Part shown: positions 1-64,000 of the stretch, in pieces
Numbering within the stretch: position 1 is the stretch's first letter
Layout of the letters: each line of letters starts with the position of its first letter
Source: a phage
Strand: one strand, 5' to 3'
DNA length: 64,000 bases
Sequence record: PZ027503.1
Position numbers and translations under genes: made by a program
The notes under the pieces: model-generated
Databases searched by the model: none
What the model was told of the DNA's origin: nothing
What the model saw: the letters and a program-made list of their open reading frames with translations, nothing else

Positions 1-149
1 TGCTTCAATACAGTAATATACGACTCACGACGCGGAGAAAACGAAAATGAACCTTACATTGAAATTTCTAAGAACAAAGGTCAATGTATTTGTAAGAACT
101 GTGCAGTAGCTATTAAGGAGGTTGTAAATGAAAACGCTTGGGACCAATG
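1..149 (+). CDS. 3' end of an upstream gene (Cys-rich C-terminus, partial at window edge)
   Basis: Frame 1 is open from the window edge to TAA at 147-149; contains CxC..CKNC; overlaps next start by 22 nt. Confidence 0.3.
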
Positions 150-319
150 AAACTGGCGAAATCTCTCTTCAAGAAGTGACAAACGACAAACTGATTAAGC
201 TACGAGACGTAGCTCGTGACCATCTTCAAGAATCTTTTAAAGAATACATGGAAGCACGAGATCGTGTCATCCAAATCCAACAGGAAATGATTAAACGCGG
301 GATTGTAGCCGACAGTTAA
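128..319 (+). CDS. hypothetical protein (63 aa)
   Basis: ATG preceded by AAGGAGG; ORF track. Confidence 0.5.
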   Translation: MKTLGTNETGEISLQEVTNDKLIKLRDVARDHLQESFKEYMEARDRVIQIQQEMIKRGIVADS

Positions 320-335
320 TATAACGGAGGGGAGA

Positions 336-899
336 ATGATTTATTATATTACTCCCTATCTGACAGGAAATATCGGCAAGGCTATCAATGAAGCCATTGC
401 CGTTCTTCCAGATGATAGTTGGGTGTGTTTAAGAGATACCGATACAATGTTCCTCCTACCTGATCAACCATCTATGCTTGAAGAGCTTGTTATGTCAAAC
501 CCACCTTTTGATGTAATAGGTGCAACTTGTAACAGGTTAGGCAGTGGTTATCAGCTTTTCTCTAACCAAATTAACGATGATCCAGATATTCTAAACCATA
601 TAGAATATGCTAAGATTGCAAGAGAATATCATAAAGTGAGTGTTGAAGAAGTTCCTTTCGGAACACCTCTGGCAGGTTTCTTTTTGCTTTTTAGAAAATC
701 CTTGTGGAATGAAATTCCTTTCGAAGAAAAATCTATCCAATTCGACTTAATTTTCTCTCGCACTTTACATGAAAAAGGAAAGAGGTTAGGATTGATGCGG
801 GGAATGTATCTATTTCACATTTACAGATTAGGTCAAACAAATCCTCAACGGTCTATACATCATTTATTACACTGTCACGATCACAGTAAAACTATTTAG
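336..899 (+). CDS. putative glycosyltransferase (GT-A-like, DxD-type motif LRDTDT)
   Basis: ORF with GGAGGGG SD; DTD motif and GT-A-like N-terminal pattern; weak. Confidence 0.4.
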   Translation: MIYYITPYLTGNIGKAINEAIAVLPDDSWVCLRDTDTMFLLPDQPSMLEELVMSNPPFDVIGATCNRLGSGYQLFSNQINDDPDILNHIEYAKIAREYHKVSVEEVPFGTPLAGFFLLFRKSLWNEIPFEEKSIQFDLIFSRTLHEKGKRLGLMRGMYLFHIYRLGQTNPQRSIHHLLHCHDHSKTI

Positions 900-907
900 G
901 AGAGAAA

Positions 908-1591
908 ATGGAAAATATTAAAATCGGAGTGGGTGTTATCACTGTAGGTGTCCGTCCACTTAAAGACTACCTTGTAACAGATCCACGTGCAGATTTTCGA
1001 GTATTCAACGATCCAGACCGTAAAGGTGTAGCTTATGCCAGGAATGAACTTATGCACCAGTTTTATGAAGAAGGTTATGATTATTGGTTTATTTTTGACG
1101 ACGATTGCTACCCAGTCATGGAGGGATGGGAAACATATTTTGTAGATCAAGCTGTCTCTGGAGGATGGGATTTCTTTGGTATGCCGGAGTACTTCAAAGA
1201 TAAAGTTGTTGGAAGCAAAGGAGAAGTTATTCTCTGGGAACTTGCAATGTGTCAATTTGCAATGTATTCTCGTGCCGTTGTTGAGAAGATGGGTTATTTC
1301 CGTCCTTACACTCATGGTTATGGTTTTGAAGATGCTGAATGGGGACACCGTTTACAAGCTGCTGGTTTGAATCATGGTATTCAGGCAACACCTTGTCCAC
1401 TTCGTATCATGGCTTATATCCACCCAGACGATGTTTTTGGAAACAATCCTATGCCTTTTGCTAATCTGACAAAAGAAGAGAAAGAAGCTGCTATCGGGAT
1501 TAACTGGGAAGAATATAAAACATCTTTAGAGGATATTAAAAATGGGAAAATCCGAATTTCCTATGAGGAGGCACTAGCACATGTCAAATAA
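908..1591 (+). CDS. glycosyltransferase family 2-like protein
   Basis: WFIFDDDCYP (DxD) and GYGFEDAEWGHR motifs typical of GT-A/GT2 enzymes; SD AGGAGAG. Confidence 0.55.
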   Translation: MENIKIGVGVITVGVRPLKDYLVTDPRADFRVFNDPDRKGVAYARNELMHQFYEEGYDYWFIFDDDCYPVMEGWETYFVDQAVSGGWDFFGMPEYFKDKVVGSKGEVILWELAMCQFAMYSRAVVEKMGYFRPYTHGYGFEDAEWGHRLQAAGLNHGIQATPCPLRIMAYIHPDDVFGNNPMPFANLTKEEKEAAIGINWEEYKTSLEDIKNGKIRISYEEALAHVK

Positions 1592-2528
1592 AAAATGGTC
1601 TAAACTAAAAATTGATGCAAAACCTCACAGCGGTTGTGACTATCATCGTATTGTTATGCCATTTAACAACCATAATCTTCAACCTAAGAAAGATGTTGTT
1701 GTGTTTAACCGTATCCACTCTAAAGGTGCAGAATACGTTTTATCTTTGAAACGTCAAGGTGTTAAGATTGTTGTAGATTTAGATGATTTCTACCAACTTA
1801 ATCCAGAACATTATTTAGCAAGTCTATACGAGTCAAACACTCATGCTATTGTAGCTATGGTTAAGCTTGCTGATGTGGTTATTGTGACTACAGAATATTT
1901 GGCATATAAGATCCGTCACTTAAATAGGAATGTTGTTGTGATCCGAAATGCACTTCCTTTTGATAGTGGACAATTCACTTTGTCAAATGATCGTTCATCC
2001 GGTACCCCTGTTGTATGGGCTGGCGGTGCTAGTCACGAACCAGATTTACGACTAGTCTCTAATACTTTCGATGATGAACTTCTTACTATTGCGGGATATG
2101 AAGCATCACAGAGCATCACGGGACAAGAATGGATTAAGATTCGCAGAAATTTACCAAATGCCAAATATAAAGCCGCTGTAAAAGATTTAGATAATTACAT
2201 GAGTGTTTACGAAAGTCATGCTATTGCTATAGCTCCTTTGGTAGATAATGATTTTAATAATTGTAAAAGTAATCTCAAAATCCTGGAAGCTGGAGCAAAA
2301 GGTATTCCAATTGTTTGTTCTAAGGTATTACCTTATTTTAACCCTGTAGATGCTCGCGCTGTTGCTTACGCAGAGAATAAAGCAGAATGGCATTACGAAA
2401 TTGTTAAGCTTCTTCGCAATCCAAACTATCGGGAAGATCGTGGTTTGTTCTTGGCGGAACATGTTCGAACACATTATAATCTGGCAGATGCAAACGAGTT
2501 GCGACGCCAGGTTATTGAAAGTTTGTAG
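1581..2528 (+). CDS. GT-B fold glycosyltransferase (paralogue 1 of tandem pair)
   Basis: C-terminal KSNLKILEAGAKGIPIVCS resembles GT4-type E-x7-E sugar-donor motif; N-terminus CDYHRIVMP shared with neighbour. Confidence 0.5.
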   Translation: MSNKKWSKLKIDAKPHSGCDYHRIVMPFNNHNLQPKKDVVVFNRIHSKGAEYVLSLKRQGVKIVVDLDDFYQLNPEHYLASLYESNTHAIVAMVKLADVVIVTTEYLAYKIRHLNRNVVVIRNALPFDSGQFTLSNDRSSGTPVVWAGGASHEPDLRLVSNTFDDELLTIAGYEASQSITGQEWIKIRRNLPNAKYKAAVKDLDNYMSVYESHAIAIAPLVDNDFNNCKSNLKILEAGAKGIPIVCSKVLPYFNPVDARAVAYAENKAEWHYEIVKLLRNPNYREDRGLFLAEHVRTHYNLADANELRRQVIESL

Positions 2529-2535
2529 GTGAAGT

Positions 2536-3480
2536 ATGGGACAAATAATTCTTGACAATCGTAACGGAATCAATTATAGTGTCTGCGATTTCCATAGGGT
2601 AGTGCTGCCTTACTCAAGGCAGTTCTCTTCACAACCTAAGCACAACGTTTTCGTTTTTAACGGGGTGCCAACAAAAGGTAAACAGGGCTTTTTAGCCCTT
2701 AAAAACCTAGGCTTTAAAATGGTTATGGATTTGGATGACTCTTTAGTTATTCCAAAAGGACACATGTTAGAAGGTATTTTTGAATCAGGTATTCGTGAAC
2801 ATTTAAAATGGTTTTTAGAGCACAGCGATCTTGTCACAACTACGACACCTGCTTTGCAAGTTGAACTTTCACAATACAATGATAATGTGCACATAATCCC
2901 TAATGGACTTCCTTACGATGAAGGTCAATTTGTGTTGACCCGTGATCGCTACTCCAAAACTCCATTAGTCTGGGCTGGAAGTGAAACACATAAACAAGAC
3001 TTGGCTATCTTGCCCGATTTTGGTAAAGATCTTACAATATGTGGTTTTCGTAGGGATTCTGAAGTTTTAAGTAGTCGTGAATGGTCTGTAATCAGAGAAA
3101 ATGTAGCACCAACTTGTGTTTATGAAGGTGTAAGACCATATGCCAACTACATGGAATCTTACGATGGTCATCAAATCAGTCTTGCGCCATTGATTGATAA
3201 CGTGTTTAATAATGCAAAAAGCAATCTTAAAATTCTTGAGGCAGGTGCTAAGGGTTTACCTTTGATCTGTTCTCCTCGTGAGAATTATCACACGCAAGAG
3301 TTTAAAGATTTGTTATTCTTTGCTGAAACACCTTCCGAGTGGAAAGATATTACGGAATACTTATTAAGTGCTCCCGATGTTTGCATGGAGAAAGGATTAG
3401 CATTAGCTAAGTATGTCAGGACTCATTATCACATTGATGTGTTGAATGAGCGTCGTAGACTTTTATTTGAGGAGCTATAA
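2536..3480 (+). CDS. GT-B fold glycosyltransferase (paralogue 2 of tandem pair)
   Basis: Same length and motifs as 1581-2528 (CDFHRVVLP, KSNLKILEAGAKGLPLICS); tandem duplication. Confidence 0.5.
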   Translation: MGQIILDNRNGINYSVCDFHRVVLPYSRQFSSQPKHNVFVFNGVPTKGKQGFLALKNLGFKMVMDLDDSLVIPKGHMLEGIFESGIREHLKWFLEHSDLVTTTTPALQVELSQYNDNVHIIPNGLPYDEGQFVLTRDRYSKTPLVWAGSETHKQDLAILPDFGKDLTICGFRRDSEVLSSREWSVIRENVAPTCVYEGVRPYANYMESYDGHQISLAPLIDNVFNNAKSNLKILEAGAKGLPLICSPRENYHTQEFKDLLFFAETPSEWKDITEYLLSAPDVCMEKGLALAKYVRTHYHIDVLNERRRLLFEEL

Positions 3481-3758
3481 TGATTAACACTTTTGATTTT
3501 GAATACACCACTCGTAACGGGAAAGCCTTAGTTGTGGAGGTGGATTACTATTATGAAGAGCCTAACCCGCTTTCTCGTGAAAGTGATTGGGATTACCACG
3601 GAGGGCTTTTAATTGACGGTATTCGTTTTTATGAAGGCTCTACAGAAGTTTTTGAAAAAGATTTAAATGTAACTGTAGCAGAAATTGCTTTCCAATTTAG
3701 AAAGCATATGGAAGAACTAGAAGCAGAATATATGATGGAGACTAACGAACCATTTTAA
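3480..3758 (+). CDS. hypothetical protein (92 aa)
   Basis: ORF with GAGGAG SD, start overlaps upstream stop (TAATG). Confidence 0.45.
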   Translation: MINTFDFEYTTRNGKALVVEVDYYYEEPNPLSRESDWDYHGGLLIDGIRFYEGSTEVFEKDLNVTVAEIAFQFRKHMEELEAEYMMETNEPF

Positions 3759-3770
3759 CAGGAGAACAAA

Positions 3771-5549
3771 GTGTCGCACATTATAACTAAATATGGATTT
3801 GATGTTGATCTTAGCAAGGAAGGGCATACAGGTTGTCCGCGCTGCATGAAAAATGGCAAGGATCGCTCTCGTAATAACCTGATGGTTTATGGATTAGATT
3901 CTAATGGAGAGCATAAAGGTGCTAAGTGCTTTGCGTGTGAATACACTATTCCTAGCGTAGAATGGTTACGAGAAAATGGTGAAGTTTTAGAAGAAGAGGA
4001 GGAGATTGTGGGTTCGGAATTTAATAAACAGATTCATCGTAAAATTGTTCAAGAAACATCAACCAACCCACGTGGTTATCGAGGCATTAAAGAAAAAGTT
4101 TCATCTTTCTATGGTGTTCGTTATGAATACCGTCAGGAAGGGGATCAGATGGTAGTAGAAAGTTGTTTATATCCGACTACTATCGGTAAAGAATTGGTTG
4201 GTTTTAAGCGTCGTATTCATCCTAAAGATTTCAGTAAACCTATTGGTCAAGTAGGTAAAGATGTAGATCTTTTTGGACAAATTCGTTTTGCAGACCGTTC
4301 TCATACTGTGGTAATTACAGGTGGTGAACACGATGCTCTGGCAGCTTATCAAATGTTGTCTGAAAACTTGGACAACAAATATGAACTTCCAGCAGTAGTT
4401 AGTGGCACAACTGGTGAAACCAGTATGTATAAACAAGTTCAGGCACAATATCCTTTCTTTGAAAAATTTAAGAAGATTATTGTTTGCATGGATAATGACA
4501 AAGCAGGTAATGAGGCATTTGAAAATATTGTTAAGGTGCTGCCCCGTAACAAAGTCTACCGTATGCAGATGGATCTTAAGGATGCCAATCAGTATCTGGA
4601 AGAAGGTCGTGCAAAAGATTTCGTAAAAGCTTTTTGGAGTGCTCGTCTATACACCCCAGCAGGTGTTTATGCTTCTAATGTCTTGTATGAAGCTGCATTA
4701 GAATGCTTGGAATCCAAGATGATTACCTTGCCTCCTTTTATGCGTGTTGCTGCAAATATGCTGGGTGGTGGTTTAGTAGAGGAAGAGATTACAGTGATCC
4801 TGGCAAAGACCAGTATCGGTAAAACTTTGATGGTGAACGAGATCACCAAACATATTATTGTTGCTCACCCAGAACATACCTTGGGTATTCTGTCCTTGGA
4901 AGCAACTTATAAGAAATATTCTCGTAACCTGTTGTCCTCGTTCCTGCATATTCCTCTACACAGGAAAACACCGGAAGAGAAATTTCAAATCTTGGAAGAG
5001 AATAAAGAAAAAATCCTAGATTTTTACGAAAGAGAAGATGGATCACCACGTTTTTATGTGTGTGATGATCGTGGAGCAGATGTGGAGTCTATCAAAGAAA
5101 AAGTTTTGGAGATGATCATCTATTTTGGAGTAACAATTCTTGTTATCGACCCTTATTCTGATTTGCTTTCTGGTATGGATGTTCAAGCCCAGGAAGAGTT
5201 AGCAACATGGTTGAAGCGCATCATGAAAGAGTACGCTATAACTATTATCGTCATCTCACACGTTAAGAAATCGGCTAATGGTGGCAATGAACACTTAACA
5301 GAGGACGATGCAATGGGTAGTAGTTTCTTGGCTAAAGGTGCTGGTATTACCTTGGCTTTGGAACGAGATAAAGCCGCTGAAGACCCTGTAGAACGCAATA
5401 CGACTCATTGCTTTATCCTAAAAAACCGTGAGTTCTCGGAAACTGGTCCGGCAGGGCAGTTTTACTATGACATTAGAACTGCAACTCTGCATGACAAAGA
5501 GCAGTATTTCAACAATCCTGCTAATTTGCCTACGGATAGCAACTATTAA
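3771..5549 (+). CDS. bifunctional DNA primase-helicase (T7 gp4-like)
   Basis: N-terminal Zn-binding CPRC..CFAC, TOPRIM-like VITGGEHDALAAY, DnaB-type Walker A LAKTSIGKT and Walker B LVIDPYSD; GTG start with AGGAGA SD. Confidence 0.85.
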   Translation: MSHIITKYGFDVDLSKEGHTGCPRCMKNGKDRSRNNLMVYGLDSNGEHKGAKCFACEYTIPSVEWLRENGEVLEEEEEIVGSEFNKQIHRKIVQETSTNPRGYRGIKEKVSSFYGVRYEYRQEGDQMVVESCLYPTTIGKELVGFKRRIHPKDFSKPIGQVGKDVDLFGQIRFADRSHTVVITGGEHDALAAYQMLSENLDNKYELPAVVSGTTGETSMYKQVQAQYPFFEKFKKIIVCMDNDKAGNEAFENIVKVLPRNKVYRMQMDLKDANQYLEEGRAKDFVKAFWSARLYTPAGVYASNVLYEAALECLESKMITLPPFMRVAANMLGGGLVEEEITVILAKTSIGKTLMVNEITKHIIVAHPEHTLGILSLEATYKKYSRNLLSSFLHIPLHRKTPEEKFQILEENKEKILDFYEREDGSPRFYVCDDRGADVESIKEKVLEMIIYFGVTILVIDPYSDLLSGMDVQAQEELATWLKRIMKEYAITIIVISHVKKSANGGNEHLTEDDAMGSSFLAKGAGITLALERDKAAEDPVERNTTHCFILKNREFSETGPAGQFYYDIRTATLHDKEQYFNNPANLPTDSNY

Positions 5550-5568
5550 GGGCTTCGGCCCTTTTATT
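5549..5568 (+). terminator. rho-independent terminator after primase-helicase
   Basis: AGGGC-TTCG-GCCCT hairpin followed by TTTTATT. Confidence 0.5.
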
Positions 5569-5579
5569 AAAAATACCTG

Positions 5580-5608
5580 TTGACAACTTTGCGGAAGGGA
5601 CTTATACT
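5580..5608 (+). promoter_or_regulatory. sigma70-like promoter
   Basis: TTGACA - 17 nt - TATACT, upstream of ATG at 5641. Confidence 0.55.
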
Positions 5609-5640
5609 TGTCTCATCAACCAAACAAGAGGAGAAGTAAA

Positions 5641-6072
5641 ATGCGTATGACAATCGATCTGAATGCAAAAGTTAAAGCTGCTGGTGCTCTGGGTGCTGGT
5701 GTTATTAAACACAAACAAGCGTTGGCATTTGCCATCCCACATATGATTGTTGAGGATCATCCTGAAGAGTTTGCTGTAAAAGTTGTTGAGAACAATGTTT
5801 CTGTTATTGAACATATCCCAACTGGACGTTCTTACCGTGTTGTTTCTTCTAAAGGTTTCCGTTTCGATGTAAGCCCTTCTTTCACAAAAGGTGCTGGTCG
5901 TAGTAAAGTGGGTATTCTTTCTTACAAATATTATATCGATAAAGTTGCAGATGGTGTTGCATTCTGTCGTGTAAGTGAAGGTAAAGTAGATATCATCTTT
6001 AAAAATACTAAAAACATGGTTATTTCTGATGATGGTAAAGTTGACCTCACTATTGAGTTCGCTAACAACTAA
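5641..6072 (+). CDS. hypothetical protein (143 aa)
   Basis: ATG with GAGGAGAAG SD; the track start at 5608 (TTG) lies inside the -10 element so the downstream ATG is preferred. Confidence 0.45.
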   Translation: MRMTIDLNAKVKAAGALGAGVIKHKQALAFAIPHMIVEDHPEEFAVKVVENNVSVIEHIPTGRSYRVVSSKGFRFDVSPSFTKGAGRSKVGILSYKYYIDKVADGVAFCRVSEGKVDIIFKNTKNMVISDDGKVDLTIEFANN

Positions 6073-6081
6073 GGAGGACTA

Positions 6082-6876
6082 TTGAGCAAGTTGAACATAC
6101 TTGATCAATATTACACTAACCCCGCTTATGCGGGGTTCTTATGTGATAAGATCAAAGAAATTTTTGGAGAGGAAGCTAACTACGTAGAACCATCTGCGGG
6201 AGAAGGAGCTTTCTCTTCTTGTTTTAAAAACATAACTTCTTTTGATATTGACCCTAAGTTTGAAGATTGTATTGAGGCAGATTTTTTAGCTCAATCTGTT
6301 GAGTCTGTTGGTAGTGTAACTGCTTTTGTCGGTAATCCTCCGTTTGGAAAAAATGCCAGTCTTGCCATTAAGTTCTTTAACCATTGTGCTGAAATGTTGG
6401 ATAACGAAGGTGGTATTTGTTTTATCTTGCCTCGCACATTTCAAAAAATCTTTTTTGCACACAAACTAAATCCCCACATGCATCTTCTTTACGAAGAAGA
6501 ATGTCCAAAAGGATCTTTTATTCTTCATGGAGAACCTTGGGATGTTCCTTGTGTATTCCAGATATGGATTAAACGCAACGAGAAGCGTTCTCCCGTTGTT
6601 TTAGGAGAGAATCGACTATTCGTATTAGGTAACAGTAAAGACTACGATATAGCCGTTAGGAGAGCGGGAGCAAGTGCAGGTAAAGTGTTATCAGAAGAAG
6701 ATTCTTTATCTGAAGCATCTACCTATTTTTTAAAAGCCTTGACTTCTAATCTTAAAACGCGTATCATTGAGGCTTACCCGTTACTTAAAGCTGAAGCTAG
6801 TAAAACTGCGGGAGTAAGAAGTTTAAGTTTAAAAGAACTTCAGTGGGTTCTGGAGAACATTAGAAAGGAGGAATAG
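6082..6876 (+). CDS. DNA N6-adenine methyltransferase (gamma-class motif order), orphan
   Basis: QYYTNP, motif I YVEPSAGEGAF, motif IV VGNPPFG in that order; no adjacent restriction endonuclease. Confidence 0.6.
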   Translation: MSKLNILDQYYTNPAYAGFLCDKIKEIFGEEANYVEPSAGEGAFSSCFKNITSFDIDPKFEDCIEADFLAQSVESVGSVTAFVGNPPFGKNASLAIKFFNHCAEMLDNEGGICFILPRTFQKIFFAHKLNPHMHLLYEEECPKGSFILHGEPWDVPCVFQIWIKRNEKRSPVVLGENRLFVLGNSKDYDIAVRRAGASAGKVLSEEDSLSEASTYFLKALTSNLKTRIIEAYPLLKAEASKTAGVRSLSLKELQWVLENIRKEE

Positions 6877-9473
6877 TGAGTAAGTTTACATGGGATATTG
6901 AAGCAAACGGATTGTTGAATAATGACACTATCGATTATTTAGCTAGTCCTTATCGTCTCAAAGACACATTTCAAATGCACTGTATTGTCTTAGAGAACCA
7001 TGAAACAGGAGAAATAGTAGCTTTCCACGATGGCCCTAAATACATCTTTGATGGGCGTCCTTATGAAGAGTCAGATGGTAAATACACATATGTTCTTAAA
7101 GAGTATGTGGCGCAAGATTACACACATTTTCAACTAAAAGATTTCCCAGACTTTATTAATCATGAAGGTTATTTTAAAGATAAGCCTGAATATCTGGTTG
7201 AAATGGCTGTGGCTCACAACGGTATCAACTATGACTGGTTGGCTACAAAACTGTTTTATGGTTTAGATTACAGTGTTAAATATAATACGTGGGGCAAAAA
7301 TAAGGTAAAACTTATTGACTCCTTGATTTTGAGTAAAGTGTTAAACCCAGATCGAAAGATTGAGGGCAAATCAGGACATAGCTTGGCAGCACTTTCTCGA
7401 AAGGCAGGTGGTGATGTAAAAATAGATTTCCGTAAAGAGATTCCAGAAGAAGATCGATTTAAGACTTTTGCTGCGGATATGCTTTATTACTGTATCTATG
7501 ACAACAAAGCCAATACGAGCGTATATAATTACCTTATGGAAGAATGGGGTGATTATGATAAATGGGAAGGTCCATTTGAACTTGAACAACGTGTAGCAGA
7601 CATTATTACACGCCAGGAACACCGTGGGTTTGCTTTTAACATGAAACAAGCAGAAGAGAACCTTGCTTTTTTGGATGCAGAAATGGAGCGTCTTCGTTTA
7701 CTCGTTGAGCCTATTTTGCCACCTAAACCAGCAACAAAAGGTTATCTTAAGGCTTTTATTCCACCTAAGTTGCAAATTAAAAAGAACTTAGAGCCAACTA
7801 ACCATATGATCAATTTTGCTAAGAAACATGATGGTCATTTGGAAGAGAGGGATGGAGATTGGTGGTTAGTGATGTTGGGGAAAGAATGGAAACTGCCAGT
7901 TGCAGCAGATGAACCTTTGTGTGATCCTAATATCCCTGCAACATTGAACGATACTACCCATATTAAAAACTGGCTTGTAGGATTAGGTTGGGTACCGTCT
8001 GAATATAAAGATAAAGACTTGACTCTTAAATCTGGCACCAAGATTAAAAAGAGCGAGGAAGAACTTCAGAAAGGTATTCGAGCTTACGTTGAGCAAACTC
8101 TGTCTTCTAATTTTTGTCAGGATCGTTGTGATCATCTGGAGTGCACACCGGAAACCTTGGAGAGGAAGATTCAAGAGCGTATAGCAAAAGGTAAGGGTCG
8201 CGGTCTTAAAGTATTGACTAACCCATGTTTTACCAAAGGTCAGGAAAAAGAAATCTGTCCTAACCTGCAAGCTTTAGGTGAGAAATTCCCTTATGCTACA
8301 CAGATTGTAGAATACTTAACGTATAAGCATCGTAGGAACTCTATTTTAGGCGGTGGTGCTGATTGGGAAGAAGATGAGGAAGATCAAGAATATGATAAAG
8401 GTTTCTTAGCCGCAGTAAGGGCGGATGGTCGTATTCCTACCCCAGCAGCTACATGTGATGCTGCAACCTCTCGTATGAAGCATAGGTCTGTAGCTAATAT
8501 TCCTCGTGTCACATCTTTGTTTGGATGGGAGATGCGTAACTTGTTTGGTGTAGAGGTTCCTAAGTACTTCCAGATTGGCTACGACTTCGACTCTTTGGAA
8601 GCAAAAATTGAATCACACTACTGTTGGCGGTACGAGCCGGAGCCACACGAATATTGTAACGCTCTGTTGTTAGAGAAACCTAACGATGTTCACACAATGA
8701 TGGCAAAACGTATCACTGAAACTATTGGACGTAAATTTGAACGTAGTCCTGCTAAATCTGTTAAGTATGGTATTACCTATGGTGCACAAGCCGACAAGGT
8801 TGCTAAAACAATTGGTAGCGACAAGTTTACAGGTCAATTGGTGTTCGATGCTTTCTGGGAAGCTGCATTCCCATTGGCGCGTCTTAAAGAACGTTTAAAT
8901 GATTTCTGGGTTAAGACTGGTAAACAATATGTTTTGGGTATTGACGGTCGTAAGGTTCCTACTCGTTCTGCTCACGCGATTCTTAACTCTCTGTTCCAAA
9001 GCGGTGGGGTTATCTGTGCTAAACGTGCAATGGTTATTTATGATGACATGATCGAAGAAGAAGGGCTAAGTGTTGACTTCTTTAAAGATGACTGGAAGAA
9101 TAAAGACTTCGTGCAACAAATGATTGCATATCACGATGAAGCCCAGCTTGAAGTTTCTCGTAACCTTGTAGAATTCAAATGGTTTTCACCTGAATCATTA
9201 GGTTGGAAGAAAGTAGACGATCCTGAAGAACAAAAGAAAATTGATAAAGAATGCCTTGCTAAAGTCGAAGAATGGAAGCATAATAAGGAAAAAGAGACAG
9301 GGCAAATTTGGGCTAACATTCATGAATCTCCCAAAGGTGGATGGTTTACAGCCTATAGTCGGGCAGGTGAACTTGCTGCTTTAGCTGTTACTAAGGCTGG
9401 AGAATTTTACAATCTTAATGTTCAGCTTACTGCTGGATATGACGTGGGGAATTCCTGGGCCAGTTGTCACTAG
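6876..9473 (+). CDS. family A DNA polymerase with 3'-5' exonuclease domain
   Basis: Exo I WDIEANGL; motif A-like GYDFDSLEAKI; motif B RSPAKSVKYGITYGA; motif C YHDE; GTG start with GGAGG SD. Confidence 0.85.
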   Translation: MSKFTWDIEANGLLNNDTIDYLASPYRLKDTFQMHCIVLENHETGEIVAFHDGPKYIFDGRPYEESDGKYTYVLKEYVAQDYTHFQLKDFPDFINHEGYFKDKPEYLVEMAVAHNGINYDWLATKLFYGLDYSVKYNTWGKNKVKLIDSLILSKVLNPDRKIEGKSGHSLAALSRKAGGDVKIDFRKEIPEEDRFKTFAADMLYYCIYDNKANTSVYNYLMEEWGDYDKWEGPFELEQRVADIITRQEHRGFAFNMKQAEENLAFLDAEMERLRLLVEPILPPKPATKGYLKAFIPPKLQIKKNLEPTNHMINFAKKHDGHLEERDGDWWLVMLGKEWKLPVAADEPLCDPNIPATLNDTTHIKNWLVGLGWVPSEYKDKDLTLKSGTKIKKSEEELQKGIRAYVEQTLSSNFCQDRCDHLECTPETLERKIQERIAKGKGRGLKVLTNPCFTKGQEKEICPNLQALGEKFPYATQIVEYLTYKHRRNSILGGGADWEEDEEDQEYDKGFLAAVRADGRIPTPAATCDAATSRMKHRSVANIPRVTSLFGWEMRNLFGVEVPKYFQIGYDFDSLEAKIESHYCWRYEPEPHEYCNALLLEKPNDVHTMMAKRITETIGRKFERSPAKSVKYGITYGAQADKVAKTIGSDKFTGQLVFDAFWEAAFPLARLKERLNDFWVKTGKQYVLGIDGRKVPTRSAHAILNSLFQSGGVICAKRAMVIYDDMIEEEGLSVDFFKDDWKNKDFVQQMIAYHDEAQLEVSRNLVEFKWFSPESLGWKKVDDPEEQKKIDKECLAKVEEWKHNKEKETGQIWANIHESPKGGWFTAYSRAGELAALAVTKAGEFYNLNVQLTAGYDVGNSWASCH

Positions 9474-9491
9474 TCTAACGTATTGTTTTAT

Positions 9492-9512
9492 AAGGGGCTT
9501 CTGCCCCTTTAT
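9492..9512. terminator. hairpin, weak terminator or attenuator after DNA polymerase
   Basis: AGGGGC-TTCT-GCCCCT followed by TTTAT; downstream gene starts 10 nt later. Confidence 0.3.
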
Positions 9513-9522
9513 AGGAGAAGAT

Positions 9523-9714
9523 ATGAGTTACGATTTAGATTGTTTTGGTATGCCTTACCTACCAGATGAATTTGAAGGTAAAGAAGAACGTGAATGGGAC
9601 GATGGGGATATCCGTTGTTGGTCTTGTGGTAAAGATATGTCTTATGAACAACATATGCACAATGATGGTTTCTGCATACATTGCTATAATGAAATTGATC
9701 TGGAGGAAGATTAA
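9523..9714 (+). CDS. small zinc-ribbon protein (63 aa)
   Basis: ATG with AGGAGAAG SD; CWSCG..CIHC; the longer track ORF from 9418 overlaps the polymerase and has no SD. Confidence 0.45.
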   Translation: MSYDLDCFGMPYLPDEFEGKEEREWDDGDIRCWSCGKDMSYEQHMHNDGFCIHCYNEIDLEED

Positions 9715-9881
9715 TGGGAAATGGTATCATGATTTGCTATAAAATTGTGCGTATTGTCGGAGACGAAATTACCACTCGGTATTTTATGATAGAGTCTCAA
9801 GCCGATGAGGTTTACAATGACTGGCTTGAAAAAGGTGGATACGATTTTGTATCTAAAGAAACTTTCCGTTTAGAAGTATAA
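9714..9881 (+). CDS. hypothetical small protein (55 aa)
   Basis: ATG overlapping upstream stop (TAATG); below the ORF-track length cutoff. Confidence 0.3.
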   Translation: MGNGIMICYKIVRIVGDEITTRYFMIESQADEVYNDWLEKGGYDFVSKETFRLEV

Positions 9882-9891
9882 GGAGAAAACA

Positions 9892-10110
9892 ATGCGTAAA
9901 TTAGTGAGCTTTAATGTTTCAATTCTTGTTGATGAACAAAATGAAGATGTTATTAAAGGTCTTGCAAATAAGATTGCAGGTGGAATGACGGAAGCTGAAG
10001 TGTGGGAAGAATGTGCTCGACTTTATGAGGAAGGTGTTATTGAGGTCTTGGGGGATGAGATTAATATGGACGATGTTGTAAAAGTAACTGTGGAGCGTAT
10101 CAATGACTAA
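9892..10110 (+). CDS. hypothetical protein (72 aa)
   Basis: ATG with AAGGAGAAAA SD. Confidence 0.45.
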   Translation: MRKLVSFNVSILVDEQNEDVIKGLANKIAGGMTEAEVWEECARLYEEGVIEVLGDEINMDDVVKVTVERIND

Positions 10111-10696
10111 ATCAAAACAAATCAATATTGCCAAAGAAATTCTTACCGTATTAAAGATCGCTGATCCTAATTCTGTCTTGGCTGGCGGTGCTGTTCGTGA
10201 TTGGCGTATTCTTGATATTGCTGGACGTGATCTGGATTTCTATACATCCCTTCCTGCACATCGGACTGAAGAACAAATACAAGGATTAATTGCATCTGCT
10301 TTAATGGGAACCAATATTCGTAAACTAGGAAACAAAGAGGCTTCTGACAATTATGAAGGTGTTACTGGTCTTAAACACGTTTTTGAGTTTGAACGTGATG
10401 GTCAGCTTTGCAACCTTATGATTATGGAACCAAGCGTAATGACAACCTTTCTAAATGAGTTCGATCTGTCCATCTGCCAGGCTGCATTTGATGGGAAGGA
10501 TTGTTATTATTCTAAAGATTTTGAAACAACCTTGGAAACAGGGATCTGCTTCTTGCACAAAGACGTTAGAGAAGATGCCAAACACGTTATTAAAATTGCT
10601 ACACGTTTCCCATATCTTCGTTTTGTGAAAGAGGTTAAGGTTCCACGTCCACCTCAAGTAGATACCAGATTGGAAGAAGATGATATTCCTTGGTAA
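10103..10696 (+). CDS. minimal Pol-beta superfamily nucleotidyltransferase (CCA-adding / poly(A) polymerase head-domain type) with acidic SSB-tail-like C-terminus
   Basis: LAGGAVRDWRILDIAGRDLDFYT matches the GGxVRD...DxD catalytic signature of CCA/PAP enzymes; ends EEDDIPW. Confidence 0.55.
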   Translation: MTKSKQINIAKEILTVLKIADPNSVLAGGAVRDWRILDIAGRDLDFYTSLPAHRTEEQIQGLIASALMGTNIRKLGNKEASDNYEGVTGLKHVFEFERDGQLCNLMIMEPSVMTTFLNEFDLSICQAAFDGKDCYYSKDFETTLETGICFLHKDVREDAKHVIKIATRFPYLRFVKEVKVPRPPQVDTRLEEDDIPW

Positions 10697-10703
10697 TTAA
10701 AGC

Positions 10704-10733
10704 TTGACAATATTAAACATTTTATGATAGGAT
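10704..10733 (+). promoter_or_regulatory. sigma70-like promoter (TTGACA-N18-TAGGAT), nearly leaderless relative to the ATG at 10742
   Basis: Perfect -35 hexamer, 18-nt spacer, TAGGAT; same motif recurs at 52898-52927 and 53485-53514 on the minus strand. Confidence 0.5.
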
Positions 10734-10741
10734 AGCATTCA

Positions 10742-11134
10742 ATGACTGAACGTTCTAAGATAGCTGTTGAAACTGTTTATGGAAACTATACCAGTTTGAC
10801 ACTAGTTGAGAAAAATGTTGTAGGTCTTGACAACTCTTTTTATTTTCAAATTTTGGTTATTCAAGGTGGAAACAAGAAGCTAACTGCTCGTGTTGAAACA
10901 TCTGAAATAATTGAAACCACTGTTACAAACAAAGAATTCATTTCACTGCAAGATACAATCCGAAACGTTATAGACGAAGAAGGCAAAGCTGCCACAATTA
11001 AACTCGGAGGTTTTCCAGTGCAAATAGTTCATTTCCCTAATGGTGAAATTGGAGTTGGAATAGGTAAAGGTAAATACCTGTTAGAGCAAGATGATATGGA
11101 AAGACTCCGCTCTTTCTGTGCAAAATTAATGTAA
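10742..11134 (+). CDS. hypothetical protein (130 aa)
   Basis: ORF track; start immediately after promoter. Confidence 0.45.
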   Translation: MTERSKIAVETVYGNYTSLTLVEKNVVGLDNSFYFQILVIQGGNKKLTARVETSEIIETTVTNKEFISLQDTIRNVIDEEGKAATIKLGGFPVQIVHFPNGEIGVGIGKGKYLLEQDDMERLRSFCAKLM

Positions 11135-11150
11135 TGTAGAGGAGATAATA

Positions 11151-12038
11151 ATGTCCGTAATTAATACTGAAACTGATCGTAAAGGCAAAACCGTAACTTA
11201 TGCAACTGGTATCGTAGACTACGTTAAACTGGATAAATTCGCTGAACCTAAAACTTTTCATTGGGAAGGAAAAACGATTGTTTCAACTCACCGAGCTTCT
11301 CTTGTTCTGAAAGAGAAAGGTGCTAAACCAGATGAGAAAGGTGTTTGGATTTCTCTTGGTGACATTGAACTGAAAGAAGGTTATGAAAACCTGCAAGTCA
11401 AAGAAGGTGATAATTGGATCACTATTGAAAAAGGTGTAGAAGTAAGTATTGATATTGATCGCGTTGATAATAAAGGCGGTAAAACTTACTACAATACTAA
11501 AAAATCTCGTATTACAGTATTGTCTACCGATGGTGTTCAGAAGTCTAACAAATCTTCTGGCAATAAAGGTTCCAACGATGCTGCTCCTAAGCAGTCCTAT
11601 AAAAAACGTGATACTGTAGGTCTGGAAACTGGTCACGCAGTAAATGGTGCACTGGAACTGATTCGTAATGGTGTTAAAGGTGATGCTTTCGATATCGCTG
11701 GGGTTGTTCAATCTGCAACTGTCACGCTGAAATCGGAAATTGCTGAATCTCGTGGCGTTGACATTAATGATTATGATCTTGGGGCATCTGTTGGTCACGC
11801 TATCCTCAATGCTTGTAAAGACCATACCATTAAGACTGTATCTGTAGAAGATTTGATTGACTCTGCTCGTAAAGTTCTAGCTTTGTCTGATAAAGTTGCT
11901 GCTGCCATTCGTGGTTCCGCAGAACAACCTAAGAAAGAAGAGAAGAAAGAAGTTAAAAAACCTGAACCACAACCAGAACCAACTCCAAGTAATCAAGAAG
12001 AACCTCCAATGGACTTCGATGATGATATTCCATTCTGA
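11151..12038 (+). CDS. ssb: single-stranded DNA-binding protein
   Basis: C-terminal PPMDFDDDIPF acidic tail matching the E. coli SSB tail as recalled; Gly/Ser-rich linker; SD GAGGAG. Confidence 0.8.
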   Translation: MSVINTETDRKGKTVTYATGIVDYVKLDKFAEPKTFHWEGKTIVSTHRASLVLKEKGAKPDEKGVWISLGDIELKEGYENLQVKEGDNWITIEKGVEVSIDIDRVDNKGGKTYYNTKKSRITVLSTDGVQKSNKSSGNKGSNDAAPKQSYKKRDTVGLETGHAVNGALELIRNGVKGDAFDIAGVVQSATVTLKSEIAESRGVDINDYDLGASVGHAILNACKDHTIKTVSVEDLIDSARKVLALSDKVAAAIRGSAEQPKKEEKKEVKKPEPQPEPTPSNQEEPPMDFDDDIPF

Positions 12039-12071
12039 TCTTATTGATCTATAAAGAGTTTTTATAAAAGA

Positions 12072-12100
12072 AAGGAGCCAAATGGCTCCTTTTCTTATTT
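12072..12100. terminator. bidirectional rho-independent terminator between convergent operons
   Basis: AGGAGCC-AAAT-GGCTCCT hairpin with T-tracts on both strands. Confidence 0.55.
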
Positions 12101-14767
12101 ATAACCCGAAGGAATATTGTTATAATCAGAAAGTTTTGTGCAATACCTGAATAGGTAACTATTAGCTACTCCGCCTAATGTATTTGTTAATGTTGTTCCT
12201 GTTCCTGTAAGATTTGTGCATCCACTAAAGAAAGAAGATAATGCTCCACGTTTACCACAAACAGTTAACCCTGGGTTGTCATTAAAGATTTTATTAAAAT
12301 CTGTAAGTGCTAAACAACCTTGGAATGTAGCTGTTAAAGAGGTCACTTTCGTTGGAATATTATCAAACATTCCTGCTGGAACTTCTGCAAGAGAGGTGCA
12401 ATCTTTAAAGGTGTAAGAATATCTTGTAACTTTTGATAGATTTTTAAATAAATCTGAAGGAATAGATGTTAAAGATGTACAACCTTCAAACGTGCTTGAC
12501 ATTGTTGTCATTGAAGGAAATAAAGCATCACTGAATAATCCTTCAGGGATAGCTGTCAAACTTGTACAGCCAGAGAAGATACCACTTATAGATGTTCCGG
12601 TGTAAGATGTGTTACTAAAACAATCAGAAGTTATTCGTCTTAAGTTAGCACAACCTTTTAAGAATTGTGAGGCTGGGCTTGTAGAATAACCAATTCTGTT
12701 GCCGCCCCATAATTCTAAAAGATCTGGATTTGCTTCCATAGACACATCAACACTATTCACTACTGAAGCACTTGCAAATTCAATAGCCAGTCTATATTCT
12801 CCTGCTGGATAACTATCCACTGTAGAGAAAGCTTTATTTCTAAATATTACTTTATTTGAAGGTATTACAACGTCATCCACCTTAACTACAAAGTTAGCTG
12901 GTGTGACAGTACCCGATAAAATTGGGAACGTAATTGCCCCATCTGCCGAGTGGTTGAAATATCCGTTTAGAACCGTTAAACTACTACTCGGAGATGGAGC
13001 TAACTCCTTTCCCGCAACAGCGTTCACCGTTAAATAAGAACTATCAGAAGCGGTAACAACACCTTGATATGTAGCTGTGCAACCAATTCTACAACCACCA
13101 TCACCAACACCAGTTATTACACCAGTTGTAGGATCTACTGTAGCAACATTAGGATCTGTAGTTGTATACTCAACAACCATACCAGGTAAGCTTGCTGCTC
13201 CTGTTGGCGTTATTTCTGCTACCATTGTTTGTGTTGTTCCTACATCCATCGCAGATAAGCTAGGGGTGTAAACACTCAATGTTGAAGCATATCCTCCAGA
13301 GGTATCTGATAAAGTTGTTCCTTCAGCGTTTAAGGCTGTCATACCTGCATCAAAACCACCTTCTGCATGGAAAGTCATTAAACCAGTAGATGATATTGTC
13401 ATGTTTGCAGGGGCAGAAGAAGTGTATTTAATATTGAAAAGTTTACCTCCTTCTGGGCTAACAGAATGTGTCAACTGTTTAGTTCCACCTACAATACAAA
13501 TTCCTAAAGAATCTGTAGTTAAGCCAGTTGCCAGAACATCCCCCGTAATCACGGAGCTTGCTATTGGTGTGAATTTATTATAGTTTAGACCACTATTGAA
13601 CAGATACGAGGCTTTCCCATCTTTCCAAATACCGGAATAATACATATCCCCGTTATAAACGAAAAAGGTTCCTTGATAACCTAATTGGTTAGTAATATCC
13701 ATATTCAACGTATGAACGCTTGTGAGCTTGTTTATATCCCAGGAACCCACTCCTTCAGGTTTAACTGGTTTTCCCACTTGGAGTGGATCTCCGCTCGCAG
13801 AATCATATCCCAAACCTAAGTTTGCAGTGTAGTTCTTACCAATAGCCCACAAGGAATTATTGATCCCAACGAAAAAAGAGTGGCGGCTTGGTGGAAATTT
13901 CCATGTTGAGAAACCTGCTGCAAAGGTGTCCAGTTTAGTGTAGGTTGTTTCTGTATTAGATCTAACATATAAGTAGTTTACTGTACCCGCGCCACCGGAG
14001 GTATCTCCTACAACTATTGTCTGGGAAACTGTATTGATGTAATCTTTGACATACACTGTTTCAGTAGTGGATATCGTGGCATTGACAAAAGCGGTTGTTG
14101 TGTTATTATTACCTGCTAAACCTTTACTAGCTCCACAAACACGCAAGGTTCCCGCATTGTTGACATAAGAGCATTGGTTATAACCTGCATCAAAAGCAAC
14201 TGCTGAACTTGTTATCTGACGGGGAGTAGAAACTTCGTTAGTAGTGCTTGCACCTAAACTGCCTACTGTGTTTTGACCCGATCCATAAAGAACACCGCTA
14301 TTCATTAACCAAAGAGTATTGTTATACCCTCCTTTAACCTCTTTAAGATTGGCTAAAGAGATAGTCCCTGTTATTACAGATGGAAAGCTGGTCCAAGTAG
14401 TTACACATGCATCCGTACCACCTGCTGCTATAGATCCTACCAACCCTGCTGTCAATCCTGAATATTGCCATCCCCCGCTGTTAGTTTTAATAACAAAACA
14501 ACGATCTGCGGTAAACACATCCGCTACTACAGTAGAAGCTAAGTGGAAATTATTGAATCGTGCACTACGAGTTCCATCTGCAATCTCACCAAAAAGGTTT
14601 GCGCCTTGAGTAAACAATCTACCATCATTAAGCAAAATTGCTAAACTGCTGTTAGAATTACCAGCATTATCTGGGTAATCTAAAGTGATTACTTTTTTAA
14701 CAATACCCGCTGGCAGAGGAACGACACCAGTGCTGGTCATAATAGTAAATATTGGAATTGGAAACAT
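12095..14767 (-). CDS. tail fiber / receptor-binding protein with C-terminal BspA-type leucine-rich repeats
   Basis: 890 aa; repeated FxGCTSLTxIPxxLF units (FSGCTSLTAIPEGLF, FEGCTSLTSIPSDLF, FKDCTSLAEVPAGMF, FSGCTNLTG) near the C-terminus. Confidence 0.7.
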   Translation of the reverse strand: MFPIPIFTIMTSTGVVPLPAGIVKKVITLDYPDNAGNSNSSLAILLNDGRLFTQGANLFGEIADGTRSARFNNFHLASTVVADVFTADRCFVIKTNSGGWQYSGLTAGLVGSIAAGGTDACVTTWTSFPSVITGTISLANLKEVKGGYNNTLWLMNSGVLYGSGQNTVGSLGASTTNEVSTPRQITSSAVAFDAGYNQCSYVNNAGTLRVCGASKGLAGNNNTTTAFVNATISTTETVYVKDYINTVSQTIVVGDTSGGAGTVNYLYVRSNTETTYTKLDTFAAGFSTWKFPPSRHSFFVGINNSLWAIGKNYTANLGLGYDSASGDPLQVGKPVKPEGVGSWDINKLTSVHTLNMDITNQLGYQGTFFVYNGDMYYSGIWKDGKASYLFNSGLNYNKFTPIASSVITGDVLATGLTTDSLGICIVGGTKQLTHSVSPEGGKLFNIKYTSSAPANMTISSTGLMTFHAEGGFDAGMTALNAEGTTLSDTSGGYASTLSVYTPSLSAMDVGTTQTMVAEITPTGAASLPGMVVEYTTTDPNVATVDPTTGVITGVGDGGCRIGCTATYQGVVTASDSSYLTVNAVAGKELAPSPSSSLTVLNGYFNHSADGAITFPILSGTVTPANFVVKVDDVVIPSNKVIFRNKAFSTVDSYPAGEYRLAIEFASASVVNSVDVSMEANPDLLELWGGNRIGYSTSPASQFLKGCANLRRITSDCFSNTSYTGTSISGIFSGCTSLTAIPEGLFSDALFPSMTTMSSTFEGCTSLTSIPSDLFKNLSKVTRYSYTFKDCTSLAEVPAGMFDNIPTKVTSLTATFQGCLALTDFNKIFNDNPGLTVCGKRGALSSFFSGCTNLTGTGTTLTNTLGGVANSYLFRYCTKLSDYNNIPSGYK

Positions 14768-14777
14768 TTAAACCCTC

Positions 14778-14805
14778 CATAAAAAGAAAGCCCCTTTCGG
14801 GGCTT
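14778..14805 (-). terminator. rho-independent terminator or attenuator after collagen-like fiber gene
   Basis: AAGCCCC-TTTC-GGGGCTT hairpin followed on the minus strand by CTTTCTTTTTAT. Confidence 0.45.
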
Positions 14806-14808
14806 CTG

Positions 14809-16833
14809 TTATCGTGTTACAACAACCATGTCCACGACATTACCCACACCAGGATACGTTAATTGCAAAATTGTTACTGCGTTAGCAGTAGTTGCTATTT
14901 CTGTATCATTCAGTGCTCCATAAGACGCATCTAGTGTAACCGTGTGTCCCGTTGTATCTTGAATCAAATAAATCATTGCTGAAAACGCTTTAGGCTTTGT
15001 AGAGCCAGTGACACCAGGCCATGCTCCAACTGTTAAAGCATCTGTTACTGTAACAACATACATATTGGAAGTTCCAGAAGGAGTCCAAGATGCTCCAGAG
15101 TTGGCAGTAGTTGTTTCAAGTTCCATGAAACCTGCTGTAACTTTAGTTGGTGTTATAGCTTCCGTAGGATCTGATCCTGATATTTCAATCCAGTTACCAT
15201 CAGAACGACCATACGTCAAGCCATCTTGAGGGGCTTCTGGTATACTAGGAAGAGTTCCTATAAGTGTCCACGTAGAAGAATCTGTTTTCTTGAACACTGC
15301 TCCAGTGGTAGTATTGAAGGCGTAATCATTGATAACACCGTCTCCTGCGACTGGATTAGTTGTTGCTACAAACCACTGTGCGCCGTCCTTACCGTTGGTC
15401 CCATCAGTACCGTTGGTTCCGTTTGTTCCAGGATCACCCTTATCTCCTTTATCTCCTTTTTCACCTTTGTCGCCTTTAATACTTCCCATGTCAACAAAAG
15501 ATGCGGAATTGGTGTCTTGATCGTAGGTATAGATGTAAAGATTACTAGTGTCTTCAGTTAAGTAGGCATCACCATAGTTATTATAAACAGGGAGAGCTTC
15601 ACTGTTCGGAACATGACCTTTAGCTGTAATTGATGTTCCTCCAAGACTGCCAACATTCATCCATTCCGTAGCATCTTGAATCCAAACATACAAATCATTA
15701 TTAATTTTATATGCATCACCTACTTCTCCAGTAGGAGGAAGTTCAGCTTCACTGTTCAGAACCCCGATAATCTCTAAGCCTGATCCTGTTGCACCCACTG
15801 GTCCTTGTGGACCTAGTTCACCTTGTGGACCTCGCTCTCCTTGATCACCCTTGTCTCCTTTTGGACCTTTAAGTGAGGCAATAAAATCTACTTCTGTCCC
15901 TTCATTACCAGCATCCAGCCAACTTTGATATGCAGATTTCCCTTCATCTCCATCTGTTCCATCAAGACCGTCTTTACCTGCCTCACCTTGTGGACCTTGA
16001 GGACCAACAATATTACCCATGTTGACCCAAGCTGTCCCATTAGAGACATAAAGATTACCATTGATAGAATAAGCTTGACTTACGTTTTCAGAGTTTGGTT
16101 GTGGTAAGTTACTTGTAGAAGGCAAATCCCCACGATAATCAAAACCGTTGGCGTTAACACCAGGTGCTCCCTGTGGCCCTGTAGGACCAACATCGCCTTT
16201 ATCACCTTTTATAGAGGTAAGAAAATCATAAACAGATCCTGTATTACCATCTGCCAACCATACCTCGTAAGCTGATTTACCTTCTGGCCCAAGAGAAGAA
16301 ATAAGTTTCCAAACAGAACCATCCCAAGCGTAGATTACATCACCTACGATATAACCATCCCCTGCAACGTTACCTGTGGATGGTAGTTCACTAGTGCTTG
16401 CTAATGATCCTTTAATATTAAGTTGAGCACCAGTATCCCCTTTCAAAGAAGCAAGCCATTGTGCTTCTGTTCCAACAAAACCATTATCAAGTGCGATCTG
16501 ATAAGCCGATTTACCAGCTTCAGGTATTGTTTCCGACAGATCATCAATCTGTTGCTGCATTGCCGTAAACTTGGCATTGATAATTGCTATATCATCAGCG
16601 GTCCCAACACTTTGCCATGCAAGGGAAGAAATACCACCTGTGGTGGCTGGCGTAGAGTTTGCTGGAACTACTTTAGGAAAAGTTCCTTTCCATTGGTAAT
16701 AATTCCCTTCTGCTGCTAACAGCAAAACTTCACGGGAATTACGTAATGTAAAACCTGCCTCAAAGCTGCGACGTTTTCGATAAGTAGCTTCTACCAGATC
16801 GGCTATCGCACTATTAGGTCTTGTTAAATTCAT
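14809..16833 (-). CDS. tail fiber protein with collagen-like Gly-X-Y repeats
   Basis: 674 aa; GDKGEKGDKGDKGDPGTNGTNGTDGTNGKDG, GPQGPQGEAGKDGLDGTDGDEG, GPKGDKGDQGERGPQGELGPQGPVG. Confidence 0.75.
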   Translation of the reverse strand: MNLTRPNSAIADLVEATYRKRRSFEAGFTLRNSREVLLLAAEGNYYQWKGTFPKVVPANSTPATTGGISSLAWQSVGTADDIAIINAKFTAMQQQIDDLSETIPEAGKSAYQIALDNGFVGTEAQWLASLKGDTGAQLNIKGSLASTSELPSTGNVAGDGYIVGDVIYAWDGSVWKLISSLGPEGKSAYEVWLADGNTGSVYDFLTSIKGDKGDVGPTGPQGAPGVNANGFDYRGDLPSTSNLPQPNSENVSQAYSINGNLYVSNGTAWVNMGNIVGPQGPQGEAGKDGLDGTDGDEGKSAYQSWLDAGNEGTEVDFIASLKGPKGDKGDQGERGPQGELGPQGPVGATGSGLEIIGVLNSEAELPPTGEVGDAYKINNDLYVWIQDATEWMNVGSLGGTSITAKGHVPNSEALPVYNNYGDAYLTEDTSNLYIYTYDQDTNSASFVDMGSIKGDKGEKGDKGDKGDPGTNGTNGTDGTNGKDGAQWFVATTNPVAGDGVINDYAFNTTTGAVFKKTDSSTWTLIGTLPSIPEAPQDGLTYGRSDGNWIEISGSDPTEAITPTKVTAGFMELETTTANSGASWTPSGTSNMYVVTVTDALTVGAWPGVTGSTKPKAFSAMIYLIQDTTGHTVTLDASYGALNDTEIATTANAVTILQLTYPGVGNVVDMVVVTR

Positions 16834-16868
16834 TTATCTCTCCTATCATTAGACCATTCTATTGGAAG

Positions 16869-16890
16869 AAGAGGGGGGAATCCCCCTCTA
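16869..16890 (-). terminator. hairpin, putative terminator after tailspike gene
   Basis: GAGGGGG-GAAT-CCCCCTC hairpin; moderately U-rich 3' flank on the minus strand. Confidence 0.35.
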
Positions 16891-16895
16891 TTCCA

Positions 16896-19800
16896 TTAGG
16901 TTGTTGGCACATCTACTACTGGCGTTGGGCGAATAACCGCAGTATTACCTACAGAAACATTACTGGAATCATTAGGTATGGTTTTAATTCTAACTCCAGC
17001 ACTTGTAGGCGTTACAATTGGATCTGCAATGTCTATTTTAACTGGGTTAGTCCACGTATCATTATCTTGATAAGGTGCACGAGTAATAACTGTGTCCAAA
17101 TCTGCTCCACCTACGCCAGCACCAGGAATACGGATACGTGTCCCTGCTGACAGAGGGTAATGATACAACCAAGAAGCATTTGTTGCTGTCCCGTTAGGAG
17201 TCAAGTTCTGTGTCAGGAAGGTATCTCCTGCCTGTGTAGCTCGAATACCGAAAGCTGGGATATCTGGAATATATGCCCCACTTGTTGTTACAAGGAAGAA
17301 CGTATTATCCGCCTTGACTATCATATCCCCTTTGTCAAACTCTTTCCCTGTTGGGAAATGCATTCCATCAATGTTTCGACTAGGATTAGGCTCTAAGTAA
17401 TAAACTTTGCCCGTTGTCCCTACAATAGCTCCAATACCACCTGCGATATTGGTATACATATTAGCTTCAACATTACAGTTGACACGATGAATATCCGAGT
17501 AACGGCAACGGCTCCACTGTGGACGACCAGTAACCATCGTCTTGCCATCTGGGTAACAGTTTACGTTAACCATTTCAAGAACAGATTTTTCTCTACGGAA
17601 GAATCCATCATAAAATGTCCCTGGACCAGATTCAGGTTGACCAACACAATCGAAGATATTACAGGTGATGTTAGACATTGAAAGCCAAGAAGCTATACCG
17701 AACAACTGCAAGGCAGCGCAACGAATATTTTCAAAGCTAACTCTGTTTTCATAACCTGGCCCAGCGGAAACTCCCGCAAAAACACGCCCAGTTTTGGTGT
17801 GAATGTTACGAACAGAATAGTTAAAGCATGGGTTTGAAGGTCTGCCCTGTGCCGGAACTACCGGATTACCCTCTTCATCCAGAACTGCGTTAGTTCCCCA
17901 CTCCAAGTAAATCATACGGATATTACTTGCAAGTGTGCTACCGTCTGTTTTAGGCTCTCCATAAACACCATCAATCGTAAAGTCTTTACTTCCATACATT
18001 ACAACTGCGCCAGTTGCCAAACCTGTCCCAACAGATACGGTTTGATCTGGATCGCCATGAATGTTTTCGATAGAGATATTACGACCAACTTCTACGTGGA
18101 CAATCTGACGACAACGTTTTGCAAAAACGTTACGAATTGTAATGTTCTTACAATATTGATCATCAGGGATTCCGTAACCATATGGTCCTTTACCAGCTAC
18201 ACCGATACCGATACCCCAGTTGGACAGAGGAATAGGAGCGTTAGTCCCATCGATATTAGACAGGTAAATATTCTCAATCACACAACCATCGTCATAATGT
18301 TTATTGATGACGTTCAGTTCTATTGCATCACCTTGCATGTCCATGAAGGTAAGGTTACGGAAGACACCGCGTGTTACTGGTTCCCCTGTTCCTTGTTGAA
18401 GAATGCCATATAACCCGTTTTTAAAAGTACAATTATCAATTTCAAAAGTACCTGATATTGGGTTGCCTTGGAATACCAAGCTACCAACTTGACCTGCGCG
18501 AGGAGCACCGTCCCACAAACAATCGAACATGCGCACAGCACCACCCCAATACATAACACGAGAGTTACGGAAAGTTGTGCCTTCTACTGTAGCATTCTGC
18601 ACACGATAGTCGCGTTGACCACGGAACACACCACCACGCAAAGTGATATCTTGAATATCAAAAGAGCTTGTCGTGAAAGTCATGTCGCAACCGTAAGCAT
18701 CGAGAATCTTGCTTTTCGAAGCTTTTGCTGCTAACAGTGCCGCCTGGAAAGCTGCTTCTGGTGTGGTATAGGTAGTTGTATTGTTAGCAAATTCTGACAA
18801 GTAGACAACATCGAATAGATCGTTGTATGTTCCACCACGAGGGGTTAACAGTCCTTCTGTATTAGTCAGAACCCATGCATTTGGACCTAATCCTCCGCTT
18901 GTCTCCAATGTATCAGAGGCCAAAATACTTTTTGGTAAACTTCCAGCCCAACGATAACGACCAGCACCACGTCCAATCGTCTGATTTTTAGCTGTCAGAG
19001 TTACGTTATTACCAAAGCTTGTAGGCAAATGAACAAACTGTCCACGCTCAACAGCCAGTGCAGAAAGGTCTACAGATCCTCCAGAATAAGTCATTACTCC
19101 AGAAACAGATAAAGATGTTAAAGTTCCTGTGATGTTAGGAGGTAATGTGTAGGAAGACTGTGCTACCGGATCATACAGAGCTTTAATCCCTGTTAACGAT
19201 TGACCTGCTGTTGCGTAAGCCACCTCATCATCTAACAAACCATACTTACGAGCAATAGCTTGCAGAGGGACTTTATCCATGCTTTCTGTTAGTTCTTCCG
19301 TTTTTGTTTCTAAACTAACAAGACGGTTCTCTAGATTAGGATCTGTATCTGCTGAAGCTACGATTTTACCAATATAAGCAAAAAGCTTGTTTGGCAGTCC
19401 TGTTGCAGGATCGTGTCCCAAAGGTTCAGATAAGATGATCTTACTGTCTTCTATACGGAAAGCTTCCCCCAGAACCTGAATAACACCATTGATCGTAACA
19501 ATAGCACTATCAAAGATGTAAGGAGGACTAATTACTGTTTCATAACCAGTTGCACCAGAGTATACCCACGGGGTGACTTCTGTTGCTAATTGTTCTGTTT
19601 TCAGTCCCCACAATACCCAGTTGTTATCTCCTACTGGAGTCCCTTGCATAGGGATTGGGTTAACCAATGTAGCGTTAGGAGCATAGTAATAACCGCTCAA
19701 TACTCCATTCTGGAAATAACGAAGTTGGTTAAAAACTGTTTCGTTTGTGCCTTGCGCCCAATCTAATGGGCTTTTAAAGAAAAAGTTGTCAACAAGGGCT

Positions 19801-19949
19801 TTTCTCAGGGTTGGTATCAACCCTGATTCTGTTTCAATACTCTCTGTAGCACTTCCATTAATAACATCATGGAGTTGGTTAGATGAGAAAATAACCAGAT
19901 CTACGCCCTGTTCGAGAGACGTTGCTGGATATGTTGGGAATGTTGCCAT
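16896..19949 (-). CDS. large tailspike / tail fiber protein (1017 aa), probable beta-helix depolymerase-type
   Basis: Size, position in fiber cluster, Gly/Asn/Thr-rich repetitive beta-strand-like composition. Confidence 0.6.
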   Translation of the reverse strand: MATFPTYPATSLEQGVDLVIFSSNQLHDVINGSATESIETESGLIPTLRKALVDNFFFKSPLDWAQGTNETVFNQLRYFQNGVLSGYYYAPNATLVNPIPMQGTPVGDNNWVLWGLKTEQLATEVTPWVYSGATGYETVISPPYIFDSAIVTINGVIQVLGEAFRIEDSKIILSEPLGHDPATGLPNKLFAYIGKIVASADTDPNLENRLVSLETKTEELTESMDKVPLQAIARKYGLLDDEVAYATAGQSLTGIKALYDPVAQSSYTLPPNITGTLTSLSVSGVMTYSGGSVDLSALAVERGQFVHLPTSFGNNVTLTAKNQTIGRGAGRYRWAGSLPKSILASDTLETSGGLGPNAWVLTNTEGLLTPRGGTYNDLFDVVYLSEFANNTTTYTTPEAAFQAALLAAKASKSKILDAYGCDMTFTTSSFDIQDITLRGGVFRGQRDYRVQNATVEGTTFRNSRVMYWGGAVRMFDCLWDGAPRAGQVGSLVFQGNPISGTFEIDNCTFKNGLYGILQQGTGEPVTRGVFRNLTFMDMQGDAIELNVINKHYDDGCVIENIYLSNIDGTNAPIPLSNWGIGIGVAGKGPYGYGIPDDQYCKNITIRNVFAKRCRQIVHVEVGRNISIENIHGDPDQTVSVGTGLATGAVVMYGSKDFTIDGVYGEPKTDGSTLASNIRMIYLEWGTNAVLDEEGNPVVPAQGRPSNPCFNYSVRNIHTKTGRVFAGVSAGPGYENRVSFENIRCAALQLFGIASWLSMSNITCNIFDCVGQPESGPGTFYDGFFRREKSVLEMVNVNCYPDGKTMVTGRPQWSRCRYSDIHRVNCNVEANMYTNIAGGIGAIVGTTGKVYYLEPNPSRNIDGMHFPTGKEFDKGDMIVKADNTFFLVTTSGAYIPDIPAFGIRATQAGDTFLTQNLTPNGTATNASWLYHYPLSAGTRIRIPGAGVGGADLDTVITRAPYQDNDTWTNPVKIDIADPIVTPTSAGVRIKTIPNDSSNVSVGNTAVIRPTPVVDVPTT

Positions 19950-19952
19950 TAA

Positions 19953-20288
19953 TTACCCCTTATTCTGTGTACGTTTAACTATGTCATCTAGCATCATTTG
20001 GATAGTCGCATTCTTGAGGTCCATAATCTTTTCAATTTTTTGCTCAAGGGTGTTGTTATTTGCCATTAATGTAGAGTTAATTTGATTTAGCATCTGGGTA
20101 AGTTCGGCTTTAGTTGCATAAGTTGATTCAACAAAGACCAACTTCTTCTCTAGCTCTCGACTTTTCTCCTCCATTTCCTCAAGATCAGAGCCGAATTTAT
20201 CCATTTTTTGTTTGAAAAAGAACCAGATGACTCCGATTAAAGGGATTATTGCATCCTTTGCAAGTCCCCATGCTTCTTGAAATTCCAT
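19953..20288 (-). CDS. hypothetical membrane-anchored coiled-coil protein (111 aa)
   Basis: N-terminal hydrophobic helix IIPLIGVIWFFF followed by charged coiled-coil region. Confidence 0.4.
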   Translation of the reverse strand: MEFQEAWGLAKDAIIPLIGVIWFFFKQKMDKFGSDLEEMEEKSRELEKKLVFVESTYATKAELTQMLNQINSTLMANNNTLEQKIEKIMDLKNATIQMMLDDIVKRTQNKG

Positions 20289-20297
20289 AGTGATCCC

Positions 20298-20843
20298 TTA
20301 TTCCGTCGGTAATGTAGGCCAATCTATAGTGTAAGGATAATCTTTTTGAAGCGGAACACGATTTAGTTTAACCACATAAACTTGAAGATTTTTAAGATAA
20401 GCTAATTCTTCTTCAGTAGCCATTTCTAAATCTTTAGCATACTGTAAAGGTGTTATAAGTGCTACCGCTGTTTCTTGTAAAGAGCGAATTTTTGCACTAG
20501 CTTGTGTCATCAACTCTTCACGGGAATACTCTTTATCCTTAAGAGTTAAGGTTTCTAAATCCAGAACCTTGTTTCTAATATCCTCAAAAGTATCTATATT
20601 AAAGTCTACTTGTGCTATAGAAAGATCTTCAGGGCAAAGTAGGGTAGGATCAGTATTCCAAAACACAATACGATTTTGATCATCAAAAACGACTTTCATT
20701 TTATCGTTATTGAATTCTGTGCTACGTAAATCATACCAATCGTAACCTTGATCGCAACGAAGAAAAAGAATGTTCTCTGCTTCTACCAATTCTTTTAGTT
20801 CAGGATCTTCAGGAATATATTTTTTAAAGTTTGTAAATATCAT
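20298..20843 (-). CDS. hypothetical protein (181 aa), possibly tail fiber assembly
   Basis: ORF track; position between fiber genes. Confidence 0.4.
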   Translation of the reverse strand: MIFTNFKKYIPEDPELKELVEAENILFLRCDQGYDWYDLRSTEFNNDKMKVVFDDQNRIVFWNTDPTLLCPEDLSIAQVDFNIDTFEDIRNKVLDLETLTLKDKEYSREELMTQASAKIRSLQETAVALITPLQYAKDLEMATEEELAYLKNLQVYVVKLNRVPLQKDYPYTIDWPTLPTE

Positions 20844-21905
20844 TTAGCCTCCAATATCGTACCAGTTTCCGTTAACGTTGCGCTGGAGGCGTTTGAAGTA
20901 AACCCCACCGATGTTATCCGCAGAGCTACGTCCTGTTTCCTGTACGATAATACCAGAAAGAACATAACCAGAAGAACAGATATAAGTCCAAGAAACCTCG
21001 TTCCCTGGTGGATAATACACACCTTGGCTAGTATAACGAATATCTCTTACAAAGGTTCCGTTAGCATAGTTGTAGTTATTTGTAATCTGACTTTGATGAT
21101 TACTTTCTACATTGTTTATACGGGAAGAAAGATTGCTGTTAACATTATTCAAGTTATTTTGAACAGTGTTAATATTCGTCTGCAATGTGTTCTGAAGGGA
21201 AGTCAAACGAGAGTTCAGATAATCTAAACGAACTAAAGCATTTCCGTTAGAAGTATCTTGTCCACTGTTAGATCTTGGATTATCAATTAGAACATAACCC
21301 GCATCATATAAACGAATACCTGCCGATACACCACCTGTACTAGGATTTCTACGATAGATGTAAAGCTGACCTCCGCTTTGATACTCGGCAGAAATCTCAC
21401 CATTTGTTTGTCCTGCGAAGTTTTTGAAGAACAGTGTTGCAGGATCTGTTGTGGAAGTACCGTTAACATAAACATCGCCACCATAAATAGCACCACCCGC
21501 ATCACGTTTTACCAACACGTTTGGTGTTACTGTTGAACTAGTAGCATCTGTAATGTTTGCTGACAAGTGATTATGACTGTTATCTTGAACTTGGATAGAT
21601 AAAGTAACTTCTTTGTTACCGTTCCAAGTGGCCTCACCAGTAGCATCACCTGCCATTGTAATCTTAGTTCCCACTAAAGGCAAGTAGGTATTAGGTAAAG
21701 TTGGAAGAAAATCATCCACCAAATAGCGAATCCATAAACCGATATTATTAAGAATCCAGTTCATTTCTTCGCAAGTCATGATTTGACCATAATCCATACC
21801 GACTGTGCGGATAGTTTCTTTAGGTCTAATTTTGTTTGTGTTTAAAGTTCCTGGGAGCGTTACAGTTTGTGTAGCCCAGTCAGGATAATATATTGGCTTC
21901 GCCAT
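20844..21905 (-). CDS. tail fiber-like protein (353 aa)
   Basis: Asn/Gln/Thr-rich coiled-coil segment (NTLQTNINTVQNNLNNVNSNLSSRINNVESN) typical of fiber shafts. Confidence 0.5.
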   Translation of the reverse strand: MAKPIYYPDWATQTVTLPGTLNTNKIRPKETIRTVGMDYGQIMTCEEMNWILNNIGLWIRYLVDDFLPTLPNTYLPLVGTKITMAGDATGEATWNGNKEVTLSIQVQDNSHNHLSANITDATSSTVTPNVLVKRDAGGAIYGGDVYVNGTSTTDPATLFFKNFAGQTNGEISAEYQSGGQLYIYRRNPSTGGVSAGIRLYDAGYVLIDNPRSNSGQDTSNGNALVRLDYLNSRLTSLQNTLQTNINTVQNNLNNVNSNLSSRINNVESNHQSQITNNYNYANGTFVRDIRYTSQGVYYPPGNEVSWTYICSSGYVLSGIIVQETGRSSADNIGGVYFKRLQRNVNGNWYDIGG

Positions 21906-21914
21906 TTAAACTCC

Positions 21915-22544
21915 TTAATCTATTTGCTTGAGAAGCGTACACATGCGTCCTGTTTCATCCCCAGTAGATTCCATGTACAGGGAACCTAAACCACCAATAC
22001 CATGAGGCGGTTTGGTAGCATAATAAGAACTAAAACCAAAAGCTGATCCTGCTTTTGCTCCAAGACGGTAGCTACTAATAATAGGGAAAACACTTAGCAA
22101 CTGCTCTAAAGCTTGATCAGATTGAAGACACAGGTTGTAGAAAAACACATCAAAGGTTTTATTCAAACCTACGTAAGTATTAAGCGTTTCACGCTCTGTT
22201 CCTGTGAAACGGGCGAAGATATCAATTATGTCACCACGAGTCCCCGATGAGGCTACGCGGTAAGCCCTGATTTTTAATATTGTTCTATACTCTTCATCAT
22301 CAGAGCCATTACGTTCGATCCCCATTTCTTCCCCTAGAATATCTAGGTATTTGCCTGTAGCTGTAGAGATCAAGCGGTGTTTAGCAAGATAGATCATTGC
22401 CTGATCTATCTTTTGCTTTTCACTGGATACGATGTAGAGGAGCTTGACAATGTTAGGAGAAGATTTAAAATCTTCAATCAGAAGGTTTTTAACGTCTTCA
22501 TTGATACTGGCCCAAGTTGTTACATGGTCAACACTCACTGCCAT
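21915..22544 (-). CDS. putative baseplate protein (209 aa)
   Basis: ORF track; synteny. Confidence 0.4.
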   Translation of the reverse strand: MAVSVDHVTTWASINEDVKNLLIEDFKSSPNIVKLLYIVSSEKQKIDQAMIYLAKHRLISTATGKYLDILGEEMGIERNGSDDEEYRTILKIRAYRVASSGTRGDIIDIFARFTGTERETLNTYVGLNKTFDVFFYNLCLQSDQALEQLLSVFPIISSYRLGAKAGSAFGFSSYYATKPPHGIGGLGSLYMESTGDETGRMCTLLKQID

Positions 22545-22546
22545 TT

Positions 22547-24034
22547 TTACACTCCATACTCGTAAGAAATGTTATCAAGGTCAAAAGAAGGGACAACATT
22601 ATAAGCAGGAACTATATTATTCTCTGTATATTTACTGTCATCCTCAGTATTAAGTTTAACATAAACACGAAGAGAAGTCAAGCGTCCAAAAGCAAGTGCT
22701 GCATAAATAACACCTTTGATTTGATCGTTCGTTACTGAAGAACCTAACTCAAAGTAAGCTTGCAGGTTTTGTAAAGCTTCTACGATGTTTTGTTTTTCTG
22801 TTCCACTTAAAGTCGTTCCGTTGACAGTTTGATAAACAAGTTTTACGGAATACATAGCAGAAGCACCAGGAGAGAAGCGAATAATTTCTTGTCCTCCATC
22901 TTCTGTTGTAACTGTTATGTTAGTTGTTCCGTGTGTCAAAGTGTTGATTGGTTTGGTTTTATAGATAACATTTGCAATTTCTTCTGCACTGCCACCATAA
23001 ACTATAGTCTGGAAAGTCATAGCTGGAGCGTGTTCTTGATCATGTAACGTAGGGTTATCATAAATCTTCACCTTAGTAACACCATCTGTAAGCAACAAAG
23101 CTTTCACAATAGCTGCTCGTGTCCCTGCGTTAGCTTCATCAACGTTGTCATTGAAACGAGAGCGGAATTCTGCGTCTGTCTCAACATCTCGACCAGGAGA
23201 AAATGAATAGAAGTTACCACTGTCAAGATAACCTGTAAAGGTGGAAGATATCCCTGTAATAGACTCCACACCAACAGGATTGTATCCTTTCTCTGCTGCA
23301 ACTACCGGAATCTCACTCCATTTGGTTCCAACCGGAACACTAGCATAAAATTTAATAGGAGTTACCAGCCCCACTGGAGTATCACTGGTTAAAGAAGTAA
23401 AACCAATTGATAAGTTACCTGAATCAGAAAATACAAGACTACGATCAGCTTCTGTTAAATTTGCCTTGATAAAAGTTTCAAGATCGGTTATAAATGTAGA
23501 AGAACCAGGTGCAAGTGTTTTACTGTTTAGTCCTCCATCGACCGCACTTTGTGCATAAAAAGTAATATTTGGAACACCTGTAGCAGTTGCATTAGCACGA
23601 GAGATTTGATAAGCTGCAATCTTAGCATTCAACATAGTTGGTGTGCTAACATAGTAGTTCATATCACTATCAGAGTTGAAGTAAATATCCGTGCCTAGCT
23701 CATAAGTCCAAGCTGCTTTGTTATTACTCTTAACATATGCATAACCTGTACTTGCTGCTGCACCTGCTCGATAGAAACCGCGTTTAGAAAAGATTTCATC
23801 AAGATAAATACCTTCTGCACCATCCAGTGTTTGAGTATTATAAACACCTTGCATACCTTCCCACAATGTGTAATCTGTGTATGCAATTATTCTAAACAGT
23901 TGTCCGATCACAGTATCTTCCGAAGTGGCTGCATCTGCACCAAATGTGTTTTTTACTGCTGTCATGTAGTTGTTTAAAACATCGTCAAAAGTTGGGATTA
24001 CAAATCCCGCATCTGTCAAACCATATTCGTCCAT
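22547..24034 (-). CDS. putative baseplate wedge protein (495 aa)
   Basis: ORF track; size and synteny. Confidence 0.45.
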   Translation of the reverse strand: MDEYGLTDAGFVIPTFDDVLNNYMTAVKNTFGADAATSEDTVIGQLFRIIAYTDYTLWEGMQGVYNTQTLDGAEGIYLDEIFSKRGFYRAGAAASTGYAYVKSNNKAAWTYELGTDIYFNSDSDMNYYVSTPTMLNAKIAAYQISRANATATGVPNITFYAQSAVDGGLNSKTLAPGSSTFITDLETFIKANLTEADRSLVFSDSGNLSIGFTSLTSDTPVGLVTPIKFYASVPVGTKWSEIPVVAAEKGYNPVGVESITGISSTFTGYLDSGNFYSFSPGRDVETDAEFRSRFNDNVDEANAGTRAAIVKALLLTDGVTKVKIYDNPTLHDQEHAPAMTFQTIVYGGSAEEIANVIYKTKPINTLTHGTTNITVTTEDGGQEIIRFSPGASAMYSVKLVYQTVNGTTLSGTEKQNIVEALQNLQAYFELGSSVTNDQIKGVIYAALAFGRLTSLRVYVKLNTEDDSKYTENNIVPAYNVVPSFDLDNISYEYGV

Positions 24035-24276
24035 TAGTCATCCTCTTTGGTAGATTGTGATCTGCCCCAGCGTAAATCAATAAGATTTTTCATGAGGCGA
24101 GAAGGAGTTATCATGAAAACAAAAGCCCAACCCATCCATTCAGGAATTTCTTTTTCTATTCCTAAAAAGATAAACATGCCTGTCATAACCGACATGCCTA
24201 CAGCGTTCCAGACTTTCGTAGAACTGACTTTATTATCAGGATATGTACAGAACATACCTATTAAAAATTTTCTCAT
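24034..24276 (-). CDS. small membrane protein (80 aa, two predicted TM helices)
   Basis: Hydrophobic segments MSVMTGMFIFLGI and WMGWAFVFMI. Confidence 0.4.
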   Translation of the reverse strand: MRKFLIGMFCTYPDNKVSSTKVWNAVGMSVMTGMFIFLGIEKEIPEWMGWAFVFMITPSRLMKNLIDLRWGRSQSTKEDD

Positions 24277-24581
24277 AGTGCGTTCTCATTACTTTTTAAA
24301 TCACGATATACAGCTAATTCCCCAAGGTCTACAGAACCCGCTGAATGCACAAGTACAGCAGCACTAAGACTAATGGCAGTAGTACCTGGGGCAATATCAG
24401 CAGGTAATGAGTAAGCCCTCTGTGACACTTTGTCATAGATGACTTTGTAACCTGTAAGCAGAGCACCTACTGAGAAGTAAACAACCTCAGATTGTTTAAC
24501 CCCAAAGTGACGGGCTACTGCTTGCTTGTTGGTTAGGATTCCTGTTGAACCCTTACCACCTTGGGAGAATAATTCGTTCAT
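24273..24581 (-). CDS. hypothetical protein (102 aa)
   Basis: ORF track; start overlaps upstream stop. Confidence 0.4.
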   Translation of the reverse strand: MNELFSQGGKGSTGILTNKQAVARHFGVKQSEVVYFSVGALLTGYKVIYDKVSQRAYSLPADIAPGTTAISLSAAVLVHSAGSVDLGELAVYRDLKSNENAL

Positions 24582-24733
24582 AAGTACCTCTTTGTTTTTC
24601 TAAGTAAGCCCCTCCAAAGAGGGGCATGCAGTGGTAATGACAGCATTTTGAGTTAGTATGCTAGTAACTAAAGACAAGATTAATCCTGCTATGATGCGTT
24701 TCATCCTGTCCTTTGTTTATTGCGTTCCAGCTT

Positions 24734-26524
24734 TTATGGTGTAGTTCTCATGGAATAAGTAAACGCCTCATTTTGCCCTGTCAATAAAGGCACGTCACCA
24801 GAGGCATTAATTATCAGATCTACTTGTGAGTTTGCTAGTTCATCTTCAGTTTTCCCAGTCATGACTTCATCTCGAATTGTGATGCGTATAGTGGATAGCG
24901 GATCACCTTGATAGAATGTGGCTCGAATCAACTGCTCACCCTTGTCATTCGTTAAACCTGCGGCAGCGCCGTAATACACGTAATCGTGTGTCCAGATACC
25001 TGCCTTTTTATAAACAGAAACCAGAACCCCAGAGTCCTGAAGTTTACTAGATAGTATGACACCCTTATTTGATATTTTTGAAATCCTGCAATCAAATTGA
25101 TAGCCGCCATCGGTGTTTAAGAAGTTCCCATTCACCGAAAAGTTTATATCACTCTTCAGTATTGAGCTTCCTCTAACAGTGCCTGAGTACTCCCATAAAA
25201 GCGGTAGCTCACGCAATTCAGATTCACCAGTCCATTTAGGGTTAGTGTTCTGATTGTTTGTTTTTAGGACTATCGCATTAACCTCTTTTGAGGCCGTGCC
25301 ACAAAGCCCTTCATAATACCCGGAAGATGCGTTAAAGGCACTTTTTGTAAACGGAATACTGTCTGTGTTTGTACATCTCGGAGCAGGACTTATTGTAATA
25401 CCATCTAGAGCGTATATTTGTTTAGCCCTAGAGAATGAATTAGAAAAAGACCCTGGGAGATACGAACCATTTATCATTGCAGTAGCATATGCGTCGATTG
25501 TTATAAAATTCTTTGTTGGTAATGCTGTAGAAGGTCTAGAATTATTAACAACAAGAGATCCATTATATGCCCAGATAAAATCTTCTATAGATGCCTCCGC
25601 TCCGCAACCATTTATAACAACGTACCCGCCATGCAGTTCAAAACCTTTAGCTGACGCGTTGTTTGTCGGCTGCTCCCCGAACGAGCACGCATTAACTTCA
25701 GAGTATGTTGATTTCATCTGAATACCGGCCCATAACGGGTCTACTGCCCACACTCTGTTTACTATATTTGATGTACCATAGGCTCTCAGTAGTACACCGC
25801 AACTGTAGCTCGTTAAGTCTTCAAACCGAGACATCCAAGAATGAATATCTATACCGATGAAGAATTTAGAAAACGTACATCTAGTAAAAACAGATTTTGG
25901 ACAATTACTGCCCCCCTCCTTTTTTTGTATCCATCGTGTTGGGTATACGTCTGCACTATCGCCAACCGCCCAAAATACCCTATTGTTGGCAGCTACTACT
26001 CCTGCTGTTCCACCCAGGCTATTTAAGTTCTCAAACGCAAGGTTATCAATTTCAACCTCACCTTCAGGCCACTTACCATCCCCTTCATATGAAATAAAAG
26101 CCTCTCCATTAGCCAAATCGCACAGAAACAGACTGATATTAGTGTCAATTGTTGATGCGCTATATCTGTTACCTGCGCCAAAAAGTTTAAATCCTTGTTT
26201 TGCAATGAGTGGCTTACACTTGTAGCGACCAGCAGGTACATATATTTTTTTACCGAATGGGTTTGCGGCATTTATAGCAGCTTGAATAGAACTTGTATCA
26301 TCCGTAATCCCATCACCTACTGCACCAAAGTCTTTAACGTTAATTACATCAGCAAATCTATCGGCTAATGTTCTGGGTGTATCACTCCCCGCAGCAACCA
26401 CCCCAATGTTAGTAAGAAAGTTGGAAACTGTGCTTTTAACGGTTTTATCAGGTTGGTCTAAAACTAGGTAATCAGAACCATTAACTTTTGAGGTTTCCGG
26501 TAAATTAGTAATTGTAGTTGACAT
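24734..26524 (-). CDS. tailspike protein with pectate-lyase-like right-handed beta-helix
   Basis: N-proximal VKDFGAVGDGITDDTSSIQAAINAA signature of Pectate_lyase_3-type tailspikes. Confidence 0.7.
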   Translation of the reverse strand: MSTTITNLPETSKVNGSDYLVLDQPDKTVKSTVSNFLTNIGVVAAGSDTPRTLADRFADVINVKDFGAVGDGITDDTSSIQAAINAANPFGKKIYVPAGRYKCKPLIAKQGFKLFGAGNRYSASTIDTNISLFLCDLANGEAFISYEGDGKWPEGEVEIDNLAFENLNSLGGTAGVVAANNRVFWAVGDSADVYPTRWIQKKEGGSNCPKSVFTRCTFSKFFIGIDIHSWMSRFEDLTSYSCGVLLRAYGTSNIVNRVWAVDPLWAGIQMKSTYSEVNACSFGEQPTNNASAKGFELHGGYVVINGCGAEASIEDFIWAYNGSLVVNNSRPSTALPTKNFITIDAYATAMINGSYLPGSFSNSFSRAKQIYALDGITISPAPRCTNTDSIPFTKSAFNASSGYYEGLCGTASKEVNAIVLKTNNQNTNPKWTGESELRELPLLWEYSGTVRGSSILKSDINFSVNGNFLNTDGGYQFDCRISKISNKGVILSSKLQDSGVLVSVYKKAGIWTHDYVYYGAAAGLTNDKGEQLIRATFYQGDPLSTIRITIRDEVMTGKTEDELANSQVDLIINASGDVPLLTGQNEAFTYSMRTTP

Positions 26525-26532
26525 TTTTACTC

Positions 26533-28686
26533 CTATATATAAAATTTTTGTGTTGTTACTAAATCTTCTCCAGATTTAGTGGCTAATGTAATTCCACTTA
26601 TAGTGGCAATCTCAACATTTACCTGTTTAAGAGTGATATCCTGTAAATAAACGTTCAAAGGCACGTTACCCATATAGAAAACTTGGGATTGAGAATTAAC
26701 TACTGTGATAGAATCATGCATTATTTGAGGATAGGCCCATATATATTGTGTAAGTCCGTCAAACTTATTGGCGTTCAACACTATGTTACCTATAATCATC
26801 TTCCAAAGATATGTGCGGTAGTTTGATTTAGGATCAAAGCCATACAAAGGTGCAAGAGTAGCATCTGGAACAAACCCTGCAAGATAATGTATCTTATCGT
26901 AACTAAAACCTAGTTGCTCATTAGGTATAGTAATTGCATCAAACGCTTTCATCATCTTACCTTCCAGAAGCCAGTCATAACACTCTGAACAGTAAAAATC
27001 AAAAGCTTCAGGAATGTAGTAATCAGACGGAAAGTTAACTTTCTCCATCAAACCGTTGCCGATAATCGATGGTAAGAACGGAAGCAATGTTACTTTAGCT
27101 CCTGGGTAAGTTGCTCTAGTATCTGTTGCAAACTTTGTAACTCTTAATCCTAGTTTACGAGACAAAAACGCATAGTATTCGTCAAACGGTGTTCCTGTTT
27201 TATAATTATCTATTGTTCCTGCATCTTGTGCAAATAAGCCAGTTTCTGTGTTGAATGCCAGTTTGGTAGTGTAATCGTATATGCAAGGCATTTTACTTGC
27301 TGTATTATACCACCACCAAGGCTCACCAATTTGAATGACAACTGGAATATTATTAGCTTGCGAAATAGATGCTATTTTATTAATAACATTTTGCAAATAT
27401 TCCATACCTTCGTCAATAGTTGGAGACAACACGTAACTAGGAGGCTTATACCCTGTTGCTGCAAGAGCATCGTTCCAATCATGCTGGACCCATTCAACAG
27501 GACAAACTGTGCTCATCAACTCAAAACTCAAAGAGTTCATTATTGTGTAGCCATTTTCATTAGCTATAGAATGGAAACTGTTAAGCCAAGCTTCTGTAGC
27601 CGGATTCAGGAAAACAGATCTATTTAAAGCCCAAGATGTTCCGTTCCATGAGAACTCATAATAGTGAGACATTCCGTTGTAATGGTTAATCATTCCACGA
27701 TAACCTAGTGCATATGTATTATAAATAACTCTCTCTGGAGTCAGGTTATACATATCATCATAAGATGTGCACATGCGAATATCATGTTCAGGCTGGACAA
27801 GGTTGCTGACTTTCATCATACTGTAACCAGAAGTAGGTTCAAGAAGAGTGAAAGTAAACCAAGCCTCTTGACTGTCAATAGGTACAACCTCTTCTATTTT
27901 TTCATACCTTGCTGTAATCAAAGAGAAGAAAATATTATCTACAGCACTCATATCCAAAGGAATATCATTATTAGGGCCAGAAAAGATATTACCAAAATCT
28001 AACTTGATTGTAGCTGTTTTACCATCTTCTGAAATATCCGAAGCGTAGAATCCTAAACTGACATAATGAACACTTTTATCCAGGAGAGTTACAGTCAAAG
28101 TCGGCACCAAAGGTTCTTCTTTAAAACCTGGCATGTTTTGACTAATTTCCATTTTAAACCAAAGTTTCTCTGAACTTAAATCTGTGTGAGGCAAATACCC
28201 AACACCTTTATGGTCATATTTGTCAACTGTGCTCCAGATAACCCCTGCCAAACCTGCTGTTGTTCTGTTTACAAATCTTGCAGTAAAAGAGTCTCCATGA
28301 GATACAATAGAACAACTTTCCGTTGCTTGAGAATCTATTGTCCAATACATAGGAGAGAACATTTTAACGTCTTTTGTAGTCCAAGTTATTGGAGTAGTAT
28401 TTTCTTGGATAGTAGTTATAATACAATTGATGGTTGTTTCAACCATCATGTTATTTTGACTAATCCCTGAAACTTGGAGGGAGAAGTTAAGATCTATTGA
28501 GTTCTTTGGTCGTTCAAATACTTCAACCACAATAGTAGCAGAATCAGCATCATCAGGGAACACAAGTGTTCCCGATTTTGCAATATAATCTCTACCAGCG
28601 ACTGCTGTTCCGTCAACAGTCGTGTAGTTAAATGAACTCGCATTTACTCTCTTGTCTCGCGTGACAGTAAATATAGCTTGTTTCAT
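26533..28686 (-). CDS. tail fiber / tailspike protein (717 aa)
   Basis: ORF track; large protein in fiber cluster. Confidence 0.5.
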   Translation of the reverse strand: MKQAIFTVTRDKRVNASSFNYTTVDGTAVAGRDYIAKSGTLVFPDDADSATIVVEVFERPKNSIDLNFSLQVSGISQNNMMVETTINCIITTIQENTTPITWTTKDVKMFSPMYWTIDSQATESCSIVSHGDSFTARFVNRTTAGLAGVIWSTVDKYDHKGVGYLPHTDLSSEKLWFKMEISQNMPGFKEEPLVPTLTVTLLDKSVHYVSLGFYASDISEDGKTATIKLDFGNIFSGPNNDIPLDMSAVDNIFFSLITARYEKIEEVVPIDSQEAWFTFTLLEPTSGYSMMKVSNLVQPEHDIRMCTSYDDMYNLTPERVIYNTYALGYRGMINHYNGMSHYYEFSWNGTSWALNRSVFLNPATEAWLNSFHSIANENGYTIMNSLSFELMSTVCPVEWVQHDWNDALAATGYKPPSYVLSPTIDEGMEYLQNVINKIASISQANNIPVVIQIGEPWWWYNTASKMPCIYDYTTKLAFNTETGLFAQDAGTIDNYKTGTPFDEYYAFLSRKLGLRVTKFATDTRATYPGAKVTLLPFLPSIIGNGLMEKVNFPSDYYIPEAFDFYCSECYDWLLEGKMMKAFDAITIPNEQLGFSYDKIHYLAGFVPDATLAPLYGFDPKSNYRTYLWKMIIGNIVLNANKFDGLTQYIWAYPQIMHDSITVVNSQSQVFYMGNVPLNVYLQDITLKQVNVEIATISGITLATKSGEDLVTTQKFYI

Positions 28687-28694
28687 TTTACCCC

Positions 28695-31571
28695 TTACTC
28701 GGTAACGTCCACACTAATGTTTGCCATTGTCAAAACAGTAAGTGCAGGAATATTGCTCGAATCCAAAACAGGTAATGCATTTTGGGGATTAAGTTTTTTG
28801 TATAAAGCATACAACCCAAAACCACGTAACAACTCTCCAGCGTGGAAGCCAAAGAAGACTCCGTTATCACTGTCTGGTCTAGGAGCAGCACTCCAACAAC
28901 CATTCATAACGTGATTAGGACCAAGAACAATATAATTTTCCTGAATAAGTTCAAAACAGCGATCTGCTACTATTTTAATGTTAGGAATTTCTGAATCATA
29001 TCCAGCCATCCCCATTATAGCACATCCCGCCATAAAGAGCGCAGACATGTGACTTGTAAAGTCATCTACAGGCGCAGCCACTTCTCCGTTGGGATAAAAT
29101 ATTGTTGGTGTTCTTCCTTCGTTGTTATCTTGGAACCACTTCAGGTAGTTGATCCAGTTTTTACAAACTGTTAAAAGTTTTTCAGGAACTTCGGCTCCTC
29201 GTCGCTTTAGTTCGTATACCGTATGACACGCACAGAAGAATGCTCTTGCTTCATAACCATCCCAAGCTTTATCGTTCCAATGATACATTGTGAACTCATT
29301 TTTGTTTCCATATTTATGAGCATCCCAACGATCCCAAACATAAGCTTGTGCCATTGGCCCAGGCATTACAGGGGCAAACTTATTATAAAACCACATTTGT
29401 GAATCATATAAAAAGTCTATACTGTTGTTCATACGAACCCAGTCAATATCTCTCCCTTTAAAACAATATAAGGATGGGTATTGATAACCTGGGTAAGGAA
29501 TACCACGCCAACCGTCATATAATGCTGTATTAGGATCACTAATATTGGAAAATGGGATGATTCCTGGAGTATAATTCAAACTGTCAAGTTTGTAGTCCAG
29601 TATTGTACAATCTCCAAGTTTTGCTGTATAAGGATTTTCAGATGAAACTGTAACCCTGAAATACATTGTGTAATCATCACCAGCGGCTGAAGAATACAAA
29701 GATGGGATATCGTTAACGCAATAAAAGTCGATTGCCCCTGTCAAGCCATTTGCAGGTTCAGAATCCAATGCAATGTTCATCTGATCAACAGCAGTCAGGT
29801 TTATTGACGAAGGTTTTGTCTCTGTGTCATTGTGATTAGGTTGCCAAGTACTTAATTTGAAATCAGCAGGACTTAAAGCTTTAGTAACCCATGCAGAATT
29901 TGTTTTTTCTAACATGGCCCACCATCTCCAACCTGCGGAATCCGTAATAGTGATGTTAAAATCATCTGCGTATGAACGATACGTAATAGATTTTAAATTG
30001 GTTGTTTTAGTTGGTGTTAACCAAAACCCAATAGTAAAACCACCATCTGAATCCATATTAGCAGAAACTATCTGATCACTATTTGTCCCAGCAATACCAG
30101 TTGCATATTTATATTGTATCACAGTATTGCTTCCCCAGTCAACAATGATTCTAGGTTCAGCAATAATATATACACCACCTCCAGGAGGTTCAGTGCGCAT
30201 AAAACTGGATAAAGGTATATCCATCTTAGTCATATTAGCTGCACCAAGAGGTAAGCCACAACGATATGTCACTGTGTCTGTTTCACTCTTAGTCTTGCTT
30301 AATTCTAGCTCTGGACGGAAAAGAACACCTTCCCCTGCATCATCTACACCTTGAAACTCAATACGCAGTTTTGAATTCTGATCTACTCTGAACCAAACTG
30401 CCTGTTGTTCTAGAGTTGTTTGTGCTGCAACATCTTGGCGAATTATTGTGTATCCTAACTCGTCACGAGAATATTTAGGTATTGCTGTAGATGGGTATGA
30501 GTAATCATACGAGATACCATCTGTAAAAGGAATTATTGCTGTCGTAGATCTACGAAAGAATTTATCAAACATATCGATGTTTGAATAGTCTTGACACAAC
30601 AATAAAGAAGATTGCCAGCAAAGCCAGTATTTTCTCTCTCCTGTGATCTGATACATCAAGTAGTTTGCATCACACCACCACGTTTCAGCATCGGAAGCAT
30701 TGTCTTGATAACCTAACTCTACCGGAACGTTTACAGGACGGTTATGCCACATCTCATTACGCTTAAGCAGATATCCACCGTGTTCTACAGGGTTGCATGT
30801 AGCGTAGTTGAATTTATAGTCACCGTTCACAGAAGCGTTTTTAAGTTGCACTGTTCCATATTCTGCAAAGCTATGACCAGTAGATAAAATATTACCATCC
30901 CAATCAACTTTACGTCCTAGACGATCTATAATCCATTCAACGTCCCACTGATCTCCATATTCTTTCCAGTTGGTTGAACCATCTGGGTTAGTTGCATACA
31001 CTGTTGCGTTAACAGAGTTCCAACCAAGATTACCATTGAAAGCAAACCAAGCTTTATCTAAGTATTCTCCCCAATGTGGCGCACCTTTAGGAATAACAGT
31101 CCTTCCGTTAATCCAAGTCATCATGCTACCTTTGAACCCACCGTGCGTAGGATACCCATCATCTGTGAGAGGGTAGTGTGCTAAACGTGGTTCTTTACCA
31201 TTGATGATCCAGTTGGGACGATACTTAGCTGGAGGATCAGGAATAGGTTGGCCCCCGAAGAAGTGATCTATATATGCTTGCCAATACTTCTCGGCAGATT
31301 CAAGATATTTTTTATCTCCTGTAGCCAAATATGCATAAGCAAAACCAGTGATAAGCACAGATTGACCTTCGGTAGTAGCGTCACCGTTTGGTTGCCCTTC
31401 CTGCGCTGTCCAGTTAATAAAGTGTCTGTTGTTCGCCAATACGTTTTGTGGGTTGATAATGTAGTGCTGAACCGTAGGATCTATGGTAAGACCAGTATTT
31501 CTTTCCAAAAACTGAACCAACCCTTCAATCAACTGAAACGTGTTGTCAATATTGTGCTTAACTCTTGACAT
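28695..31571 (-). CDS. large tail-associated protein (958 aa), possible carbohydrate-active receptor-binding protein
   Basis: ORF track; Trp/Tyr-rich globular composition; synteny. Confidence 0.5.
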   Translation of the reverse strand: MSRVKHNIDNTFQLIEGLVQFLERNTGLTIDPTVQHYIINPQNVLANNRHFINWTAQEGQPNGDATTEGQSVLITGFAYAYLATGDKKYLESAEKYWQAYIDHFFGGQPIPDPPAKYRPNWIINGKEPRLAHYPLTDDGYPTHGGFKGSMMTWINGRTVIPKGAPHWGEYLDKAWFAFNGNLGWNSVNATVYATNPDGSTNWKEYGDQWDVEWIIDRLGRKVDWDGNILSTGHSFAEYGTVQLKNASVNGDYKFNYATCNPVEHGGYLLKRNEMWHNRPVNVPVELGYQDNASDAETWWCDANYLMYQITGERKYWLCWQSSLLLCQDYSNIDMFDKFFRRSTTAIIPFTDGISYDYSYPSTAIPKYSRDELGYTIIRQDVAAQTTLEQQAVWFRVDQNSKLRIEFQGVDDAGEGVLFRPELELSKTKSETDTVTYRCGLPLGAANMTKMDIPLSSFMRTEPPGGGVYIIAEPRIIVDWGSNTVIQYKYATGIAGTNSDQIVSANMDSDGGFTIGFWLTPTKTTNLKSITYRSYADDFNITITDSAGWRWWAMLEKTNSAWVTKALSPADFKLSTWQPNHNDTETKPSSINLTAVDQMNIALDSEPANGLTGAIDFYCVNDIPSLYSSAAGDDYTMYFRVTVSSENPYTAKLGDCTILDYKLDSLNYTPGIIPFSNISDPNTALYDGWRGIPYPGYQYPSLYCFKGRDIDWVRMNNSIDFLYDSQMWFYNKFAPVMPGPMAQAYVWDRWDAHKYGNKNEFTMYHWNDKAWDGYEARAFFCACHTVYELKRRGAEVPEKLLTVCKNWINYLKWFQDNNEGRTPTIFYPNGEVAAPVDDFTSHMSALFMAGCAIMGMAGYDSEIPNIKIVADRCFELIQENYIVLGPNHVMNGCWSAAPRPDSDNGVFFGFHAGELLRGFGLYALYKKLNPQNALPVLDSSNIPALTVLTMANISVDVTE

Positions 31572-32044
31572 TAAATAACTCCTGCTAAAACTAAGCTACC
31601 TGTCCAAGTTGCTCCATTATCATAACTGATAAACTCAAAAGTGTCTGTTGCACCTTGACGATAACTCAAAACTGGGGGGCGACCAAAACTCCATTTTACA
31701 GAAGAAGGCCATACGACTTTATTTGCACCACTTCCTTGACGCAAAGCTAAAGTAAAGTTTAAAACTGCATTTGTTGCTACTGGAATATTAGTAAAACTAA
31801 TTGTGCACGTTGCAGAAGATAAAGTTGCAGAAAAATATTCTGCTGAACTAATATCTAATGCCAAGGTGCTAGTTACTGTTCCCCGTGCATTCAGACGGTT
31901 TCTAGTTACCCCTGCACCACTCAACAGCACTTTCAAAGAAGTTTTCTTTGTTATTCCAGCCTGATCTGTTACAAAGAAATCTGTATCAGACACAGAGGTT
32001 GTTTGTGTAAGATCAGAAATTTTGATCGTAGTTAAATCTGCCAT
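31571..32044 (-). CDS. hypothetical tail/baseplate protein (157 aa)
   Basis: ORF track; start/stop overlap with neighbours. Confidence 0.45.
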   Translation of the reverse strand: MADLTTIKISDLTQTTSVSDTDFFVTDQAGITKKTSLKVLLSGAGVTRNRLNARGTVTSTLALDISSAEYFSATLSSATCTISFTNIPVATNAVLNFTLALRQGSGANKVVWPSSVKWSFGRPPVLSYRQGATDTFEFISYDNGATWTGSLVLAGVI

Positions 32045-32670
32045 TACTCTTCTACTCCTGTCATAGCGGTTATACCGAAGTCATTGTTTGTAGCTAATGC
32101 ATCACCTTTTTCGTTAACCATGATTCTTTCCACTGCTGACTCTGTAGACCATTCATTCCACCAAGTAGAGTAGGTATCACGTGGCAAACCAACAAAGTTG
32201 ATAAAGCGATAAAGTCTATTCGAATTCTCAACAATACTGTAAGCTTCACAAATGATCGCTGCATTGTCTTCACCAGCTTCAGGGTAAATAAACTCTTCAG
32301 AAGGTTGAGTATTGAATATAGATGTTACTGTATCTGCTCCAACTGTGACCATAACTGTCATTGAGTAATAACGTTGGTCCATATCATAAGCAGATTTATA
32401 ACTGTTTATTGTATCTACGTAAACGTTTTTGGCAATCTCTGCTAAAAATATTCTATCTACAATATCTTTCTTTCTGGCAACACCAATAATCTCTTGTAAA
32501 TAAGGAACACCGAAGTTAGTATTTAAAAACCACTCTCCACGATACGTGTTCAGAGTTATCCCAAGAGTTTGTGCTGCAATTTCTGTTCTGGTTGTGGTAA
32601 GGACCAAATCCCCATCGTCCATGATGAGGTCGTTGTTTGGTCCAAGTTTTAAGTCAAAAGGGATTCCCAT
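32044..32670 (-). CDS. putative baseplate protein (208 aa)
   Basis: ORF track; synteny. Confidence 0.45.
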   Translation of the reverse strand: MGIPFDLKLGPNNDLIMDDGDLVLTTTRTEIAAQTLGITLNTYRGEWFLNTNFGVPYLQEIIGVARKKDIVDRIFLAEIAKNVYVDTINSYKSAYDMDQRYYSMTVMVTVGADTVTSIFNTQPSEEFIYPEAGEDNAAIICEAYSIVENSNRLYRFINFVGLPRDTYSTWWNEWSTESAVERIMVNEKGDALATNNDFGITAMTGVEE

Positions 32671-32671
32671 G

Positions 32672-33406
32672 TTAGGCTCCTGTTGGTTTTAAGGACTCGG
32701 CACTTGAGCTACCGCTCTGAATATTACGAACCGTGTGCGTGTGAGTATGGAATCCGATGCCATTACCATCTGTCATCAAACCGTTCTGATCTATTTTAAG
32801 ACCATTGATATCTGCTACGCCGCCTTTGAAAGTTAAATTACCACCTTTTAGATCCAAAGTCCCTGTGCCGTCTGTAATAGTAATACCGGAGGTAGTAATA
32901 TCTATTTTCATCCCTTGACTATTCCATATTGAAATATTACCTGTAGGGTCGAAAGAAGCGTACGTGTTTTTGTTATTAGAAATAACTACCTTTTCAGAAT
33001 CTACAGCTTCTGTTGAATCTGTTCCTGTAGCTATTTTGGGAATAAAACAAATAGGGTATAATCCACAAGGCTGCATAAAAGTGGATGATGAAGAGGTTTC
33101 TCCACTAGTTTGCAGTGCATTAGAAGGATCTCTTTCAGAAAATATAACAGTTCCTAAATCGCCAGCTTTAATAGGGAATGAGATTCTTCCTGTCCCACCC
33201 CCATTAACCATAAAAGGAACATCTTCAAAAGTAGGGTAATCTATTTCATCTTCACTAGATCGTGTGTTTTTAACAATAGATTCTAAAGTGACAGTTTTAG
33301 CACTATAATTAACGCCAGTCACACGGACTGGCAGGGCTGTATGGACTTCTGCTAATTGTTCTGTCATTAAGCCACGCATTGCTGTGACAAAATTTAATGC
33401 ATCCAT
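32672..33406 (-). CDS. putative baseplate central spike protein
   Basis: C-terminal GFHTHTHTV His-repeat resembling metal-binding spike-tip motifs. Confidence 0.4.
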   Translation of the reverse strand: MDALNFVTAMRGLMTEQLAEVHTALPVRVTGVNYSAKTVTLESIVKNTRSSEDEIDYPTFEDVPFMVNGGGTGRISFPIKAGDLGTVIFSERDPSNALQTSGETSSSSTFMQPCGLYPICFIPKIATGTDSTEAVDSEKVVISNNKNTYASFDPTGNISIWNSQGMKIDITTSGITITDGTGTLDLKGGNLTFKGGVADINGLKIDQNGLMTDGNGIGFHTHTHTVRNIQSGSSSAESLKPTGA

Positions 33407-34416
33407 TATTTCTCCTTAGTCATTATTTCAGACACGGATACACATTCCACTTCAGTAACCCACTCTTTACCTTCTTTATCCCCATTGTGGGAAACAGAGA
33501 CTACTTTAAATGGACCATCATAATCTCGGCTTTTTAACCAGATTGTTTTTTCTGGTAAGATTGCACCATTCATTTGGCATTTAAATTTAACACCATCTGT
33601 AGGTTTCTTTGCCTTCTTAGAGGATTTGGTAACTTTTTTAGTAGGTTTAATATCGTTGTGGAATGGTTCTGGGCTTCCTATTAAACCAGTTTCAGGACTA
33701 ATGTAGGCGCTACGTGCACTAGACATTTGGGAACGTGGAGTAACATAAACAGATCCGTCTTGTATTGACACATTGTGATCAATACTCTTACAAATATGTT
33801 CTAGGTAATGTGAAGTGTTCCCACACATAGCTGTTGCTGAAGATAAGGTTTGGTCATTGTCTACATGTATATTACCTTCTGTAGTCCCTAAATCCTTTAC
33901 CAAATCTGTCACAACACGTTTGATTTTAGTTCCTTTTGGGTAACTGCGGCTTGTTCTTGCTTCTGCAATGTTAATACCACCATCCAAACAGTGTAAAGTG
34001 GTTTTCCTGTCTACCGAGTCAAAAGTATCACTAACCCACTGGATAGTTCCTTTGAAGATCATAACCAACTCTTCACCTTCGTATCCTACCGCTAAAGCAA
34101 CAGCCAAGTTATTTCGGATACCACGGTTTATATAGTTAACAGTATCATCTGAAAGGTTATAAACTACAATCTCTGCTTGGTTAGGATCTTTGTTATTATC
34201 TTTCTTAATACTGAAGGTTATTTGATGGTCTTGCAACAAATACAAATTAGAAGAGGATTTTTCTGTTGTCCCTAACTTGGTATCCAAATCTACTGTAGAT
34301 TTAAATGCCGAGTTCTTAGTTCTCTTCTGTATTGTGTTTGTGGCAGAACCAATTAATAATTTGTATGCCCTGTTTAAATTAGGGGCAGGGGCTTTTGTAT
34401 ACTCTCTTTCTGCCAT
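33406..34416 (-). CDS. putative baseplate hub protein (336 aa)
   Basis: ORF track; synteny. Confidence 0.45.
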   Translation of the reverse strand: MAEREYTKAPAPNLNRAYKLLIGSATNTIQKRTKNSAFKSTVDLDTKLGTTEKSSSNLYLLQDHQITFSIKKDNNKDPNQAEIVVYNLSDDTVNYINRGIRNNLAVALAVGYEGEELVMIFKGTIQWVSDTFDSVDRKTTLHCLDGGINIAEARTSRSYPKGTKIKRVVTDLVKDLGTTEGNIHVDNDQTLSSATAMCGNTSHYLEHICKSIDHNVSIQDGSVYVTPRSQMSSARSAYISPETGLIGSPEPFHNDIKPTKKVTKSSKKAKKPTDGVKFKCQMNGAILPEKTIWLKSRDYDGPFKVVSVSHNGDKEGKEWVTEVECVSVSEIMTKEK

Positions 34417-34425
34417 ATTATCTCC

Positions 34426-34839
34426 TTACGCCTGATTAGGTTTGTTATCAATATAAACCAATACAAAACGTTTATCTCGACCTGTAGTTGTATACCCAGG
34501 ACGACCATTAATCTTAACTGTATCTACTATATACAATTGACCATCTGGTACACTTTCAAGATATTTATAAGGTTTAAGAAGATCTAAACCATTTGTAACT
34601 TTGAAACTTATACTCGGATCATCTCCAGATAATCCCATTTGACATTGCCAAGATTCGTCCCTAGTGTTCCACCTTAAACGAATGTCATAATCAACTCCAT
34701 CCAATGTAACTGTATATGTTTGATCAGGGTACTCTTCAGTTTTCAGATACCATGCAAAATAAGTAGAATGGTCCTCCAGATAAACTGCACTGTAGCCAGT
34801 ATTACTTGTAGACCTTGTTGTTTTAGAATAAGTTGTCAC
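34426..34839 (-). CDS. hypothetical tail protein (137 aa)
   Basis: ORF track. Confidence 0.45.
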   Translation of the reverse strand: MTTYSKTTRSTSNTGYSAVYLEDHSTYFAWYLKTEEYPDQTYTVTLDGVDYDIRLRWNTRDESWQCQMGLSGDDPSISFKVTNGLDLLKPYKYLESVPDGQLYIVDTVKINGRPGYTTTGRDKRFVLVYIDNKPNQA

Positions 34840-34841
34840 TA

Positions 34842-35543
34842 TTAACCTCCGTTGTTTGTTGGGGTATTAGTAGCTTCAGCAGTTCTTACTGTAATATCTG
34901 ACTTAGGACCATTAGAAGCAACTTGACCTTTCACATCACCGCCAGTTGACTTATTTGGTGCTGTTTTTACAGCAATAGCGTTAGTAGTGGCCTTAGAAAC
35001 GAGACGGATTTGTTCAAACTCTAAATCAAATTGCATAGCAAATTCAGATTTATAATCATATGAATAACCTTTGAGAATAACATTTTCAAAAGTTCTGTGT
35101 TCTGTCAAAAGAACTATTGGTTGTCTTGACTCAAATATTTGATCTAGATATTCTATTGCTTGAGAAATCCTTGCCCCATTTACACCTGCACTGTATAATT
35201 GATCTCGCATAAGCCGAATTGGTGTTTCGGTAATTATACCTGAAAGTTTAAATCTGTTGTTTTTTATTTGAACGTGGTCGCTTACATCCGATCCCGATTC
35301 TACTGGAAAACTTGTAACATCTGCCTCACGAGTTACACCTATTTCAGGGACTGAATCGAAAGTAATTGCTTTAAAGTTTTGAATGTATTGATCACTTGAA
35401 CTATTATAAACACTTGCTAAAATGCAGAAACCATTATCACCCTTTACAGTAGATGCCGAGGTATTTTTATTCTCGGTAGAGTTGATTTCCTGTTCTGCCT
35501 TATAGACGGCTCTCACCGACTGTTGTGGAGTCATTGCTGCCAT
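34842..35543 (-). CDS. hypothetical tail protein (233 aa)
   Basis: ORF track. Confidence 0.45.
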   Translation of the reverse strand: MAAMTPQQSVRAVYKAEQEINSTENKNTSASTVKGDNGFCILASVYNSSSDQYIQNFKAITFDSVPEIGVTREADVTSFPVESGSDVSDHVQIKNNRFKLSGIITETPIRLMRDQLYSAGVNGARISQAIEYLDQIFESRQPIVLLTEHRTFENVILKGYSYDYKSEFAMQFDLEFEQIRLVSKATTNAIAVKTAPNKSTGGDVKGQVASNGPKSDITVRTAEATNTPTNNGG

Positions 35544-35669
35544 GATAACCTCGTAGTAATGATAATGCCAAAAGGAAGATGCAAGATCTTCCCATATTGA
35601 TTATTGTAACACATATAGAAACTTCGTGTCAAGGGAAACGAAAAAACCCCGCCGAAGCGAGGTATTTTA

Positions 35670-37658
35670 TTAACCACCAGTGTTAGATTGTCCACTTAGA
35701 GTTGAAAGAGACAAACGTTGGAAAATGCTATTTCCGCTATTTTGAATTCTTGCATCAAGAATATTTCCAAACTCGGAAGAAGGGCTGATCGTAACTTTGA
35801 TAAGATCACTTGGTATTGCTACCGTATTCTCAACAACAGGTTGATTACGAGCCAAACTTACGTTAGGTGTATAGGCTGATTCACGTAAATCTTCAAGAGG
35901 ATTACCAAATCCAAAAGCACGTGTCCTTGTTTGTTCTCCTCTCCACATACGACCAATATCTTGTGTATCAATACCTGTTAAATTGTACAACCAATCTGCT
36001 ACAGGGTTACTGTCTCCACTTTGCGTTGCCTCGTATGCTTTTTGTGCCATAGATTTATTAGGATCTGTGTTGTCTCCGAAGGTATCTGGGAATGTTTCTT
36101 TAAGCCAATTGGTAAAAGATCCGAAACCATCTCCCAATTCTTTAGCAAAACCACCAAGTTGAACTGTTGTTTTACCAAGTTCTTCACCTAAATCTTTGGC
36201 AAACTGATCTAGCACTTTAACGTTATCCAACCAAGAATCATCTTTAGGTAAGGCTTTCACAAAACCCTCTAAGAAATGGTTCTGCATACCTTGACCTACA
36301 AGCTGAACTGTTGCAGCAAAACGAGTAAACTCTTTAGAAGCATCTATTTGTTCTTGAGTTAATGTTGCACCTGTTCTTTGAAGCATTTTCAATACCTCAT
36401 TATACCCTTCGCCGTTTTTACTAAACATGCGCTGGTAGTGCATAAGGTCGTCACCAAGGTTTTCAAGAAGTCGCCCGATTTGAGCAGAGTTCATACCTCG
36501 ACGCTCACCTTCATTAACAGTAGCCTGAATAAAAGCTAAAGGGTCGTTCTGTAAAGGTTTAAGCTGTTCTGGATTCCATCCAAACAAGTTCATAATGTCA
36601 TTTATGCCATTATCCCCGCCTTTCCACTTCCCTTCTTTCTCATTCCATTTTGAGGCTAAAACTGTATTACCAAGACGTTCACGAACGTCTTTAATATTAT
36701 CTATTGATTTAATAATATTTGCAGAGTCTACACCGTTCTGTTCACCCCAAGCTGTCATTGCCAAAATAGCGTTGGCGTTTGTCTGAACGTTTTCAGCGCC
36801 ACGACTTACAAGTTTAATTCTTTCGTTAGTATTCATCAACGTGTTACCAACTACAGAACCACCTGCAAACAGCCCAGCACCTATCAAAGAGGATGCAATC
36901 ATACGTGGATTAAGACCTGCTGCACCTTCTTTTAATTGTCCATATCGACGATCACGATCACGTTTTTGTTGAGCTAATTCACGCTTACGGTTGCGTTCTA
37001 TATCTCTAAGTTCACGATTTCGCATACGTATACGCATTTTAGCTTCTGCTTCTAGCTCTCTACGAATACGGCGACGACCGCGAACCTCGTCTTCTATTTC
37101 AGCATTCTTTTCACGATGAGATCTGCGTAAGGCATCTAACTGGTGAGCAAGAGCTTGGTTCATACGTTGAAGAGTTATTTCACCCTTTTTGTATTGCTCT
37201 ACAGCTTTACCCATAACGTCTCTAGCTTCTTGCATAGCGCCAGGGCTGGCTTTACTAAATGCTTTTGCTCGGTAGTTAAAGTTTTGCAAACGAAGATTAC
37301 CTAAGTCTTCCCTACGTGCTGCTGCTTTAGCTTCGCGTTCAGCCGCTTTACGAGCTTTTTCTTCTTCTCTTCCTTGCGGGGTTTTAGGAGTTCTTGGTCT
37401 GCCAGATCCACCTACAGGAGCACCCGCTCCAGCGGGAGTAGGTGCTCGCATAGGTTTTTGACTTTGAGTTTGAGCTTTCTTAAGTTCACGCTCAATCTCT
37501 TTCATTTGTTGTCTAAACTTGGTCATGTTCATAGTGGGTTGCATTTTATTTGCAAACTTCTGAACACTCAACACGGCATCTTTTGCTTCCTTGAGACTGT
37601 TCTTGTCCACCTTAAACGTAACCACGTTACTAATTTTGGAGGCGTTAATTTCTAACAA
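35670..37658 (-). CDS. tape measure protein
   Basis: 662 aa; Arg/Glu-rich coiled coil (RRIRRELEAEAKMRIRMRNRELRDIERNRKRELAQQKRDRDRR), hydrophobic glycine-rich segment IGAGLFAGGSVVG; sits between tail chaperones and baseplate. Confidence 0.6.
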   Translation of the reverse strand: MLEINASKISNVVTFKVDKNSLKEAKDAVLSVQKFANKMQPTMNMTKFRQQMKEIERELKKAQTQSQKPMRAPTPAGAGAPVGGSGRPRTPKTPQGREEEKARKAAEREAKAAARREDLGNLRLQNFNYRAKAFSKASPGAMQEARDVMGKAVEQYKKGEITLQRMNQALAHQLDALRRSHREKNAEIEDEVRGRRRIRRELEAEAKMRIRMRNRELRDIERNRKRELAQQKRDRDRRYGQLKEGAAGLNPRMIASSLIGAGLFAGGSVVGNTLMNTNERIKLVSRGAENVQTNANAILAMTAWGEQNGVDSANIIKSIDNIKDVRERLGNTVLASKWNEKEGKWKGGDNGINDIMNLFGWNPEQLKPLQNDPLAFIQATVNEGERRGMNSAQIGRLLENLGDDLMHYQRMFSKNGEGYNEVLKMLQRTGATLTQEQIDASKEFTRFAATVQLVGQGMQNHFLEGFVKALPKDDSWLDNVKVLDQFAKDLGEELGKTTVQLGGFAKELGDGFGSFTNWLKETFPDTFGDNTDPNKSMAQKAYEATQSGDSNPVADWLYNLTGIDTQDIGRMWRGEQTRTRAFGFGNPLEDLRESAYTPNVSLARNQPVVENTVAIPSDLIKVTISPSSEFGNILDARIQNSGNSIFQRLSLSTLSGQSNTGG

Positions 37659-37678
37659 AGTATGTTCCTCGTGTTGGA

Positions 37679-37897
37679 TTAAACAAGTTTCTTAAACAAA
37701 TCTGACATTTTATTTGTCTGGTTTTGATGTTTTCTCTTTATTGAAGTGTCTTTAACATACATGGCTTCAACATACTCTTCGTATGTTAAATACTCATATA
37801 GTTTTAAAAGATAATCTACACCGTAGTTATCCAATGTTTTCAGTGTTTCCGAGGTATCTTTAACGACTTTGCAAAGAATAACCTCATACCACTTCAA
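37679..37897 (-). CDS. hypothetical protein (72 aa), possible tail assembly chaperone
   Basis: ORF track; position upstream of tape measure. Confidence 0.4.
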   Translation of the reverse strand: MKWYEVILCKVVKDTSETLKTLDNYGVDYLLKLYEYLTYEEYVEAMYVKDTSIKRKHQNQTNKMSDLFKKLV

Positions 37898-37944
37898 AGT
37901 AAGGGTTTTCGTTGCTGTGTCGATAGCATGTTCAATCGCAGGTG

Positions 37945-38427
37945 TTAATTTGCTGCTAAACTCGTCATCGCCTGAAGCTGTGTGAACAGTTTTCCGAAAC
38001 CTCGTTTGAAAAAAGGGCCGTAGTTTACCTCCAGAACTTTAGCAGTAAGATCTAACACTAGTTCTGGGTGAGCCATAAATAATTCATCAAAATTTTCTGC
38101 AACGTTATAACCGTCTTGAGTATAAACCTCATCTAAAATTTTACGCAAAAAGACAGTTAAATTCTTTTCTTCCAAACCTGCAAAAAGTTGGATCAGTGCC
38201 ATAGCAATACGTGACTCAAGGTCTTCGTCTGCGGACATTGTTGCTGTGCTATACATAGTCATAGGAACAACCAGAACACTACCTAATTCTGGAATCCTGT
38301 CAAACACTTTAGATGGACTCCACTTCATAATACGGAAAGTAACAGATCTGTTTCCATCTAACGGAATCTCAACTACTTCTTCTGGTCGAGCATATTTTTG
38401 AATTGTGTTATCTTGTTCTTGTGACAT
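37945..38427 (-). CDS. putative tail assembly chaperone (160 aa)
   Basis: ORF track; synteny. Confidence 0.4.
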   Translation of the reverse strand: MSQEQDNTIQKYARPEEVVEIPLDGNRSVTFRIMKWSPSKVFDRIPELGSVLVVPMTMYSTATMSADEDLESRIAMALIQLFAGLEEKNLTVFLRKILDEVYTQDGYNVAENFDELFMAHPELVLDLTAKVLEVNYGPFFKRGFGKLFTQLQAMTSLAAN

Positions 38428-38443
38428 ATTTTCCTCTCTAATG

Positions 38444-38470
38444 ATAAAAAGGGCATTTCTGCCCTTTATT
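38444..38470 (-). terminator. rho-independent terminator or attenuator after tail tube gene
   Basis: AAGGGCA-TTTC-TGCCCTT hairpin followed on the minus strand by TTTTTATCAT. Confidence 0.45.
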
Positions 38471-38472
38471 TA

Positions 38473-38952
38473 TTATTGAATTGTCAGAGCAGAGATTGAG
38501 TTAAGGGTGCTCAAACCTACACCAACTTCATTACGCAGAAGGCTTGCATCTTTAAGACCAATAACCCATTGGTTCTCTGTAATCATTTCGCCAATAGTAT
38601 CTTCAGGCTGACTTTGAATCCATCCAATCGTGCTAATGTAATAGCCACGTGGGTCTTCCAAGTAAACGCTGAATGCTACTTGACGAGTAGAATACATTGT
38701 TTGTGCATATGTTGCAAGTACTTCGTTAGCTGGAGATGTGCGTTGCAAAGACATTGTGAGTGTTCCCAAACGGTTACGACTCAAAGCTAGTGAAACGTCA
38801 CCATCAGTCCCTGAATAAGGGTTGATAATATCGTTAGATTTAGCAATAACGATTTTAGTATCAGCCGCAAAACCCCACGGTTCCCAACCACCTAATGAAA
38901 GGATAACTTGAGATGGGTCGTAGGCCATTACGCCAGTAAGCATTTTATCCAT
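38473..38952 (-). CDS. putative tail tube protein (159 aa)
   Basis: Size and position immediately downstream of sheath gene. Confidence 0.5.
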   Translation of the reverse strand: MDKMLTGVMAYDPSQVILSLGGWEPWGFAADTKIVIAKSNDIINPYSGTDGDVSLALSRNRLGTLTMSLQRTSPANEVLATYAQTMYSTRQVAFSVYLEDPRGYYISTIGWIQSQPEDTIGEMITENQWVIGLKDASLLRNEVGVGLSTLNSISALTIQ

Positions 38953-38998
38953 TATAGATCCTCTTTATTTTGATAACGGGGGCTTAACCCCCGCCGTA

Positions 38999-40372
38999 TT
39001 AGTTTGCAGTACGGTTAGTCAGGACGTTGACCTGAACTTTAACGTAATGGAAGAAGCCAGCGTAAACATATTCAATCTTCATCCCATCGACCAGACGAGC
39101 ATTGATTTGCGCATCAGTCATATCAGCACGAGAAGGAATATAAACAATAGGTTTCAGATCGACACGCAAACCAGTCTCTTCAGAAGTAACAACTTCATTA
39201 GCGATGGAACCGTTGAGGATACCTACTTGGATCGGGTTAGCCAGAACAGCTTGTCGAATCAAAGCCAGACCGTTTGAAGTAGCACGAACGCCACCACCCA
39301 GCATAGACTGTTGTTTAAACAGTGTAAACAGTGATTCTTCTGTGCGAGCTTTAAACCACAAAGCATGAACAACATAGTCAACAAAGAAACCGCTAACCAT
39401 CAATCCATCACGATAGAACAGAGTTCCATGCTCTTTACGATAGATGTTGCCGTTCTGTTGAACAATATTGTTTTCCGAAGTCTGATCCAGTTTCTCGATC
39501 TCTACACCTACCAGTGTTTTACCGTGAAGAGTAGTTAAACCAGGCTGACGAGAACAGATTGCACCAACAACTGCTGCTTCTGGGAATACAGAATCTGCAT
39601 CGGTCATCCACAAAGCAAAGCAAGTGTTATTATAACCGAGGTCATTCAGTCGTTCCAGAACGTTATCTTCTGCTTTCGTTTTAATTCCAGGTTCAGAGCT
39701 AGAGAAGAAGTAAACTTTATCATTCTCTTCTACCCATGCAGCCAAAGCTAGAACATCTTCTGTTTCATGGGAATCTGAAAGGGTCCAGAACCAGCTACTA
39801 TCAATATCATGCAGAGCAGCAATATCTTCCGTAATAGCATTAGCATAGACAGTTTTTTGAGTGAAACCTGTGCTGTCAATAGAACCAAACTTACCTTCTA
39901 CTGGAGTGAAAGTCATTGCAGCGCCGTTGTTAGCTACTGTAAACAGTGGGCCATAAACAAGATCTGCATTGATCATTTCAGTCAGACCAACTACAATCTC
40001 TTGTGCAGTTGCAGTGTCATCAGCAATGAATTTAAATTCTTTTTTCTTGGTACCATTTTTGATGGTAATTGTGTAAGTTGCACTATCTTCTACGATTGGA
40101 GTTAGAGTAAAGTTTGTAACTTCACGCTTACCAACCATGACTTGATCTGGTGGGAACAAACCGTTAAACAGTTTGACTGCCATAATATACGCTGGATCAT
40201 TTAATCCATAACCTGCTTCCAAAAGTGCATCGGAAGAAGAGTAATATTGAATCGCTTCGCCAGTTACGTTCTGACCTGTAAGGATCAGGGGAATATCGAA
40301 CTGGGTTTCACGAATTGATGTAGCACCATACAGTAAAGTTACGGTTGCTACCTTTTCACGAAAAGTTGCCAT
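38999..40372 (-). CDS. putative tail sheath protein (457 aa)
   Basis: Size and position upstream of tube gene. Confidence 0.55.
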   Translation of the reverse strand: MATFREKVATVTLLYGATSIRETQFDIPLILTGQNVTGEAIQYYSSSDALLEAGYGLNDPAYIMAVKLFNGLFPPDQVMVGKREVTNFTLTPIVEDSATYTITIKNGTKKKEFKFIADDTATAQEIVVGLTEMINADLVYGPLFTVANNGAAMTFTPVEGKFGSIDSTGFTQKTVYANAITEDIAALHDIDSSWFWTLSDSHETEDVLALAAWVEENDKVYFFSSSEPGIKTKAEDNVLERLNDLGYNNTCFALWMTDADSVFPEAAVVGAICSRQPGLTTLHGKTLVGVEIEKLDQTSENNIVQQNGNIYRKEHGTLFYRDGLMVSGFFVDYVVHALWFKARTEESLFTLFKQQSMLGGGVRATSNGLALIRQAVLANPIQVGILNGSIANEVVTSEETGLRVDLKPIVYIPSRADMTDAQINARLVDGMKIEYVYAGFFHYVKVQVNVLTNRTAN

Positions 40373-40406
40373 TTATGCTCCTGTTAGAAACTTAATTCCA
40401 ATGAGT

Positions 40407-41066
40407 TTATTCGGTAGGGTTGTTAAATAATGATCCATTTTGATTAACTGACGAGTATTCGCCTGGAACCAAAGTAATTGCATAAACCCTGTTTAGAATT
40501 AAATCTAAAGGGATAGGATCATTGTAACTATCTCTGAATGAACGGATGTGCATGTTGATTGCTTCTATTGGTGTAGTAGCAATATCTTCAATACTCATAC
40601 GAGTGTTGAACGTCATAACCATACGCGCTCTTAATTCAGTCTTATCTCCGTCTACAATTGTATTGGCTTGAGCTATATTAGAGGCTCCTAAAAAACCAAG
40701 ACCTTTAGAATAGAGATGTTTGTATTTTAATTCCTCTGCACCACGGAGAGCAGCCAGAACATAGCTCATCAAAGTGGTAGGTCTTCCACGATAGGCTACA
40801 AGTTCAATCTCGTAGGTATTATCCATCTCGTAGGAATACATATCATTTTGAATAGAGCTTCGGTAAGACCAACCTCCAGAATCGCTGGAAGTGATAATAC
40901 GTAGTGCTAGGTAAGGAGTATCCGGTTTAATGAATGGCTTATCCATAACATAGACTGGCAACCCCACTAATTCTTGAAGGAAGCCACCTATATTTAAGTA
41001 GATGGCATTTTCGTATGCTTCTATTTGTTGGTAAATATTAGCCAAAGTTTCCTCCTTCTGTTCCAT
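40407..41066 (-). CDS. hypothetical head-tail joining protein (219 aa)
   Basis: ORF track; synteny. Confidence 0.45.
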   Translation of the reverse strand: MEQKEETLANIYQQIEAYENAIYLNIGGFLQELVGLPVYVMDKPFIKPDTPYLALRIITSSDSGGWSYRSSIQNDMYSYEMDNTYEIELVAYRGRPTTLMSYVLAALRGAEELKYKHLYSKGLGFLGASNIAQANTIVDGDKTELRARMVMTFNTRMSIEDIATTPIEAINMHIRSFRDSYNDPIPLDLILNRVYAITLVPGEYSSVNQNGSLFNNPTE

Positions 41067-41487
41067 AAGACCAGGAGTTGTTTTGATCGTCTAATATCGC
41101 AACACAGTGATGATGGACTAAGAAAGATGTTCTGGTCCAATCTTTAAGGGAATAAACAGAATACCATTTACCATCTATCAATATCTGATCTGATAACTGT
41201 TCTGTTCCTTGTTGTAACCCCTTCATTTCTGTTTTAGTCCAGAAACTATATTGAGCCTTAGATCTGTAACCTTCAGGTAGTGCATTCAGTGTTTTACCAG
41301 ATATCGGTTGTAAGCTTGCCGCTTCAATAGTAAATGGTTCATATTCTACACTACTTTCTAAGTTAGCAATAACTGAACCAACTGCCTCTTTGTAGACTCG
41401 TCTACGACCTTGGTATTCAGTTAGATCAAGGAGAGTAAATTGATCTAGTAACACTTGTATCTCCTTTTTAGTATACATCAAAAACAA
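41038..41487 (-). CDS. hypothetical protein (149 aa)
   Basis: ORF track. Confidence 0.45.
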   Translation of the reverse strand: MFLMYTKKEIQVLLDQFTLLDLTEYQGRRRVYKEAVGSVIANLESSVEYEPFTIEAASLQPISGKTLNALPEGYRSKAQYSFWTKTEMKGLQQGTEQLSDQILIDGKWYSVYSLKDWTRTSFLVHHHCVAILDDQNNSWSYGTEGGNFG

Positions 41488-41499
41488 AGTTTATGCAAG

Positions 41500-41988
41500 T
41501 TATTTTTTAGACTTGCTTTTTGTGATTTTTGTTTCGATTGCATTTATCATATATGCCGTATCTATTAAGATATGATTAGAATAGTTGCCTTTATCTTGTC
41601 GTATCTTAATTGTCACAGGAGATAAAGGACGATAACGTTGCATTGCAATCGCTTGAGCTATTCCTTCTCTAGAGGCTCTCGCTATAGGCTCAAAAACAGC
41701 TAATCCGACATTGTTCATTAGGTAATTTGCAAAAACCTGCTTCATCTTTTTAGCGATATTGTTCTGTGAGATAACAGCACCATCTGTTATAAAAGGACGA
41801 GCAGGTATGTTATTTGTTTCATTACCATATTGTTGAATAGCTGCTATTGCAGGAATAGTGAGATCTGATTCAGGATGCCTTTTGTTTGTTAAAAAACCAG
41901 CTTCGATTTGAACTTGTTCGAGATCCATCATCTTTTTGATAATGGTTTCCCAATCTGTATCATCACCTGGTAAGATCTCACTTTCCAT
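41500..41988 (-). CDS. hypothetical protein (162 aa)
   Basis: ORF track. Confidence 0.45.
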   Translation of the reverse strand: MESEILPGDDTDWETIIKKMMDLEQVQIEAGFLTNKRHPESDLTIPAIAAIQQYGNETNNIPARPFITDGAVISQNNIAKKMKQVFANYLMNNVGLAVFEPIARASREGIAQAIAMQRYRPLSPVTIKIRQDKGNYSNHILIDTAYMINAIETKITKSKSKK

Positions 41989-42536
41989 TATTTGTCCCTA
42001 CGATAAAAAGAAACAGGTCCGTAATTTCGCAAATAATTAACGTTGCGTGTATTACGATCAACACTTGCAACATTACCAAGACCATTCACAGAGTTAGGAT
42101 CGCTGTTTACTCGATCAATCTCACGAGCATCAACACCGCCAATAAGAACTTTACTGGTTGCCCCTCGTCCTGCCGTGCACCCAGGAATGACCATAAGACC
42201 ATTTAAATAGTTATGATAGATATCTTCCCACGGAGACTTATAAGTTACTTGACCGTTGTTAAATTTAACTTCAACTTCGACTTCACCCATCTTTTCTCTG
42301 CGGGACATAGCTCCTCCTGTTTGAGTACTATTGTTAAGAACATCGTTGTTCCATAAATACTCTAAAACAGAAATCAAGCTGTTCCACAATACTGCACACT
42401 TATCCTTATCTTCATTCCCTATAATATCAATCCAAGTTTGGATGATCTGAATCAGCATTGCATCTGGCAATACTTCTTGAGAAGGGTTATAAACAAGAAT
42501 TCGGATCAGTGGTGCCAACTCTACCGCATTCAGCAT
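41988..42536 (-). CDS. hypothetical protein (182 aa)
   Basis: ORF track. Confidence 0.45.
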   Translation of the reverse strand: MLNAVELAPLIRILVYNPSQEVLPDAMLIQIIQTWIDIIGNEDKDKCAVLWNSLISVLEYLWNNDVLNNSTQTGGAMSRREKMGEVEVEVKFNNGQVTYKSPWEDIYHNYLNGLMVIPGCTAGRGATSKVLIGGVDAREIDRVNSDPNSVNGLGNVASVDRNTRNVNYLRNYGPVSFYRRDK

Positions 42537-42545
42537 AAGCCCACC

Positions 42546-42944
42546 TTATTTTTTACGAAGGGAACGTTTTTTAGCTGGAGTGTCTACCGCTTCTACTTTT
42601 AAAACTTCTTCTTTGATTTTTACAGGTGCATAGTCTTCGTAACTTACAAGATAGTAACCCATGTGTTCTTCACTTGCAAAAGGATGCACAAGAATACCTG
42701 TTTCTTCTCTCAAACGCGTGAGGAAGTGGATGAAGTTTCCACCTAATGCAATACGACCATCTTTCAGATAGAAAGACATTGGTGGCGCAGATACTAATGT
42801 TTTATCAGCATCGATCAGTGGTGAAAGCGATTCGAAATCACGAATCATTTCGTGATAACTAAAGTAACGTTTCAATTCTGGGTTTGACATATCAATCTCC
42901 TCGTTGTAAACTCTTATTGTAAACAGAAAAGGCTCGCCCATCAC
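42546..42944 (-). CDS. hypothetical protein (132 aa)
   Basis: ORF track. Confidence 0.45.
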   Translation of the reverse strand: MMGEPFLFTIRVYNEEIDMSNPELKRYFSYHEMIRDFESLSPLIDADKTLVSAPPMSFYLKDGRIALGGNFIHFLTRLREETGILVHPFASEEHMGYYLVSYEDYAPVKIKEEVLKVEAVDTPAKKRSLRKK

Positions 42945-42955
42945 GGACGAGCCTC
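42920..42955 (-). terminator. rho-independent terminator or attenuator after major capsid gene
   Basis: AGGCTCG...CGAGCCT stem followed on the minus strand by TTTTCTGTTTAC. Confidence 0.5.
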
Positions 42956-42974
42956 TAATCTTAACAGAGTTCTA

Positions 42975-43976
42975 TTAAGCCGTAGTCAGTTTAACTACCA
43001 GTTCTGGACGGGTGTTAACTGCGAGCAGCGAGAATTCAGACTGAAGCTGAATAGTGCGGTGCTGGCTGATCATGAAGGTATACAGTTCACGAGCCTGGGT
43101 GTTAGCCAGTTCTGGAGTATCCGCAGGAGCGTAGTGCGCCTGGAACATACCTTCGATACCCATAGGCAGAACATATGCTTCACCAGCAGGGATGTTACCG
43201 TGGATATCTTCAATGTAAGTTACACCGTTCCATTCGAACACCTGAACATCCATGTTACCGCTAAGGCGATCACGCAGAAGGTTAGGAGTTCCCTGGAAAT
43301 ACTGATATGCCTGGCGAACAAATGGAGAGTTAACCAGAGATGCGAAAAATTCACGAGAACACAGAGCTACGATACGAGTAGCGGTAGAGCCATCTTGTTT
43401 AGTATCGATGATGTAAGCACGAGCTTCTTTCTCGATAGTGGCTGCTGGAGAAACAGTGGTAGAAGCAAAGTCTACAGCAACAGATTTCTGGGTAGCACCC
43501 CATTCGGTATACCAGTTGTATGCAGAGTTAGCTGCACCACCTACGCCGTTATAGGCACGACCCATAACTGCTTCTGCAAAGATTTTCTCTTTGGTTTTTG
43601 CTACGTCACGCAGAATCTGGGACATATAGCGGTTAACAACTTCAGCGTCTGTGCGCAGAGAGTCATTGATTCCTGCCATTGCAAAGCTACGGAAAGATTG
43701 AATATCTTGAGCTTTGATGTTTTTATCCAGAGGGAAGAACGGAATGCGGAACGCTTTCAGTTCTGGATTTTTCATGCTCAGGAAGTTACGCTCACCACCA
43801 CGCTCACGAGCGGAGATCAGAGCATCTTCAGCTTTTTCTTTACCGATTTCAATAGCGGTAGTTGAATGATAGTCAACACTGAACAGATTCAGGCTGGCAA
43901 TCAGTGTATCAGGGGAATCCTGAAGTTCGATCATAGGGCTGAAATCTACAACCTGATCTAAAATTACTGCTGGCAT
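42975..43976 (-). CDS. major capsid protein
   Basis: 333 aa; position between scaffold/decoration genes and head-tail genes; strongest terminator downstream. Confidence 0.65.
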   Translation of the reverse strand: MPAVILDQVVDFSPMIELQDSPDTLIASLNLFSVDYHSTTAIEIGKEKAEDALISARERGGERNFLSMKNPELKAFRIPFFPLDKNIKAQDIQSFRSFAMAGINDSLRTDAEVVNRYMSQILRDVAKTKEKIFAEAVMGRAYNGVGGAANSAYNWYTEWGATQKSVAVDFASTTVSPAATIEKEARAYIIDTKQDGSTATRIVALCSREFFASLVNSPFVRQAYQYFQGTPNLLRDRLSGNMDVQVFEWNGVTYIEDIHGNIPAGEAYVLPMGIEGMFQAHYAPADTPELANTQARELYTFMISQHRTIQLQSEFSLLAVNTRPELVVKLTTA

Positions 43977-43997
43977 TATATTAATCTCCTATTAAAA

Positions 43998-44396
43998 TTA
44001 AGAAGTGAAAACGACTTTTTCGGTCAGTTTCAGATCATGTGTTTCCAGTGCTGCTACGCCAGCGTCATCTACCAGGGAGCCATCTTTGTAGTATACTGCA
44101 AAGCGGTTCAGAGTAAGATCACGTACGCCAACAACTGCGGTGAAAGTGTCACCTACTGCTACATCGTCAATACCGAACAGAGCATCAGTCCAAATCAGAA
44201 CTTTAGCAGCATCGGCAGCTTCAGCTTTAGCAGCTTCAGTGTTGTCAGCTTTCAGGATAGAACCAATTTTCATGGTTGCTGTTTTAACCAGGTTAACTTC
44301 ACGTACACAGTGTCCAAGGTCAGAGCTAAACACTCCACCCAGAACCAGGTGTCCGAATTCCTGGCGAGAGTTAGATAAAGTAATTCCTTTAGCCAT
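43998..44396 (-). CDS. putative head decoration / capsid accessory protein (132 aa)
   Basis: Small protein immediately upstream of capsid gene. Confidence 0.4.
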   Translation of the reverse strand: MAKGITLSNSRQEFGHLVLGGVFSSDLGHCVREVNLVKTATMKIGSILKADNTEAAKAEAADAAKVLIWTDALFGIDDVAVGDTFTAVVGVRDLTLNRFAVYYKDGSLVDDAGVAALETHDLKLTEKVVFTS

Positions 44397-44415
44397 TTAA
44401 TTTAATCTCCTAAGA

Positions 44416-45531
44416 TTATTGTTTCTGGGCTTTTTTAAGTTCAGCAGCTTTCTGACTAATCAGTTCAGAAGAAGATTTAGCTACAGGTTGAGTATTGATC
44501 ACGTCAACACCACGTTCTGTTCCAAATTCTTTCTTAACTGCGTCCACTTCTGCACGTGCTTTTTCGAATGCTTTGACGATAGTTTCAGCGATATCTTTAT
44601 TGTCTACCAGATATTTAACGAGAGCTTCAACTTTGTCTTCTTCTACGAAAGAATAGGATTTAACAACAGTTGTATATTCTTCTTCGATACGAGCTTGTTC
44701 AGCTTTACGAAGTTCTTCTGCTTCCTGTTCTGCCTTAGCGATTTTTTCCTGTGCTTCAAGTTCTGCGGCTGCACGTGCATCTGCTGCTGCTTTTTCTACA
44801 GCTTCAGCGATCTGTGCTTTCATCAGTTCTTGGAATTCAGCAGATTTCAGGAATTCTTCTTTGTTGATATTTTCCAAAGGGGTTTCTCCTTTATTGATTC
44901 CAGTTGTGTTTGCAGATTTATCACCTGCGGGGTTAGCCTCTGCATCCACAGAGTTTGTATTAGCTTTAGCGTGAGCTTTCACTAAATAATCTTTAACTTG
45001 ACTTTGTTTCAAGGAACTCTTAACGAGATTACTCAAAGCATCGTCTAAAACGTCCTCAAAGAAATCAATGGAGATCATTACATCACCATCAACAACTTGA
45101 TAATCAGTAACACGAACAACAGGTTTAGCAACCTCTTCAACTTCAACATTCAGTCCGTCAACTTTAAAGCCAACAGAGAACATACCGTTATCTGAACAGA
45201 AAATTGCAACGTTCGCATCGAAGTCAGCATCAATAACGTAAACCCAATCCCAACCAGCTTCAAATTTTTCACGCACTTTTTCAGAAATGCGATCCATCAC
45301 TTGTTGAATATAGCTTTTACGTAACTCTGTAACATCTTCTCCCATTTTAGTGAGAGCTTCTAACTTTTCAAAAGTTATGTCTGGAGATCCGTCTGACTTA
45401 AATAAAAGGGGGGTATTATAACCAGATGCCGCTCCACCTTGAAAATCAAAAGTGTAAGCAATATGAGCACCTAGTGACTCTTCCGTAGCTTTTCCTGAAA
45501 AGTCTACGTTAGTTAAATATGTATTTGCCAC
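44416..45531 (-). CDS. putative scaffolding protein
   Basis: 371 aa; Ala/Glu/Lys-rich coiled coil (AAELEAQEKIAKAEQEAEELRKAEQARIEEE); precedes capsid gene. Confidence 0.55.
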   Translation of the reverse strand: MANTYLTNVDFSGKATEESLGAHIAYTFDFQGGAASGYNTPLLFKSDGSPDITFEKLEALTKMGEDVTELRKSYIQQVMDRISEKVREKFEAGWDWVYVIDADFDANVAIFCSDNGMFSVGFKVDGLNVEVEEVAKPVVRVTDYQVVDGDVMISIDFFEDVLDDALSNLVKSSLKQSQVKDYLVKAHAKANTNSVDAEANPAGDKSANTTGINKGETPLENINKEEFLKSAEFQELMKAQIAEAVEKAAADARAAAELEAQEKIAKAEQEAEELRKAEQARIEEEYTTVVKSYSFVEEDKVEALVKYLVDNKDIAETIVKAFEKARAEVDAVKKEFGTERGVDVINTQPVAKSSSELISQKAAELKKAQKQ

Positions 45532-45533
45532 GA

Positions 45534-46013
45534 TTAGTCCTTCTTGACTTTAACGCCCATTGCGCCTATACTCAAACCTTTAAGAACGCCGTCTTTACGA
45601 GCTTGATATAATTCAGGGTCGTTGAATTGGATTTTAACGAGGGGAGTTCCTTCCACAACGAGTTCGTCACCAATGTAACAATCGACTTCATTTACCCAAG
45701 CTTTAATTGGAGCAAACTTATCGGTGTTCTTCATGTGACCAAGATTACCGCTAATATTGGTAATATTCTCATTGAAGTTGTCAACCATCTTCCTGATTTC
45801 CAAATCAGACATGCGCTCTCCGTGGAGATCGTCTTCTTCAGGTGGACAATACAAGACCTCAATAACCTGCATCTTTTCTTCATCAAATTTATTTTGTTTG
45901 ACTAGAGTTTCAGGTTTTTGAGATGGTATAGAATCTTGTTGGGATTCAGAATTCTCTTTAAAACCAGCGAAGGTTTTGAAGAGTTCCCACAGTGTATCTT
46001 TATTGAGTTCCAT
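45534..46013 (-). CDS. hypothetical head morphogenesis protein (159 aa)
   Basis: ORF track; between portal and scaffold genes. Confidence 0.4.
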   Translation of the reverse strand: MELNKDTLWELFKTFAGFKENSESQQDSIPSQKPETLVKQNKFDEEKMQVIEVLYCPPEEDDLHGERMSDLEIRKMVDNFNENITNISGNLGHMKNTDKFAPIKAWVNEVDCYIGDELVVEGTPLVKIQFNDPELYQARKDGVLKGLSIGAMGVKVKKD

Positions 46014-46049
46014 TTGAAACCTCTTAAAAACAGATATCCCATAAATCTT

Positions 46050-46078
46050 AGTCTACAGGATATTTGTTGTTTTGTCAA
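46050..46078 (-). promoter_or_regulatory. sigma70-like promoter on minus strand
   Basis: TTGACA - 17 nt - TAGACT read on the minus strand; upstream of gene starting at 46013. Confidence 0.4.
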
Positions 46079-46106
46079 TAGAAAAATTAAAAAATATTAA
46101 ATATTT

Positions 46107-47672
46107 TTAATTCGACAGGTTTTGTGCTGAAGGATCTAGAGCAGAAACAGTATCAGACGTTCCAGTTCCCGCTGTAGCTAAACCATCTCCTGATCGTGAA
46201 GTTTTGTCAGGCATATAGTTATCCATGAATTCAAAGAATTTCTCTTTATTGGCAACAATATCATCAGGGATGCGATATTCAAAACCAATTTTTTCAAGAA
46301 ACTCGTTAATAACTTCTGGGGTTAAAGGTATCGCACCAGAGGCTACCAACTGCTGAATAGCTTTAGCATTTACTTCAATATCAGGATCACCCATTTCACC
46401 ACTGACAAACTTAGGCATATCTTCATCAGAAAGGAAGATATTGTTTAGTCGTAGTGTTTGAGGGATCAGTTGAGAGTTTATAGCTTCTACAACAATATCT
46501 ACATCTCGCTCAATAAAATGAGACAATAGTGTTTGTTTGTTGTCAGAAAGCGCAAAACTTCCTGCATCACCATCACCCATAATCAACACACCCGCACCAA
46601 AGCGGTTATAAATATCCAGTTTACGTTGTTTGATTAGTGCTTGAGTGTCAAACTGTTTACCCGTGCCATCAACACCTTGGAATACAAGATCGTATTGACG
46701 CATCACTGTGCCTTCATAAACGTCTGAAGGCAACACCATGTAGGCTTGCTCACCAGAGTGCAGGTTAGCGATGTTGGCTTGGAGAACTCGAAGAGATTGT
46801 GCTTCATCCCCCGCAGGATCTAAAGATGCCCTGTTTAGAATGTCACTTGGAACCTTAAGAACTGGCATACCGCCTAAATCTTTAGATACCCCAATAACCT
46901 CAAATTCCTGAATAAGAGATTTTTCACGCCAGCTACGATATACAGCTAACAGCGGACTAACTCCTAATGGGTTATTCTCTGTAATGTTGCTACCAACAAA
47001 TAAAACTTTACTGAAAGGAATTTCTTTAATACCCGTTTCTAAAGTTGTATTACCTGGAGCTAACATCGTATTGGTGATATTCTGGTTAACAGATAGAATA
47101 GAACGTCCGTCTGCCGAATATGTAAAAGGTTGAGCCATGTGAAGAGTGTCTTGTGGTCTAAAAGCCAATTTGGTCAATCGCCAATACCCAAAGTAAGGAC
47201 TTTTAGGATCTTCATCCAACTCATAAACTTTCTCTGCGAATGCAAAACCATATTGCTTATATGTCAAAAGTGATCTAACATATTGACGTAGAGGGGCTTG
47301 CATATTGCGTAACATGTAATCAATAAACTTAGCAGCTTTTCTTGACTTTGCCGAGTTTACATTGTATTTTATCTTGAAATCAAAGAATGCTCTATCTACA
47401 AAGATATATGTAGCGTCAAGAGCAGTAGCTACATCAGGGTCTTCACCCATCTCTTTAAAAGTGCGAATACATTCTGGGAAACGAGTCTCATAAGGTTGCA
47501 TGAAATTCGTAAATGCTTTGATTGAGTTTAATCCGATCGTTCCTATTTCAGGTGACAGGAGTAACGTTTTCTCTTTCTCTGCTTCTTTTGTTGGAGAGAG
47601 AGCAGCTTTATTTGCAGCACCTTTGTCCCAGTATTCTGACTTTTTAGTGTACGTTCTTTTTCCTGTTGACAC
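46107..47672 (-). CDS. portal protein
   Basis: 521 aa; immediately downstream of large terminase. Confidence 0.6.
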   Translation of the reverse strand: MSTGKRTYTKKSEYWDKGAANKAALSPTKEAEKEKTLLLSPEIGTIGLNSIKAFTNFMQPYETRFPECIRTFKEMGEDPDVATALDATYIFVDRAFFDFKIKYNVNSAKSRKAAKFIDYMLRNMQAPLRQYVRSLLTYKQYGFAFAEKVYELDEDPKSPYFGYWRLTKLAFRPQDTLHMAQPFTYSADGRSILSVNQNITNTMLAPGNTTLETGIKEIPFSKVLFVGSNITENNPLGVSPLLAVYRSWREKSLIQEFEVIGVSKDLGGMPVLKVPSDILNRASLDPAGDEAQSLRVLQANIANLHSGEQAYMVLPSDVYEGTVMRQYDLVFQGVDGTGKQFDTQALIKQRKLDIYNRFGAGVLIMGDGDAGSFALSDNKQTLLSHFIERDVDIVVEAINSQLIPQTLRLNNIFLSDEDMPKFVSGEMGDPDIEVNAKAIQQLVASGAIPLTPEVINEFLEKIGFEYRIPDDIVANKEKFFEFMDNYMPDKTSRSGDGLATAGTGTSDTVSALDPSAQNLSN

Positions 47673-47773
47673 TTGTTCCTCCAGTCAGGTATAAAATCGT
47701 TAAGGCAAGGCTGTATTATATACAACCTCACCTATCTAGTTATAATACACTTTAAAGTGACTTTTGTCAACAA

Positions 47774-49849
47774 TTATCTTTTACGGACACTATACGGTTG
47801 GTGAAATCCGCTGTTCATTCTACTGTATCCTGTAGGAGCATTTGTTGTTGTAGGGATAGCTACTGCCTTGAAAGTATTCTCTTTTGACAGAGTATTAAAA
47901 CAAGAGGCAGCAGCATCGGGAATGTCATCTTTAATAGTGGCTGTAGATCTTTCACCATTGAAAGATTCCAATTCTTTATAAAAGTGGGTTAAAGTTTCCA
48001 CATTAGGGAAAGAATCTTCAACAATATAAACAAAACCGTTTTGACACGCACTACTAAAAGGCATAAAACGCTGAAGCTTTTTCTTGTTACCTGGCATAGC
48101 ATCTGGTTTAACAACAAAACCTTCCAGAATGAGTTTCTTTGCAGACTCTGTATATTCTATTGTCCCAGCACCAGATGGGTCTTTAGGAAGAACTACTGTA
48201 ACTTCTGGTCCATCGATCTTACATTGATTTAGAATCAGGTTATCCCTTTCCCCAGGTAGTCTTCGAAACCTTCCAAAAATTTTACTTTTCTCATCCACAG
48301 CATCATAATCATAGTCGCCAAAGATGTAGATATTACCATCTTGGTCTTTACCCATTTTGACAGATGTTGTATAGTCTGGATAACGGTAAGTTTCTGTAGG
48401 AACTGAAACAGCTTTATCCCATGCTCGCATTAGTTTAAGATTGTTAGGAACATCTTTATAAGATATTTTATGTAACCATTCACGTTGAAAGAAAGATTCT
48501 TTCTGAATACGTGCAAACCAACAACCGTCCAGAAGCTGTGCTCTTTTAATCGCTGTTTGTGATTTAAGCTGTGCTAAATAATTAGGGTTAAGCCTAATGA
48601 GTTCTGGGTTATCAAATATTGTCCCACCAATAAATACGAAAGTTTGTGGTTCAATAACAACTGTCTCCCCTGTATTAGGGTTTTCCATGAAACAGTTTTC
48701 TGGATATTTTTCTTTCAGTTCTTCAGGTGTGTCAGCAAAAACAGGTTCATCGTTAACAATGATGAAATATTTTTGTTTACCACACATATCTTCTCTAGGA
48801 TAACCACCCTCATCAAGATAAGGTAACACCCAATTCAAAACCCAACTATCTGCGTCAGGGTTACATGTGCACAACATGAAACTTGTTTCTGACTCTGAAC
48901 GCATACGTCCCAGAAGATAGAGCATTTCATATTGTGTGAAGTGGGTTAACTCGTCAAAACCTACCATTGAATACTGTGTACCCTGATGGTTTGTTTCTGC
49001 TGTTACGTTATCATTTTCCAAATGGTCAAATTTGAGGGTTCCACCACCAGTGGCTTCAAAAATGATATCCATTGTACTTTCTTTTACGTGCGGTTGTAAA
49101 GGAAGATACAAACGTTTTGCTTCTGTAAACAGACCACCTGGTTTACGGTGAGCAGTGGTGTTCTTACGGAAAAGTATTCCACCAAACAAAGGGTCTTTGT
49201 AGGCGTATTTTAAAGCTTTCAGCAATAGCAGACGAGACTTGCCGCTATTCCCAGTAACGAAGCAGTGATCGCCACGTCTAAAGACAATATAACTGCTTGG
49301 AGTCTCAAAACAATATTTCTTATCATCTGTTGAAATAACCTCGTGTATTTTTAAGTAAGTGCTCTTTTTACCAGGTATGTTAAAAGGAACACGTTTACCG
49401 AATGGATTTTCTACATAACCTTGAAGGGGTTTTCCTATTTGCTGTAATGCAATAAGATCTCCTACAAGAATCTCGAAATGTTTCTTTGATTTCTTTTTCT
49501 TATAGAATACAAAACGGTGTTCCATACTAAGTTCTTGGAACAATCCTACACCATTTGTTATTCTGTATAGGTTATCTCCATTTAAATCGTATTCTACAAA
49601 ATAAGGTGTTACCAATTCTAAACGCTTATTCTTAGGATTGTATTGGTAAATATCCTCTCCCGAATATTCACTAATCTGCCTCCAACCATCTTTTGTAAGA
49701 TATTCTGTTTCAGCAGAAACACATCCAGCGGCACCACCATAAATCATAACTTCTGGCATTAAATCCATTGCAAGAGTCTGTTTACCTGGTTGAGCCTTTA
49801 CTTCAATATCTACTCCAGCTAAACTACCTGCTGCCTTTTTCTTTGCCAC
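47774..49849 (-). CDS. terL: terminase large subunit, intein-containing precursor
   Basis: 691 aa; Walker A reconstituted only after removal of residues 43-202; 531-aa mature size; ATPase/nuclease-type composition. Confidence 0.8.
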   Translation of the reverse strand: MAKKKAAGSLAGVDIEVKAQPGKQTLAMDLMPEVMIYGGAAGCVSAETEYLTKDGWRQISEYSGEDIYQYNPKNKRLELVTPYFVEYDLNGDNLYRITNGVGLFQELSMEHRFVFYKKKKSKKHFEILVGDLIALQQIGKPLQGYVENPFGKRVPFNIPGKKSTYLKIHEVISTDDKKYCFETPSSYIVFRRGDHCFVTGNSGKSRLLLLKALKYAYKDPLFGGILFRKNTTAHRKPGGLFTEAKRLYLPLQPHVKESTMDIIFEATGGGTLKFDHLENDNVTAETNHQGTQYSMVGFDELTHFTQYEMLYLLGRMRSESETSFMLCTCNPDADSWVLNWVLPYLDEGGYPREDMCGKQKYFIIVNDEPVFADTPEELKEKYPENCFMENPNTGETVVIEPQTFVFIGGTIFDNPELIRLNPNYLAQLKSQTAIKRAQLLDGCWFARIQKESFFQREWLHKISYKDVPNNLKLMRAWDKAVSVPTETYRYPDYTTSVKMGKDQDGNIYIFGDYDYDAVDEKSKIFGRFRRLPGERDNLILNQCKIDGPEVTVVLPKDPSGAGTIEYTESAKKLILEGFVVKPDAMPGNKKKLQRFMPFSSACQNGFVYIVEDSFPNVETLTHFYKELESFNGERSTATIKDDIPDAAASCFNTLSKENTFKAVAIPTTTNAPTGYSRMNSGFHQPYSVRKR
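49244..49723 (-). mobile_element. mini-intein (160 aa) inserted in the terminase P-loop
   Basis: Starts CVSAETEYLT (Cys1), ends FVTGN with +1 Ser; excision joins MIYGGAAG to SGKSRLLLL giving GAAGSGKS; SMEH block-B-like motif. Confidence 0.65.
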
Positions 49850-49858
49850 ATTCCCTCC

Positions 49859-50203
49859 TTATTCAGCAATAATACCTTTTTCTTGCAGTGTTTTAATATA
49901 TGTTTGTAAACCTAAAACCTTTCGTCTATCTTGCTCCCAAAGAGCATTGTTTTGAGTTTGGTTGTTAACAACTTCAGATCTACTAACCCCTTTTGCAATT
50001 TGATTTTTAGTGTATGGCACAGGTGTCGATACTTTATCCATCAAGTCCGAATCTGGACCTTTAACCTTTTCTATGGCTACAGCCTTACACTCATCAATAA
50101 GAACTGGGGAAACTTTTGTTGATGATGAACAACCCGTCATCATTAGGGGCAAAGCAAGACATACTGCCAGAATTAGTTTTTGCATAATTCGTTGTATCCT
50201 CAT
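49859..50203 (-). CDS. o-spanin-like outer-membrane lipoprotein
   Basis: Signal peptide ending in lipobox-like LMMTGC; gene overlaps the C-terminal end of the upstream i-spanin-like gene in another frame. Confidence 0.55.
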   Translation of the reverse strand: MRIQRIMQKLILAVCLALPLMMTGCSSSTKVSPVLIDECKAVAIEKVKGPDSDLMDKVSTPVPYTKNQIAKGVSRSEVVNNQTQNNALWEQDRRKVLGLQTYIKTLQEKGIIAE

Positions 50204-50486
50204 TGATCGTTTGTTTCTTCTTCTCTAAATCTGCTTTTAATTGTGCATTGTTTTTAGACAAGTTGTTTATTTGAGTATTTAATAATGCTCTTTCTTCATC
50301 TGCTCTTTTTTGAAGAACATCAAAATCTTGTTTTGCTTTTGCTTGGGCTGCTTGATATACTTGCGTTTGATAGGCAACACCATCTTTGTAGCCAGACTCA
50401 CGTATCTTGTTATAAGCAAACATTCCGGCAAGAATAAGAACAACAATTAAAACAAAACTTAATACAGTTTTAGTCTTTAGATTCAT
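50094..50486 (-). CDS. i-spanin-like protein (N-terminal TM helix plus coiled coil)
   Basis: TM segment VLSFVLIVVLILAGMFAY then periplasmic coiled coil; SD GAGGAAG. Confidence 0.55.
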   Translation of the reverse strand: MNLKTKTVLSFVLIVVLILAGMFAYNKIRESGYKDGVAYQTQVYQAAQAKAKQDFDVLQKRADEERALLNTQINNLSKNNAQLKADLEKKKQTINEDTTNYAKTNSGSMSCFAPNDDGLFIINKSFPSSY

Positions 50487-50607
50487 TATCTTCTACTTCC
50501 TCATAAAATTTTATTTTAGGAAGAGAAGGGGCGTTGTTAACTATCTTCTTCACTTCCATTGGTTGAGCCTCCGCTAGGATCTCTTCCCAAGTCTTCTCTG
50601 TCATCAT
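50470..50607 (-). CDS. hypothetical small protein (45 aa)
   Basis: ATGATG start with GGAGG SD on the minus strand; track ORF extends to 50685 without SD. Confidence 0.3.
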   Translation of the reverse strand: MMTEKTWEEILAEAQPMEVKKIVNNAPSLPKIKFYEEVEDNESKD

Positions 50608-50762
50608 AAAGTTCTTCCTCCAAGTTCCAAACCCGTGTGTAATCATTCTTTTTATCTTTATGATAAGAAGAACGGTTAAAATCATTTTTAACTACAAAAT
50701 TGCGCATATTTTATCCTCCTCATATCTGATCTTATCACAAAATGATATACAATTGCAAGCAT

Positions 50763-50798
50763 TAAAAATAAAAAAGCCCCTAACCTTTCGGAGAGGGG
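50763..50798 (-). terminator. rho-independent terminator
   Basis: CCCCT...AGGGG stem followed on the minus strand by CTTTTTTATTTTTAAT. Confidence 0.45.
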
Positions 50799-50847
50799 TG
50801 TTAAAAATAACAAGGAGGAGGGGCAAAGCCCCAAGAGAGGAGAGGGA

Positions 50848-51144
50848 TTAGATTACGATCTTTTTAGGAACGTCATCTGTATTCTGCACGGCAGGGGTTT
50901 CTTCTTCCATAGCTTCATAATGTTCTTCTAACCATTCTTCTACTTGCTCTTTAATAGCTTTAGCTGCTTGGAAGCGGAGAGGTTTTGCTGCATCCTTATC
51001 ATTAACAAGTTCAACAATATACCGCATAGCTTCTAAATAATGCTCTGCAAATAATTCTTTTACACTTGCTTGCGCCGCATCCATTGCGTAAATCTGTTGC
51101 ATTTCGGCTGTTGGTCTTCCACGACCACGTTTTAGTTTAGGCAT
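50848..51144 (-). CDS. hypothetical DNA-binding protein with AT-hook-like motif (98 aa)
   Basis: N-terminal KRGRGRP motif; acidic C-terminus. Confidence 0.45.
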   Translation of the reverse strand: MPKLKRGRGRPTAEMQQIYAMDAAQASVKELFAEHYLEAMRYIVELVNDKDAAKPLRFQAAKAIKEQVEEWLEEHYEAMEEETPAVQNTDDVPKKIVI

Positions 51145-51209
51145 AATAAAATCCTCCTAAACTTTATCTTAACATATAAAAAATAATAAGTCAAGTTTTA
51201 TTCAATATA

Positions 51210-51236
51210 TAGCAAAAAGCCTCCAATAAGGAGGCT
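51210..51236 (-). terminator. rho-independent terminator closing the tRNA array
   Basis: AGCCTCC-AATAA-GGAGGCT hairpin followed on the minus strand by TTTTTGCTATAT. Confidence 0.5.
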
Positions 51237-51351
51237 AATAAATACTGTTAATTTGAAATGCTTTATTATAATTGTGCGTTAAGGAGTCGCACCCCTCCAT
51301 CTTAGAAGGAACCAGGCAAGGTCTTCAAAGATACCGCTGGCAAGCGATATT

Positions 51352-51430
51352 TGGAGGCGGGAATTGGATTTGAACCAATGATCTCCAGCATATGAAACTG
51401 GCGAGGACGACCAGACTCCTCTATCCCGCT
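51352..51430 (-). tRNA. tRNA-Met or Ile2 (anticodon CAT)
   Basis: Manual fold: anticodon stem CCAGT/GCTGG, loop TTCATAT, T-arm ATTGG-TTCAAAT-CCAAT, encoded CCA; A1:C72 mismatch. Confidence 0.5.
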
Positions 51431-51436
51431 ATTAGG

Positions 51437-51506
51437 TATCCCGTGCTGGATTCGAACCAGCATCACAATAAGTTGTGGAACTCTTATCCTGTAAGTCTAA
51501 CGGGAA
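51437..51506 (-). other. degenerate tRNA-like element
   Basis: T-arm GCTGG-TTCGAAT-CCAGC and acceptor-like pairing but no canonical anticodon arm and no CCA. Confidence 0.3.
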
Positions 51507-51508
51507 AT

Positions 51509-51582
51509 TGGTTGTTTCGACAAGAATCGAACTTGTGTCTCACGATTATCAGTCGTGGGTTCTACCATTGAACTACGAAACA
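51509..51582 (-). tRNA. tRNA-Ile (anticodon GAT)
   Basis: Manual fold: perfect acceptor TGTTTCG/CGAAACA, D-stem GTTC/GAAC, anticodon stem CACGA/TCGTG loop CTGATAA, T-loop TTCGATT, CCA. Confidence 0.65.
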
Positions 51583-51588
51583 TTAAAT

Positions 51589-51665
51589 TGGTCGGAATTG
51601 CAGGATTCGAACCTGCGACCCTACGCTCCCAAAGCGTATGCTCTACCAAACTGAGCTAAATTCCG
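51589..51665 (-). tRNA. tRNA-Pro (anticodon TGG)
   Basis: Manual fold: acceptor CGGAATT/AATTCCG, D-stem GCTC/GAGC, anticodon stem TACGC/GCGTA loop TTTGGGA, T-arm GCAGG-TTCGAAT-CCTGC, CCA. Confidence 0.65.
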
Positions 51666-51670
51666 TTATA

Positions 51671-51746
51671 TGGCTGGTCTGTCTGGATTTGAACCAAACC
51701 TACGACAGTCAAAGTGTCGTGTGCTACCTGACTACACTACAAACCA
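51671..51746 (-). tRNA. tRNA-Gln (anticodon TTG)
   Basis: Manual fold: anticodon stem CGACA/TGTCG loop CTTTGAC, T-loop TTCAAAT, CCA; D-stem pairing imperfect. Confidence 0.55.
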
Positions 51747-51844
51747 ATAAATCATTTAATGAAGGGCAACCAGAAGAGGTGTGAGAGAAGGAGAAAACCA
51801 TGAGTAAAAGAGAAAGTTTTCTGGCAACCCTTTATTAAATAATT

Positions 51845-51918
51845 TGGAGCGTTCTACGAGGATCGAACTCGTGCCGCCGACTTGGAAGGACGGAATGCTA
51901 CCGCTACACCAAGAACGC
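51845..51918 (-). tRNA. tRNA-Gly (anticodon TCC)
   Basis: Manual fold: acceptor GCGTTCT/AGAACGC, anticodon loop CTTCCAA, T-arm ACGAG-TTCGATC-CTCGT, CCA; one anticodon-stem mismatch. Confidence 0.55.
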
Positions 51919-51929
51919 CCTACATCTTT

Positions 51930-51959
51930 ACTATACTACATTTTACTATTGGTTGTCAA
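51930..51959 (-). promoter_or_regulatory. sigma70-like promoter for downstream tRNAs (minus strand)
   Basis: TTGACA - 18 nt - TATAGT read on the minus strand; ends about 12 nt upstream of tRNA-Gly 5' end. Confidence 0.55.
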
Positions 51960-52232
51960 TAGTTTTATTGAGTGGGACAGTGACGAGTATCCCATTGGGT
52001 GACTAGCCCTACGTTCGGTAAGCTAACTTAAAATAATACAAAACCAAAGTCAAATATTATTCTTCGTTGCTGTCGATGGGAGAGCCGCTTCTTCTTTTGC
52101 CCCATCCAACCCTACTCCGGTCAAGTTTCAGGTGACTCTTTGTGTGATCAACACAATACTAAGAACACTGTCTTTCGAACAGACCTTGTGCACAGGATAC
52201 GACGATCAATCACAGTGCCCTTAATGTTATGT

Positions 52233-52307
52233 TGGTGCTCCCACTCTGAATCGAACAGAGATCCACGGATTACAAAACCGTTGTAATAGCCATTATACTA
52301 TAGGAGC
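52233..52307 (-). tRNA. tRNA-Thr (anticodon TGT)
   Basis: Manual fold: acceptor GCTCCTA/TGGGAGC, anticodon loop TTTGTAA, T-arm CTCTG-TTCGATT-CAGAG, CCA; U31:U39 mismatch. Confidence 0.5.
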
Positions 52308-52313
52308 AAAACT

Positions 52314-52390
52314 GGGACTCGGCAGGATTCGATACCTGCAATTCCAGAAGCCTCTTGGCGACTGGGGGTTTACCTTAACTCTACAAGTCC
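52314..52390 (-). other. degenerate tRNA-like element
   Basis: Acceptor-like pairing GGACTTG/CGAGTCC and T-arm with 8-nt loop TATCGAAT but no canonical anticodon arm, no CCA. Confidence 0.3.
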
Positions 52391-52397
52391 ATAATTC

Positions 52398-52483
52398 TGG
52401 CGATGAGTATAGGATTTGAACCTATATCGTTCTTTCGAACACGGATTAACAGTCCGCCGCTTAAACCATTCAGCCAACTCATC
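52398..52483 (-). tRNA. unusual tRNA: Asn-type anticodon arm (GTT) in a class-II body with 15-nt variable region, G73
   Basis: Manual fold: perfect acceptor GATGAGT/ACTCATC, anticodon stem GCGGA/TCCGT loop CTGTTAA, variable hairpin GTTC-GAAA-GAAC, T-arm ATAGG-TTCAAAT-CCTAT, CCA. Confidence 0.45.
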
Positions 52484-52489
52484 TTAATT

Positions 52490-52577
52490 TGGTGGTGAGT
52501 GATGGAGTCGAACCACCCGAATCGCAATGATAACAGATTTACAGTCTGCCCCGCTACCCCTACGGAATTAACTCACC
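52490..52577 (-). tRNA. tRNA-Tyr (anticodon GTA)
   Basis: Manual fold: acceptor GGTGAGT/ACTCACC, anticodon stem GCAGA/TCTGT loop CTGTAAA, long variable arm, A73, CCA. Confidence 0.6.
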
Positions 52578-52707
52578 TAAATACTAATATTTAAATTCTT
52601 TTTAAAATAGCCAGTGTTCACACCACTAACTATGAGTTATCGGTAAAGTGGTTACCGCCACTTGCCGAAGATTTACTCTGCTAAAGTAAGCTATATTAAA
52701 AAGAACT

Positions 52708-52793
52708 TGGCGGTAGATGTAGGACTCGAACCTACACGCCGTTTCCGACTACAGTTTAGCAAACTGTCGTGGCTACCATTTCACCAATCTACC
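52708..52793 (-). tRNA. tRNA-Ser (anticodon GCT)
   Basis: Manual fold: acceptor GGTAGAT/ATCTACC, D-stem GTG/CAC, anticodon stem ACAGT/ACTGT loop TTGCTAA, long variable arm, T-arm GTAGG-TTCGAGT-CCTAC, G73, CCA. Confidence 0.65.
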
Positions 52794-52798
52794 TAATC

Positions 52799-52889
52799 TG
52801 GCGGAAGGAGGGAGAGTCGAACTCCCAAGGCTCTTTCAAGCTCGGCGGTTTTCAAGACCGTTTTCGTCGCCACGTCGATTTGCCCTTCC
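52799..52889 (-). tRNA. tRNA-Ser (anticodon TGA)
   Basis: Manual fold: acceptor GGAAGGG/TCCTTCC, anticodon loop CTTGAAA, long variable arm, T-arm GGGAG-TTCGACT-CTCCC, G73, CCA; D-arm irregular. Confidence 0.5.
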
Positions 52890-52897
52890 ATACTTAT

Positions 52898-52927
52898 AAT
52901 CTAACATAAAATAATGTTAGTTGTCAA
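52898..52927 (-). promoter_or_regulatory. sigma70-like promoter inside tRNA array (minus strand)
   Basis: TTGACA - 18/19 nt - TTAGAT/TAGATT; about 10 nt upstream of tRNA-Ser(TGA) 5' end. Confidence 0.45.
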
Positions 52928-53123
52928 TAGTTTTTTAAAACATTTTACCATGAATGGTGACTCCACCAACCCCCGTTCTCAACGAACGGTGCTCTTCGAG
53001 CATTTATGTCTTCTAATATAACCGTGGCCTTTGTTTATAATGTCTGACATACTTGCCTCATTCTCTGCCACCATGATCAGTAGTGGGTTCAAATCACTTG
53101 AGCTAATTCATGTTAAAATGTTC

Positions 53124-53198
53124 TGGTGTCTTTACAAGGAATCGAACCTTGACTAAGAGTTTAGAAGACTCCTGTGCTATCCATTACACCATAAAGAC
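53124..53198 (-). tRNA. tRNA-Arg (anticodon TCT)
   Basis: Manual fold: acceptor GTCTTTA/TAAAGAC, D-stem GTGT/GCAC, anticodon stem GGAGT/ACTCT loop CTTCTAA, T-arm CAAGG-TTCGATT-CCTTG, CCA. Confidence 0.65.
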
Positions 53199-53200
53199 GT

Positions 53201-53275
53201 TGGTGGCCCTGGCTGGTTTCGATCCAGCTACCTATCGGTTATGAGCCGACAGCTCTCCCATTGAGCTACAGGGCC
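53201..53275 (-). tRNA. tRNA-Met (anticodon CAT)
   Basis: Manual fold: acceptor GGCCCTG/CAGGGCC, D-stem GCTC/GAGC, anticodon stem GTCGG/CCGAT loop CTCATAA, atypical T-loop ATCGAAA, CCA. Confidence 0.55.
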
Positions 53276-53484
53276 ATAAATGTGGTAACAGAGACGCTGA
53301 CGATTGTAGAGAACCGCTACATTCTCTAAGACCAAGCCCAACTTTCAGCGTAAAAGTTCTTGAGCCGAGACTATTCCTTTTCCTCTTTGGTAGCTAACCT
53401 CTGAAGAAGTAGTCTCTAACACTACCGCAGTGCAAGCCCCTCTTAACAAAAGTCAACGACCCTGTTACCACACTTGATGAACGT

Positions 53485-53514
53485 ATCCTAACATATGAAG
53501 GATACGTTTGTCAA
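53485..53514 (-). promoter_or_regulatory. sigma70-like promoter at the head of the tRNA array (minus strand)
   Basis: TTGACA - 18 nt - TAGGAT read on the minus strand; followed by about 200-nt leader before tRNA-Met. Confidence 0.5.
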
Positions 53515-53521
53515 TAGTTAT

Positions 53522-53771
53522 TTAAGCATATTCTGCTACCTCTTCACTATCTTTCTTTTCCAGAAGAGCAACAACCAAAGCTTCTGCGTTAAAAGTATTA
53601 ATTTCAAGATCCATCTCTCGCATCAGAGCCAAGAAATCAATAACTTTAACATCTTTAGTGATTACAATAGAAGTTGTACCATTGTTTTCAGATGTGTATT
53701 TTTCTGGATGGAAAAGAAAAACTGCATTGCCGTTACCATCTTCAAACACGTGTTTTTCTAATAGAGACATT
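53522..53771 (-). CDS. hypothetical protein (83 aa)
   Basis: ATG with AGGAGG SD on the minus strand; track ORF extends further upstream without SD. Confidence 0.4.
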
Positions 53772-53778
53772 GTTCCTC

Positions 53779-53994
53779 CTAATCTGTTAGTTGTTCGTCC
53801 TCTACCAAGTTTGACACGAGAACGTCTGTTATACATTGATGCTGATAAACCCTTTCGGGACTATCATCAAAAGCCAAACCTGTGCAAATAGAACAGAGGT
53901 CTGATTCCTTGATGACTCCATTTTTATCACGTCTGGAGTGGTTTGTCAAATGCCTATTACAAGCACGGCACCTAAAATAAAAGCTGTTTTGCAT
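53779..53994 (-). CDS. hypothetical zinc-finger protein (72 aa)
   Basis: CRAC...CSIC; ATG with GAAGGA SD; track ORF extends to 54030. Confidence 0.4.
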   Translation of the reverse strand: MQNSFYFRCRACNRHLTNHSRRDKNGVIKESDLCSICTGLAFDDSPERVYQHQCITDVLVSNLVEDEQLTD

Positions 53995-54067
53995 ATATCC
54001 TTCGAACCCCAAATGGGGAGTGATCGGCATCTCCTCACTTCTAGTTTAGCACGAAGGATATCTTAAG

Positions 54068-54253
54068 TCAACTAGGAATAATTTTATCCTTTTTGGTTTC
54101 ATAACCAGTCCAATCTAAATCCTCCCAGCCTTCATCATCGTCTAACACATTGTCGTCATCATAAGATGCAATGTTATAAATAGAACGTGGATTACAAGAC
54201 ATACAATCTTTAATAGGCACATGATGCCATTTGCACGGATTCTCACTAATCAT
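54068..54253 (-). CDS. hypothetical Cys-rich protein with acidic C-terminus (61 aa)
   Basis: ATG with GGAGG SD on the minus strand; CKWHH..CMSC then DDDNVLDDDEGWEDLD. Confidence 0.4.
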   Translation of the reverse strand: MISENPCKWHHVPIKDCMSCNPRSIYNIASYDDDNVLDDDEGWEDLDWTGYETKKDKIIPS

Positions 54254-54736
54254 TGCACACCTCCATTCTTGTTAAGATGTTCCGTACTGTACTTCATACT
54301 GATCTATAGATCAAGTATTATTTATAATAATTTATTATTTTATTTTTAATTGATAGAAGTTGATCTGTACGTACCAGTTCTGATACACTGTACCTGTTGG
54401 TTAGATCTAATAATTATTTATTATTAATATTTAATAATTATTAATCTAGTACGGAATACAGTACTTGAGTACAGAGTACTACATCAACAACCTTAAAACC
54501 TTAACTCGCTGCGCTCGTTAATAGATTTCTAGGGTAGCATACTTCGAACACAAAAGTCAAGAGTTTTATTAAAAAATTATTTTCTGTGTGCAAAAACCTT
54601 GCTTAAACAGGTAGCAATAGTATAGCCTATAACACAAGCTTCATAAGAGGCTCGTAGAGCAAGTTTACTTACTAGGTAAGGTGATTTATCATCTTATATA
54701 TAAAAAGTGCGTCAGAGACGCGTTTAGGAGGCCAGA
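54254..54736. promoter_or_regulatory. AT-rich divergent intergenic control region with palindromes and GTAC/GATC repeats
   Basis: 483 bp without ORF between divergent operons; palindromes GATCTATAGATC, TTAGATCTAA, GTACGTAC; inverted TTCCGTACT / AGTACGGAA; long AT tracts. Confidence 0.4.
54286..54314 (-). promoter_or_regulatory. candidate promoter for minus-strand gene ending at 54253
   Basis: TTGATC - 17 nt - TACAGT read on the minus strand; weak match. Confidence 0.3.
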
Positions 54737-55060
54737 ATGAGATTTACAAGACAAGAGGTAGTTGTGCTGGACGAAGCAATGACAATGATCGTCTTTTACT
54801 ATGAAGATATCTTCTGTGCAGCATATCATTTAAATGACATTCAGATTGAATGGCAGCAGATAGCATTCCTGTTGGACAAGAGTAATCATTTGGATGGCTT
54901 TGAGTATTTGGAGTGGGATGGTGCAAAGGAAGTTAAAATTGTAGGGTTAAATCACGATCAGATTGTTGACATGCAATGTAAGTTGTGTCATTATCAGTTC
55001 TCAAACAAAGTCAAACTCGAAAGGCAATTGGAGGTGGTTAAAGATGATAGCACTAATTAG
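54737..55060 (+). CDS. hypothetical early protein (107 aa)
   Basis: ATG with AGGAGG SD. Confidence 0.45.
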   Translation: MRFTRQEVVVLDEAMTMIVFYYEDIFCAAYHLNDIQIEWQQIAFLLDKSNHLDGFEYLEWDGAKEVKIVGLNHDQIVDMQCKLCHYQFSNKVKLERQLEVVKDDSTN

Positions 55061-55160
55061 TGAGAATCCAGTCCTGACAACAATTGTTCTGATTTTTGCC
55101 ATGTGTGTGGTTCACGATGTTCTGGTAAGTTATTTTGACAACAAAGGAGGTAAGAAATGA
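55044..55160 (+). CDS. hypothetical small membrane protein (38 aa)
   Basis: ATG with GGAGGTGG SD; single TM helix VLTTIVLIFAMCVV; track ORF from 54963 overlaps the previous gene. Confidence 0.3.
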   Translation: MIALISENPVLTTIVLIFAMCVVHDVLVSYFDNKGGKK

Positions 55161-55351
55161 AAGACGTTATTCAAATGGTATTCCGTGTAACTCTAGATGG
55201 TATACACGTTGTTAAAGGCACACAGAACTACACAGAAGCGAAAGAACACTTCTTAGAGTGGATTGATACACTGAAGACACAAGATGTGTCCTACAGCCGT
55301 GTTACGCTTACTGGCGACCATACCCCAATCATGGAGTACGTAAAGAAATGA
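55157..55351 (+). CDS. hypothetical protein (64 aa)
   Basis: ATG with GGAGG SD. Confidence 0.45.
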   Translation: MKDVIQMVFRVTLDGIHVVKGTQNYTEAKEHFLEWIDTLKTQDVSYSRVTLTGDHTPIMEYVKK

Positions 55352-55587
55352 GCAACTATCCAATTACAGGCGTAACCTATTCTTGTGTAGCAAAAGGTGG
55401 TTTATATACGGTAGTGGAATTTCCAAAACCTGCCGGAATATCTAAAGTGTTTGATCCTGTGGTTATCTATGAAGATCTTAGAACAGGTCAACGTTACTGG
55501 AGATTTGTGAATGACTTTTTAGATCGTATGGAGGTAGTAAGTGGCGAAAACACCGAAGAAGTTATCAAAGCCAAAGAACGTTACTAA
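55348..55587 (+). CDS. hypothetical protein (79 aa)
   Basis: ORF track; overlapping start/stop. Confidence 0.4.
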   Translation: MSNYPITGVTYSCVAKGGLYTVVEFPKPAGISKVFDPVVIYEDLRTGQRYWRFVNDFLDRMEVVSGENTEEVIKAKERY

Positions 55588-55894
55588 GAAACCGAAAAAC
55601 GAGGTTCTCAAAGTAGCCAAATCAGTTCCTAAGAAAGATAAATTTGATACGGAGGCATTCGTCTTTGACACACCAATCGAGAAGATTGAAGAAGCGTTGC
55701 AACGTCTTGAGGAGCAGGAGGCAGATCCAATGGCTGAACCACTCACGGCAGACCAAATTTATTGGTGGGGAATATGGACTTTGCAACTGCCAGAAGCAAA
55801 AAGAAGAGGAATGACTTCAGTTCCTACTTGTGCAAAAGAAGCGGCTGTGTTAGGTTTGTATGAGAAATCTAAAAAGAGGAGCAAAAAGAAATGA
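55541..55894 (+). CDS. hypothetical Lys-rich protein (117 aa)
   Basis: GTG with GGAGG SD; N-terminal KKLSKPKNVTKKPKNEVLKVAKSVPKK. Confidence 0.4.
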   Translation: MAKTPKKLSKPKNVTKKPKNEVLKVAKSVPKKDKFDTEAFVFDTPIEKIEEALQRLEEQEADPMAEPLTADQIYWWGIWTLQLPEAKRRGMTSVPTCAKEAAVLGLYEKSKKRSKKK

Positions 55895-56172
55895 TCAAGA
55901 CTTTTCTGAAGTGTGTAAAAGCAACAGATAATGAGTGGTACTCTGGATTATTCACTGCTGGCAAGAAATACGAGATCCTCAACGGAACAGGCAAGAAGTT
56001 TTCTCTTGTTGTAAATGATGAAGGAACGAAGCAAATGGTATTTGCTGAAAGTTCTGTTTATGGTATCTTTGAAGTAGTGCAAGAAGGCTCTCCAATGATT
56101 CTGGAGTATCATGGCACTAATAAACCATATACTGCTATGGATGTTATCAACAACAAGAGGAATGCAAAATGA
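55891..56172 (+). CDS. hypothetical protein (93 aa)
   Basis: ATG with GAGGAG SD. Confidence 0.45.
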   Translation: MIKTFLKCVKATDNEWYSGLFTAGKKYEILNGTGKKFSLVVNDEGTKQMVFAESSVYGIFEVVQEGSPMILEYHGTNKPYTAMDVINNKRNAK

Positions 56173-56351
56173 TTTTACTCTATTCCGGTAAGGCAAAATA
56201 CATGCAAGGTGTTAAACGTGTAGAGGTTACTAAGACAGTAACAATCGGGAAATCTTTTATCGTTTATTATTTCCTTGTTAATGGGAAGGAGTATGCTGTA
56301 GCAAAGACCTTGGTTGATAAGGGTAAAACGTGGAAAGTGGAGGCACTATGA
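56169..56351 (+). CDS. hypothetical protein (60 aa)
   Basis: ATG with GAGGA SD. Confidence 0.4.
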   Translation: MILLYSGKAKYMQGVKRVEVTKTVTIGKSFIVYYFLVNGKEYAVAKTLVDKGKTWKVEAL

Positions 56352-56554
56352 TCCCTATAGCTGGGTGGGTGGTATTGGCAACACTTAATGGGAATGTTAC
56401 TGTGGAGACTAAAACCATCTTCAAAGCACCAGAAGATTGCTATAACTCCTTGGTAACTTGGCCTCGTGATGAAGATGATAAGTCAGAGTATCAGTGTTTT
56501 TACATTGAGGGCAAGCCTGTAGAATTTGAGGTTAAAGTGAAGGAGGAAAAATGA
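56348..56554 (+). CDS. hypothetical protein (68 aa)
   Basis: ATG with GGAGG SD at 56348; the track start at 56330 lacks an SD. Confidence 0.4.
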   Translation: MIPIAGWVVLATLNGNVTVETKTIFKAPEDCYNSLVTWPRDEDDKSEYQCFYIEGKPVEFEVKVKEEK

Positions 56555-57021
56555 AAATTAAAGTAACTAAAGCTTACGATGATAACCCGAAGTTTATCTC
56601 TTTGAATAAGAGCTATGGTATCGAAAACGGTGATGAGTTCGAGGTTATCGATCTTTTTGAGGACCACGGGTATATTGTCAAAGCCCCAATCACAGAGCAG
56701 GCTATTATCATCTTACGCACAGAGGCTGTTGAGGTAGGTTCTGATGAGCCTCAATATGACAGCCCATACATGACAGAGTGGATCGTAGCTGTGGATGTTG
56801 GAGGTATGGTTTCTGTACTGAAAGCTCCTAATCTCCATCCTGGTTTTACAGAGAACGGTAAGACAGCTTTGGATTATGGGTTGCCAGAAGATGTTGAGAA
56901 TACACCGCCAGGTATGTACCGTTGGATTTGCTCTTTCCATGAAGAGAAGGATTGGGAATCAGGACTTGTTGATGATTGGCATTTTGAAGTGGAAAGTTCT
57001 TTTTTGATCATGCCAGCTTAA
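56551..57021 (+). CDS. hypothetical protein (156 aa)
   Basis: ATG with AAGGAGG SD. Confidence 0.45.
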   Translation: MKIKVTKAYDDNPKFISLNKSYGIENGDEFEVIDLFEDHGYIVKAPITEQAIIILRTEAVEVGSDEPQYDSPYMTEWIVAVDVGGMVSVLKAPNLHPGFTENGKTALDYGLPEDVENTPPGMYRWICSFHEEKDWESGLVDDWHFEVESSFLIMPA

Positions 57022-57031
57022 AGGAGGTTAT

Positions 57032-57376
57032 ATGAAAGTTTGGATAGATGATATGCGGAACCCAGCCGACTATGGACAGGAAGATGCAATTTGGTTTAAA
57101 ACGTCACAAGAAGCTATGGCCTTTCTCAATGATCCTGCTAAACTGTATCGAAGAGTAACCGAGTGGTCTTTTGACAATGATTTAGGTATGGAGTCAGACC
57201 AAGATGGGTATGATGTTTTCCTGCACCTGGAAGAACTTCTGGCGTTTGGTAAACCTTGCTTTGGTTCACCTACCATTTTCGTGCATACTTCTAATCCCGC
57301 CGCTGGGGATAAATTCATGCTTGCAAAAGAATCCATGCAGCGTTATGGTATTAAAATGATTCGTGTGCACTACTAA
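57032..57376 (+). CDS. hypothetical protein (114 aa)
   Basis: ATG with AAGGAGG SD. Confidence 0.45.
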   Translation: MKVWIDDMRNPADYGQEDAIWFKTSQEAMAFLNDPAKLYRRVTEWSFDNDLGMESDQDGYDVFLHLEELLAFGKPCFGSPTIFVHTSNPAAGDKFMLAKESMQRYGIKMIRVHY

Positions 57377-57385
57377 GGAGAGAAC

Positions 57386-57529
57386 ATGCATCATTCGGTT
57401 TGGTCGGAACAAGAAGAGGACGAAGGTTACTTTATCTACAGAGAAGAAGAGGATTGGCCCGACACAAGCAATGATCTTTTACTTCCAGATACTAGTTTTT
57501 TCGAGGATAATTTAAGAGAGGAGGATTAG
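57386..57529 (+). CDS. hypothetical small highly acidic protein (47 aa)
   Basis: ATG with AAGGAGAG SD; about 40 percent Asp/Glu; below the ORF-track cutoff. Confidence 0.35.
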   Translation: MHHSVWSEQEEDEGYFIYREEEDWPDTSNDLLLPDTSFFEDNLREED

Positions 57530-57535
57530 GAAACA

Positions 57536-57892
57536 ATGAGTGGTATTGAAAACAACATTTGTTACCAACCTCTTACCTGGATGGGTGAGGGTCATTATGC
57601 GCAACGTGTTATTGTCTGTGCTGCAAATAAGTATATTTTGAATAATGGCGAAGAGTTAATTATTCCTTGTGTTCGACATGCAAATCCTGTACTATATGCA
57701 CAGTTAAACGTGTTGAAAGAAGCAGGTGTAATCAACAAAACTTTGTGCACACCAGATAATCAAGGCTTTATCGATCAGTATTACAATTGGTGGAGTCGTG
57801 CGGATGCTTACATCATCGCGGAAAATGCTGACCAGATCGACCATGAGCGTAATGGTCACGACCATGAATTATTTAGCGAGGGATTATACTAA
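57536..57892 (+). CDS. hypothetical protein (118 aa)
   Basis: ATG with GAGGAGG SD. Confidence 0.45.
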   Translation: MSGIENNICYQPLTWMGEGHYAQRVIVCAANKYILNNGEELIIPCVRHANPVLYAQLNVLKEAGVINKTLCTPDNQGFIDQYYNWWSRADAYIIAENADQIDHERNGHDHELFSEGLY

Positions 57893-58443
57893 TGTTTATT
57901 ACAAGCGATTTGCATTTTATGCATAAACGCATTCGAGAGTTTGCTCCTGAATATCGTCCGTGGGAAGATATGGACCACATGACAGAAGCCTTGATCGAAG
58001 CATGGAACAAATGTGCTACTACCCCTGGTGTTAAGATGTGGCATTTGGGCGACTTCTGTTTCGGGACTGAAGAAGATACCCGTAAGATTGCTTCCCGTCT
58101 GCAAGGGGATATCACTTATCTTGTTGGGAACCATGATTACAGCAAGCACCGAGAAGTGCTTGCAGAGTATGGCGAAGTGGTGTATTATGACGAAGTGAAA
58201 TACCAGAAGCTGTTCTTCGTCTTAAGTCATTACCCTATTGCCTCCTGGAATAAACAAGGTCGTGGATCAATCATGCTACACGGGCATTCCCACGGATCTT
58301 TCCCTGATGAAGCTTATGGTAAAATGTTAGATGTGGGTTGGGATGCACACGGAAAAATCTTGCATTTTGATGAGATAATTTCTATGATGAGTAAACGAGA
58401 TATCGTGACTGTAGACCATCACAAAATAATCAAAGGAGAGTAA
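57892..58443 (+). CDS. calcineurin-like metallophosphoesterase (putative RNA 2',3'-cyclic phosphate / 3'-phosphate healing phosphatase)
   Basis: Motifs SDLHF (DxH), LGDFCFG (GD), VGNHDY (GNHD), LHGHSHG (GH). Confidence 0.6.
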   Translation: MFITSDLHFMHKRIREFAPEYRPWEDMDHMTEALIEAWNKCATTPGVKMWHLGDFCFGTEEDTRKIASRLQGDITYLVGNHDYSKHREVLAEYGEVVYYDEVKYQKLFFVLSHYPIASWNKQGRGSIMLHGHSHGSFPDEAYGKMLDVGWDAHGKILHFDEIISMMSKRDIVTVDHHKIIKGE

Positions 58444-58444
58444 T

Positions 58445-59377
58445 GTGACTAAATTTAATTGCGACGATTTGGTTGAAAAAGGTTTAGTTCATAAGAAAAC
58501 ATATAAAGAAGGAGAGTATTCTGGTCTATCTATTCTTAAGTATAAGAACAAAGTTTTCTGGGATAACTTATGGAGCATTGATTCTCGTCTTCTAGAATGT
58601 CGCGGAATCGTTGTTGATGCTGATGACAATGTTGTTATTTGGCCTTTCACTAAGATTTTTAATCGTTTTGAGAATGGCACAGATCTACCAGCGGATGAAC
58701 TTGTAGATGTGGTTCGTAAAGTAAATGGTTTTATGGCCTCTGTAGGTGTATATAAAGGTCAACTTATTGTATCGACAACAGGAAGCCTTGAATCAGATTT
58801 TGCAAGTATTGCAAAGAATCATATTGTTTCAGAGTGCGATGACATAGAACATTTCATCAAATGGGCAGAGAGTGCAAAAGCAACTTTCCTGTTTGAAATC
58901 TGTGATCCTTCTGATCCACATATTGTCGAAGAAGAACCAGGTGCATACTTAATTGGTGCCAGAATTCAAAATCCTGATGGGACAAGTTTTATGTTACCTG
59001 AAGGTGCTCTTGATGGAATTGCTTCTGTCACCAAATTTAAGCGTCCTGAAGTTCATCCAATGGTTAAGTTTTCAGATGTTGTTGAAATGTCTAAACATTG
59101 TAAACACGAAGGGTTTGTAGTTCGTGAAACAAACTATCCGTTCAACTTACTTTTAAAAATTAAATCACCACACTATCTTACTAAGAAGTTTCTTATGCGT
59201 GGTGGAGATAAAAAGTGGGATCTGATTTGGGATAATCCAAAAAATGCCAAACAAATTGTTGACGAAGAATATTACGCTTTGTTAGAATGGATTCGAAATA
59301 ATTTTACGAAGACTCAATGGGCTGCTTTAAATCAGCAAGAGCGACGTGAAAAAATCGAAAACTTCTTTGGAGGATAA
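58445..59377 (+). CDS. RNA ligase (T4 Rnl1-like)
   Basis: Nucleotidyltransferase motif I RKVNG, motif IV EGFVV, motif V LKIKSPHYL (compare T4 Rnl1 FKIKSDHYL as recalled); GTG start with AAGGAGAG SD. Confidence 0.6.
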   Translation: MTKFNCDDLVEKGLVHKKTYKEGEYSGLSILKYKNKVFWDNLWSIDSRLLECRGIVVDADDNVVIWPFTKIFNRFENGTDLPADELVDVVRKVNGFMASVGVYKGQLIVSTTGSLESDFASIAKNHIVSECDDIEHFIKWAESAKATFLFEICDPSDPHIVEEEPGAYLIGARIQNPDGTSFMLPEGALDGIASVTKFKRPEVHPMVKFSDVVEMSKHCKHEGFVVRETNYPFNLLLKIKSPHYLTKKFLMRGGDKKWDLIWDNPKNAKQIVDEEYYALLEWIRNNFTKTQWAALNQQERREKIENFFGG

Positions 59378-59782
59378 ATGAAACAACTTATCATTTTACG
59401 TGGCGTTTCAGGTGCTGGTAAATCTACGGTAGCAGAAATTATTTCTGAAGGTTATTGGCCTATCTGTGAGGCAGATCAATATCATTACACAGAAAGTGGT
59501 GTTTACGATTGGAAGCCAGAAAATGTAGGTAAAGCACACGCATGGTGTCAGAGTATTGTTCGTGATGCTATGGCATCTAATCTTAACAAGATTATTGTTT
59601 CTAACACTTCAACCACAGAGAAAGAACTTAAACCTTATCTAACTCTTGCTGAAGAGTTTGGTTATCAAGTTATCTCTTTAGTTGTTGAAAATAGGCACGG
59701 TAATGATTCAATTCACGAGGTTCCACAATATATTCGTGATCAGCAAGAGAAACGTCTTCGTGGTTCACTTAAACTTCAATAA
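59378..59782 (+). CDS. P-loop polynucleotide 5'-kinase-like protein
   Basis: N-terminal Walker A LRGVSGAGKST; 134 aa; adjacent to ligase and phosphatase. Confidence 0.55.
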   Translation: MKQLIILRGVSGAGKSTVAEIISEGYWPICEADQYHYTESGVYDWKPENVGKAHAWCQSIVRDAMASNLNKIIVSNTSTTEKELKPYLTLAEEFGYQVISLVVENRHGNDSIHEVPQYIRDQQEKRLRGSLKLQ

Positions 59783-59791
59783 GGAGTAATA

Positions 59792-60118
59792 ATGCAGATT
59801 TATACAGATGATCGTAAATATGAGACAATTTTAGATGAAAACACGGGACGAATCACAATCTTGCGCCACGGGGAAGAGTGGCGAGATGAAACTGGGGATA
59901 ACTATATCTTGTCTCTGATTCATCTTATTGAACAAATGCGTGATGATTACGCTGAACTGCATTATGAAAATGAGGCTAATAAAGTAAAATTTGAAAATGA
60001 ATTAGAAGAGAAAGAATCCGAAATGGTATATCTAAAAGAAGAGATCTCCCGTTTGGAGGAAGAGATTGATGCTCTTCAAGAAGAGATTTACGAACTCAAC
60101 AACGAACTTAACGCTTAA
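59792..60118 (+). CDS. hypothetical coiled-coil protein (108 aa)
   Basis: ATG with AAGGAG SD; C-terminal heptad-like EEISRLEEEIDALQEEIYEL. Confidence 0.45.
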   Translation: MQIYTDDRKYETILDENTGRITILRHGEEWRDETGDNYILSLIHLIEQMRDDYAELHYENEANKVKFENELEEKESEMVYLKEEISRLEEEIDALQEEIYELNNELNA

Positions 60119-60126
60119 GGAGGATT

Positions 60127-60318
60127 ATGAAAAAAGATATCGTTGTTGTTGGTTGGCTGACTTGCCCTTGTGGTAGTAATGACATAACTGTAAACACAGA
60201 GGGTGATAAAAATTATTTATTCTACGGGGATAAAATCACTTGCAATACCTGCGGACGTGTTGGTATTATAGAAACCGATGATTGTTGTGCTTTTGAATCT
60301 TGGGATGAAGAAGAATGA
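60127..60318 (+). CDS. small zinc-ribbon protein (63 aa)
   Basis: CPCG...CNTCG; ATG with AAGGAGG SD. Confidence 0.45.
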   Translation: MKKDIVVVGWLTCPCGSNDITVNTEGDKNYLFYGDKITCNTCGRVGIIETDDCCAFESWDEEE

Positions 60319-60536
60319 GTACTGCATTTTATGTTCGTAGCGGAGACGAGGATTTTCTAGCTACTTTTGATGACGGTGATCTTGAAGATATGTATGAAGA
60401 TATGCTTGACTATGCCAAAGGGCAAGGTTTCACAAGCATTGATTACATGTTGGCAACATCTACAACGTTACTCGACGCAGATTTGGATGAAGTGTGTAAC
60501 AGATTGAAAATTTCAGTTTTTAAATGGGAGGACTAA
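60315..60536 (+). CDS. hypothetical acidic protein (73 aa)
   Basis: ORF track; stop overlaps next start. Confidence 0.4.
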   Translation: MSTAFYVRSGDEDFLATFDDGDLEDMYEDMLDYAKGQGFTSIDYMLATSTTLLDADLDEVCNRLKISVFKWED

Positions 60537-61651
60537 TGCAACAAACAAATCAAACGCTGTATGGTAAAGATTCAAAAGGAAAACTTAAACAGTGGACAGT
60601 GTATACAGATGGTGCAGTTGTTACTGTAGCTCATGGAAGAGTAGGTGGAAAAATCACAGAAAAATCTTATACAGCAGAAGCAAAAAACATTGGTCGTTCC
60701 AATGAAACAACACCGGAAGAACAAGCTGAACTTGAAGCTTTTGCCAAATGGACAAAACAGTTAAAGAATGGCTATTATAGAACAAAAGAAGAAGCTGAAA
60801 ACCATGTTCCTTCCACACCAATGAAATGCCAGGATTATAAAGATTATCCTGAAAGGGTTGTGTTCCCTGGTTATGCACAATACAAACTGAACGGGTTACG
60901 TTCTATGATTAACATGAAAGGAGAGTGTTTATCAAAAGCTGGGGAAGTGTATAACCTGCCACCTCATTGGAAAGGTATTCCAAACTTTATTAGTGAAGTT
61001 GTTGGTCATCCTCTTGATGGTGAAGTGTTTGCTGGGTTAGGTGTCCTTAGTCTGCAACAAATTAACAGCGCCTGGAAGAAGCATAATGCAAATACACCTT
61101 TGCTGAATTATTACGTATACGATATTCCAGTTCCAGATCTACCGTTTGAAAAACGTGTTGATGTTCTTGCTGCTCTTAAGGCAGTAGTTGAAGATTATGG
61201 TCTTGACGAGCTTATTTGCGTAGTTCATACAGAGTATATTGAAAACCAAGAACAGTTTGATGCTTTCTATGAAAAAGCTTTACTTGAGAAAGCTGAAGGT
61301 GTAGTATATCGTAATGCTCACGGAGTTTACGAATTTGATAAACGTTCTTATGACGTTATTAAACGTAAGCCTCGCCACACCCTTGAAGTTAAAGTAACAA
61401 ATTCAAAAAGTGATAAAAATGGTGATGGAGTGTTGACAGGTGAGATGGAAAATGGTAAAGTAGTCGAATTCTTAATGCGTAAAGATGCTCATGAGACTAT
61501 CAATTATCGTAAAGCAGAGAATGCTTCTACCTTGATTAATCAGTTCGTTGAAATAGAGTATGAAGAATTTTCAGATGAAGGTATTCCAACAAAACCTGTT
61601 GGTGTTCGTATTCGAGAAATGATCCCAGGCACTTGGGAACCAGCAGAATAA
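60536..61651 (+). CDS. ATP-dependent ligase (probable DNA ligase)
   Basis: Motif I KLNGLR, motif III LDGEVF, motif IV EGVVYR, motif V VIKRKP; ATG with GGGAGGA SD (track start at 60524 lacks an SD). Confidence 0.6.
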   Translation: MQQTNQTLYGKDSKGKLKQWTVYTDGAVVTVAHGRVGGKITEKSYTAEAKNIGRSNETTPEEQAELEAFAKWTKQLKNGYYRTKEEAENHVPSTPMKCQDYKDYPERVVFPGYAQYKLNGLRSMINMKGECLSKAGEVYNLPPHWKGIPNFISEVVGHPLDGEVFAGLGVLSLQQINSAWKKHNANTPLLNYYVYDIPVPDLPFEKRVDVLAALKAVVEDYGLDELICVVHTEYIENQEQFDAFYEKALLEKAEGVVYRNAHGVYEFDKRSYDVIKRKPRHTLEVKVTNSKSDKNGDGVLTGEMENGKVVEFLMRKDAHETINYRKAENASTLINQFVEIEYEEFSDEGIPTKPVGVRIREMIPGTWEPAE

Positions 61652-61660
61652 GGAGGAAAA

Positions 61661-61855
61661 ATGTTCTTAGCCATTTTAATCGTTTTCAGTGTGCTTTCTT
61701 TTTATTGTATGAATGCTTCGGAAAGCTTTCCTAAGAATTCAAAGAAAAGAACCGTATGTATTGCGATTGATTCATGTATGTCTGGAGTTGGGTATGCGGT
61801 AGTTTCTTGCTTCTTAGCTTATCATTGTGCAAAATACCTGGAGGCATTTTTATGA
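61661..61855 (+). CDS. hypothetical small membrane protein (64 aa)
   Basis: ATG with AAGGAGG SD; N-terminal TM helix. Confidence 0.4.
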   Translation: MFLAILIVFSVLSFYCMNASESFPKNSKKRTVCIAIDSCMSGVGYAVVSCFLAYHCAKYLEAFL

Positions 61856-62034
61856 TAATTTTAGCAACAATTCTTATGATGTTGATAGCAATTGCTATTG
61901 TAATTCTGGCATCTTTTCCGGCGGATAAATGGTATTTCAATATTCCACGTATGCTTGTTTTCGGTTTCGCAGGAATTTACATGGGTGAGACTGTAGTAAA
62001 TATTAGCAACTTTCTAGAAAGCTATTTTAAATAA
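61852..62034 (+). CDS. hypothetical small membrane protein (60 aa, two TM helices)
   Basis: ATG with GGAGG SD overlapping upstream stop; track ORF from 61774 lacks an SD. Confidence 0.4.
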   Translation: MIILATILMMLIAIAIVILASFPADKWYFNIPRMLVFGFAGIYMGETVVNISNFLESYFK

Positions 62035-62043
62035 GGAGTTATA

Positions 62044-62769
62044 ATGATCGAGAATTTTTTTAAAGATATTAAATTCGATACTGAATTTTTCAAAAATGCA
62101 GCAAAGCACGTGATTGATTGGAATGCCAAAGCACGAGGTGGTGAACAACCTGAATTCACTCAAGAGCTATTTATGTCCCAAATCGGGTTCGTTCGTGAAG
62201 AGCTTAAAGAGTATGAAACAGCCGCGAAAGTAAACGATCATGTAGAACTCTTGGATGCAGCAGCGGATATTTTTGTAGTATCCAGTTATCTTACTTACAT
62301 GTTCTTTGGTGAAGAACATACGATGAATTTCTTGGACTATGCTGTAGGCGATGTTTTTACTCCAACTGTGTATACTGATTTTGATGCTTTGGAACAAACA
62401 TTTACAGAGCCAGTTCAAATGGCACTAATGGCTGCTGGTATTATGCGTATGTCTCGTGACACTCTAATCCGTTCAAAATATCCAGAAAAGAAAGTTATTA
62501 AAGAGGTATTGAAAAGTAATGATTCCAAGTATCCAACTAAACAACAGTTGCTGAAAACTTGGAAAACTTCAGATATCGATTCAGCCATTGCACAAGAATG
62601 CGCTGCAATTGAAGAACGAAATGCCAATCGTCCAGAAGGGGCATACACTGGTGTTCATGCTGTTTATAATGAAAAACAGAAAGTGTATGTGTTCTTTGAT
62701 GATAAAGGTAAGATCATGAAACCATCGACCTTTGTCAAACCTAATATTGCAGGTATTATTAACAAGTAA
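62044..62769 (+). CDS. putative MazG-like nucleotide pyrophosphohydrolase (241 aa)
   Basis: REELKEYETAAK...VELLDAAADIFVV resembles the MazG EExxE...ExxD metal-binding helices; tentative. Confidence 0.4.
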   Translation: MIENFFKDIKFDTEFFKNAAKHVIDWNAKARGGEQPEFTQELFMSQIGFVREELKEYETAAKVNDHVELLDAAADIFVVSSYLTYMFFGEEHTMNFLDYAVGDVFTPTVYTDFDALEQTFTEPVQMALMAAGIMRMSRDTLIRSKYPEKKVIKEVLKSNDSKYPTKQQLLKTWKTSDIDSAIAQECAAIEERNANRPEGAYTGVHAVYNEKQKVYVFFDDKGKIMKPSTFVKPNIAGIINK

Positions 62770-62825
62770 TGTTGTAAGCCGCCCTTTACGGGCGGTAATG
62801 TGAGATGTATTAAATAGGAGGAAAC

Positions 62826-63704
62826 ATGTTTGTAAAATCTTTTAAATCCGCTCTGCCTATGGTTGTTGGTGACAATGCTTCTGTAGCATCCCTTAACAAC
62901 ATTACAGATATTCCTCTGGAATTTGTAACAGCAGAAGGCTCCCAGTCACACACTATCGGTCTTGTTCGTTTCGAAGATGACTCTAAATTTGTAAAAGAGT
63001 TCTCAGATCTTGAACTACTTAATGTAGGTCAATCTGTGAAGAAGGTAGATAAAAAGAAAGTTAAACGTATTCTGAATGAACGTCTAGAAGAAATGCGTCA
63101 GGACATGGAGAGCGAAGGTAAAGAGTTTTATGTCGATAAAGAAGTAGTCAAAGCAATGAAGGAAGATATTGAATTTGCACTATTGCCTGAAACAGAACCT
63201 GAAGATTTCTTTAACTATGTTGTCTTGGATAAAACTACGAATCTTCTTTATGTTCTTAATGGAAGTAAAAAGGTTGCAGAAGAGATTACTTCTTTCCTCC
63301 GTTCCGTTCTGGGGACTTTCCCTTCGGTAGGTTTTAGTGTGCACGAAGAAGCTATTGTAAAAGGTTTTGGTGAATTGCTGGAGAATCATGAAGCAGATCG
63401 TATTACTCTCGGAAATTATATCAAAATGGAGGATAGCGAGGGCGTTGTTGTTTGGAGTAAAGAATCCCTATATGAGTCTAAAGCTGTCGAACTAAAAGAA
63501 GATGGTAAAGATGTGGTTGCAATCGGTCTTGAATATGACGGTGTTGTAGATTTTGTAGTGGATAAAGAGTTTAAACTTTCTAAACTACGTTTTCCGAAAT
63601 ATTTTGCAGACGAAGAAGGTAGTATTGAAGCTTCAGTCCTTCTGTGCTTCAATGAGATTCGAGGTCTGATGGAAGATTTAACCAAAGCAACAATCCTTAA
63701 ATAA
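62826..63704 (+). CDS. hypothetical protein (292 aa)
   Basis: ATG with AGGAGG SD. Confidence 0.45.
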   Translation: MFVKSFKSALPMVVGDNASVASLNNITDIPLEFVTAEGSQSHTIGLVRFEDDSKFVKEFSDLELLNVGQSVKKVDKKKVKRILNERLEEMRQDMESEGKEFYVDKEVVKAMKEDIEFALLPETEPEDFFNYVVLDKTTNLLYVLNGSKKVAEEITSFLRSVLGTFPSVGFSVHEEAIVKGFGELLENHEADRITLGNYIKMEDSEGVVVWSKESLYESKAVELKEDGKDVVAIGLEYDGVVDFVVDKEFKLSKLRFPKYFADEEGSIEASVLLCFNEIRGLMEDLTKATILK

Positions 63705-63708
63705 GTTC

Positions 63709-63737
63709 TTGACTTGCGGGATTAGTTATGATATTAT
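63709..63737 (+). promoter_or_regulatory. sigma70-like promoter
   Basis: TTGACT - 17 nt - TATTAT; immediately precedes a hairpin. Confidence 0.45.
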
Positions 63738-63766
63738 GCCTACCTACTTAATGAGGTAGGCTTTTT
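63738..63766 (+). terminator. rho-independent terminator
   Basis: 8-bp stem GCCTACCT/AGGTAGGC with 8-nt loop followed by TTTTT. Confidence 0.45.
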
Positions 63767-63776
63767 AGGAGGCGTT

Positions 63777-63986
63777 ATGAAAAAGATTCTGACAGTCGTT
63801 CTTTTAGCTTTTAGTTTCACAGTAGCAGCAGGTCAAATTACTTTAATCTTGTCTGATTCTGAAGTTAATGGCAACACAAAATATTGCTACTATTCTAACG
63901 CTAACCAAGATGAAGTTATAGCAATCCCGAAAAGTCGTCAATGTCCGTATACTAAAACATTCTCAACAGAGGATGATGATGAATAA
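63777..63986 (+). CDS. small secreted protein (69 aa) with signal peptide
   Basis: N-terminal MKKILTVVLLAFSFTVAAG; two Cys; acidic C-terminus; AGGAGG SD. Confidence 0.45.
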   Translation: MKKILTVVLLAFSFTVAAGQITLILSDSEVNGNTKYCYYSNANQDEVIAIPKSRQCPYTKTFSTEDDDE

Positions 63987-64000
63987 TTAGGGGGAAATAT

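Follow-up and report, generated by a model that had tools for sequence, protein, structure and literature searches.

A probable bidirectional early-transcription control region in a phAPEC8-like phage

The 483-bp non-coding region that separates two divergent genes of a Phapecoctavirus (54254-54736 of the 64,000-nt stretch analysed here, hereafter the window) is probably the main bidirectional early-transcription control region of the phage, with four to five interleaved promoters of the host sigma-70 type. Phages of the phAPEC8-like and phi92-like groups are common therapeutic candidates, and no mapped promoter or origin was found for them in the literature: our search returned no mapped transcription start site for any member of the subfamily and no transcriptome data for the genus, and for termini, origin, promoters and methylation in the genus it returned terminal-repeat statements alone. 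The layout described below maps the putative control region in concrete terms and names predicted start sites that are open to experimental test. The original prediction, which had set an origin, a genome end or packaging site, or a regulator-binding array on top of divergent early promoters, is supported in part, in that the promoters gain support whereas the genome end or packaging site does not.

Genomic context

The window comes from a Phapecoctavirus (phAPEC8-like, a 150-kb myovirus) and is 99.6% identical to Escherichia phage ETEC-TG. Because the ~150 Phapecoctavirus records are 95-99% identical to it, conservation among these relatives weighs little; the cross-lineage comparison used five other genomes (phiWec188, phiWec179, phi92, FKP3 and Tr1) from four other lineages of the subfamily. 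The first leftward gene (54068-54253, minus strand) encodes a 61-aa acidic, Cys/His-rich protein, and the first rightward gene (54737-55060, plus strand) a protein of 107 aa. The region had been called free of open reading frames, which holds for frames of at least 60 aa, but two overlapping short ones (42 and 46 aa) touch it. Early blocks had been assigned to both sides; the minus-strand block, however, is not purely early, as it proceeds from three small ORFs and 10 tRNA genes to lysis, terminase and structural genes.

ARAGORN places all tRNAs at 51352-53275 and none inside 54254-54736, and Rfam covariance models gave no match on either strand of 53400-55400 with E up to 1. Pfam and PHROGs matches among 17 neighbouring proteins comprise a Toprim/DnaB helicase, a family A polymerase and a cREC_REC domain, and include no initiator or DNA-binding annotation. 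When the region was compared by blastn-short with the complete genome of a relative, no second copy of any element came up, just chance matches of 11-17 nt; the same search pointed to a second TAGGGTAGCAT site. The other divergent junction in the genome is a plain 117-bp pair of back-to-back promoters. One relative's record labels part of 54254-54736 solely as 'repeat_region'.

Candidate promoters and their layout

We looked for hexamers near TTGACA and TATAAT, with A2 and T6 present in the -10 hexamer and 16-18 bp between the two. Four such pairs (PL1, PR2, PL2 and PR3) lie in the region, and three of them, within 275 bp, rank 33, 38 and 45 among the ~128,000 scored positions of the window. 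The features, from left to right, are as follows.

54280-54293, no strand: left GTAC pair TTCCGTACTGTACT, overlapping the PL2 -10 hexamer and start region; left arm of an inverted repeat with the right array
54286-54314, minus strand: PL2 candidate promoter, TTGATC-17-TACAGT; -35 TTGATC at 54314-54309, 17-bp spacer, -10 TACAGT at 54291-54286; score 10.8, rank 45
54300-54313, no strand: 14-bp perfect palindrome TGATCTATAGATCA with two GATC sites, within the PL2 spacer and -35 hexamer
54315-54350, no strand: AT tract 1, 35/36 A/T, between the PL2 and PR2 -35 hexamers
54360-54389, plus strand: PR2 candidate promoter, TTGATC-18-TGaTACACT; -35 TTGATC, 18-bp spacer with GTACGTAC, extended -10 TGa, -10 TACACT; score 11.2, rank 38
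54401-54448, no strand: TTAGATCTAA palindrome and AT tract 2 (46-bp imperfect AT palindrome), genus-specific
54448-54480, plus strand: AGTAC array of four copies (AGTACGGAATACAGTACTTGAGTACAGAGTACT), five in most relatives; genus-specific
54489-54504, plus strand: tandem repeat of AACCTTAA, present twice here and one to three times in relatives
54505-54517, minus strand: conserved 13-mer CGA-GCGCAGC-GAG, whose core GCGNAGC is a GNA-loop DNA mini-hairpin sequence
54531-54560, minus strand: PL1 candidate promoter, TTGACT-18-TGcTACCCT; -35 TTGACT at 54560-54555, 18-bp spacer, extended -10 TGc, -10 TACCCT at 54536-54531; score 11.6, rank 33
54561-54598, no strand: A/T-rich block (29/38 A/T) between the PL1 and PR1 -35 hexamers, possibly acting like an UP element
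54599-54626, plus strand: PR1, weak candidate promoter, TTGCTT, 16-bp spacer, TATAGC
54664-54692, plus strand: PR3 candidate promoter, TTTACT-17-TATCAT, 17-bp spacer; score 8.5, rank 158; adjoins the rightward gene
54709-54731, plus strand: small conserved stem-loop GCGTCAGAGACGC, then the rightward-gene RBS TAGGAGG

PL2, 32 nt ahead of the start codon of the leftward gene, would fire leftward and PR2 rightward, the two standing back to back with AT tract 1 as upstream DNA common to both. PL1 lies ~270 bp upstream of the leftward gene and faces PR2, whereas PR1 and PR3 would start rightward transcription beside the rightward gene. The predicted starts fall near 54279 and 54523 on the minus strand (PL2 and PL1) and near 54396, ~54633 and 54699 on the plus strand (PR2, PR1 and PR3).

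This layout is kept across lineages. The order PL2, AT tract, PR2, 13-mer, PL1 recurs in phiWec188, phiWec179, phi92, FKP3 and Tr1 with relative shifts of at most ~37 bp, and the hexamers are held at fixed positions while the spacers have diverged. At the PL2 position these five genomes carry TTGAC(T/C)-17/18-TA(G/C)nnT, with scores of 12.0-13.2. PR2 has a positional counterpart in all five, with the TGn extension in four, and the PL1 hexamers are identical across lineages although its spacers differ. In the column-by-column alignment that also covers the AT tracts, 2 of 56 columns vary at PL1. The counterparts of PR3 are TTGACA-17-TATCAT in FKP3 (13.9) and TTGACT-17-TACCAT in Tr1 (12.0). PR1 has a low local score (5.6, in an alternative register), and its phiWec counterpart, TTGTGT-16-TGcTATAGT, reaches 9.1; in phiWec, a 70-aa gene lies downstream of that counterpart. 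The divergent early promoters of the original prediction are supported and refined by the three top-ranked candidates and their conserved arrangement.

In the Schickermooser genome, 21 of 29 early intergenic gaps hold a promoter that scores above 10 in the same scheme; the usual form is TTGACA-16/17-TAnnnT, its -10 hexamer lying ~50 nt ahead of the ATG. For phages of the rV5 type, use of sigma-70 consensus promoters is reported, many of them extended at the -10 (PMC3606486). A stricter consensus scan of 53500-55500 counted 7 promoter-like sites against 7.7 in shuffles, i.e., no excess; PR3 is among the sites it lists. We note as a caveat on the promoter reading that the -35 hexamer (TTGATC) of PL2 and PR2 is imperfect and that PR1 is weak.

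Clustered early promoters for the host RNA polymerase are known from lytic coliphages, among them T7 (A1/A2/A3) and T5. Bidirectional promoter junctions have been predicted for rV5 (PMC3606486). The region resembles these systems in having several strong sigma-70-type candidates within a few hundred base pairs, heading early units at a site of orientation change, with AT-rich upstream DNA and frequent extended -10 elements. Unlike them, its promoters, which are predicted ones, are interleaved and bidirectional, with an inner facing pair (PR2 and PL1) and a genus-specific AT palindrome and AGTAC array.

AT tracts, palindromes and GATC sites

The palindromes, repeats and AT tracts named in the original prediction are all present where it placed them, and in excess of chance. 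GATCTATAGATC at 54301-54312 widens to the 14-bp palindrome TGATCTATAGATCA (54300-54313), and GTACGTAC and TTAGATCTAA occupy 54367-54374 and 54401-54410, the latter (10 bp) just past the predicted PR2 start. Perfect palindromes of at least 10 bp number 5 in the region versus 0.92 expected, a count reached by a fraction of 0.0035 of 2000 dinucleotide-preserving shuffles. In addition, single-stranded DNA of 54270-54500 folds better than 200 of 200 shuffles (z = -4.06). The 9-bp inverted repeat is there as well, its arms TTCCGTACT (54280) and AGTACGGAA (54448) occurring once each in the 64-kb window; however, it is specific to this isolate, most relatives having GTACTGTACT / AGTACAGTAC instead.

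The region had also been described as dense in GTAC and GATC. This is true of GTAC (see below) but not of GATC, of which there are 4 sites per 220 bp versus up to 5 in other windows. Three of the four GATC sites, like the 14-bp palindrome and GTACGTAC, fall within the -35 hexamers or spacers of PL2 and PR2, and GATC or AGATCT is also found in the PL2 spacer of phiWec, phi92 and Tr1.

In A/T content, the 40-mers at 54316 and 54409 (39/40 each), which represent the two long AT tracts, rank highest in the window, and the corresponding tracts of Schickermooser are within that genome's three most AT-rich 40-mers. AT tract 1 has one variable column among 11 genomes, in addition to changes in T-run length; among the five other genomes, all but phiWec179, which is just under the tract threshold, have a single tract of 30-60 bp at the same position. 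From this placement between two -35 hexamers, AT tract 1 would serve as an UP element, contacted by the alpha subunit, for both PL2 and PR2. Shared upstream DNA of two back-to-back promoters accounts for the tract more simply than an unwinding element does.

AT tract 2 is of a different kind. Its arms are 89% complementary with no gap (DNA fold z = -4.18), and as judged from the letters it can form a hairpin or a cruciform. It is missing in the other lineages, which have PR2 32-38 bp closer to the 13-mer. Within the genus it has zero variable columns in 10 genomes, compared with ~3-18% of columns in the other segments of the region; at the region's mean variability the probability of no substitution is ~0.03. 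Like the AGTAC array, AT tract 2 is an addition specific to the genus, in a stretch of ~125 bp that would be transcribed both ways. For phage engineering, the region would mark strong early promoters and possibly an origin, and AT tract 2 and the array, being lineage-specific, may be dispensable.

A GTAC cluster that survives a genome-wide purge

The clustered AGTAC repeats of the original prediction are confirmed by counting: 9 GTAC sites lie in 54284-54479, compared with 0.18 per 200 bp elsewhere in the window (Poisson probability ~4e-13), and shuffling the region 2000 times never produced as many as 9. The window has no denser GTAC cluster, and the counterpart in Schickermooser is likewise the densest of that 151-kb genome (10 sites, with the next-best windows at 6 and then 3). 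The array is located in DNA that PR2 and PL1 would both transcribe, and AGTAC is the most enriched 5-mer downstream of PL1-type modules (9 versus 0.2).

The cluster stands against a strong background of avoidance. GTAC is the most under-represented of the 256 tetranucleotides (147 observed versus 456 expected, 0.32), and the other 14.3 kb of non-coding DNA contains 5 sites versus 31 expected (0.16), compared with 10 in this region alone (477 bp), such that about two thirds of the non-coding GTAC sites are concentrated there. Sister lineages avoid other palindromes (CTAG in phiWec188, 0 versus 76 expected; CATG in phi92, 0.48), which points to restriction avoidance, and escape from restriction enzymes is the most likely cause of the GTAC purge. 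Relatives of the group are reported to be highly restriction-sensitive (PMC8594841). Because GTAC has been kept here despite the purge, we infer that the array is bound by something, or that its sequence or structure is needed. A regulator-binding array is a plausible reading of the AGTAC run, the likeliest role being that of a site for a regulatory protein that would tune the opposing promoters PR2 and PL1. The surviving cluster is in this respect a pointer to a protein-binding site and a handle on the trade-off between restriction avoidance and regulatory sequence. No GTAC-binding protein was identified by Pfam and PHROGs among the 17 neighbouring proteins. In a comparison by eye with host operators, the array fits neither LexA (CTGT-N8-ACAG) nor the TrpR operator.

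Alternatively, AT tract 2, the AGTAC array and the AACCTTAA repeats might be functionless products of hairpin-mediated inverted duplication and replication slippage in an insertion-tolerant leader, the GTAC excess reflecting repeated copying of one AGTAC-containing unit. Several observations are in keeping with such an origin: AGTAC and AACCTTAA copy numbers differ among near-identical isolates (dw-ec, for example, is without 13 bp of the array); the conserved TTAGATCT motif recurs in the outer arms of the palindrome; the right flank reads like an inverted, shortened copy of PL2 (TTAATCTA...TACAGTAC versus TTGATCTA...TACAGTAC, by reading); and the sister lineages have the same promoter layout without AT tract 2 or the AGTAC array. 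However, with GTAC purged to 0.16 in other non-coding DNA, neutral sites should decay, and yet 9-10 persist in nearly all aligned genomes. Furthermore, the GTAC sites at PL2 and in the PR2 spacer are outside the tandem array, and AT tract 2 lacks substitutions, as noted above. We consider a functionless by-product unlikely.

The exception to this persistence is KKP 3954, which tolerates the loss of 7 GTAC sites: GTAC-destroying substitutions affect 4 of the 5 right-array sites and 7 of the 10 sites in the region, so that the tetranucleotide itself may be dispensable. In this genome, the GTAC-destroying changes in coding DNA are 11 synonymous and 7 non-synonymous ones. Base-calling error at modified GTAC was considered as an explanation, and the evidence speaks neither for it nor against it; the purge matches the lineage-specific avoidance of CTAG in phiWec188. 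The record has split genes, which makes its quality uncertain, and a literature search found no paper on KKP 3954.

The PL1 module and its mini-hairpin motif

Downstream of PL1, the 13-mer occupies positions ~6-18 nt past the predicted start on the non-template strand, with the core GCGCAGC at 54508-54514 of the minus strand. Comparison of three Schickermooser copies and five lineages reveals that it is invariant save for the loop, which is C, A, or AT (GNNA), in all lineages examined; this invariance offers no covariation. Sequences of the type GCGNAGC / GCGNNAGC form a very stable mini-hairpin with any N, much stabler as DNA than as RNA, and are known from the complementary-strand origins or priming sites of phages G4, St-1 and alpha3, from RSF1010 ssiA and from the promoters of the N4 virion RNA polymerase (PMC13037366). 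Nearest-neighbour folding gives the 13-mer -2.1 kcal/mol, a value to be read with the reservation that such models miss the stability of the motif (PMC13037366).

The 13-mer shares with these mini-hairpins the exact core, variation limited to the loop and a position at a transcription initiation site. It differs in that it belongs to double-stranded phage DNA and follows closely on a sigma-70-type promoter candidate and, compared with the 5-bp stems of N4 promoters, in having two Watson-Crick pairs plus possible G.A pairs. The PL1 module would in this way present a GCGNAGC motif on its non-template strand just past the start, and the 13-mer may fold into a hairpin in vivo. As for RNA structure in the PL1 leader, a small hairpin before the 13-mer varies between copies and gives no consistent fold.

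The PL1-type module is present in three copies per genome (Schickermooser), each with a GCGNAGC motif. One of these, at 15.07-15.12 kb, is opposed to the local genes and has no convincing downstream gene, whereas the second module copies of the phi92-like and FKP3-like phages directly precede a gene for a small membrane protein. A subfamily-conserved module of this kind, three per genome and with a mini-hairpin motif, may connect transcription with priming.

Transcription-primed replication

The region could also, or chiefly, be a transcription-primed lytic origin like that of T7 or T4 oriF, a possibility that we hold to be real though rather doubtful. In this model, RNA made from PL1 and/or PR2 would enter the easily melted AT palindrome (54402-54448), and the resulting R-loop would prime the family A polymerase; GCGNAGC on the displaced strand could signal entry or priming to the primase-helicase, and the three modules would then be three origins. 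In the primary origin of T7 an AT-rich segment comes after promoters phi1.1A/B, and T4 oriF/oriG combine a middle promoter with an unwinding element downstream of it. The region has in common with them a very AT-rich, easily melted segment within 20-120 nt of a promoter: AT tract 2 begins ~6-13 nt past the predicted PR2 start and ~75 nt past that of PL1, lying between facing promoters as a strong former of hairpins or cruciforms. The replisome encoded in the window is T7-like as well: Toprim and DnaB are fused into one primase-helicase, and the DNA polymerase is of family A. The T7 promoters phiOL and phiOR are gene-less, which the Schickermooser module at 15.07-15.12 kb recalls. The extreme AT content of the locus in the window and in Schickermooser, as well as the use of mini-hairpins at phage and plasmid priming sites (PMC13037366), is in line with an origin too.

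Against this stands the distribution of the parts. The sister lineages lack AT tract 2, their sole AT tract being upstream of the promoters, and the second modules of phi92-like and FKP3-like phages simply precede a small membrane-protein gene. The promoters differ from those of the T7 and T4 origins in being of the host sigma-70 type rather than dependent on a phage RNA polymerase or MotA, and the downstream AT segment, known here from its sequence, is genus-specific. The cumulative GC skew, which had been proposed as a check, has a minimum at the locus, but it turns at all four gene-orientation changes; as it cannot tell replication from transcription, we dropped it as evidence for an origin. 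The same confound of skew and orientation has been pointed out for rV5 (PMC3606486).

Other types of origin fit less well. The AT-rich tracts are present without a cluster of DnaA boxes beside them: matches to TTATCCACA with one mismatch number 21 in the window, which equals the chance total, and none is in 54254-54736. Likewise, the IHF consensus has no site in the region and a window total equal to chance. Iterons of the usual length (direct repeats of 17-22 bp with a nearby initiator gene) are absent from the region, which has only 5-mers at a spacing of 5-12 bp and an 8-mer that occurs twice, and no initiator gene is recognisable. The origins of E. coli (oriC) and of the P1 plasmid have AT-rich repeats beginning with GATC, DnaA boxes and Dam/SeqA control. 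Similar to these, GATCT is found at the edges of AT tracts (e.g., GATCTAATAATTA), and GATC or AGATCT is present at the locus in four of five lineages, this one included; dissimilar are the lack of a DnaA box (at one mismatch) or IHF site, the ordinary GATC count and the three GATC sites of four that the promoters explain.

A more elaborate scheme, which we regard as decidedly improbable, makes the three PL1-type modules the lytic replication origins of Stephanstirmvirinae, each comprising a sigma-70 promoter, TGCTACCCTAA and GCGNAGC on the non-template strand. Transcription by the host would open the DNA, SSB-resistant mini-hairpins formed by the displaced strand would recruit the T7-like primase-helicase, and the Phapecoctavirus copy in this window would have gained an AT unwinding palindrome and an AGTAC array that binds a genus-specific factor for the timing of initiation.

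Genome ends

A role of the region as physical end of the genome or as pac site is very hard to sustain, and we give it next to no weight. Its model is the pac site of P1, in which two clusters of TGATCA/G hexamers surround the cleavage site. The region looks similar insofar as two clusters of short motifs, ~165 bp apart, flank a segment of ~160 bp with GATC sites in between, and the public record of nieznany begins inside it. However, the exact 329-bp direct terminal repeat with which the Schickermooser record ends is 54 kb away, is absent from the window and is without GTAC or GATC. A length of 328 bp has been published for the Schickermooser repeat (PMC6563267), and direct terminal repeats are also reported for other subfamily members (PMC12695924). 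Since the genome has fixed ends of this kind at another place, the locus, unlike P1 pac, is not a packaging cut site.

Public records place the locus anywhere from ~6 kb to ~148 kb, and most record starts therefore look arbitrary. The start of nieznany coincides with a 65-bp internal deletion, a pattern typically seen where an assembly breaks at a palindrome. Deletions within the region occur in the records of both EP57 and nieznany, and these may be assembly faults.

Identity and gene neighbourhood

The 483-bp region studied here (54254–54736) lies between a leftward gene (54068–54253, −) and a rightward gene (54737–55060, +). Window positions 53000–56500 are 99.6% identical to Escherichia phage ETEC-TG and 95–99% identical to ~150 records of Phapecoctavirus, the phAPEC8-like myoviruses of ~150 kb in the subfamily Stephanstirmvirinae. 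As originally predicted, two long gene blocks flank the region, and annotated relatives show them meeting there. The right block (+ strand) consists of about a dozen small ORFs followed by an RNA-repair cluster, DNA ligase, exonucleases, thymidylate synthase and ribonucleotide reductase. The left block (− strand) begins with three small ORFs and ten tRNA genes and runs on into spanin, terminase, portal, capsid and tail genes; it is therefore not simply “early”, as had been proposed. A “repeat_region” annotation covers part of the region in one relative's record, and none of the relatives' records inspected has a promoter or origin annotated there.

The first two leftward ORFs (54068–54253 and 53779–54030, both −) encode small Cys/His-rich proteins, one with a CxxHH...CxxC pattern and an acidic tail, the other with CxxC...CxxC. 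Neither product has a Pfam or PHROG function; both look like zinc ribbons, and could be early regulators or polymerase-binding proteins. On the other side, 57032–59377 (+) is probably an RNA-repair cassette, in which a protein matching cREC_REC (E = 6.5e-17), the receiver domain of cyclic-phosphate processing, is encoded next to genes annotated in relatives as metallophosphatase, RNA ligase and PseT-like ATPase.

Motif content compared with chance

The palindromes, repeats and AT tracts of the original prediction are all present where it placed them, and the first palindrome extends to 14 bp (TGATCTATAGATCA, 54300–54313). Perfect palindromes of at least 10 bp number five, compared with a mean of 0.92 in 2000 dinucleotide-preserving shuffles, 0.35% of which reach five. 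A 196-bp stretch holds nine GTAC sites, where the remaining window averages 0.18 per 200 bp (Poisson ~4e-13), and shuffling the region itself never gave nine; GATC density by itself is unremarkable. No 40-mers of the window are richer in AT than those of AT tracts 1 and 2. In the complete 151-kb genome of the relative Schickermooser, this region likewise contains two of the three most AT-rich 40-mers and the densest GTAC cluster (10 sites per 220 bp; the next windows have 6, then 3). The single-stranded DNA fold of 54270–54500 is better than that of 200/200 shuffles (z = −4.06), and the value for AT tract 2 by itself is z = −4.18. Schickermooser has its second densest GTAC spot at ~34.56–34.78 kb (6 sites per 220 bp), within dTDP-sugar (rml) genes, which could reflect recent acquisition from a host.

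Interleaved promoter candidates

Promoters were scored with a simple sigma-70 weight matrix built on consensus frequencies from the literature; spacers of 15–19 bp were allowed, and an extended −10 TG raised the score. As a check, the matrix gave scores above 10 (10.7–15.0) in 21 of the 29 intergenic gaps of the Schickermooser early-gene array, typically TTGACA-16/17-TAnnnT with the −10 hexamer ending ~46–59 nt before the start codon, in agreement with the promoters reported for rV5 (PMC3606486). Leftward (PL) and rightward (PR) candidates in the region are listed with the neighbouring elements.

Predicted elements of the region (ranks by matrix score)
54314–54286, −, PL2, TTGATC-17-TACAGT, rank 45th
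54315–54350, AT tract 1
54360–54389, +, PR2, TTGATC-18-TGaTACACT, rank 38th
54402–54448, AT tract 2
54448–54480, AGTAC array
54517–54505, −, 13-mer
54560–54531, −, PL1, TTGACT-18-TGcTACCCT, rank 33rd
54599–54626, +, PR1 (weak), TTGCTT-16-TATAGC, supported mainly by its phiWec counterpart
54664–54692, +, PR3, TTTACT-17-TATCAT, rank 158th, also listed by a stricter scan

The ranks of PL1, PR2 and PL2 are among ~128,000 scored positions, and ~0.2 such matches are expected per 275 bp. A stricter consensus scan of 53500–55500 found promoter-like sites no more numerous than in shuffles, and the case for promoters therefore rests on comparison across the subfamily. Several of the original motifs fall within these candidates: the 14-bp palindrome with its two GATC sites occupies the PL2 spacer and −35 hexamer, the third GATC is the PR2 −35 hexamer, GTACGTAC lies within the PR2 spacer, the PL2 −10 hexamer shares bases with the left GTAC pair, and TTAGATCTAA lies 5–15 nt downstream of the predicted PR2 start. 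Promoter-like sites are also scattered through the tRNA cluster (10 genes, 51352–53275) and the preceding small ORFs (51100–54100, −); by matrix score, their −35 hexamers start at 54071, 53514, 52927, 51959 and 51194 (−), and the high-scoring ones read TTGAC(A/T)-17/18-TGnTAnnnT, one of them without the TG.

The homologous junction was taken from five other genomes: phiWec188 and phiWec179, a sister clade with proteins ~80–93% identical to those of the window, phi92 and FKP3 (Justusliebigvirus), and Citrobacter phage Tr1, which has no assigned genus. The intergenic DNA is mostly unalignable across them, and the same scan returned the same elements in the same order, with relative positions within ~37 bp.

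Relative positions of elements in the cross-genome scan
59–68, PL2 −35 hexamer
~56–116, single AT tract (phiWec179 just under the tract threshold)
103–122, PR2 −35 hexamer
215–252, 13-mer
271–307, PL1 −35 hexamer

A strong PR3 counterpart is present in FKP3 and Tr1. Hexamers conserved while spacers diverge are the usual signature of real promoters, which is how we would read this pattern. GATC or AGATCT recurs in the PL2 and PR2 spacers of phiWec, phi92 and Tr1, and the GATC motifs are therefore comparatively supported as promoter parts or overlapping sites. Similarly, TGTTAGATC(T) lies 3′ of PR2 in phi92 and Tr1, in the relaxed form TTGGTTAGATCT in the window and in a looser form in phiWec. 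The −35 hexamers of the back-to-back PL2/PR2 pair are 43–57 bp apart with AT tract 1 in between, so that the tract spans −38 to −60 of both promoters. UP elements act around these positions, and the simplest reading, from position, is that AT tract 1 is UP-element DNA common to PL2 and PR2.

The reading that fits the region best is a conserved hub in which early promoters interleave, an uncharacterised example of a known element type; this reading accounts for AT tract 1, for three of the region's four GATC sites and for the palindromes that contain G/C. The divergent early promoters of the original prediction are upheld by three top-45 candidates and by a layout kept in five other genomes, though not by the stricter scan. 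Between PR1 and PR3, phiWec188 and phiWec179 (loci L003 and L004, 1659–1871) have an extra 70-aa gene, where the window has only ~30 bp of unrelated spacer (54632–54663).

The PL1 module and its putative mini-hairpin

Downstream of PL1 lies the 13-mer CGAGCG-N-AGCGAG, of which the central base alone varies across the lineages examined. The core GCGNAGC corresponds to the GNA-loop “mini-hairpin”, which a recent review describes as extraordinarily stable in DNA form (Tm 70–76 °C for any N), far less so as RNA, and as occurring at the priming sites of G4, St-1 and alpha3, RSF1010 ssiA and the N4 virion RNA polymerase promoters (PMC13037366). The full module, TTGACT-17/18-TG(C/G)TACCCTAA-N10-15-13-mer, with a loop of N1-2, occurs three times in the Schickermooser genome.

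Copies of the module by motif match
Copy 1, the region studied here (PL1), − in the window
Copy 2, Schickermooser 128,590–128,655 (L010, 48590–48655), heading a block that contains replication genes
Copy 3, Schickermooser 15,060–15,125 (L009), antisense to a real membrane-protein gene and against the local genes, with no convincing gene downstream

The loop is AT, forming a GNNA tetraloop, in two of the Schickermooser copies, which a hairpin would tolerate and a spaced protein site less easily. By an unbiased 5-mer count, the 150 nt after the three modules are enriched in TAGAT/ATCTA (14 versus 1.1 expected) and AGTAC (9 versus 0.2). In genomes like phi92 and FKP3, the second copy does no more than precede a small membrane-protein gene. 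The PL1 module would be at least a special class of promoter, in which the putative mini-hairpin may serve transcription, RNA stability or priming. PL1-type copies also occur in a PD06-like locus (L039, 10340–10373) and in L034. The identical 13-mer, CGAGCG[A/G/C]AGCGAG, is found in about two dozen apparently unrelated viral contigs from environmental metagenomes in IMG/VR (loci L023–L025, L028, L030–L033, L036, L041, L045, L048–L051, L055, L056, L058, L060, L064, L066–L069), where it follows TACCCTAT and a C7 run and forms inverted pairs with cores ~50–55 bp apart.

Genus-specific additions and retention of GTAC

The PR2-to-13-mer distance is 116 bp in the window versus 78–84 bp in the other lineages. 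The extra DNA corresponds to AT tract 2, a 46-bp imperfect palindrome whose outer arms reuse TTAGATCT. The AGTAC array is the other genus addition; the window has four copies, where most relatives have five. PR2 and PL1 face each other across both additions, so each of the two would be read from both directions. Schickermooser's other divergent junction (130.3 kb) lacks such additions and consists of two promoters set back to back in a compact 117 bp. Ten genomes of the genus show no variation in any column of AT tract 2, versus ~3–18% variable columns in other segments of the region; at the region's mean variability, the chance of zero in 50 columns is ~0.03. Relatives differ in how many AGTAC and AACCTTAA repeats they carry.

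By second-order expectation, GTAC is the most under-represented of the 256 tetranucleotides in the Phapecoctavirus genome (147 versus 456 expected, ratio 0.32). An approximate gene call, which assigns 90% of the genome to coding sequence, puts the ratio at 0.31 in coding DNA. Non-coding DNA outside the region (14.3 kb) has 5 sites versus 31 expected, a ratio of 0.16, whereas this one 477-bp region has 10 sites versus 3.2 expected, and therefore two thirds of the genome's non-coding GTAC. The GTAC ratio is 0.60 in phiWec188 (L070), where CTAG is absent from 50 kb (76 expected), and 0.85 in phi92 (L071), where CATG stands at 0.48; a different palindromic tetranucleotide is thus purged in each lineage. 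Phapecoctavirus and phiWec188 are also poor in CCGG and GGCC, and phi92 in CCGG. Together with the reported high sensitivity of phages of this group to restriction systems (PMC8594841), the lineage-specific purges point to restriction-site avoidance. Our main argument for taking the AGTAC array as functional is that GTAC clusters here despite the genome-wide purge: an avoided word clustered in freely mutable DNA suggests positive constraint on the array.

GTAC turnover between the window and Schickermooser is almost normal (14%). In phage KKP 3954 (OR067838 60000–109999, L021, compared with window 18812–64000), 24 of the 43 orthologous GTAC sites have changed, mostly to ATAC or GTAT, against 5–11% for ten control tetramers. 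The changed sites include 7 of the 10 in the region, and the overall GTAC ratio of this phage is 0.15. Eleven of the GTAC-destroying changes in coding DNA are synonymous and seven are not, and the record has several split genes; either GTAC was purged strongly and very recently, or the losses are a sequencing artefact at these sites. If the sequence is correct, array function would tolerate AGTAC to AATAC or AGTAT. AGTAT repeats occupy the equivalent place in phi92. The AT palindrome and the purge-resisting AGTAC array, both genus-specific, are probably not neutral. The retention of GTAC and the three-copy mini-hairpin promoter module are worth an experiment.

A possible replication origin, and the genome ends

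Origins of T7 and T4 comprise a promoter followed by an AT-rich unwinding segment, with the displaced strand used for helicase loading. The window encodes a T7-like replisome (a fused Toprim-DnaB primase-helicase and a family A DNA polymerase), and the region has a compatible layout, with promoters, the genome's most meltable DNA and a DNA mini-hairpin motif on the non-template strand; the third module, without a gene, adds to the resemblance. Promoter and AT-rich DNA are thus common to both, but AT tract 2 is confined to one genus, the sole AT tract of the other lineages lies upstream of the promoters, and no DnaA boxes, IHF sites, iterons or initiator gene were found at the region. That the promoter hub additionally serves as a promoter-primed origin appears to us unlikely, though worth keeping in mind. 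The cumulative GC skew of the window has its minimum at ~54 kb; over the full genome, each of the four switches in gene orientation coincides with a turn of the skew (maxima near 17 and 95 kb, minima near 55 and 130 kb). It says nothing about an origin here, the same conclusion as was drawn for the related phage rV5 (PMC3606486).

A genome end or packaging site, also suggested originally, is rejected, because the terminal repeat lies elsewhere and the one record that starts here can be explained as an assembly break. The Schickermooser record has an identical 329-bp direct repeat at its start and end (328 bp according to its authors, PMC6563267), 54 kb from this locus, missing from the window and with no GTAC or GATC; direct terminal repeats are reported at the genome ends of subfamily members (PMC12695924). 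The nieznany record begins inside the region and has a 65-bp internal deletion there too, as if its assembly had broken at a palindrome.

Aligned to window 54230–54760, three public genomes carry deletions: 65 bp in nieznany (L005, 1–505), 40 and 20 bp in EP57 (L015), and 13 bp in dw-ec (L016). Poly-T length and AACCTTAA copy number also differ among public genomes, suggesting a locus that is indel-prone or hard to assemble.

Follow-up and report, generated by a model that had tools for sequence, protein, structure and literature searches.

Three adjacent genes of a phage genome (PZ027503.1), encoding a metallophosphoesterase, an RNA ligase and a P-loop kinase, probably form a phage pathway for the healing and sealing of RNA ends, carried on separate and translationally coupled genes; this reading was given a probability of about 0.7. 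The window analysed is the whole stretch of 64,000 nucleotides, and the phage is a Phapecoctavirus (a phAPEC8-like E. coli myophage) with around 98% identity to published genomes. Family membership, intact catalytic motifs, operon-like packing and an evolutionary linkage that includes gene fusions were all observed, and the comparisons support the RNA-repair interpretation of the cassette. The idea of tRNA or RNA repair is not new, as it has been predicted before (PMC9503650, PMC12846349), and the GenBank records of near-identical phages already annotate the cassette genes in this way.

Gene layout and surroundings of the cassette

The cassette lies in the early/middle region of the Phapecoctavirus genome, devoted to replication and nucleotide metabolism. 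The three co-oriented open reading frames claimed in the original prediction were present in the ORF listing at exactly 57892-59782, all on the + strand: the metallophosphoesterase (57892-58443; 183 aa, ATG start), the Rnl1-like RNA ligase (58445-59377; 310 aa, GTG start) and the P-loop kinase (59378-59782; 134 aa, ATG start). Every motif quoted for them was found in the translations, and the three family assignments held in profile and structure searches. The stop codon of the upstream ORF overlaps the phosphoesterase start (TAATG), the ligase start is preceded by AAAGGAGAG-TAA-T-GTG and the kinase start by GGAGGA-TAA-ATG; these stop/start junctions point to translational coupling of the cassette genes. 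Matches to phrog_547 (phosphoesterase, E 1e-55), phrog_562 (ligase, E 1e-70) and phrog_2071 (kinase, E 3e-56), together with Pfam scores above the cut-offs and recurrence in distant phages, place the trio beyond chance.

Three further + strand genes precede the trio. A gene for a cREC protein (57032-57376; 114 aa, PF20274) is followed by a small acidic ORF (57386-57529; 47 aa), which matched phrog_18323 (E 9e-35), is a CDS in the annotation of relatives and was seen only in close relatives (3 loci). Next comes the gene for a T4_Y16D-family protein (PF26092; 57536-57892; 118 aa), which belongs to the cassette by position only and is probably not a functional member of it.

The 12-gene tRNA array that had been described is real and lies 4 kb from the cassette, with 10 genes detected by ARAGORN, 11 passing the Rfam threshold and a twelfth tRNA-like element falling below it; the two tRNAs beyond ARAGORN's ten are Tyr(GUA) and Ser(UGA), their anticodon loops having been read by eye. 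The product of 10103-10696, previously labelled a CCA-type nucleotidyltransferase, matched PHROG 'nucleotidyltransferase' families and has a GGAVRD...DLD motif visible by eye. It gave no Pfam match and no sequence match in the PDB, and the CCA-type label was not confirmed.

Sequence and structure of the three products

The phosphoesterase contains the motifs D6-L-H8, G53-D54, G79-N80-H81-D82 and H132-x-H134. Among 32 diverse homologues, residues H8, G53-D54, G79-N80-H81, H113, H132 and H134 were invariant and D6 was nearly so, and the full set of metal-ligand motifs (DxH, GD, GNH[DE], H, GHxH) assigns the protein by sequence to the calcineurin-like binuclear superfamily. Its Pfam Metallophos_2 score was 22.6, below the curated cut-off of 27. 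When the family profile was compared with the PDB, the nearest structure was 1xm7 (Aquifex aq_1665; E 1e-23), which places the protein in the uncharacterised COG4186/aq_1665-like subfamily, where 1xm7 is the sole structure solved so far. The same search, with E values up to 1, returned aq_1665, GpdQ, MJ0936 and YfcE and no lambda phosphatase or Pnkp phosphatase chains. Membership of the lambda-phosphatase/CthPnkp-type subfamily was considered and rejected, there being no detectable sequence relationship. COG4186-type metallophosphoesterases number more than 11,000 cluster representatives and are uncharacterised as a family.

The phosphoesterase is proposed to heal the RNA 3' end as a 2',3'-cyclic phosphodiesterase and/or a 3'-phosphomonoesterase. 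Since no protein of the subfamily has been characterised, a role at RNA 3' ends is suggested through guilt by association, namely by synteny and by gene fusions: relatives were found joined to a PF09414 RNA_ligase (Rnl2-type) domain (P0243) and to PF18143 HAD_SAK_2, a 'Swiss army knife' RNA-repair HAD domain (P0272 and P0265).

The ligase carries the motifs K92-V-N-G95, E222-G-F-V-V and K238-I-K240-SPHYL, and matched the full Pfam PF09511 RNA_lig_T4_1 model (1-227) with an E value of 4.4e-15 and 56.6 bits, against a cut-off of 28.3. Its family profile matched T4 Rnl1 (2c5u; E 2e-10) in an alignment that stops at motif V. Residues K92 and G95 of motif I, E151 of motif III, E222-G223 of motif IV and K238 and K240 of motif V were invariant among 30 ligase homologues. 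In the HMM alignment, R53, K70, F72, K92 and G95 correspond to R54, K75, F77, K99 and G102 of T4 Rnl1, and E151, E222, G223, K238 and K240 to its E159, E227, G228, K240 and K242, while T4 K119 aligns to Thr112, which is invariant in this family. An alanine scan of T4 Rnl1 reportedly identified essential residues that include R54, K75, F77 and K119; ten of the eleven residues said to be essential are kept here.

The AF2 model of the ligase (pLDDT 92.3) was used in a Foldseek search, in which the top ten hits were Trl1-LIG and T4 Rnl1 structures (E 4e-13 to 1e-11, TM 0.61-0.63), with Rnl3, Rnl2, Rnl5 and DNA ligases placed lower in the list. By sequence and by this model, the protein is an ATP-dependent RNA ligase of the Rnl1/Trl1 clade and the predicted sealing enzyme. 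An orthologue of T4 RnlA in the strict sense (NCBIfam TIGR02308 equivalog) was rejected, with 24.9 bits against a cut-off of 242 and a match to residues 42-165 only. The C-terminal domain of T4 Rnl1 is its tRNA-specificity domain; the phage ligase lacks this domain, and its own C-terminal region was modelled as about 66 aa of helices.

The kinase has the P-loop motif G9-VSGAGKST17 and matched Pfam AAA_33 (E 4e-10, 40.5 bits against a cut-off of 27) and also phrog_505, 'polynucleotide kinase' (E 2e-8). R8-G9-x-x-G12-x-G14-K15-S-T and D33 were invariant among 33 homologues, and D33 aligns to D35, the general-base Asp of T4 (1ly1 alignment). In the profile search of the PDB, the best match was the T4 Pnk domain (1ly1/1ltq; E 8.5e-9, full length), followed by two fungal kinases, Pnkp1, PSTK, CthPnk and mammalian PNKP; gluconate, adenylate and shikimate kinases were at least 1000-fold weaker. 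By these sequence comparisons, the 134-aa P-loop protein is nearest to the polynucleotide 5'-kinases rather than to nucleotide kinases, and it is proposed as the 5'-OH kinase that would heal the RNA 5' end. In T4 Pnkp, R38 is the acceptor-binding Arg, and R122 and R126 are lid Arg residues. The position after D33, which aligns to R38, is variable in the family (Q-Y-H in this protein), R106 (NRHG motif) aligns near R122 and is not invariant, and H113-x-V115-P116 is a conserved motif of the family's own. A bifunctional Pnkp of the T4 type was rejected, the protein being the kinase domain alone, without a HAD (DxDxT) 3'-phosphatase; this agrees with the earlier claim of a calcineurin-type, not HAD-type, phosphatase on a separate polypeptide.

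Conserved linkage, cREC and the proposed pathway

Proximity within the window is in itself weak evidence for a common function, because these genes belong to a long polycistronic block and adjoin a DNA ligase gene and recombination genes. Linkage was followed around ligase homologues (36-87% identity) in 60 IMG/VR loci, each with flanks of 3 kb or more on both sides. The kinase gene lay within 3 kb of the ligase gene in 57 of these loci and the phosphoesterase gene in 51, and 48 loci had both. The genes nearly always shared a strand, although their order varied between lineages; in the 9 loci without a nearby phosphoesterase, no substitute phosphatase was found. Eleven viral loci have a fusion with the kinase N-terminal to the ligase, as do 54 of the 56 bacterial loci that were found. 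All but one of the bacterial loci (55/56) belong to oral Campylobacter, where the phosphoesterase gene directly follows the kinase-ligase fusion in an ordinary chromosomal context. One locus (L146) keeps cREC, phosphoesterase and kinase at 41-55% identity, with cREC in the same position, and has a different, T4-length Rnl1 with 25% identity. As the other genes are retained beside a different Rnl1, the ligase appears to have been displaced within a conserved cassette. The linkage across rearranged and distant lineages and the fusions strongly support the trio as one functional unit, and the original prediction to that effect was thus upheld in silico by conserved linkage and by kinase-ligase and phosphoesterase fusions.

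The same prediction, correct as to its three genes, overlooked the neighbouring cREC gene (57032-57376). The cREC product matched Pfam PF20274 cREC_REC (E 6.5e-17, 62.4 bits against a cut-off of 27) and also phrog_1479. The motifs WxDD, FDNDLG, VH[TS]SNP and KFMLA, a receiver-like set of acidic, Thr/Ser and Lys residues, were conserved in all 14 homologues, in which D6-D7, D48/D50, T86-S87 and K93 were kept. No histidine kinase partner was found among the genes neighbouring cREC, which are RNA-repair genes. Only in enterobacterial lineages was cREC linked to the ligase, at 14 of 85 loci overall and at 10 of the 60 IMG/VR loci flanked by at least 3 kb, the gene being directly downstream of the ligase gene in Vequintavirinae and 1.4 kb upstream of it in Phapecoctavirus. 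Prediction of cREC as a cyclic-phosphate-processing enzyme linked to RNA ligases was made by Iyer et al. (PMC7824862, PMC9503650). By its sequence, cREC would be a receiver-fold domain that processes cyclic phosphates and a candidate for the first 3'-healing step.

In the proposed pathway, a metal-independent ribonuclease of the host, such as a PrrC/RloC-type anticodon nuclease or another defence RNase, would cut tRNA or other RNA and leave a 2',3'-cyclic phosphate and a 5'-OH. The metallophosphoesterase would convert the cyclic phosphate end to a 3'-OH, possibly helped by cREC, which may open the cyclic phosphate; the kinase would phosphorylate the 5'-OH with an NTP; and the ligase would self-adenylylate on K92, pass the AMP to the 5'-phosphate and seal the break. 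All of this is predicted from sequence: each enzymatic activity, RNA (tRNA) as the substrate, the way in which cREC and the phosphoesterase would share the work, and a role against host defences. A bacterial precedent for the 3' step is CthPnkp, whose binuclear metallophosphoesterase is described as a 2',3'-cyclic phosphodiesterase/monoesterase (PMC2190708).

A more ambitious version, in which 3' healing by two enzymes would be new among characterised repair systems and the triad would be a mobile, self-sufficient RNA-repair module, is put forward only tentatively. In it, cREC would open the RNA 2',3'-cyclic phosphate, perhaps via an aspartyl-phosphate intermediate, and the COG4186-type metallophosphoesterase would then remove the monoester; the triad, common to phages and oral Campylobacter chromosomes, would tolerate replacement of its ligase.

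The same enzymes might also follow the chemistry of yeast and plants, with cREC or the phosphoesterase producing a 2'-phosphate and a 3'-OH, the ligase sealing with the 2'-phosphate kept, and this phosphate being removed afterwards by a phage sirtuin (NAD-dependent) or by the metallophosphoesterase. Such chemistry, with a sirtuin removing the junction 2'-phosphate, was argued for V5 and Mydo by Iyer et al. 2022 (PMC9503650), and it would fit the Foldseek result, where fungal Trl1 ligase domains were level with T4 Rnl1. A SIR2 gene adjoins the ligase-cREC-kinase genes in Vequintavirinae; SIR2, NAMPT-like/Prs-like genes and Macro domains recur near the cassette in relatives; and the 98%-identical phage Schickermooser carries a SIR2 gene. 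However, the Schickermooser gene is about 30 kb from the cassette, the 64-kb window contains no homologue of sirtuin (tblastn for SIR2), NAMPT, Prs, HD or Macro proteins, and 47 of the 60 loci have no nearby sirtuin, whereas the phosphoesterase is nearly always there. Because a dedicated phosphomonoesterase is present, full removal of the 3'-phosphate, as in the T4/Cth route, is the simpler reading, and the yeast/plant chemistry is considered improbable.

Still less probable is a general end-processing function in phage DNA replication, recombination or repair, in which 3'-phosphate and 5'-OH DNA ends would be cleaned for the neighbouring DNA ligase and the Rnl1-like protein would be incidental. 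T4 Pnkp does act on both DNA and RNA, an ATP-dependent DNA ligase is encoded 0.7 kb downstream (60524-61651), with recombination exonucleases and a MazG-like gene coming next, and a DNA ligase gene lies within 3 kb of the RNA ligase gene in 29 of the 60 loci. Yet it is to the RNA ligase, not to the DNA ligase, that the kinase is constantly linked or fused, and a DNA ligase is missing from the Campylobacter module. The fusion partners seen in the phosphoesterase family are RNA-ligase and RNA-repair HAD domains, and in the Foldseek search the ligase fold grouped with tRNA ligases, far above DNA ligases. Least probable of all is that the genes are independent neighbours in a dense early region, encoding a nucleotide kinase, a protein phosphatase or a phosphodiesterase of cyclic-nucleotide signals, and, per transferred annotation, a tail-fibre attachment ligase as T4 gp63: the database labels 'ATPase' and 'RNA ligase and tail fiber protein attachment catalyst', the uncharacterised phosphoesterase subfamily and the bare term 'nucleotide kinase' used by Iyer et al. 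2022 (PMC9503650) would agree with it, but the linkage survives rearrangement across lineages of 36-87% ligase identity and extends to bacteria, gene fusions of two independent kinds occur, and the tail-fibre role is a second activity specific to T4, this ligase gene being in a non-structural region.

Significance and comparison with known repair systems

The cassette and its relatives were found in 731 phage records, with hosts including Escherichia, Pseudomonas, Vibrio, Klebsiella, Acinetobacter and Streptomyces, among others. The cutting of RNA or tRNA is a common bacterial defence (PrrC, RloC, PARIS, retron-associated PtuAB, OLD, Cas13 and Cas12a3), and to our knowledge T4 Pnkp/Rnl1 is the sole counter-measure studied by experiment. 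Many carriers are candidates for therapy (Phapecoctavirus, Vequintavirus and Pakpunavirus), and an active cassette would affect which defence systems these phages escape. If the cassette is active in RNA repair, two enzyme families that are uncharacterised, cREC and the aq_1665/COG4186 phosphoesterases, would also gain their first function, and the kinase-ligase and phosphoesterase/Rnl2-like-ligase fusion proteins would be handy targets for biochemistry.

The cassette resembles the T4 Pnkp and Rnl1 system of tRNA repair (against PrrC) in its three predicted activities, a 5' kinase, a 3' phosphoesterase and an Rnl1-type ligase, its kinase being closest to the T4 Pnk domain and its ligase to T4 Rnl1. 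In T4, 3' healing is carried out by a HAD (DxDxT) domain, whereas here a separate binuclear metallophosphoesterase is present. The C-terminal domain of T4 Rnl1 is 120 aa in length, compared with 66 aa in the 310-aa phage ligase, where K119 is replaced by Thr. The T4 Pnkp and Rnl1 genes are not adjacent, whereas those of the cassette are adjacent and translationally coupled, with the additional cREC gene.

The same domain repertoire is found in the Pnkp-Hen1 and Pnkp1-Rnl-Hen1 systems of Clostridium thermocellum and Capnocytophaga gingivalis, where a P-loop 5' kinase and an ATP-dependent ligase are combined with a metallophosphoesterase that serves as the 2',3' phosphoesterase (PMC2190708, PMC3675462, PMC4411300). 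The closest relatives of the cassette kinase with a solved structure include Pnkp1 and CthPnk. In contrast to those systems, the cassette modules are three separate proteins, the ligase is of the Rnl1 type, and the phosphoesterase is of the aq_1665/COG4186 type, without detectable similarity to the lambda-phosphatase-like Pnkp module. A Hen1 methyltransferase was neither annotated nor detected in the cassette and the neighbouring genes scanned.

The cassette ligase finds its best structural match in the Rnl1-clade ligase domain of the fungal and plant system of Trl1 (LIG-KIN-CPD) and Tpt1. The kinase of Trl1 is joined to the ligase, as in the fusions of the cassette's relatives, although the kinase-ligase order of these fusions is the reverse of that in Trl1. 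The cyclic phosphodiesterase domain of Trl1 is of the 2H type, and Tpt1 later removes the 2'-phosphate; a scan of the cassette and neighbouring genes detected neither a 2H nor a Tpt1/KptA gene. According to two studies, the C-terminal cyclic phosphodiesterase domain makes the 2'-phosphate that is required for sealing (PMC6379707, PMC10946426).

Among phages, Pakpunavirus (PAK_P1, Adele) has a homologous ligase (38-39% identity), kinase and phosphoesterase within 1.5 kb, with additional HD_4, NAMPT-like/Prs-like and Macro genes and no cREC. In the Adele paper of 2025, tRNA repair by the kinase and ligase was proposed and the absence of a 3' phosphatase domain was noted, the nearby phosphoesterase not being assigned that step (PMC12846349). 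The same neighbourhood as that of the cassette was described for phages V5 and Proteus phage Mydo by Iyer, Burroughs, Anantharaman and Aravind in 2022 (section 3.7.3; PMC9503650), and the Mydo and Vequintavirus loci of their type-2 sirtuin-centred neighbourhood are direct homologues of the cassette locus. All five listed components are present here at 57032-62769, including the MazG-like gene at 62044-62769. Compared with that description, no SIR2 homologue was found in the window by tblastn, the gene order of the cassette differs, and across the linked loci a phosphoesterase is usual (51 of 60) rather than occasional, with the sirtuin as a minority partner (13 loci).

Layout of the cassette and its upstream neighbours

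The ORF listing places three co-oriented genes on the + strand at exactly the positions of the original prediction: a phosphoesterase of 183 aa (57892-58443), a ligase of 310 aa with a GTG start (58445-59377) and a kinase of 134 aa (59378-59782). The translations also contain all of the sequence motifs quoted in that prediction. Packing of the genes is operon-like, the stop of the upstream ORF overlapping the phosphoesterase start (TAATG), the ligase being preceded by AAAGGAGAG-TAA-T-GTG and the kinase by GGAGGA-TAA-ATG. When the region 53200-62900 was scanned for promoter and terminator consensus sequences, the site counts were not above those of shuffled controls. The + strand block starts at about 54.7 kb, with the tRNA array opposite and divergently oriented. 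Within this block, a 117-aa lysine-rich protein (55541-55894, +; phrog_6208) is encoded close to the cassette in 14 related loci as well.

The Phapecoctavirus genomes that match best (ECO340P1, phAPEC8_ev052, ESCO13 and Schickermooser among them) share 97.6-98.4% identity with the region; they are E. coli myophages of about 150 kb belonging to the Stephanstirmvirinae, and 43 records match the region at 95-99%. In Schickermooser the three genes are labelled 'putative phosphoesterase or phosphohydrolase', 'putative RNA ligase' and 'putative polynucleotide kinase', and the label 'putative RNA ligase/RNA repair' is used in other GenBank records.

A further gene, overlooked in the original prediction, precedes the three by 0.5 kb (57032-57376, +). 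Its 114-aa product matches Pfam cREC_REC (PF20274), described there as 'cyclic-phosphate processing receiver domain', with 62.4 bits against a cut-off of 27, and the receiver-type acidic pair, the central Asp, the Thr/Ser and the Lys are kept in all 14 homologues found. The cREC gene accompanies the ligase in 14 of 85 loci, on either side of it; all 14 belong to enterobacterial Stephanstirmvirinae or Vequintavirinae lineages, and the metagenome contig L146 is one further, more distant case. The two small ORFs beside cREC are probably bystanders to the cassette. One of them, situated between cREC and the gene that follows (57386-57529, +), encodes an acidic 47-aa product and was found in close relatives only. 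The T4_Y16D gene (57536-57892) was considered as a fifth component and rejected, as it occurs elsewhere in unrelated contexts and a different gene takes its place in L146; the model of its protein is confident (pLDDT 94) and had no fold neighbour in the PDB.

Family assignment of the three enzymes

The ligase scored above the cut-off of Pfam RNA_lig_T4_1 (56.6 bits against 28.3). As a single sequence it gave no matches in the PDB, and a family profile built from an alignment of 30 sequences was needed, with which T4 Rnl1 (2c5u) was found at an E value of 2e-10. Ten residues are invariant in the family (R53, K70, F72, K92, G95, E151, E222, G223, K238 and K240) and align, in order, to T4 R54, K75, F77, K99, G102, E159, E227, G228, K240 and K242; here, as for the other T4 enzymes, residues were matched by HMM alignment at about 20% identity and not by structural superposition. 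These ten, together with K119, reportedly make up the set of eleven residues found essential by alanine scanning of T4 Rnl1. In the HMM alignment, K119 falls on T112, an invariant threonine of the window ligase family.

An AlphaFold model of the ligase was confident (pLDDT 92.3), and the solved structures nearest to it were the ligase domains of fungal Trl1, a tRNA ligase, and T4 Rnl1 (E about 1e-13, TM 0.62), with Rnl3, Rnl2, Rnl5 and DNA ligases ranking below them. The C-terminal domain of T4 Rnl1, which confers tRNA specificity, has 120 residues, whereas the corresponding region of the window ligase is a helical bundle of 66 residues. Orthology to T4 RnlA was ruled out, with a score of 24.9 bits against an equivalog cut-off of 242 bits.

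For the kinase, too, a family profile was needed, the single sequence giving only noise against the PDB. With a profile from a 33-sequence alignment, the best solved match was the T4 polynucleotide kinase domain (1ly1/1ltq), aligned end to end at an E value of 8.5e-9; Capnocytophaga Pnkp1, the Clostridium thermocellum Pnk domain, seryl-tRNA(Sec) kinase and mammalian PNKP were also among the best solved relatives, and small-molecule kinases in the PDB matched at least a thousand-fold more weakly. The P-loop RGxxGxGK[ST]T and Asp33 are invariant across the 33 sequences, and a motif specific to the family is H113-x-V-P. Asp33 aligns to D35, the general base of the T4 enzyme. The site corresponding to the acceptor-binding Arg38 of T4 is not conserved in the family, and the window kinase, with its 134 residues, has no phosphatase domain.

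The phosphoesterase residues H8, G53-D54, G79-N80-H81, H113 and H132/H134 do not vary among 32 diverse homologues, and D6 hardly does, which corresponds to the complete set of metallophosphoesterase metal ligands. The only strong match of the family profile was Aquifex aq_1665 (1xm7; E 1e-23), a structural-genomics protein of unknown function; GpdQ, MJ0936 and YfcE matched marginally, and neither lambda phosphatase nor the phosphatase of C. thermocellum Pnkp (CthPnkp) was among the matches of this profile. Because the metal-ligand set is full and aq_1665 alone matched well, membership of the metallophosphoesterase superfamily is secure and the substrate is not. At E values up to 1e-3, 11,423 cluster representatives of this very large family were found. 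One related representative, P0241 (202 aa), matches residues 1-133 of the window phosphoesterase at 68% identity, after which its sequence runs straight on into the C-terminal portion of the kinase; this points either to a natural loss of the ligase by deletion or to an artefact of assembly.

Linkage, fusions and bacterial copies

IMG/VR was scanned by pattern and by tblastn with the ligase profile, giving 80 loci with ligase homologues 36-87% identical to that of the window. ORFs in the related loci were called mechanically as the longest ORFs and searched with iterated HMMs for the individual proteins of the window, and linkage was counted in the 60 loci where no less than 3 kb of sequence flanks the ligase on each side. 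The kinase lay within 3 kb of the ligase in 57 of these, the phosphoesterase in 51 and both in 48, although the loci are phylogenetically non-independent and there are fewer independent events than the counts suggest. Among the recurrent neighbours in the nine loci without a phosphoesterase, no substitute phosphatase was detected by Pfam scans. The cassette genes almost always share one strand and their order varies by lineage, both phosphoesterase-ligase-kinase and kinase-ligase-phosphoesterase being seen; in Vequintavirus, the kinase and the phosphoesterase are divergent from the ligase.

Kinase and ligase form one polypeptide in 11 viral loci from IMG/VR (L050-L068, e.g. L050:9569-10834). 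These fusions have 421-432 aa with the kinase domain N-terminal, one copy being cut at a contig end, and neither a phosphoesterase nor another phosphatase was found near them. A scan of bacterial genomes gave 56 loci, 55 of them from uncultured oral Campylobacter, and in 54 of the 56 a phosphoesterase homologue comes directly after a kinase-ligase fusion of about 497 aa. The Campylobacter two-gene module (L091-L145, e.g. L130:5383-6876 and 6957-7556), on contigs that reach 472 kb, has ordinary chromosomal neighbours (AIR synthase-like, two-component system, SodC) and looks like a cellular form of the cassette.

Fusions of the phosphoesterase were sought among the closest 150 of its 11,423 representatives. 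One of these, P0243 (524 aa), joins a phosphoesterase 53% identical to that of the window to an RNA ligase domain of the Rnl2 type (PF09414), and in two further representatives the fusion partner is the HAD domain of 'Swiss army knife' RNA repair proteins. The gene fusions are independent support for the cassette genes acting together.

P0243 is encoded on L146, a phage-like JGI metagenome contig of 58 kb, in the region L146:4263-8224, where the order is cREC, an unrelated gene, the phosphoesterase::Rnl2-like fusion, a small ORF, an Rnl1, the kinase, further genes and a DNA ligase. The contig thus carries two RNA ligase domains, the second being a T4-length Rnl1 of a different subfamily with 25% identity to the window ligase. 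cREC, phosphoesterase and kinase are kept here with a different Rnl1; therefore, the architecture of the cassette was kept while the ligase was exchanged. The rearrangements, the fusions, the bacterial occurrences and the displacement of the ligase are independent lines of evidence.

Genomic surroundings, proposed pathway and known systems

The tRNA array occupies 51352-53275 on the - strand. ARAGORN detected 10 tRNA genes in it, and Rfam 11 above threshold plus a twelfth tRNA-like element below, so that the predicted count of 12 was essentially right. The number is reached with two type-II tRNA-like genes with a long variable arm (52493-52577 and 52803-52889, -), missed by ARAGORN and by GenBank annotations. 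With the anticodon loops read by eye, one is a tRNA-Tyr(GUA), above the Rfam threshold at 39 bits, and the other a tRNA-Ser(UGA), below threshold at 37 bits to the tRNA-Sec model. The ORF at 10103-10696 (+), proposed to encode a CCA-type nucleotidyltransferase, is a putative nucleotidyltransferase gene, its 197-aa product carrying a GGAVRD...DLD motif and matching only PHROG families of that name; no match in Pfam or among PDB sequences supported the CCA type, and the protein falls short of the length of a full CCA-adding enzyme.

Genes that often flank the cassette in relatives are Prs-like (34 loci), NAMPT-like (28), HD_4 (20), SIR2 (13) and Macro (12), none of which was found within the 64-kb window. 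In Pakpunavirus-like loci of Pseudomonas phages (PAK_P1, L005; L069-L076; and others) it is flanked by HD_4, a RelA/SpoT-type hydrolase, by a Prs-like and NAMPT-like pair and by a Macro-domain gene. The pair resembles the NARP1 NAD-reconstitution pathway, and these surroundings look like a counter-defence island. In Schickermooser (MK373788.1, 98% identical), a gene for a SIR2-like protein (18770-19585) and one for a second metallophosphoesterase, of the Ser/Thr-phosphatase type (25508-26251), lie outside the window, some 30 and 24 kb away from the cassette, respectively; a role in RNA end processing is possible for each of them. Just downstream of the cassette are an ATP-dependent DNA ligase (60524-61651, +), a gene that in 29 of the 60 related loci is no more than 3 kb away from the RNA ligase, and a MazG/PRA-PH-like pyrophosphohydrolase (62044-62769, +).

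With a probability of roughly 0.7, the cassette proteins would form an RNA healing-and-sealing pathway. A cut by a metal-independent RNase would leave a 2',3'-cyclic phosphate and a 5'-OH; the metallophosphoesterase, possibly alone, would restore the 3'-OH, or cREC would first open the cyclic phosphate; the kinase would phosphorylate the 5'-OH, and the ligase would seal the break via a K92-AMP intermediate, by ligation of either the T4 type or the 2'-phosphate-dependent Trl1 type. CthPnkp and lambda phosphatase are reported to be able to act alone in 3' end healing (PMC2190708), and processing of the cyclic phosphate by cREC has been predicted (PMC7824862, PMC9503650). The biological role is likely the reversal of RNA damage by host defence RNases, and the odds that tRNA cut by anticodon nucleases is the specific natural substrate are roughly even.

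The annotation of the cassette as RNA repair is, on sequence grounds, well founded and unsurprising. Its neighbourhood, MazG included, was already described by Iyer et al. 2022 (PMC9503650), and a 2025 paper on Pakpunavirus proposed tRNA repair for the homologous kinase and ligase, noting that the kinase lacks a 3'-phosphatase domain (PMC12846349). Added here are the phosphoesterase as a regular third partner and the sirtuin as an occasional one, fusion evidence for both healing enzymes, the presence of the module in bacteria too, and a ligase that can be displaced inside a conserved cassette. The functional logic is the same as that of T4 Pnkp and Rnl1. The domain repertoire of kinase, metallophosphoesterase and ligase is that of bacterial Pnkp, whereas the window cassette has them as separate proteins, with a ligase of the Rnl1 type, a metallophosphoesterase of another subfamily and an added cREC.
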